NCBI GenBank assembly: GCA_002269645.1
Contig: NIVC01004998.1
Coordinates: 1 to 28,899, forward strand
DNA from: Macrostomum lignano
Taxonomy: Eukaryota
Direction: 5' to 3'
DNA length: 28,899 nt
The translations under genes were made by a program, and so were the position numbers. The notes beneath the pieces were generated by a model. That model searched no databases. It worked only from the letters and a program-made list of their open reading frames with translations, and was not told the DNA's origin. This document shows positions 1-28,899 of the stretch, one piece after another (the first letter of the stretch is position 1; every line of letters starts with the position of its first letter).

Positions 1-285
1 TAGCACTCCATGCTTTCCAATCCAGACTCCTATTAGCACTCCATGCTTCCAATCCAGACTCTATTAGCACTCCCATGCTTTCCAATCGACTCCTATTAGC
101 ACTCCATGCTTTCCAATCCAGACTCCTATTAGCACTCCATGCTTTCCAATCCAGAATCCTATTAGCACTCCATGCTATCCGATTCAGAATCCTAGTAGCT
201 CTCCATCCATGCTATCCGATCCAGACTCCTTTTAGCACTCCATGCTTTCTAATCCAAACTCCTATTAGCACTCCATGCTGTTCAA
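1..285. repeat. 33-bp minisatellite (TAGCACTCCATGCTTTCCAATCCAGACTCCTAT), ~8 copies, truncated by the window start
   Basis: Unit recurs at 1, 34, 65 and onward with small indels, decaying toward ~285. ORF 75..311 is a by-product. Confidence 0.95.
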
Positions 286-496
286 TCGAGACCGGCTGCG
301 TGATGCAGTGAGAACAATAATTTGTTAAGGTTTCTGTGTCGTTTATTTTAAGGAGGAATTCAACGTTAAGTTAATAGAATTCAAAAAGAAGAATTACAAC
401 GTAAACTAAAAGGCATAATAGCTACAACTTTTAAACAAAAGTACACACAGAATCGAACGAGCTGTCAATCACAAATGGCTCAGAATTTCCAATTGT

Positions 497-3400
497 TCAA
501 CGAGCACTCGGCGGTTTCATCTGCATGGTCTTGAAGAAGTCGCCGCCCCTGTACTTCTGCGCGGTTTCGGCCGCCTCAGGCCGGACGCGGGGCCCGGCAC
601 GCGCCGATGATGGCGCCGCGGCGCCAGTGATAACCAGCGACGCCGTGCCGCGATTCCTCGCCGCGTGTTCCTCTGCCAAGCCGGAGGTTGCCTTCGACTT
701 GCGCGGCGGTTCCGGTGCATATTCGAGCTGCCCAGCAGGGCTTTGGCGGCGTCGCCGCGGCCTTTGGCTGCGAGCTCCTTGGCTACGTCGGACTTTAGCG
801 CGCGCTCGTGCGTCTTGTGATCTTTCGGCGGAGCCCGGTAGTCTGTGTCGCCTAGGCAACTGTCCATGACGCCCCGGTTGCGCTCGGCCGCCTGTTTAGA
901 GTGATGGTGCGATAGGGGGACAATGGAATCAATATTTTCAGGAAGCCTGGGGCCACCCTGGCGCAAGGCCTTCGGTGACAGCGTCTCACAACCATTGCTG
1001 ACAGCAATTCTGCACCTTTTGTGCTCGTCTCGATAGACTAACAGAGGAAAAACAAACGAGTACTTAGGCAGGTAAGACTTTTGCCGGAAAACCAGAACAA
1101 GAGCTCCTTAGGACAACCCACGCTTATATTTGACATCTAACAATAAATTATTACACGATTAATAAATTAGAAACCCAAAATGTCACGTGATTCCAAAATA
1201 CATTATACGAATGATTTATGAACTGCACTACTTTAAGTAGAGTAGTAAGAAAAAATACCCTATTTAGTTAGTCAGAAAACGGCCCTTTTACGGGCTCCTT
1301 GCCACGACACAACACTTTGTGCCTTTGGGGGTTGGCCCTTATGGGTGTAAAAACCAGGACGAGATCCCGGAAAATTTTGGTGCCTCCAGGCTAAGTCAGC
1401 CTCCATCCACTCCCTGTTGAATAAATTCAAACAAAATAATCAATATGGGCCATTCCGTCAGTTAAATGCGCAGCTTTTATATCAGTAGTGCGTTGCAACA
1501 ATTGTCAGCATTTTGTTTCTGGAAAATTTTATAAGAAAACCAGTTCGTGTCAAGGTACTCAGCAACCTCAATACTGCTTTGGAAGAAAGCATGCTACTTT
1601 TGTCCTATCCCATTGATCCCACTCGAATCCCCATTGATTCCACCCAAACACCATTGATCCCACTCAAATCCCCATTGATTCCACCCAAACACCATTGATT
1701 CCACTCGAATCCCCATTGATTCCACTCAAAAACCATTGATCCCACTCGAATCCCCATTGATTCCACCCAAACACCATTGATCCCACTCGAATCCCCATTG
1801 ATTCCACCCAAACACCATTGATCCCACTCGAATCCCATTGATTCCACCAAACACCATTGATCCCACTCGAATCCCATTGATTCCACTCAAACATCATTGA
1901 TTCCACTCAAATCCCATTGATTCCACTCAAACATCATTGATCCCACTTGAATCCGCATTGATTCCACTCAAACATCATTGATCCCACTTGAATCCCATTG
2001 ATCCACTCACATTATTGGTCCACTCAAACATCATTGATCTCACTTGAATTCCACTGATCCCACTCAAACATCATTGATTCCACTTAAATCCCATCGATTA
2101 CACTTAAATCCAGTTAAATCCAAATAAAACCTGAGGGACCAAATTAAAAGCACCTCAATGATTTCATTCCCTTTAAAAGTACGGATCAAACTACACCAAC
2201 CTCCTGGGCGGGCCCGGACGAACTCTGGGCTGAGGCCGTGGCGAGCTGTACTGCCGGTTCTGTTCCTGGTTGAACCACTGCGACATCTGGCCTTTGGCTC
2301 GGTTGGCGAACTCTTCAGCCTCCGGCCTGGTCTTCCTGACAACCCGAGCATCCGCTGCCTGCTCGGCCGCCGATGCTGCCGACGAACTCACGCCGATGTG
2401 CCCGCGGGTGTTGCGCTGGTACACCTCCTGGGCCAAGTCGCCCTTCACCTTGGCGGCCGCGACTGGTGGCTCTTGGTGGCTGGCGCCGCGTGAATAATCA
2501 AAGCAGTCGCGCATCTGCGAGCCCTGCAGCGATCAGGTTCAATGTTGCAGCGCAGTGAGAAATTGGGATGGGTGAGATGGGGAGAGATAGTGAGAACGGA
2601 AAAGAGATAGGGGAAAGATTGAGAGAGATGAGGAGAGGTGAGATAAAGGAATTTTAGGAGAGTGTTTGCATGAGGCCAAGAAGGAAAGACTATAGAATAA
2701 GCTCTTAGTACGAGCTAGAAGATATAAGGAGGAATATCGAATACAGATGATAAACAATGAGAGTATTGGCGCTAATGAAGACTACCAAAATGTTTCAAAT
2801 CAACGATAAAGCATCGGCAGCGCTATTCAACTCTCAATTACCTTCGAAGAGGCCTCGTAGTTGGCCAACGAGCTGCTGGTGGGGCACCGGTGGCCGTACA
2901 CAGCAACACCATCCTCAGCCGGATCTACTTTGCGCGTCATCCAGTCAGTGCCAGTCCCGTGCCGGTTCCGCTCGGCGTATTCAGCGCCTTCGCCTCTAGT
3001 CCGGAGACGGGCGCGTTGAAGGCGCCGTAGTCGGTCGGGCGTCGTGTCGGTACCAGTCGGCCTGGGAGCGCATCGACCTGGCGATCTCGCGTCCAGCCTC
3101 GGACGTGCACTTTGGCCCGGGCGCCGCCTGCGGGTCCGGCTTCTTGTTGTGATCGAACCAGTCGCCCTCGCGAGCCTGGTTGGCACGCTGCATCAGCTCC
3201 ACATTAGACGGTGGATAAACTTTAACTGGACGCGGCTTCGGCCTGAACGCGTAATTTCCGTGGAAGTCGAACCACTTGTCCTCCTGGTTGTTGAACTTGT
3301 CGGCGATGCGTCTGGCGTCCTCGTCGCGCAGTCGAACTGGCGCCGGCGCGTCGTCCGGCGGCAGGCGGTAGTTGTGGAACACCTCGCCGACTGTCGGCTT

Positions 3401-6218
3401 GTTTCTGATGGTAAGAAGCAATGCTATGTAGCTAAATAATTTTGACTATAAGCAGCGATCTAGAGCCAGATAGCAGCTTCCAATTTACACATTTTACTGA
3501 ATTTACCGCAACTTCGGTTTGATTAAACGAGTTTTGTTAATTTGGCTTTATCCGACAAAAATATGCAATACGTATCTAACTGTGGTCACCCAGCTGACAT
3601 CGTCCTAGCACCAGTTGCGAGGCAATTCTGCTCATTCCGCCGACTCCTGAGCATATTAAACGCGACAATGCAGTTATGCAGGCACGCACTCATACATGCT
3701 CACACATACTCATACACAATCTCACGCATACTCATACACAATCTCATGCATACTCATACACAATCTCACGCATACTCATACACAATCTCACGCATACTCA
3801 TACACAATCTCACGCATACTCATACACAATCTCACGCATACTCATACACAATCTCACGCATACTCATACACAATCTCACGCATACTCATACACAATCTCA
3901 CACATACTCATACACAATCTCACGCATACTCATACACAATCTCACACATACTCCTACACAATCTCACGCATACTCATACACAATCTCACGCATACTCATA
4001 CACAGTCTCACGCATACTCATACACAATCTCACGCATACTCATACACAATCTCACGCATACTCATACACAATCTCACGCATACTCATACACAATCTCACG
4101 CATACTCATACACAATCTCACGCATACTCATACACAATCTCACGCATACTCATACACAGTCTCACGCATACTCATACACAATCTCACGCATACTCATACA
4201 CAATCTCACGCATACTCATACACAATCTCACACATACTCATACACAATCTCACGCATACTCATACACAATCTCACGCATACTCATACACAATCTCACGCA
4301 TACTCATACACAATCTCACGCATACTCATACACAATCTCACGCATACTCATACACAATCTCACGCATACTCATACACAATCTCACGCATACTCATACACA
4401 ATCTCACGCATACTCATACACAATCTCACGCATACTCATACACAATCTCACACATACTCATACACAATCTCACGCATACTCATACACAATCTCACACATA
4501 CTCCTACACAATCTCACGCATACTCATACACAATCTCACGCATACTCATACACAGTCTCACGCATACTCATACACAATCTCACGCATACTCATACACAAT
4601 CTCACGCATACTCATACACAATCTCACGCATACTCATACACAATCTCACGCATACTCATACACAATCTCATGCATACTCATACACAATCTCACGCATACT
4701 TATACATGCTCACGCATACTCATACACAATCTTACGCATACTCATACACAGTCTCACGCATACTCATACACAATCTCCCGCATACTCATACACAATCTCA
4801 CGCATACTCATACACAATCTCACGCATACTCATACACAATCTCACGCATACTCATACACAATCTCACGCATACTCATACACAATCTCACACATACTCATA
4901 CACAATCTCACGCATACTCATACACAATCTCACGCATACTCATACACAATCTCACGCATACTCATACACAATCTCACGCATACTCATACACAATCTCACG
5001 CATACTCATACACAATCTCACACATACTCATACACAATCTCACGCATACTCATACACAATCTCACGCATACTCATACACAATCTCACGCATACTCATACA
5101 CAATCTCACGCATACTCATACACAATCTCACGCATACTCATACACAATCTCACGCATACTCATACACAATCTCACGCATACTCATACACAGTCTCACGCA
5201 TACTCATACACAATCTCACGCATACTCATACATGCTCACGCATACTCATACACAATCTCACGCATACTCATACACAATCTCACGCATACTCATACATGCT
5301 CACGCATACTCATACACAATCTCACGCATACTCATACACAATCTCACGCATACTCATACACAATCTTACGCATACTCATACACAGTCTCACGCATACTCA
5401 TACACAATCTCACGCATACTCATACATGCTCACGCATACTCATACACAATCTCACGCATACTCAAACACAATCTCACGCATACTCATACACAGTCTCACG
5501 CATACTCATACACAATCTCACGCATACTCATACACAATCTCACGCATACTCATACACAGTCTCACGCATACTCATACACAATCTCACGCATACTCATACA
5601 CAATCTCACGCATACTCATACACAATGTCACGCATACTCATACACAATCTCACGCATACTCATACACAATCTCACGCATACTCATACACAATCTCACACA
5701 TACTCATACACAATCTCACACATACTCATACACAATCTCACGCATACTCATACACAATCTCACGCATACTCATACACAATCTCACGCATACTCACGCAGG
5801 GTGTACAGCAGCCCTGACTTTCTAATCATCAGGCATGTACACTCTCTGTGTCTTCGGGGTTGACCCGTCGTGAGTTAAAAACGCAGACAACCTCTCAGCC
5901 AATTGTTTGGCGCTCACAAGCCACAAATGAATGCGGCCGCGCGCGGAATCGAACCAGGGATCGCGGCGTGAGAGACACGCCACTCCAACATTCCATGAGT
6001 CAAATGGTTATATAAATCAGCTACCCGATGAGATATTTAGCCGAGAAAAAATATTTTAAAAACGCACTTTTGAGCAATCTCCTGAGCCTCGGGCCGAACC
6101 CGCGCGCTGGCTGCGGCTCTCGATAATCGGCCTTGTGCTGAAACCATTGGCCCGGATTGCCGCGATTCTTCAAATAGTTGCTCTGCGCCTGGTCCTTAGA
6201 CGATTCCACTAGCGCCAT
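497..6218 (-). CDS. Uncharacterised repeat protein, paralog A (~517 aa after correcting four 1-nt deletions), about 14 copies of a ~35-aa PRVRPEA..A..NRG repeat
   Basis: Exons 6218-6068, 3404-2842, 2523-2201 and 1009-497 have GT..AG boundaries and compatible phases (2,0,2). ATG at 6218, TGA at 499-497. Exon sum is 1550 nt, and adding the 4 missing nt gives 518 codons. ORF-track pieces 6021..6308, 2996..3421, 2827..3186, 2191..2514, 517..966 and 497..859 are parts of it. Could be a pseudogene if the frameshifts are real. Confidence 0.75.
1277..1375 (-). mobile_element. Fragment of SINE family 1
   Basis: AAAACGGCCCT...CTTTGGGGGTTGGCCCTTATGGGT matches 12015-12088 (AAAACGGCCCT...CTTTGGGGGTTGGCCCTCATGGGT). 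Confidence 0.6.
1607..2110. repeat. ~19-21-bp minisatellite with two alternating subunits (CCATTGATCCCACTCGAATCC / CCATTGATTCCACCCAAACA), intron 3 of paralog A
   Basis: CCATTGAT core recurs about every 20 bp and the A/B alternation gives a ~40-bp higher-order period. Confidence 0.95.
3600..5997 (-). mobile_element. tRNA-derived SINE (family 1) copy interrupted by a 2.1-kb minisatellite
   Basis: On the minus strand: A-box-like sequence at 5995-5985 and B box GGTTCGATTCC at 5955-5945. 5793-5876 aligns to 12005-12088, and 3619-3653 aligns to the reverse complements of 10448-10479 and 11882-11917. Confidence 0.75.
3690..5795. repeat. 22-bp minisatellite (CTCACGCATACTCATACACAAT), ~95 copies
   Basis: Near-perfect tandem unit. 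It has no plus-strand stop and its period is not divisible by 3, which explains the three 700+ aa ORFs. Confidence 0.99.
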
Positions 6219-6964
6219 GCTAATGTGACTATTGATTAACCTTACCTTTAGTATTGAACTATAATAATACCAGATCACAACTCGAATACACGGCAAGTAA
6301 GCAGGCACAGTTTGCTGCTCTATCTATTGTACTCGCAGCTCTGAATTCCAACTAGACTTAGGAGGCGGGGAGAGGGCTGAGAGGAGGGGCAAAGCAAATG
6401 AATGGAGCGACAGTGAGTCAGTGCAGCTCTCACGAACACACCTGGCTGCTCAGTGACAACCCCGCTCGTAGAGCTCTCCACCATCCCTTTCTCTCTCTCT
6501 CTCTCCCGCTTACCGTCACAGTCTTACTACCCCAAAAAGGGTAGAAAGGTGGTCCCCCTAGCAACATGGGGTTGGCTACAGATAGGGCGACAGTACGCAG
6601 CCTCTTTCTATAATGTCTGTCTCTCTTTCTGTGCTCACGCGCATGCAATCTCTCTCTCCCTCTATTCCAGCAGTGCGCTAAGGCAAAAGCAGCAAAGGGG
6701 TGGCCGCATAACACCGGTAGGCAATAAGACTTAAATGAGGCACTGCAGTCAGTGTACGTACGTTTTGCTGCTGAGCGATCGAGGCGGCTCCAAGGGTGTG
6801 TATTTCCTGCCGCTGTCAAGAAAGCCAGAACGGTCGACCCGAAAGCCGAACGCCTCTCTCTTCGCAGTTTATTTAGTCAAACAAATAAGAAAGGCTACAA
6901 AGAAGCGGAGAACTTATTTGGAATTTGAACGGCTTTGGACTCCAAAGCCGCAGCAGATAGTCAT
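6219..6964. promoter_or_regulatory. Putative bidirectional promoter / 5' UTR region between divergent paralogs
   Basis: ~750 bp separate the two outward-facing ATGs. Contains GA- and CT-rich tracts (6360-6400, 6486-6510, 6620-6665). No core promoter element identified with certainty. Confidence 0.4.
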
Positions 6965-9150
6965 ATGGCTTCAATCAGCAGAACAAACGGCAATCAAAAC
7001 GGCCTTGGCGTCTATGGAAGGACCATGAAAACCTCAGTAGACTTTGCTGAAGATTACTATCAGCCGGACAAATACGGTTTCAAGCTGCACGGAGCCCCTG
7101 AAAGCAACGGTTTTGGCGCTACAACCGAGCCAAAGAAGCGCAGCAAGCCCATTAAAGTGCACAGCCCGAAGGTTCGCACCGGCTGGGACAAGGCAGCCGT
7201 TGTGGCAAACGGTGAACGCTCGCGCAGCAGCGCCGTGAAAGCGAACTTCGACTACAGGCCAGAGAATGCCGAACGCACCGAGAAGCAGCAGCCAAGGGGC
7301 AGCGCCATCGACGGCAGGTTCGCCGAAATCCAGCGCAAGCAGACGCACACTGAGATGGACAAAGTACTCAATCCGAGCAAGGAGCGCTTCTACCAGCCAG
7401 AGATGAATCCCAAGTGTCCGACCGAGGACAGCAAGGAGTTCTACAGGCGCAACCAGAGAGGCACGTACGGATTCATGGAGCCGCCCAGGGCCAACTACCC
7501 CACGGACGAACCCGGCAAGGTGCGCTGTCCATCCGCAGCGGCCCGGGAGAATCTGGAGAAGGGCCGCGGAATGGCTGGCCGGCTCATTCACCAAGAGGAG
7601 CGGTCGCGCACACCGCCGCCCAGCCTTCGCCTCGGCGCGTCGCAGGAGAGCCGCGAGAACTACGACCGATCGCGCGGCGGCTGCATGTCGGCCGTGTTCA
7701 ACCAGTCGGAGAACATTCGGGCCGGTGCGCAGGACCCGGCCCCGGCCGGTCGCGTGATCAAAGGCGAAGCGGCCGAGCAGAACGCGTCTAGGAATCGCGG
7801 CCAAACTGCGCAGCTGTTTGCGCCCGGTCGCGGCGCTCAGCCGGATCCGCAGCCGGCGCCGCGCGTGCGGCCTGAGGCGCAGGAGACGGCGGCCAGAGAG
7901 GGCGCCGGGATGCGGGGCACCTTCTACGGCGGGCCGCAGACGGAGCCGCAGCCGGCGCCGAGGGTTCGGCTGGGCGGTGGCGAGGTGGCCAGCAAGCTGC
8001 AGGGTACACTGACTAGCGAGCAGTACAACTATCGGCAGATGCCTCCCGATCCGCCACCTGCACCGAAAGTGCGACCTGAGGCTCAGGTATGTCTCTCTTT
8101 GAGGTGGTGTGAATTAAAAGACGCATTAAACCATACCTATATAGGTACGTGCACTTTTCGGAAGTGAGGCTTTGGTAGAAATTTCAGTTCCCTAGCAACA
8201 TATTAGACGGGCCAAATGCAAATTCTCAAATGGGCCTGCTGAGATGTTAATGCTCAAATGAGTTGATGTGATGCCAATGCTCAAGTGAGTTGATTTATGT
8301 GATGCCAATGCTCAAGTGAGTTGATCGATGTGATGCCAATGCTCAAGTGAGTTGATTGATGTGATGCCAATGCTCAAGTGAGTTGATCGATGTGATGCCA
8401 ATGCTCAAGTGAGTTGATTGATGTGATGCCAATGCTCAAGTGAGTTGATCGATGTGATGCCAATGCTCAAGTGAGTTGATCGATGTGATGCCAATGCTCA
8501 AGTGAGTTGATCGATGTGATGCCAATGCTCAAATGAGTTGATGTGATGCCAATGCTCAAGTGAGTTGATTGATGTGATGCCAGTGCTCAAGTGAGTTGAT
8601 CGATGTGATGCCAATGCTCAAGTGAGTTGATGTGATGCCAATGCTCAAGTGAGTTGATCGATGTGATGCCAATGCTCAAGTGAGTTGATCGATGTGATGC
8701 CAATGCTCAAGTGAGTTGATCGATGTGATGCCAATGCTCAAATGAGTTGATGTGATGCCAATGCTTAAATGAGGGCTGTTTAGATCGAAAATTCGACTGG
8801 AAAATGTTCGAGTCAAAAATTTATTTTACATGTAAAAGTATACATCATACAATTGAGTCTATTTAAAGTTTTTGTCTCAAAAGGGTTTACGTGCAAATTT
8901 TCGCATTCGCAAAGTTTTCATTCCTTTGTCTCACACGCAGGAGTACGCCAACAGGGAGCGAGCGGTGGTGACGAAGAACCTTCTGCAGAAGTACGGCCAG
9001 CTGCCATCGGACTTGCCGCCGAAGCCGCACGTGCCACCGCAGGCGTGGAACACGGCCTATAGATCGAGGGGCAGCGCCATGAAGGACTGCATCAATCCAA
9101 GCAAGCCGAGGCGAGTCCGGCGGCACAGGAGGCCCGTTTCCGCGCACTGA
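6965..9150 (+). CDS. Uncharacterised repeat protein, paralog B (443 aa), about 10 copies of the same ~35-aa repeat
   Basis: Exon 1 is 6965-8086 (ATG GCT TCA..., donor CAG|GTATGT). Exon 2 is 8941-9150 (acceptor CACGCAG|GAG, TGA). The phase-0 splice completes a repeat: PPPAPKVRPEAQ|EYANRER. No frameshifts. The start codon choice (6965 vs 7025) is uncertain. Confidence 0.85.
8247..8772. repeat. 31-bp minisatellite (GATGTGATGCCAATGCTCAAGTGAGTTGAT[C/T]) with 27-bp deletion variants, ~17 copies, intron of paralog B
   Basis: Direct tandem repetition, some units lacking 4 nt. Confidence 0.97.
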
Positions 9151-9310
9151 GCTGCGTTGGGATTCTAAGAAACGAGCTCCGTTTCTGTTTTTGGTTAAAC
9201 ACGCGTGCATTGACAGCTAAATGGCTATGACGCTTTTATACTGCTTGCAGCGAGCGTAATAACAGGCAGACATATTAATCATCAAAGTTTGAATATGTAT
9301 AACTGATTTG

Positions 9311-9495
9311 AGGGGTTCGAGCCTGGTGGTTGGGGCGTGTAATTGAGGGTGTGTGTGGCAACCCCCCCCCCCCCCCAGTCCTTGGACTGAACAGCCGTAC
9401 GCAGCCTTCAGATGCGCCGCGCAATAGCTGTGGCTGAGCTGTCGGTTGCACATCTGCCTATTAGGGCAGGTGTAATCAATTGTTATATTTATTAC
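9311..9495 (+). mobile_element. SINE family 2 copy lacking the CORE-like segment
   Basis: B-box-like GGTTCGAGCC near 9314. CCAGTCCTTGGACTGAACAGCCGTACGCAGCCTTCAGA and TTGCACATCTGC..TTAGGG..TGTAATCAATT match the reverse complement of 21375-21475. Confidence 0.75.
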
Positions 9496-10195
9496 CAATT
9501 AATTTGAACTATTGACACATTTTGTGATCTAATTTATTCCCAAAATGATTAGATTTTCATTCTGGCTGAACGACATCAAGTCGGGACTTTCGGGATGCTA
9601 AAGGAAATTCGATGTCACTATATTAACTACTGCAAGTATAATATATGCATTCTTTAATAGCATCAGATACGTCAGTAAAAGACCACTTGATATAGATTGT
9701 TTTTTAATCATTTTAACTAGTTTACAGTTGTTTTTGTGCCTTAGTTTTTTCCTGCTCCGTCCGACCTTTTTAAAAATCCTCTTTACTAAAGAAGGCTATT
9801 TGATTTTATTTAACTACAATTAACAAACTGGGTAACTTATTTTGTCATTTCTCTGTCAGAGTAGGTCTACCAAGGGGCTACGTTGGTTGACACTGTTTTT
9901 TTATGGCTTTAAATCCTTTATTTGCCCCCTCCTGCACTTTTGTCGGAATCAAAACAACTCTGTCATATCCTTAATTGTTTAAATGTTTGCTTGTCGTGTC
10001 AGAAAATATATACATACGAGCTACATGTATGCTAATTTTATGTACACTGTAGCACACCCGTTATTAAATATTTGAACTGAGTGCGTTGACCCGCGGCAGT
10101 TAGGTGACAAAACATAAGCCTTTATTTTCAAGAATATGCGTATATTAGCTGCTAACCGCAACCAAATTGGCTTAATTTTCATGTGCTATGTGAAG

Positions 10196-10558
10196 GAGGC
10201 CGTAGCCCAGCGGTAGCGCAGCTGCTCTGGTGTGCTAGCGACCCAGGCTCGATTCCAAGTGCAGTCACATTAATTTGGGGCTGATTTGGAATCTCGGCTT
10301 GGCTCTGCTCGTGCAATTAGCGGCCTTGAGATCCAACCCCCCAAGGCGCAGTGAAGTGTACATGCCTAACGATAAAAATAAAGTTAGGGCCGTTGTACAC
10401 TCCTGTGTGAGTGTTTGCCTGCGTACGTATCCCCGTGCTTGTATGCCTGCTCAGGGGAGTCGGCGGAATGGGCAGTAATGGTTCTCGCCGGTTGTGTGCC
10501 TATGTCGCTTAAAGTGCGCCAGGATGCACACAACCCCCGTGCCTCTAATAAAAAAAAC
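10196..10558 (+). mobile_element. tRNA-derived SINE family 1, apparently full length
   Basis: A box TAGCCCAGCGG at 10203 and B box GGCTCGATTCC at 10246. The body matches other copies (reverse complement of 11950-12162). A-rich end at 10547-10558. Confidence 0.75.
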
Positions 10559-11332
10559 ATGTGCTAGGTGAACTTGCTTGACTTGATAAGAAAGCAGTTC
10601 TTAAAATACAAGCGTTTTAACAGCTTTAGTACCGTCAATTGGATAAAATAGCTGCTTGATTAAGTAGACAAGTATAAATGTATTTAGCTCAGGGTTGTTG
10701 CGGGGTTGTTGCATACCGGTAGAGTGCACATTAGTTTTAACTGCTTTCCCGTTAATCTGTCAGAATAAATCCCCCGAAGGGAATAGCTTTGTTTAATTTT
10801 AATTTTGGACGACCCCTTCAGAGAAGAAAAAGTTTATTAGGTTTCTTTCGGGAAATTGTAGAGATCGAACAAGCTTACAGAACTCCCTTAGGAATTTCGA
10901 TTCCGGAAATTATATCCTGATGCAGTAAACATTTTATCATCACGCTTCTTGTGCAAGTGTACATTTGATATGTATATTTTCTACGCATTTCTGTAAAGAA
11001 TTAACAATGAGCAAGACGAAACGACCACTTATTGTCTTAGCAAAGAATTCACAGCAACAACCGTACTCAACTCTTTCTTGCTTCTAAGCCCAGTAACATT
11101 CAGGCATTAACAGCAATCGATTCTCTTGCATAAGGTTCAGGGTAAGCATGGTTGAGCTAACATAGCCGAGCTTAAGCCAAATATATCGATTCAAACGTTT
11201 CTGCCATTGAACTCGAGGGAAACAGCGTGGACGCGCAGAAAACGGCGTATAAAGCTACGCTCTCTACCGGGACTAATCTGCTAGCGCCAACTCCTAGGTT
11301 AAACAGTGCAGATCCTCCAATAGTGTCCGAGA

Positions 11333-11698
11333 ATGTCCACTGGTGAACAAGCGGCCGCGAGCGACGATTCGAAGTCGAAAATCAAACAGCGATTGGAGCT
11401 GGTCAGCTGGATAGCCGTGGCTCTCATCTTGGCTGGACTCGTCGTGGTGGTTGTTGGCTTCGCTGTGCCCACTCACTATGAAGAGCAGGATAACCTCACT
11501 GCCAGACAGAATGAGCGCAATGTTATTTACTATTATCAGCTGAGAAAAAAGATGATCAACTGCGTCATGGCCGGCATCGTGTTGCTGACGCTGGGTTCAA
11601 TTGTTCTGTCTTCGGCGCTATCGACCAATTTGGCTTTGCCGTACTGCAACTGCACCGGGACAGCTGCTGCGGACAAAAAACCAGCTGCTGATGGCTGA
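11333..11698 (+). CDS. TMEM74/neurensin-family-like two-pass membrane protein (121 aa)
   Basis: Two hydrophobic helices (WIAVALILAGLVVVVVGFAVP; CVMAGIVLLTLGSIVLSSAL). The loop ARQNER and second-helix CV.AG..LLTLG..LS pattern resemble TMEM74 as recalled from memory. Possible 5'-UTR intron donor G|GTAAGC at 11142. Confidence 0.65.
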   Translation: MSTGEQAAASDDSKSKIKQRLELVSWIAVALILAGLVVVVVGFAVPTHYEEQDNLTARQNERNVIYYYQLRKKMINCVMAGIVLLTLGSIVLSSALSTNLALPYCNCTGTAAADKKPAADG

Positions 11699-11779
11699 TG
11701 CATACGAAAGACTACTAGACTTGTATGTACTACTAAAGTAAAAGGACGTTATTTATACGGTTGCAGATCGTGCAGCTTG

Positions 11780-11925
11780 CACACACTCATGAGGGTCAAC
11801 CACCAAAGCACAGAGAGCTAGTGTTGATGCCTGACGTGCCAGCCTGCGTACAGTATTGGCGCGCTTGCATGTGCTCAGGAGGTGCTCAGGAGTCAGCGGT
11901 ATGGGCAGAATTGCCTCAGCGCTGC
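11780..11925 (+). mobile_element. SINE family 1 partial copy (3' half)
   Basis: CATGAGGGTCAACCACCAAAGCACA, GCCTGCGTAC and GCTCAGGAGTCAGCGGTATGGGCAG match 10330-10475 in the same orientation. Confidence 0.7.
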
Positions 11926-11944
11926 TTGTGGGACGATGGCATTA

Positions 11945-12162
11945 CTGTCTATTGCATATTCAGCCGACTCCCCTGAGCAGGCACACAAGCTTGCGGACAC
12001 GTACACATGAGTGTAAAACGGCCCTAACTTCATTTTATCGTAGGCATGTACACTTTATTGTACTTTGGGGGTTGGCCCTCATGGGTTGTAATAGCTCGAC
12101 CAGACCCAAGCCGAGATTCCAATTCAGGCCCAAATTAATTTGACTGCACTTGGAATCGAGCC
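11945..12162 (-). mobile_element. SINE family 1 copy, 5'-truncated at the B box
   Basis: Reverse complement begins GGCTCGATTCCAAGTGCAGTCA.ATTAATTTGGG.CTGA.TTGGAATCTCGGCTTGG, near-identical to 10246-10300. Confidence 0.8.
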
Positions 12163-12712
12163 CTCCTGGAATTTCGATGTCCGGAAGGCTAATGCGAAAC
12201 CGGCTTTCATATTGTAGAATAGCGTCCTTCTACTTTAGCTAGTTGTCAAAACACGCGTGTTTTGAAAAATATCTGTCCTGCAGTAGATTAACGATGATTC
12301 AGACTGGCATTGGCCATTAGTTGTTTTTATTTTCATTTTCATTTCACGTATATTTCATGGTATCAGACATTGACAGCATTAATGTTCAGCTGCAGTACAT
12401 AATGCATGTATGCATTACTGAATAATAAATACGGACAATGTACTTTTAATTTCAGTCAAAACTATACGTATTTATTACACCTTATGTAACGTACCTTTCC
12501 TACATAATGTACTGAAAGCCTTTTTTCTTAATATTATATTCTAAATTAAAACTAATTAAGGCTTCGAAACTTTTGAATCACCTTTCCCAATTTTAATTGA
12601 GTTATTCGACTTTTTAAGCTCAAAAAGACGAGCTTTCTGTGCAGACAAACCTGCTATTTCATTGTGACTGTCATATCCTTCTTACTTTAGAAGACAGAAC
12701 TTTTTATACCAA

Positions 12713-13155
12713 TCTCCCTTTCTCGCCTCCCCTCCCACTCTACCTCATTTTGTCTCACTCTCCTTCTCTCCCTTTATCCCTCCCTCCCTCTCTCCCTCCT
12801 TCTCTCCACCTCTCCCTCTCTCCCTCTCTCCCTCCCTCCCTCCCTCCTTCTCTCCACCTCTCCCTCTCTCCCTCTCTCCCTCCCTCCCTCCCTCCTTCTC
12901 TCCACCTCTCTCTCTCTCTCTCCCTCTCTCCCTCTCTCCCTCTCTCCCTCTCTCCCTTTATCCCTCTCTGACTCTTTCTCTCCACTCTTCTTCTCTCCCT
13001 CTCTCTCTCCACCTCTTCTTCTCTCCCTCTCTCTCTCCACCTCTTCTTCTCTCCCTCTCTCCCTCTCTCCCTCTCTCCCTCTCTCCCTCTCTCCCTCTCT
13101 CCCTCTCTCCCTCTCTTCTCTCTCCTTCTTTGCCTCCTCTCCCTCTCTATCTCTT
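12713..13155. repeat. Polypyrimidine (CT/CCT) low-complexity tract, ~440 bp
   Basis: Almost exclusively C and T. The ER-rich minus-strand ORFs are artefacts. Confidence 0.95.
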
Positions 13156-13770
13156 TAATAATACCCTACTTTCGATCATAGACTGGTACGTATTATATAA
13201 ATTTTATGGCCATGTATACAACAAGCAACCACAAAAACGTGCAGTCGTGCCTCGTTAGAGCTTTTTACTAGTGTAGCCGGGCCAATTTCTTTGCCAATCT
13301 GTGTCTGCGCCGCTTGAAAGCAGCAGGTGCAGACACAGAAGAAGTAATCTTGTTACCTGCCTCTTGAACTGGTAGACACCAGAAGTTACACCAATTACCA
13401 TGCCGGACAACTGCCGCCTTAGTTACGAGTGTGTGTATATACATGCAGGTACTGCCGCAGGACTGACAGTGAAGAAATTCAATTAGTAGTAGGGAGGGGG
13501 GCAAGCGTTTGGTTTCGGGGGTGCAAAAAACCCACATTGTGGACTTTTCAGCTTTCCGACGAGCCCGAAGGTTGCCTACAAATAAAACTATTCGGCTTGG
13601 AAGTCAATTTTACTGGTATAAGCCATGTTCAGCTGCAGTAAAAATTATTTTTGATTAGAGCTCTATTAAAAACATTTGTTATATTCGTTTAGTAATTTGA
13701 TCCGGGCTAAACACAGTTAATTTTCATACTGCATGCATATACTAGTAATTTTATAAAGCGCCCACCAAAA

Positions 13771-14095
13771 GACGGGGGTGCACACCAAGAGACAGGGACG
13801 CCCACTAAGAGACAGGGGCGCCCAAAAAGAGACAGGGGTGCCCACCAAGAGACAGGGGTGCCCACCAAGAGACAGGGGTGCCCACCAAGAGACAGGGGCG
13901 CCCACCAAAAGACAGGGACGCCCACCAAGAGACAGGGGCGCCAATCAAGAGACAGGGGCGCCCAAAAAGAGACAGGGTGCCCACCAAGAGATAGGAACGC
14001 CCACCAAGAGACAGGGTGCCCACCAAGAGATAGGGACGCCCATTAAGAGATAGGAGAGTCCACCAAGAGACAGGGGCGCCAACCAAGAGACACAC
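13771..14095. repeat. 20-bp minisatellite (CCCACCAAGAGACAGGGG[T/C]G), ~16 copies
   Basis: Direct tandem repetition with variants. Confidence 0.95.
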
Positions 14096-14748
14096 CGAAT
14101 TCATATGTACGCCACATGCAGATATCAAACGTTTATCTAAAACGATAACGGTGTCATAGTTCTGCAGCATTGCATTACTCTATAGCAGCTGTGTCAGCTT
14201 GAACCCATTCTCAACACGGCCTGAACTGAGCAAAATCTCAGTACAAGATGTGCATCTGCAGCAGGCAATCGGCGTCGCCAGGCTATCATGGTTGGCTTAG
14301 CCTCGATCAAAAAAATGTCAGAGAAGAAAAAGCAGCAGAATTGGGAAAGCAACAAGAGCTAAAACTTTCTGAAAAGTTTTGCCGCAAGAAAAAGCCAGAC
14401 TGACCTCTCGAGACATCTGGCACAGCCCATACAGCAAAGAGGCACAAGATCCAAGGATTAGGGAAATTCAGCCTCTATAGATAGGGCCGTGATTTCAGAA
14501 AACCAACAGCTTCAACTTCCGAAATAATCACGCCTGACTGGCGCATTGTGCAGACACTCGGTGCAAATAGAAAAGGGGGCTCGATAGAATTTATCAGCTA
14601 GCGGGATCACTGCTTCGATAAAGAGAGGTTCTGAAGCATCTATTGACTGTGAAGCAGGCCCACATCCTTTCAGCAATTATCGTGCGGCTGACAGCCCAGT
14701 CGGGATTCTAGTCTCTTCTAATCTAGCCTTGTCTAGTCCTATCGATCA

Positions 14749-15107
<359 letters not shown>

Positions 15108-15108
<1 letters not shown>

Positions 15109-15318
15109 GTCGTAGGGCTTACTTCTGTCCTCCAACTATCCCACTAACTGCTACCAAGTTGTCGTAGGCGTATTGGCTCTCTATAGAAATCTCAACTGCT
15201 GACACCAAGTTGTACTAGGGCTATTCCTTCTTACTAGTACTCTATATACTTCACCACCAAGTTGTAACAGGTCTTTAATAATTTCCTTATTAAATTTCTA
15301 CTGCTGACACTAAATCTT
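15108..15318. repeat. Four ~52-bp units with conserved junctions (ACTGCT[GAC]ACCAAGTTGT..TAGG) and divergent spacers
   Basis: ACCAAGTTGT occurs at 15153, 15204 and 15256. TGTCGTAGG occurs at 15108 and 15160. A degenerate fourth junction lies at ~15300-15318. Confidence 0.7.
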
Positions 15319-15362
15319 GCCTTAATGTTTCTAACTGTTTCTTAGAATCTTATATATTTTCT

Positions 15363-15553
15363 GGGTAGCGTTCTTAGTAGTGTTCTGGTAGCGTTCTTAG
15401 CATATGGTCTGGTAGTGTTCTTAGCATATGGTCTGGTAGCGTTCTTAGCATATGGTCTGGTAGCGTTCTTAGCATATGGTCTGGTAGCGTTCTTAGCATA
15501 TGGTCTGGTAGCGTTCTTAGTATATGGTCTGGTAGCGTTCTTAGTATATGGCC
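15363..15553. repeat. 24-bp minisatellite (GGTAGCGTTCTTAGCATATGGTCT), ~7-8 copies
   Basis: Direct tandem repetition. The 67-aa AFLAYGLV ORF is a by-product. Confidence 0.95.
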
Positions 15554-15777
15554 TGAGCGGTCTTACTGGTATATGTACTTTCTCTCTCTTTCTCCAGTCT
15601 GGGCGTTACCGAGATTAGAGGGTCACAGCGATTACTCTTAGTATTAATTCTCTTTGCATGAATTCCCAATTCTGACTTTCAATACTTCTTAGAATAAAAT
15701 GAGCAATGATCTGAGAATAGTTTATCGAACACGTTTTGAGCTTATAGCTAGCGAACGAGTTATCTTTTCCTTCCTAC

Positions 15778-15971
15778 TGTAGTCTGGCTTGTTGGTGCGC
15801 GTGCACTTAGATGTGCACGTCTGGCTGGTTTGGGGGTTGGGGTTTAGCGCTGCGGCGTGTGCGTGCTTAGGGTGGTTACACCCACCCCAACTTTGGCAAT
15901 AAATATATTGGCGTGAGCCAGTGAGGTCTCCTCACGTTTTGATTCTCTGCAATTCAACCCACGGTCTTACA
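15778..15971 (+). repeat. 5' LTR (194 bp)
   Basis: TGTAGTC...TCTTACA, identical by eye to the 3' LTR. AATAAA at 15898-15903. Confidence 0.98.
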
Positions 15972-15972
15972 C

Positions 15973-15985
15973 TGGTGGCAGCGGT
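15973..15985 (+). other. Primer-binding site complementary to the tRNA-Leu 3' end
   Basis: TGGTGGCAGCGGT lies one base after the LTR and is the reverse complement of ACCGCTGCCACCA, the 3' end of eukaryotic tRNA-Leu(AAG/TAG) as recalled. Confidence 0.85.
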
Positions 15986-15991
15986 CTCAGT

Positions 15992-16786
15992 ATGGCCAAA
16001 TCAGAGCAAGCCAGTTTATTGCCTCCAAAGTTCAGCGGCGACTCCAACGTGAGAATGTGGCTAAGCACGTTTGAGGACTTCGCCGACGACTGCGAATGGG
16101 ACGACAAGAAGAAGGCAAAGAAGCTGAGACTGCTGGTGACAGGAGAAGCGCAAATCTTCGTCTGGGAGCAGCCGGCAGACGTGTCAGCCAGCTATGAAAG
16201 GCTGAAGGAGAAGCTGATCGAGTGCTTCGGCAACAGTCTGAGCTGCTACAGAGCAATGGAGGAGTTTGAAGAGCGAAAGCGACAGCCCAACGAGTCGCTG
16301 AGGGAGCTCGCTTACAGCCTGAAGCTTCTCCACCTTCGGGCCCGCCCGGACGACTCCGTGGCGGCTCGGGAAAAGGACGTGAAGTTTCGTCTGATGCGCC
16401 TCCTGCCATCTGCCGTGAGAGATGCGCTGTTGAAGGACCAGGACGCGGACTCGTGTTCGCTGGCCGCCATCGTCGACAGAGCTGCGCAGCTTGAGCTGGT
16501 GAGCCACGCAACTACAGCCTCATCAGCCGCGGTGTCGGTAGAAGACAGACGGCTGAGCCAGCTGGAGCAGCAGATGCAGCAGCTGACAGCCAGCGTGCGA
16601 ACGGGACCACCCGGAAGAGACAGGCGTCAGAAGGGACCCATTAAGTGCTTCAGCTGCGGCGAGCCGGGTCACATTGCTAGGCGGTGCCCAAAGGCGATCG
16701 GCAGCCGCTGCAGCCGGTGCTCAGGCAAGGGTCACTCCGCCGCGGTGTGCCCGACACCAACTGGTCAGCCGCAGGGAAACTTCTGA
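15992..16786 (+). CDS. gag: Gag (264 aa) with two CCHC zinc knuckles
   Basis: Capsid-like N-terminus (PPKFSGD..VRMWL..FE). CFSCGEPGHIARRC and CSRCSGKGHSAAVC both fit CX2CX4HX4C. Confidence 0.95.
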   Translation: MAKSEQASLLPPKFSGDSNVRMWLSTFEDFADDCEWDDKKKAKKLRLLVTGEAQIFVWEQPADVSASYERLKEKLIECFGNSLSCYRAMEEFEERKRQPNESLRELAYSLKLLHLRARPDDSVAAREKDVKFRLMRLLPSAVRDALLKDQDADSCSLAAIVDRAAQLELVSHATTASSAAVSVEDRRLSQLEQQMQQLTASVRTGPPGRDRRQKGPIKCFSCGEPGHIARRCPKAIGSRCSRCSGKGHSAAVCPTPTGQPQGNF

Positions 16787-16832
16787 GGGTCGGCAGCCTG
16801 GGGCCAGCACCGACCCGCTCAAAAGGGGCCCT
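16774..16832 (+). promoter_or_regulatory. -1 programmed ribosomal frameshift signal: slippery G GGA AAC plus predicted H-type pseudoknot
   Basis: The heptamer 16774-16780 is in gag phase, followed by a 6-nt spacer. Stem 1 is GGGTCGG(16787-93)/CCGACCC(16810-16) and stem 2 is GGGCC(16801-05)/GGCCC(16827-31). pol is in the -1 frame. Confidence 0.85.
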
Positions 16833-19800
16833 CAGATCAGCGCCTTCAGTCTTCGTGAAGGTGCACTTTGGCAGCGTGTCAGCGCCTGCTCTGCTCGACA
16901 CCGGCGCGCAAGTTTCGTTGATGGACAAGTCACTGTTCGACAGACTGCAGTGCAAGATCGACTCCACCGACATCGGTGCGCTGCCGACGGCTGTCGACGG
17001 ATCCCGGCTGCGCTGCCTTGGCCTGTCAGCAGCGGATGTTTCGATCGGCCAGACCATCCGCGTGCGCCATCGCTTCACAGTCGTGGACGGCATCCAGCCC
17101 AGCCTGATCATCGGCATGGACTTCATTGGCGAGGTGTCGCAGGCGATGACCATTGACATTAAAGAAGGCGTCGTCAGGTTCGACGGCACAGCTGTGCCTT
17201 TCAGCAGCGAGCCGGCTCGAGCAGATTGTCGCCTGGTGCCGAGTGTCCTGGTGGCGCGTGTGGCGGCAACTACGGAGCTGCCCGCCCGCAGCGAGAAGCT
17301 GGTGTGGCTCAAGGTGGATTCCAGCGGCGAGCAGGGAGTCTTTGAGCCGTCTGAGGACTTCGTGAAGTCCACTGCCGTCCTGCCGGGCCGCGTGCTGGCG
17401 GTCTCGGACGACTGCCGCATCCCGGTGAAAATGTGCAACCTTGCAGAGGAGCCCGTGCTGCTGTACGCCAACAAGGCGGTCGGCACGTTCGAAGGCGCGA
17501 TGACAGACGGGGACGGTCGCCAGGAGGCGGCCCAGGAGAACCCCGTCGGTTGGAACATCAACGCGGAGCTGCCCGAACCGGATGCTGCGAGGCTGCGACA
17601 GCTGTTGGAGAGCAACGAGGACCTGTTCGCCAGGCACGAGTACGACCTGGGCACGACGGCGTTGCTGCAGCACCAAATCGAGCTGGAGCCGGGAGCGCGG
17701 CCACACCGGCAGGTCCAGCGCCGGCTGCCGCTGTCTGTGCGAGACCAGGTGGACAAGAAGATCGGTCAGATGCTGGAAAGCGGCATCATCGAACCGTCGA
17801 CATCGCCATGGGCCAGCAACCTGCTGGTGGTCCGCAAGAAGAACGGCGACATCAGACTGTGCACGGACTGGCGGCAGCTCAACGCCTGCACGGTCAAGGA
17901 TGCATACCCGCTGCCGCACCTGCAGCAGGCCATGGATGCGCTTGTCGGATGCTCCTGGTTCTCCACCATCGACTGCCGGCAGGGCTACCACCAGGTGGAG
18001 GTGGCGGAGGAGGACCGGTACAAGACGGCTTTCTATTCGACGCGCGGCCTGATGCAATTCTGCAAGATGGGCTTCGGGATGTGCAATGCCCCGGCGACGT
18101 TCCAGCGGCTCATGGAGCTGGTGATGTCCGGCCTGTCCTGGGAGTCCGTGCTGACTTATATCGACGACATCATTGTCTTCAGCAGGACGTTCGACGAGCA
18201 CTTAGAGAGGCTGGCGGAAGTTTTTAAGCGGCTGCGAGACGCGGGACTCAAGCTGCACAAGGCCAAGAGCGCGTTCGGCCATCGCCGGGTGCTGTACCTG
18301 GGACACCTGATCAGCGAGCAGGGCATCGCACCGGATCCCGGCAAGGTCGAGGCCATTCGCAGCATGCCCAGCCCAACGACGAACGAGGAGGTGAAGCGGT
18401 TTCTTGGAATGCTGGGTTTCTACCGCCGGTTCATCCCAGGCTTCAGCCAGACGGCGAGGGTCCTGCACGACGTCAGCGTGAAATCGAGGGACTTCGCGTG
18501 GAGCAGCGACTGCGAGCGAGCGTTCCGCGAGTTGAAGGACCGGCTGACGACAGCTCCGGTGCTGCGACTGCCAGATTTCACCAAGCAGTTTGTGCTCAGC
18601 TGCGACAGCAGTCAGTTCGCCGTCGGCGCGGTGCTCAGCCAGCTGCACGGTGACGCCGAGCTGCCTGTGGCGTTCGCCTCTCGCACCCTCAACAAGGCCG
18701 AGCGCAACTACTCGGCGACCGACCGCGAGCTGCTGGCGCTTGTCTGGAGTTTGAAGCACTTCAGGACGTACCTGCTGAGTGTTCCGAGCTTCAGAGTCTA
18801 CTCGGACCACCGGCCACTGCAAGGTCTGCTGGCAACGAAGGACCCCGAAGGTCGGCTGGCGCGATGGCTTTCTACGCTGCAGCAGTTTTCGTTCGAGCTG
18901 CTGTACCGGCCTGGCATGGACAACGTCGTGCCGGATGCGCTGAGCCGGGTGGCCGGCACGCGCCTGCAGCCTCGGTGGGACGACAGCCGCCTGCACGAGG
19001 AGCAACTGCAAGATCCGCTGCTGAGCAAGGCGTTCCAGGCGCTGACCGAAGGGATTGACAGCCTGTCCGATTCATGGGCGGCGCAGGTTCGCGAGCTGCT
19101 GGACGAGGCCTCGGTGAGCTCGGCGGGAGTCCTGCTGGTCGGTGGCCGGCCAGTCATTCCCGGTCATCTGCGGCCACATTTCCTGCAGCAGGCGCACTCG
19201 TGTGACCAGAGCGGACACCTCGGCGTCGACAAGACCGGAGCGAGATTGTCTGAGCGCTGCTGGTGGCCTGGTCTGCGACGGGACGTCGAGAACTGGGTGG
19301 CCAGCTGTGCGGTCTGCCTGGCCAAGAAGAGTCCAACCAAGCCGCAGAAGGCGCCGCTACAGTCGACGTGCCAGCCGACGGCTCCGTGGCAGCTGGTGCA
19401 GATCGACATCAAAGGGCCGCTTCCGCGTACGACTGATGGCAAGGCGTACATCCTGAGCATGTGCGACGCCTTCTCCAAGTGGATGGAGACGGCAGCCCTG
19501 GCGGCGATCGACGCGGTTACGGTGGCGGATGCGCTGCTCAAGTCGGTGGTTCTGCGTCACGGCGCTCCTCAGGTGCTGCACAGTGACCAGGGACGGCAAT
19601 TCGAGAGCGAGGTGTTCGGCCGGCTCTGCGAGAAGCTGGGCGTCGAAAAGACGCGCACGTCGCCGTTTCATCCGAGCGGCAACGGAATCGTCGAGCGAGG
19701 CAACCGGACGCTCGGCGATATGCTGGCGACGACGGTGGCCGAGAACCAGCAGGATTGGGACAGCAAGCTGCCATATGTGACCTGGGCCTACAACACCTCC

Positions 19801-20490
19801 GTGCACAGCACCATCGGCCTCAGTCCGTACCAGGTCCTCCACGGCTGGCCACCGAGGCTGGATCTCGACAGCTGGCTGATAAGCGGCGACCGGCCGGCAG
19901 CCGACGGTGGACATCACGGCTTCCTGCGGCGGACTCAGGAGAACCTGCAGAGCGCCTTCGACACGGTGCACGGCCGACTGCGGAGCGCCCAGGCCGAGCG
20001 CAACCGGCTGGCCAACCAGGACTCTCGGTTTGTGCCGTTCGAAGAGGGCCAGCTCGTGATGCTGCGCAACTCCGTCGTCAAGCGCGGCCAGACGCGGTGT
20101 TTGAGCGCCAAGTGGAAGGGGCCGTACCGAGTCCTGAGGCGCCTGGGCGAGGTCAATTACCGCATCCAGGACGAGACCGGCCGCAGGCGCCGGCTGGTGG
20201 TGCACCACGACCGCCTCAAGTGCTTCGTGCAGCGGCGGGCGTCACTGGAGCTTCCGGCCGCAGCAGACCACCAGCCGCCGGCCGCCGACTTCGACAACGA
20301 CGGCACCGTCGCTGAGCCGCCCGGGCAGGCGGCCGATCCTGGCGGCGACGCGGTGACCTTCTGGCCCGAGCTGCAGGCAGACGAGGCACCCGAGGAGCAG
20401 CCGGCGGCACCGGCCGAGCCGGTCACGGTTCCGCGGCGGTCGGCGAGAGAGCGGCGGCCACCTGACTTGTACATGGCGGGCTTTGCTTGA
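16780..20490 (+). CDS. pol: Pol polyprotein (aspartic protease, RT, RNase H, integrase), expressed as a Gag-Pol fusion
   Basis: Open frame 16684..20490. Motifs: ALLDTGAQVS (PR), YIDDIIVFS (RT), CDSS...ERNYSATDRE...YSDHRPL (RNase H), H..GH...C..C zinc finger, IDIKGP / SDQGRQF / NGIVER (DDE), KWKGPY (GPY/F). Confidence 0.97.
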   Translation, partial: LLRVGSLGPAPTRSKGALRSAPSVFVKVHFGSVSAPALLDTGAQVSLMDKSLFDRLQCKIDSTDIGALPTAVDGSRLRCLGLSAADVSIGQTIRVRHRFTVVDGIQPSLIIGMDFIGEVSQAMTIDIKEGVVRFDGTAVPFSSEPARADCRLVPSVLVARVAATTELPARSEKLVWLKVDSSGEQGVFEPSEDFVKSTAVLPGRVLAVSDDCRIPVKMCNLAEEPVLLYANKAVGTFEGAMTDGDGRQEAAQENPVGWNINAELPEPDAARLRQLLESNEDLFARHEYDLGTTALLQHQIELEPGARPHRQVQRRLPLSVRDQVDKKIGQMLESGIIEPSTSPWASNLLVVRKKNGDIRLCTDWRQLNACTVKDAYPLPHLQQAMDALVGCSWFSTIDCRQGYHQVEVAEEDRYKTAFYSTRGLMQFCKMGFGMCNAPATFQRLMELVMSGLSWESVLTYIDDIIVFSRTFDEHLERLAEVFKRLRDAGLKLHKAKSAFGHRRVLYLGHLISEQGIAPDPGKVEAIRSMPSPTTNEEVKRFLGMLGFYRRFIPGFSQTARVLHDVSVKSRDFAWSSDCERAFRELKDRLTTAPVLRLPDFTKQFVLSCDSSQFAVGAVLSQLHGDAELPVAFASRTLNKAERNYSATDRELLALVWSLKHFRTYLLSVPSFRVYSDHRPLQGLLATKDPEGRLARWLSTLQQFSFELLYRPGMDNVVPDALSRVAGTRLQPRWDDSRLHEEQLQDPLLSKAFQALTEGIDSLSDSWAAQVRELLDEASVSSAGVLLVGGRPVIPGHLRPHFLQQAHSCDQSGHLGVDKTGARLSERCWWPGLRRDVENWVASCAVCLAKKSPTKPQKAPLQSTCQPTAPWQLVQIDIKGPLPRTTDGKAYILSMCDAFSKWMETAALAAIDAVTVADALLKSVVLRHGAPQVLHSDQGRQFESEVFGRLCEKLGVEKTRTSPFHPSGNGIVERGNRTLGDMLATTVAENQQDWDSKLPYVTWAYNTSVHSTIGLSPYQVLHGWPPRLDLDSWLISGDRPAADGGHHGFLRRTQENLQSAFDTVHGRLRSAQAERNRLANQDSRFVPFEEGQLVMLRNSVVKRGQTRCLSAKWKGPYRVLRRLGEVNYRIQDETGRRRRLVVHHDRLKCFVQRRASLELPAAADHQPPAADFDNDGTVAEPPGQAADPGGDAVTFWPELQADEAPEEQPAAPAEPVTVPRRSARERRPPDLYMAGFA

Positions 20491-20513
20491 CTCTGGAACT
20501 GTCTTTTGCTTCT

Positions 20514-20526
20514 AGGGGGAAAGTAG
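20514..20526 (+). other. Polypurine tract
   Basis: AGGGGGAAAGTAG immediately precedes the 3' LTR. Confidence 0.85.
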
Positions 20527-20720
20527 TGTAGTCTGGCTTGTTGGTGCGCGTGCACTTAGATGTGCACGTCTGGCTGGTTTGGGGGTTGGGGTTTAGCGCT
20601 GCGGCGTGTGCGTGCTTAGGGTGGTTACACCCACCCCAACTTTGGCAATAAATATATTGGCGTGAGCCAGTGAGGTCTCCTCACGTTTTGATTCTCTGCA
20701 ATTCAACCCACGGTCTTACA
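20527..20720 (+). repeat. 3' LTR (194 bp)
   Basis: Same sequence as the 5' LTR, followed by TSD CTAC. Confidence 0.98.
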
Positions 20721-21020
20721 CTACAATTCTCTTCTTTTTATACTAGTTGATCGCGAGTATTTTTAATTTATCTATCTATGTATCTGTTCTGTGTCTCAGT
20801 GTGTCTAGGAAACCTATCTAGAGAGACAAATCCCTTTTCAAAATCCTGTGGTTTACTTTTTTGATGCCTTACACCGCTAGGCCAGGATTGGCTGGGTCTC
20901 GCACAGAAATCCTGAAACATCAAGCTATGCATATAAGACTTCTTCCAACCCCGGCTGAAACAAAGCTTATTCTCGCCAGAAGTTTAAGCATAATCAGCAG
21001 TCTGCAATTCCAACTCCAAA

Positions 21021-24000
21021 ATGCATTGCAGCTCTTCTGTTTGTATTGCTCTGCTCGCCATTTTCCTAGCCGAAGTCGCCTCCTTGGTTTCTGGCAGCAA
21101 GTGGGATTTTCATGCCTGTGAGTGACATTTAAAATAAAACAAATCTGCTATTTATAGTTTTACACCTTGTGCTCACAACTTCCATCCAAAAAATATTGAA
21201 TTTTCGTCGGCTTCTGGCATAAATCAATGAAAATATTGAATATCTGTGAGTAGTCTTCGAGTGCTTTCCAAGACCTGTCAACACAGTTGCGTCAACACTG
21301 GCAGGAAAATTGACCTGTTTGTTGTCTTGCTCAAACTTGTTTTTGGGTCGATAATAATAATAGTAATAGTAAGAATTGATTACAACTTCCCTAACGAGCA
21401 GATGTGCAATCTGAAGGCTGCGTACGGCTGTTCAGTCCAAGGACTGGGGGGTCGCCACACACATCCTCAATTACCCCCGCTAATGCTGGCACCCATTTTA
21501 CAGCCGGGTGAACTGAAGCAATGCTGAGTTAAGTGTCTTGCTCAAGGAATCGAACCCCCGAGGTTTCCGTCGTAAGCCCGACGCTCTGACACCCTTGGTT
21601 TGGTTTGATTCTTTACCTAGCTATTAGTCTATCTTTCTGATTTCCAATTGCACGCATGCACCCTCCAACGGCATAAGGGAATAGAAGAGAATGATGCGGC
21701 GGATTTGGCCAGAAGGCACCGCGGCGGCTGCAGGAGAGCACTATTAGAAGTTGTTAGACGAATTCCCTAGAGGGGAAACTGGGACGCAAGTCAGTGAAGA
21801 CTAGAATTCAAGCAGAGAAGACTAATCACAGTCAGTGTTATCTGAAAATAATGCTCTTAAATTTTTAACGAGTTTGCAGCGACTCGAGAGTCGTGTTCAG
21901 CTGCCATCATGATCAGTAGCTCCTGCATCTATCAGCTGATCAGTTGCTGGTCAGTTGAGCTTTCTCACATTTCAGTGGGCTGTTAAAAATAGGCGCAATC
22001 TGAGACAGGTGATTAATGGAGTTTTAAACAGCTAGAAAGACTGGCGCACAAACGTTAGTTTAGCGTTGCTATGACGACAGAATTGCACAGCTCATAAGCT
22101 TTGGCTAAATTTTTATATCGAATATTTTTAGTCAATCTTAATAAGACTTTCACAACGCCTAATTGCTTAAAGAATGGAAAACTACAAGTGCAAGCCTCCA
22201 ACACTAAGATCAACTAGCCTGTAAAAATGGCCTTTTTGAGCAGCAGTAATTTAGTTGTAAATATTAGTTATGATATAGTGGCATGTCATATTAATTTGGT
22301 AAGGAGTTTGCAAATCAATAGTGCCGCATCATGCTCCCATTACAGCGGCTTGCTTCAGCAATTTCGCAATTTTAGGCCTTCTAAATGACTGATTGGTTCA
22401 TGATTTATATTGACTCGCTTTAAGATGCCAGCCATGGTTAGGTTAACAATTAATCTTAAGAAGTGCTTTTTCGCTTAACTCATCATGCTGACTTTGGCTA
22501 TTTTGTGTGCCATTTTTATAGGGAAATAATGCTAATAACCCGCACAGGGAACCTGGTCACGCATCAGCCAGTGACTTCCAGCTTCGAGGCTGCTCTGCCG
22601 ACAGATGAAGATGAAGCTGCAAGTTTAAGTGAGTTCGAATTTTTTTAGCATCTAAATAAAAATTGCACCAACAAGTTTTTACGCTTTCTGAACTTTGGAA
22701 ACCTGTCAAAGATCTACTTTTTGCTATACCATTTGAAAAAAACACTGTTTGAAAAATCGACACCAATTCGTGCAAATAATGTGTAACCGATACTTTATAA
22801 GTCCTCATATACCATAAACTTCATAAACCCTAAACTTCATTAGCCCGAAACTTCATGACCCCAAAACTTCATGAACTCGAAACTTCATGACCCCAAAACT
22901 TCATGAACCCGAAACTTCATGACCCCAAAACTTCATGCACCCGAAACTTCATTAGCCCGAAACTTCATGAACCCAAAACTTCATGAACCCGAAACTTCAT
23001 GACCCCAAAGCTTTATGAAATTGAAACTTCATGACCCCAAAACTTTATGAAATTGAAACTTCATAAACCCAAAACTTCATTAGCCCGAAACATCAAGAAC
23101 CCGAAACTTCATGAACCCAAAACTTCATGAACCCGAAACTTCATCAGCCCAAAACTTCATAAACCTGAAGCCGAAACTTCAAACCGTGCACCCACCCAAG
23201 TTCATAAACTTCATGCACCCAAAACTTCATGAATTCAAAACTTCATGAATTCAAAACTTCATGAACCCGAAACTTCATGACCCCAAAACTTCATGCACCC
23301 GAAACTTCATGGCCCCAAAACTTTATGAACTTGAAACTTTATAAACCCAAAACTTCATTAGCCCGAAACATCAAGAACCCAAAACTTCATTAGCCCGAAA
23401 ATTCATGAACCTGAAACTTTTTGAACCCAAAAGTTTATGAACCAGAAGCTTCTTAAACTCTATTTTAAGGTTCTTCTTTAGCCAGTAATTTAATTTATTC
23501 AATTATAATTTCAAGTTAAACAAACTCGCGAACGTTCTGAGCGGCGTCGCTACGCTGCGCTGTTACGCTGGGCTGGGCTGGGGGACAAAGAAAAAATGAA
23601 TTATTCCTCATATCTCTCTCATAGCTGCAACCTATTAAGCAGGTTCTTGCTAGGTTTGTATATTTGTGGATTTGTAACAAACACTCTAGTAGATAAAACA
23701 ATTTTTGCGTTGCAAATATTATAACGTTTCCAACTCAACGTCGAAAGTTTGCGCCACTCTGTCGAGAGTGTCCTCCAACTCTGGCGACGTCGGTATCATG
23801 GCATTGTCCGGCGACGAGTTCCACCCGGGTTTGAACAGAGTGTGCCGGCTGGCCCACCTGGCATGCCTGTACACCTCTGCCGGGCCTCAGCCTTTCGCGC
23901 CGGTGTGGAAGTCCAACGGCACTGTGGAGTTTTATCCGGACAGAAGTCTTGCCGGTTTGGCAATCAGCCAGTTCATGGAGTGGTCCGAATGGAGCTTGTT

Positions 24001-27000
24001 TAGCGTGCTCTACACCAGAGATACAGGTGAGAGGGGCTGTCGTAAATTTACGTTGGGCCTACAAATCGGCTTCTCTCTCAGCCATGGACAGTGTGGTGGA
24101 TCAGTGATTCTGTGTCTGCACTGGTGTGGCCTGACCTCAGCCATGGACAGTGTGGTGGATCAGTGATTCTGTGTCTGAACTGGTGTGGCCTGACCTCAGC
24201 CATGGACAGTGTGGTGGATCAGTGATTCTGTGTCTGAACTGGTGTGGCCTGACCTCAGCCATGGACAGTGTGGTGGATCAGTGATTCTGTGTCTGAACTG
24301 GTGTGGCCTGACCTCAGCCATGGACAGTGTGGTGGATCAGTGATTCTGTGTCTGCACTGGTGTGGCCTGACCTCAGCCATGGACAGTGTGGTGGATCAGT
24401 GATTCTGTGTCTGCACTGGTGTGGCCTGACCTCAGCCATGGACAGTGTGGTGGATCAGTGATTCTGTGTCTGCACTGGTGTGGCCTGACCTCAGCCATGG
24501 ACAGTGTGGTGGATCAGTGATTCTGTGTCTGCACTGGTGTACCCTGACCTCAGCCATGGACAGTGTGGTGGATCGGTGATTCTGTGTCTGCACTGGTGTG
24601 GCCTGACCTCAGCCATGGACAGTGTGGTGGATCAGTGATTCTGTGTCTGCACTGGTGTGGCCTGACCTCAGCCATGGACAGTGTGGTGGATCAGTGATTC
24701 TGTGTCTGCACTGGTGTGGCCTGACCTCAGCCATGGACAGTGTGGTGGATCAGTGATTCTGTGTCTGCACTGGTGTGGCCTGACCTCAGCCATGGACAGT
24801 GTGGTGGATCAGTGATTCTGTGTCTGCACTGGTGTGGCCTGACCTCAGCCATGTACATTGAGACAAGGAAACTTATAATTGTGTCTGTCTATACCAGTGG
24901 TCCTAGTGGACAAGGCCAGTCGGTTTGGTTTTCTCAGCCATGTTCGCAACTATCGCTGCAGTGCAACAAAGCTGCTAATACTTTGAAAATTCCAGCATCT
25001 GAATAACAGAGGGTAGCTACAAACATTTTCACCAAGAAAAAGCTTACGACCCTTGACATTGACTAATAGACAAATATTTTACTGGGAATACGAAAGCATA
25101 GACACTGCCTTCAGCGCGCAATTAGATTGATGAGAGGCAATCGAGGCGCGCACAACACGGATGACCGGATTCTTGGAAAACTTTTTGAAAAGTACACTCC
25201 AAATGAATTCGTATTCGTATTTAAAAACCAAATATTTGCTTGCTGTTCGAAAGCTACCTAATCTCTTTATGTTCGCTTTTTGAAATAATTATGGCTAAAA
25301 CTTTTTCATCAGACTCATTTAACTGCTTCAATTTGAACACACTTCGTGCCCCGATTCCCTAACAGACCTGGACAAGTACAGAGAAACTCTACTGTCCTCC
25401 AACTCGAAGATTCTATTCCGCAAGATTGACTTAGTCAACAGCAATGAAACATTTCTGGCATTGAAAAGTCTTCGTCAGGCGAACGTGTTCCATTTTGTGG
25501 TGGACATTCCGTCCGATCAGCTTCCCCGACTACTACAGCTGGTGAGGAAACAAAATTGAACCCGAAATTCAGCGCACAGAAACACGCGTCATAAAACAAC
25601 TTCGGCTACCTTAACCTGCAAATGGCTTTTTTCAGGCATCTTCCGCCGGAATAACAAGTGTCTCGTACAATTACCTGTACGTTGGCTGGGTAAGAGCTGC
25701 CGTGCAATACGTTTCGGCCGTATTTCACTCGGGTGTCCACAAGCCTGTCAAGCTTGCCCAACTGTACATGCTGCACCTAAATGATGGCCACGACCTGGCC
25801 TCACTCTGATCCTTTGCAGATAAGCCCCGCTCTGTACCACAGCGGCATTGCTGGCTATCTGTATGCCGGAGGCAATTTCAGCGCCCTGCAAGTGGGCGCT
25901 GTGACGGGCAGCCAGTTGGAGAATGAAGGCGTTCCGGTAAGCCCAGCGCTGGAATGACGGTGGCCGCTTCGCATTCCTCTGAACGCCCTCCAGTCAGTTT
26001 TTTTTTAATTTTTCGCCGTTTAGCTTAGTGCAGCGTTACCGTCTTGCACTGAAAATGTTGAAAAGTAGTTCGGACAATAATGCAATTGTACAATGCCTTT
26101 TACGTCAATGCAGTGCAAGCTCAAGCCTCGTCAAGCTAAACGATGATCGTATTCTCAGTTACATGCGGCTTTTCTGTGAGCTGCTGGCGCAGATTAGCGT
26201 TCATTTCTTTTAGCGTGATGAGCGGATTCGCTTGGGTACAAGTACACGGGCCTGCATTTCTTCATCCCACTTGAATCGTTTGGCTCCATCCTTGGGCTTC
26301 TTTTCAACTCTCCCTGACCTCACAATCTTGTACGCTGTTCACCTCTTGACTCCAAGTTGGCGCGCCAGTTTCACAAAGTCATCCCCACGATCAGCAGCCT
26401 TGATGATACGGTCTCTGCCACTGTTGCTTACAATAGCGTACTGCCGAGGCTGCTGTTCCACGATATCTCCATCGAATTCTGCTTCAGCTTCATGGATTCC
26501 ATCTTGCTCTCCAGCAATTCATCGTCTTCTTCAATCTGATCTTCAGAATTCATGTCGATTCTTGGTGCGCAACGATTGTACAGTTATGCAGTAAAAACAA
26601 AAATTAGATTAACTAATTTAACTTAGACGAAAGTTTTGCTACAGCCCAAGATGCAGTGGATGAGCAGAATCCTGCAGGGCGAGAACCAGGGCTGGTTTCG
26701 GCAGATGCTTCGCTTCATCCCGCGCTGCTTAAACGAGGAAGAAATTATCTGAAAATTGATAGGGTTTGATTTCAATCCGTCCAACACTGTTTTGAGAGAC
26801 ACGATTGTTGTTATACTGCCATGGTTTTGCTTTTGTCTGTTTTATATTGGTTTCTCTGAAATCAAAGTGTTAATGTCAATCGTTTTTTGATATGCCATCT
26901 ATTTACAGACGTTATTTCAGTGAAGTTATTCGTGAAGGATATGCGAGCACTGTGAAAAGGATTAATTGCGCACCCATATTCTCAAATGGGCTGCTCCATA

Positions 27001-28509
27001 GAGCCCCTTTTGGACCATAGACAATTAGAAACAAGTCTTCAATAGCTTGATTCTCCCCATAAGGATTAAATTGCTTGCTCCTAGGCTGAATTAGCTTGGA
27101 AAATGCTATATTAGTTCATGTATCTATGTGCAAAAATCTCAGTCGAAAAAGAATGTAACTTTGTTTCTTTTGAATTTCAAAGCTGCGCGTGCGCGTCATT
27201 CGGGGACAGTTTTGGCCACAGACAGTCTGAAGTGAACTTCGCTATCTGTTTCAATAGAAATTGACTTTGCTTGAGCTGAATTTCCTCAAGCGCTTTAGAA
27301 TTTAGTGTTTGAATTGAAGGTCTGCTTGTTTCTATTAAACAATACTTTGTTCAAAATAGAAGGTAAAATGGTGTACAATTCAATTTGGAGGCTCTATAGT
27401 TAGTCCTCAAATCAAAATTAGGAATCTTTCAAAAGTTCTTTGAAATGTTTTCCACAATGTACTTTTCACTTTTTCAAGCTATGAAATTGCTAGCTTAATG
27501 CTCATTGAGCGTGTCAACAATGAATTTCAACGAAGTGAAGTACTCATCAGATACATGTACTGCCATTCTCCCCAACAGCTCGCAGACCGACTGCGCCAGG
27601 AGGCCTCCTGGATGCTGGACTCGGCCTACGCCGCTGTCAGCAGAAATCGCAGCGATTCTGGGGCGCGAGTTGAGCCACTTCAGCTGGAGTTGGAACCGGC
27701 CAAGGGTTCATTGTGTAATGTATCGCGCCAATCGACTGGCACGTACCTGACTGCTCTCAAAGTAAGTAGCAGGCATTTAAAATGAAGGTGCGTTTGATGA
27801 GTTGGCTAAATAGCAGTAAACATTTTGATTTTACACTTTTCAGAACAAGATATCCAAGTCGATCGGTATCGTTAAAGTGCCGGAAGGTCTGGATGTATAC
27901 AACTTCAGTTTTGATGTGTTTCATCTGTACACAACAAAAATGCAAAAGGTATGCAATTAGGCCATGATCCTATGCCGTGATAAGCTAGGAAGTGGCCCAG
28001 GAACTGGGAATCTGGGAGGATGGCGTACTGTGGTCTTTTCGATCCTCCCAGCAACAGGGGATCTGCTGCTTTTTCTCCTCAGTCGTGTACATGTAGTCCA
28101 TTCGTGCTATCAACCGTTCTCAGTTCGCCATCTGGACTGCGGATAACGGCTTCATACAAGTGCCCGGTGCCTATGAAAAGCACCTGAAGAATTCGATCAG
28201 TACCTGAAGAGGGTCAAACTGACTGTCGTGTCTGTGGAAGACCCGCCGTTTAGCATCTACAACGAAGAGGATCCGGAAGGCCGGCCAATCACTGGGAACG
28301 ATCGTGACCGGCTTCGCCGTTGAGCTGTTCAAAGAGATCGCCCGCCGGATGCGGCTGCGCTACTCGATTCGAAAAAGCATGATGGAAAGTTTGGCTCCCC
28401 AGTTGACGGCACGAACAATCGCGAGTGGAGCGGCATGATCGGCGAGCTGATTAAGGGCACAGCGAACGTGGCAGTGGCTTCGCTAACCATCACCTACGAC
28501 AGGGAAAAG
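21021..28509 (+). CDS. Ionotropic glutamate receptor subunit (non-NMDA-like): signal peptide, amino-terminal domain and S1 start, incomplete at the window end
   Basis: Exons 21021-21117, 21880-21949, 22522-22628, 23748-24026, 25366-25541, 25636-25689, 25820-25936, 27579-27761, 27844-27948 and 28124-28509 are all GT..AG with compatible phases, and exons 1-9 give 396 aa. Signal peptide MHCSSSVCIALLAIFLAEVASLVSG. ATD-like FYPD...WSLFSVLY. S1 motifs LTVVSVEDPPF, GNDR, GFAVELFKEIA, DGKFG, WSGMIGELI, AVASLTITYDREK. Exon 10 needs three frameshift corrections, and exons 2-3 are the least certain. Confidence 0.88.
21350..21598 (-). mobile_element. SINE family 2: tRNA-derived head, CORE/MIR-like segment and (TAT/TAC)n tail, in iGluR intron 1
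   Basis: Minus strand reads GTCAGAGCG, then B box GGGTTCGATTCC, then CCTTGAGCAAGACACTTAACTC..GCTTCAGTT.....CTGTAAAATGGG (resembling MIR CORE CTTGGGCAAGT.ACTTAACC..CCTCAGTTT..CTGTAAAATGGG), ending in TACTATTACTATTATTATTAT. Confidence 0.7.
22815..23455. repeat. 16-bp minisatellite (AAACTTCATGAACCCG / AAACTTCATGACCCCA), ~40 copies, iGluR intron 3
   Basis: AAACTTCAT core recurs about every 16 bp. Confidence 0.96.
24077..24853. repeat. 59-bp minisatellite, 13 full copies plus 10 bp, iGluR intron 4
   Basis: CTCAGCCATG runs from 24077 to 24844 (767 = 13 x 59). Units are near-identical, with three adjacent TGAACT variants. Confidence 0.99.
26120..26530 (-). pseudogene. Degenerate IS630/Tc1-mariner transposase N-terminal HTH fragment, iGluR intron 7
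   Basis: Minus-strand translation RQYAIVSNSGRDRIIKAADRGDDFVKLARQLGVKR*TAYKIVRSGRVEKKPKDGAKRFKWDEEMQ, then after a frameshift QANPLITLKEMNANLRQQLTEKPHVTENTI. In-frame stop at 26341-26339. Confidence 0.7.
26647..26752 (+). pseudogene. Possible C-terminal fragment of a Tc1-like transposase
   Basis: ILQGENQGWFRQMLRFIPRCLNEEEII* resembles the recalled C-terminal GW.RH..RF.PRCL.E.I motif of Tc1/IS630-like transposases. Confidence 0.45.
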
Positions 28510-28899
28510 GTGCGTCAAAGTCCTAAATAAAGGATATAATTAATGCATTAATGTTTTTATTGACTCAAGAAGCTCTTCTGGCCCTGCCCATGTAGTTTTA
28601 GCTTTAGTTACTAATAAAACATCGGGTTTCTTTTTATGAAAGTGCAAAACTGACTATCTATATAATATACGCACCCTGCACATACTTCGCAGCTTCTCAG
28701 TCTCAGTCCTGTATTGTCTTGCCCCGATGGCTAAATTGCGCCAATCTGTGAATCAAGTAAACTTACACTCGTATAAAAAGCCTTTAAACCACTCGATGAA
28801 GTATAACAAAATAATCTAGCTAATTAGAAAAGGATAGTTTTGTTTCCATAGAGGATTTGTCATAGACGATCTTGGCAAAAAAAGTTGAAGATTTAAAGT

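What the first reader, a model, noticed from the sequence alone, without database searches (positions are those of the whole stretch)
497..9150. Unrecognised tandem-repeat protein family: two paralogs built from a ~35-aa PRVRPEA..A..NRG module
Seen: A has about 14 and B about 10 repeats of consensus Pro-rich linker - [RK]V[RK]PEA - helix-like E-x-A-x-[RK]-N-R-G - hydrophobic/aromatic end. Examples: PQPAPRVRPEAQETAAREGAGMRGTFY, RKTRPEAEEFANRAKGQMSQWFNQ, PAPAGRVIKGEAAEQNASRNRGQTAQLF, AGPRVRPEAAETAQKYRGGDFF. No signal peptide, TM helix or recognisable globular domain. I do not recognise this repeat. Inference: evenly spaced short basic/helical motifs on Pro-rich linkers resemble proteins that decorate a periodic polymer (e.g. 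SAXO/Mn-motif or PYG-repeat ciliary microtubule-inner proteins), so this may be an undescribed axonemal or cytoskeletal lattice binder.
Basis: partly seen in the sequence, partly recalled or inferred. Interest (0 to 1): 0.75.

Follow-up and report, generated by a model that had tools for sequence, protein, structure and literature searches.

The report
Spiralian-specific tandem-repeat protein gene pair
Two back-to-back flatworm (Macrostomum lignano) genes encode basic, unstructured proteins built almost entirely from a conserved ~36-residue motif; the family occurs only in flatworms, molluscs, ribbon worms and their relatives, has no known function, and its build suggests, without proof, a protein that lines a cytoskeletal filament.

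Summary
The window is a whole 28.9-kb contig of the Macrostomum lignano Mlig_3_7 assembly. It carries two head-to-head genes. B (+ strand, 6965-8086 and 8941-9150) encodes 443 aa, identical to PAA46201.1. A (- strand, four exons between 6218 and 497) is Mlig007728.

Both proteins are tandem arrays with a 33-40-aa period: 13 repeats in A, and 8 clear plus 2-3 degenerate in B. The consensus is P-R-V-[KR]-P-E-A-x-E-x-A-x-[KR]-N-[RK]-G-[TS]-x3-hydrophobic pair, followed by a Pro-rich linker.

A repeat model built only from other species scores A at 134 bits and B at 91 bits; shuffled sequences stay below 5. There is no Pfam match and no PDB sequence match. AlphaFold2 gives only isolated short helices. 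The proteins have pI 9-10 and no signal peptide or TM helix.

All named homologs are spiralian. The oyster member CGI_10028829 is already listed, without function, among 37 "spiralian-specific motif" genes (Wu et al. 2020).

The window's copy of A has five 1-bp deletions, most likely assembly errors near the contig end.

The filament-binder idea fits the architecture but is untested. The family is not SAXO/MAP6: the Mn signature is absent.

The parts
6068..6218 (-). Gene A (Mlig007728) exon 1. ATG at 6218-6216. Encodes repeat 1 and the start of repeat 2. Has a 1-bp deletion at 6104 relative to the intact copy.
3699..5794 (.). 22-bp minisatellite of about 95 copies inside intron 1 of gene A. 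It is the source of three artefactual 709-773-aa ORFs.
2842..3404 (-). Gene A exon 2. Encodes repeats 2-7, the type ending in W[FY]xH. Has 1-bp deletions at 3006 and 3003.
2201..2523 (-). Gene A exon 3. Encodes repeats 7-10. Has a 1-bp deletion at 2215.
497..891 (-). Gene A exon 4. Encodes repeats 10-13. Stop codon at 499-497. Has a 1-bp deletion at 717.
6219..6964 (.). 746-bp spacer between the two divergent start codons, presumed to be a shared bidirectional promoter. The layout is the same on sister contig L001.
6965..8086 (+). Gene B (Mlig032595) exon 1: the N-terminal degenerate region plus repeats up to PKVRPEAQ. Donor GT at 8087.
8265..8773 (.). 31-bp minisatellite of about 17 copies inside the single intron of gene B (8087-8940).
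8941..9150 (+). Gene B exon 2: the last 1.5 repeats and the conserved basic C-terminus (GSAMKDCINPSKPRR...). Stop codon at 9148-9150.

Best explanation
SHOWN:
- The region holds two divergently transcribed paralogs of Macrostomum lignano.
- Both belong to a protein family seen here only in named spiralian species (Platyhelminthes, Mollusca, Nemertea).
- Each protein is basic and intrinsically disordered.
- Each consists almost wholly of 8-13 tandem modules of about 36 aa: P-R-V-K/R-P-E-A, then a short helix with an Ala-Ala face (E-A-x-E-x-A-x-K/R-N-R/K-G), then G-[TS]-x3 and a hydrophobic pair, then a Pro-rich linker ending in R-P-x-P.
- A-type and B-type subfamilies both predate the flatworm-mollusc split.

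INFERRED mechanism:
- The protein lies along a periodic cytoskeletal polymer, most likely a microtubule protofilament.
- Each module docks its short conserved helix on one lattice unit.
- The extended linker spans to the next unit. About 35 residues per 8-nm tubulin dimer is what the 32-residue SPM1 repeat does.
- The array would then act as a multivalent staple or ruler that stabilises the polymer, possibly in cilia.

The frameshifts in the window's copy of A are most likely consensus errors at a poorly polished contig end, not gene decay.
For: Identity:
- B matches PAA46201.1 exactly, and the exon model of A is verified on L001.

Repeat reality and consensus.

Module length is conserved across 45 homologs.
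- Start-to-start spacing peaks at 35-36 aa.
- Larger gaps fall near multiples of that value: 67-72, 108-114 and 140-146.
- Repeats within one protein are only about 30% identical, so the length conservation is not simply recent duplication.

Structure and composition:
- AF2 predicts one isolated 10-14-residue helix per module and no fold.
- pI is 9.1-10.0, GRAVY is -1.0 to -1.3, and there is no signal peptide or TM helix.

A-type proteins are colinear across phyla.

Precedent: the 32-aa R repeat of SPM1 places one short helix at the intradimer interface, and all 32 residues are needed to span the 8-nm period (PMC8144581).

Soft hints:
- UniRef auto-names are SPM2 and MAP6 for A, and DUF4005 for a cestode homolog. 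All three are microtubule-associated families.
- 10 of the 37 spiralian-specific genes in Wu's list are expressed in oyster larval ciliary bands (PMC10396302).

Assembly-error reading:
- Within the coding sequence of A there are 5 deletions and only 1 substitution.
- Below window position 3600, every gap in the window-L001 alignment (12 of 1 bp, one of 2 bp) is a deletion in the window, against 3 substitutions.
- No gap there goes the other way.
Against: - No experiment or expression datum for these genes was found. Four M. lignano papers' supplements contain no hit.
- There is no sequence similarity to any solved microtubule inner protein or MAP, nor to Pfam MAP repeats.
- The Mn signature is not enriched.
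- No canonical X-box lies in the shared promoter.
- In Wu et al. 2020, 18 of the 20 examined genes were ubiquitously expressed. It is not known whether CGI_10028829 was among those examined.
- The UniRef names could not be reproduced with the tools here.
- Basic, disordered repeat proteins can also bind nucleic acids or act as soluble scaffolds.
- B has no indel in 1.33 kb while A has five. Real decay of this copy of A is therefore not excluded.
Confidence: 0.4

Rival explanations
1. It binds actin or the muscle thin filament. In this reading it is a nebulin-like ruler in which each ~35-aa module contacts one actin subunit.
For: The module length of 35-36 aa equals the classical nebulin module length (established knowledge). 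The tandem, basic, non-globular array fits.
Against: There is no match to the Pfam nebulin model or to any actin-binding repeat. Nebulin modules are continuously helical, whereas these have Pro-rich linkers and only a 10-14-residue helix. The proteins have 8-13 modules, which is short for a ruler.
Confidence: 0.1
2. It is a disordered multivalent scaffold unrelated to filaments. Examples would be a basic nucleic-acid or RNP binder, a hub for a soluble partner that recognises the PRVKPEA/NRG motif, or a condensate-forming protein.
For: It has high pI and strong disorder with no fold. Most spiralian-specific genes examined by Wu et al. were ubiquitously expressed. No ciliary promoter motif was found.
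Against: Conservation of module length across phyla is not expected for a simple multivalent linear-motif scaffold. There are no RGG or RNA-binding motifs and no NLS-type clusters beyond general basicity. These points are from inspection of the sequences.
Confidence: 0.25
3. It is a divergent member of the SAXO/MAP6/SPM Mn-repeat family, as the automatic UniRef names suggest.
For: UniRef names for A are "Microtubule associated protein SPM2" and "Microtubule associated protein 6". The overall design is similar: a short helix plus an inter-repeat of 18-20 aa, giving a 32-35 aa period (PMC3280300; PMC8144581). A G-[TS]-x4-[FYLM] segment in many repeats loosely resembles [TS]-[TS]-x4-[YF].
Against: - The Mn-defining T/S and F/Y pair is not conserved. 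The position is mostly Leu, with aromatics about 21%.
- Mn regexes are not enriched over shuffles.
- There is no SAXO N-terminal Cys motif.
- There is no Pfam STOP hit.
- There is no hit to SPM1, FAP363 or SAXO chains in the PDB.
Confidence: 0.07
4. The window's gene A is a decaying pseudogene copy in the neopolyploid genome. Only B and the sister-contig copy of A would be functional.
For: Five frameshifting deletions lie in A. NCBI annotated only a 162-aa fragment on this contig (P0056). B on the same contig has no indel.
Against: There is only 1 substitution against 5 deletions in the coding sequence. All small indels near this contig end go the same way, as deletions in the window, including those in introns. 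That is the pattern of long-read consensus error.
Confidence: 0.2

Closest known systems
SPM1 / SAXO / MAP6 Mn-repeat microtubule inner proteins
   Same: They are tandem arrays of 32-35-aa units, each made of a short helix plus an extended, Pro-containing inter-repeat. They are basic, non-globular proteins, and several repeats are needed for binding (PMC8144581, PMC3280300). The geometry is compatible with one unit per 8-nm tubulin dimer.
   Different: The motif is different: PRVKPEA-helix-KNRG here, against [TS][TS]x4[YF]. There is no N-terminal Cys cluster and no HMM, Pfam or PDB similarity. The family is restricted to Spiralia, whereas SAXO is found in all ciliated eukaryotes.
Nebulin / nebulette 35-residue modules
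   Same: The module length is about 35 aa, and the modules form a long tandem array without a globular domain.
   Different: There is no SDxxYK motif and no Pfam nebulin hit. These modules are broken by Pro-rich linkers rather than being continuously helical.
Tau/MAP2/MAP4 microtubule-binding repeats
   Same: They are 31-32-aa basic repeats in a disordered protein. A K-x-G-S...N segment looks superficially similar.
   Different: There is no PGGG and no Pfam PF00418 hit. These proteins have 8-13 repeats rather than 3-5.
Lophotrochin, trochin and the other genes with spiralian-specific motifs (Wu et al. 2020; Piovani et al. 2023)
   Same: The phylogenetic class is the same: conserved in molluscs, annelids and flatworms and undetectable outside Spiralia. 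The oyster ortholog CGI_10028829 is in the same published list of 37 genes.
   Different: The sequences are unrelated. Lophotrochin has DUF4476, and trochin corresponds to CGI_10005224. No expression pattern or name could be tied to this family from the text held here.

Membership tests
SAXO/MAP6 (Mn-repeat) family | Repeated Mn motif: conserved T/S at position 6 and F/Y at position 12, with minimal signature [TS]-[TS]-x4-[YF] | tested here: not met
   Column frequencies over 261 repeats: [TS] after the conserved Gly is 49%, and the +5/+6 positions are mostly L/V/M, with aromatics about 21%. Regex counts equal the shuffle expectation in 7 family members.
SAXO/MAP6 (Mn-repeat) family | SAXO N-terminal cysteine-rich motif 1 | tested here: not met
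   There are 0 Cys in the first 40 residues of A, B and five homologs.
SAXO/MAP6 (Mn-repeat) family | Sequence-model match (Pfam STOP) or similarity to solved Mn proteins (SPM1, FAP363, SAXO chains) | tested here: not met
   No Pfam hit at E <= 10. No PDB hit with the repeat profile or with full-length A.
SAXO/MAP6 (Mn-repeat) family | Binds and cold- or nocodazole-stabilises microtubules; lumenal location | not testable with these tools
   This needs biochemistry or imaging.
[quoted passage not shown] 2020) | Detectable in molluscs, annelids and platyhelminths, and absent from non-spiralian genomes | tested here: met
   The exhaustive HMMER search gave 45 clusters. Every named one is from Platyhelminthes, Mollusca or Nemertea. 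The single "apicomplexan" transcriptome hit nests among the animal sequences at 33-40% identity, so host contamination is likely. CGI_10028829 is listed in Supplementary Data 1. Annelid membership rests on Wu's criteria and was not confirmed by a named hit here.
Tau/MAP2/MAP4, nebulin, SHIPPO/STPG, CIMIP2 (PYG) and other curated repeat families | Match to the family's Pfam model | tested here: not met
   There are zero Pfam families for A, B and 15 homologs, apart from chance-level hits at E >= 0.015 and far below the cut-offs.
DUF4005 (plant IQD C-terminal microtubule-binding region), as in the UniRef name of the Mesocestoides homolog | Match to Pfam DUF4005 | tested here: not met
   There is no DUF4005 hit for P0031, P0099 or P0100 at E <= 10.
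RFX-regulated ciliary genes | Canonical X-box in the proximal promoter | tested here: not met
   No match to four X-box consensus patterns in 6217-6964, only an everted pair of half-sites near 6555-6580. This is weak evidence, because flatworm X-box usage is not established.

The most novel reading that the evidence does not exclude
The PRVKPEA-helix-KNRG module is a new tubulin-lattice-binding motif. In that case the family is a Spiralia-specific set of microtubule inner or lattice proteins, a lineage-restricted functional analogue of SAXO/SPM1. It might be among the unnamed spiralian-specific genes expressed in larval ciliary bands.
Probability: 0.2. Interest if true: 0.65.

Novelty: new variant of a known kind. 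Interest (0 to 1): 0.45.

Why it matters
- Lineage-specific, strongly conserved proteins of unknown function are rare entry points into clade-specific cell biology.
- If this module binds a cytoskeletal lattice, it would add a new motif to the small set of short-repeat filament binders (tau, Mn/SAXO, nebulin).
- It would also give Spiralia its own structural component of microtubules or cilia, alongside lophotrochin and trochin.
- M. lignano has transgenesis and RNAi, so the two genes are directly testable.
- Practically, the family deserves a curated sequence model. The present automatic names (SPM2, MAP6, DUF4005) are inconsistent and could not be reproduced here.

Tried and rejected
- The search for homologous proteins timed out twice on B. 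It found nothing with the N-terminal half of A. The profile runs were capped at 8000 candidates and added only a few hits.
- Pfam gave nothing on exon pieces, full proteins or 15 homologs.
- PDB sequence searches gave nothing with B exon 1, the repeat profile or full-length A.
- AF2 models were of too low confidence (pLDDT 48 and 51, pTM 0.15 and 0.18) for fold searching.
- Literature searches found nothing for Mlig007728, Mlig032595 and Mlig009461, for motif strings, or for CGI_10028829.
- The supplements of four M. lignano papers contain none of the gene IDs.
- Tran et al. 2012, the paper describing SPM2, is not held, so the SPM2 link could not be examined.
- Fig. S16 of Piovani et al. 2023 is an image. 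Whether CGI_10028829 is one of its eight ciliary-band genes could not be read.
- The X-box scan of the promoter was negative.
- A-B adjacency was sought around A-type genes in five other loci and not found.
- Rejected: neuropeptide or secreted-repeat precursor, because there is no signal peptide and no dibasic processing pattern.
- Rejected: that the 700-aa ORFs at 3542-5863 are coding. They are minisatellite read-through in all three frames.
Full report
**What the window is**

Composition, GT-AG introns, minisatellites and a Ty3/gypsy element mark it as eukaryotic. The spliced product of the plus-strand gene is identical to Macrostomum lignano PAA46201.1/PAA69443.1. One cluster member of the minus-strand gene is recorded on a contig of exactly 28,899 bp. 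The window is therefore a complete small contig of the Mlig_3_7 assembly of this free-living flatworm (Platyhelminthes).

**Anatomy**

- **Gene B (Mlig032595)** lies on the + strand. Exon 1 is 6965-8086, the intron is 8087-8940 and holds a 31-bp minisatellite, and exon 2 is 8941-9150.
- **Gene A (Mlig007728)** lies on the - strand. Its exons are 6218-6068, 3404-2842, 2523-2201 and 891-497, all with GT-AG borders.
- **Intron 1 of A** holds a 2.1-kb 22-bp minisatellite. This creates three spurious ORFs of 709-773 aa.
- **Layout.** The two start codons face away from each other, 746 bp apart.
- **Sister copies.** The same head-to-head layout occurs on contig NIVC01001322.1 (L001). Adjacent accession numbers suggest it also occurs on a third contig (PAA91523 and PAA91524).

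**State of gene A in this window**

- On L001 the four exons translate exactly to the 478-aa P0013/PAA69442.1.
- In the window the exons are 1, 2, 1 and 1 nt shorter.
- The only coding differences are one substitution and five single-base deletions, at 6104, 3006, 3003, 2215 and 717.
- Along the 14-kb alignment with L001 (98.75% identity), every gap below window position 3600 (12 of 1 bp, one of 2 bp) is a deletion in the window. There are only 3 substitutions there and no insertions.
- This deletion-only pattern near a contig end, extending into introns, is typical of long-read consensus error. I read the frameshifts as most likely artefacts.
- A very young pseudogene is not excluded, because B on the same contig has no indel.
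- NCBI annotated only a 162-aa fragment of A here.

**The repeat**

- Iterated over the 45 homologs, the core consensus is PRVKPEAEENAEKNRGTMMKLLNNYG.
- The most conserved positions are P1, R2, V, K/R, P, E (71%), A (74%), A+4 (66%), K/R, N and R/K, followed by G (91%).
- Two tail flavours follow the core:
  - hydrophobic pair, then N-Y-G-x-L-P;
  - W-[FY]-x-H-[DE], seen in the N-terminal half of A-type proteins.
- Start-to-start spacing peaks at 35-36 aa. Larger gaps fall near multiples of that.
- A has 13 units in one register covering the whole protein. B has 8 clear units plus a degenerate N-terminal part.
- An HMM built without any Macrostomum sequence scores A at 133.7 bits and B at 90.6 bits. 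The highest shuffle score is 4.9 bits.

**Physical character**

- pI is 9.1-10.0 and GRAVY is -1.0 to -1.3. No hydrophobic segment is present.
- AlphaFold2 with family alignments gives mean pLDDT 48 (A) and 51 (B), and pTM 0.15 and 0.18.
- The models show only isolated helices of about 10-14 residues, roughly one per module, over the E-A-x-E-x-A-x-K-N segment.
- The conserved Ala residues at positions i and i+4, together with the Gly cap, suggest a small-residue face that packs on a partner. This last point is inference.

**Relatives**

- An exhaustive HMMER scan of 1.84 billion representatives found 45 clusters at E <= 1e-3.
- Every cluster that carries a name is spiralian:
  - Flatworms: Macrostomum, and the cestodes Spirometra/Sparganum, Mesocestoides and Taenia.
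  - Molluscs: Crassostrea/Magallana, Saccostrea, Ruditapes, Littorina, Patella, Babylonia, Biomphalaria, and the chiton Liolophura.
  - Nemertea: Tubulanus.
- One hit comes from a transcriptome of the apicomplexan Siedleckia, a parasite of polychaetes (my own knowledge). It is 33-40% identical over its full length to the animal A-type proteins. That is closer than Macrostomum A is to them, so I take it as host contamination.
- A-type proteins are colinear from end to end across phyla.
- B-type proteins share a characteristic C-terminus, G-[GS]-A-x-K-x-C-I-N-P followed by a basic tail in flatworms. The annotated end of B is therefore genuine.
- In five other loci holding family genes, no second family member lies within 10 kb. 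The A-B pairing is thus not general.

**Is it known?**

- There is no Pfam model and no similarity to any PDB chain.
- The motif strings do not occur in the searchable literature.
- The oyster protein CGI_10028829 is essentially identical to P0022. It is listed in Supplementary Data 1 of Wu et al. [quoted passage not shown]
- It is neither lophotrochin nor trochin. No function or expression is attached to it in the text held here.
- Piovani et al. 2023 (PMC10396302) report that ten of the Wu genes are expressed in oyster larval ciliary bands. The gene identities are in an image I could not read.
- UniRef carries the automatic names "Microtubule associated protein SPM2" and "Microtubule associated protein 6" for A, and "DUF4005 domain-containing protein" for a Mesocestoides homolog.
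- I could not reproduce any of these names:
  - No STOP or DUF4005 Pfam hit appears.
  - The Mn signature (T/S at position 6 and F/Y at position 12; PMC3280300 and PMC8144581; [TS][TS]x4[YF], PMC10973386) is neither conserved in the repeat nor enriched.
  - The SAXO N-terminal Cys motif is absent.

**Mechanism**

*Shown:* a conserved array of short-helix modules, constrained in length, in a basic disordered protein.

*Inferred:* this is the design of proteins that lie along a periodic polymer.
- The best-documented parallel is SPM1. Each of its 32-residue repeats places one short helix at the tubulin intradimer interface, and all 32 residues are needed to span the 8-nm period.
- A 35-36-residue module with a 10-14-residue helix fits the same geometry.
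- I therefore favour a microtubule-lattice staple or stabiliser, possibly ciliary, at roughly 0.3-0.4.
- The rivals are:
  - a non-filament multivalent scaffold (0.25);
  - an actin or nebulin-like ruler (0.1);
  - true SAXO/MAP6 membership (below 0.1).
- Nothing here tests binding or localisation. The negative X-box scan and the Spiralia-only distribution argue against a core, universal ciliary role.

**Verdict**

- The "unrecognised family" claim is largely right. It needs one qualification: the family sits, unnamed, in a published list of spiralian-specific genes.
- The cytoskeletal reading is reasonable but unproven.
- Interest is moderate. This is a clean, testable candidate for a new filament-binding motif in an experimentally tractable flatworm.

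Noticed in passing
window 15775-20722: A complete Ty3/gypsy-type LTR retrotransposon. It has 199-bp LTRs at 15775-15973 and 20524-20722 that are 99% identical, a gag ORF with a zinc knuckle at 15992-16786, and an intact 1268-aa protease-RT-RNaseH-integrase ORF at 16684-20490. The sister contig L001 lacks the whole element, so it is a recent insertion that differs between duplicated loci.
   Followed up: partly
window 11333-11698 (+): A 121-aa ORF with two hydrophobic segments matches Pfam Neurensin/TMEM74 (E = 6e-9, above the gathering score). It is probably a separate small membrane-protein gene downstream of B.
   Followed up: partly
window 3542-5863: All three + frames are open for 709-773 aa across a 22-bp minisatellite (about 95 copies, 95% matches) inside intron 1 of gene A. 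These long ORFs are artefacts of the repeat, not genes. The repeat copy number differs from L001 by several units.
   Followed up: yes
window 1-3600 compared with L001: Below window position 3600 there are 12 one-base and one two-base deletions in the window relative to the sister contig, with almost no substitutions. This suggests poor consensus quality at this contig end. Any ORF call in this part of the contig should be treated with care.
   Followed up: yes
window 24077-24857; 14739-15108; 13758-14092; 22816-23452; 1610-2108; 1-292: The contig is very rich in tandem repeats: 59-bp x13 at 98% identity, (CTAT)n x92, 20-bp x17, 16-bp x39, 41-bp x12 in intron 3 of A, and 33-bp x9 at the contig start.
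   Followed up: no
window 6555-6580: An everted pair of RFX-like half-sites (AGCAAC ATGGG GTTGGC) lies in the A-B intergenic spacer. It is not a canonical X-box, and its significance is unknown.
   Followed up: no
L002, L004, L005, L006 (ENA metagenome contigs): A-type family genes in these unidentified eukaryotic contigs are single uninterrupted ORFs of 442-506 aa, whereas the M. lignano gene has three introns. L005 and L006 also carry a gypsy-type pol ORF nearby.
   Followed up: no
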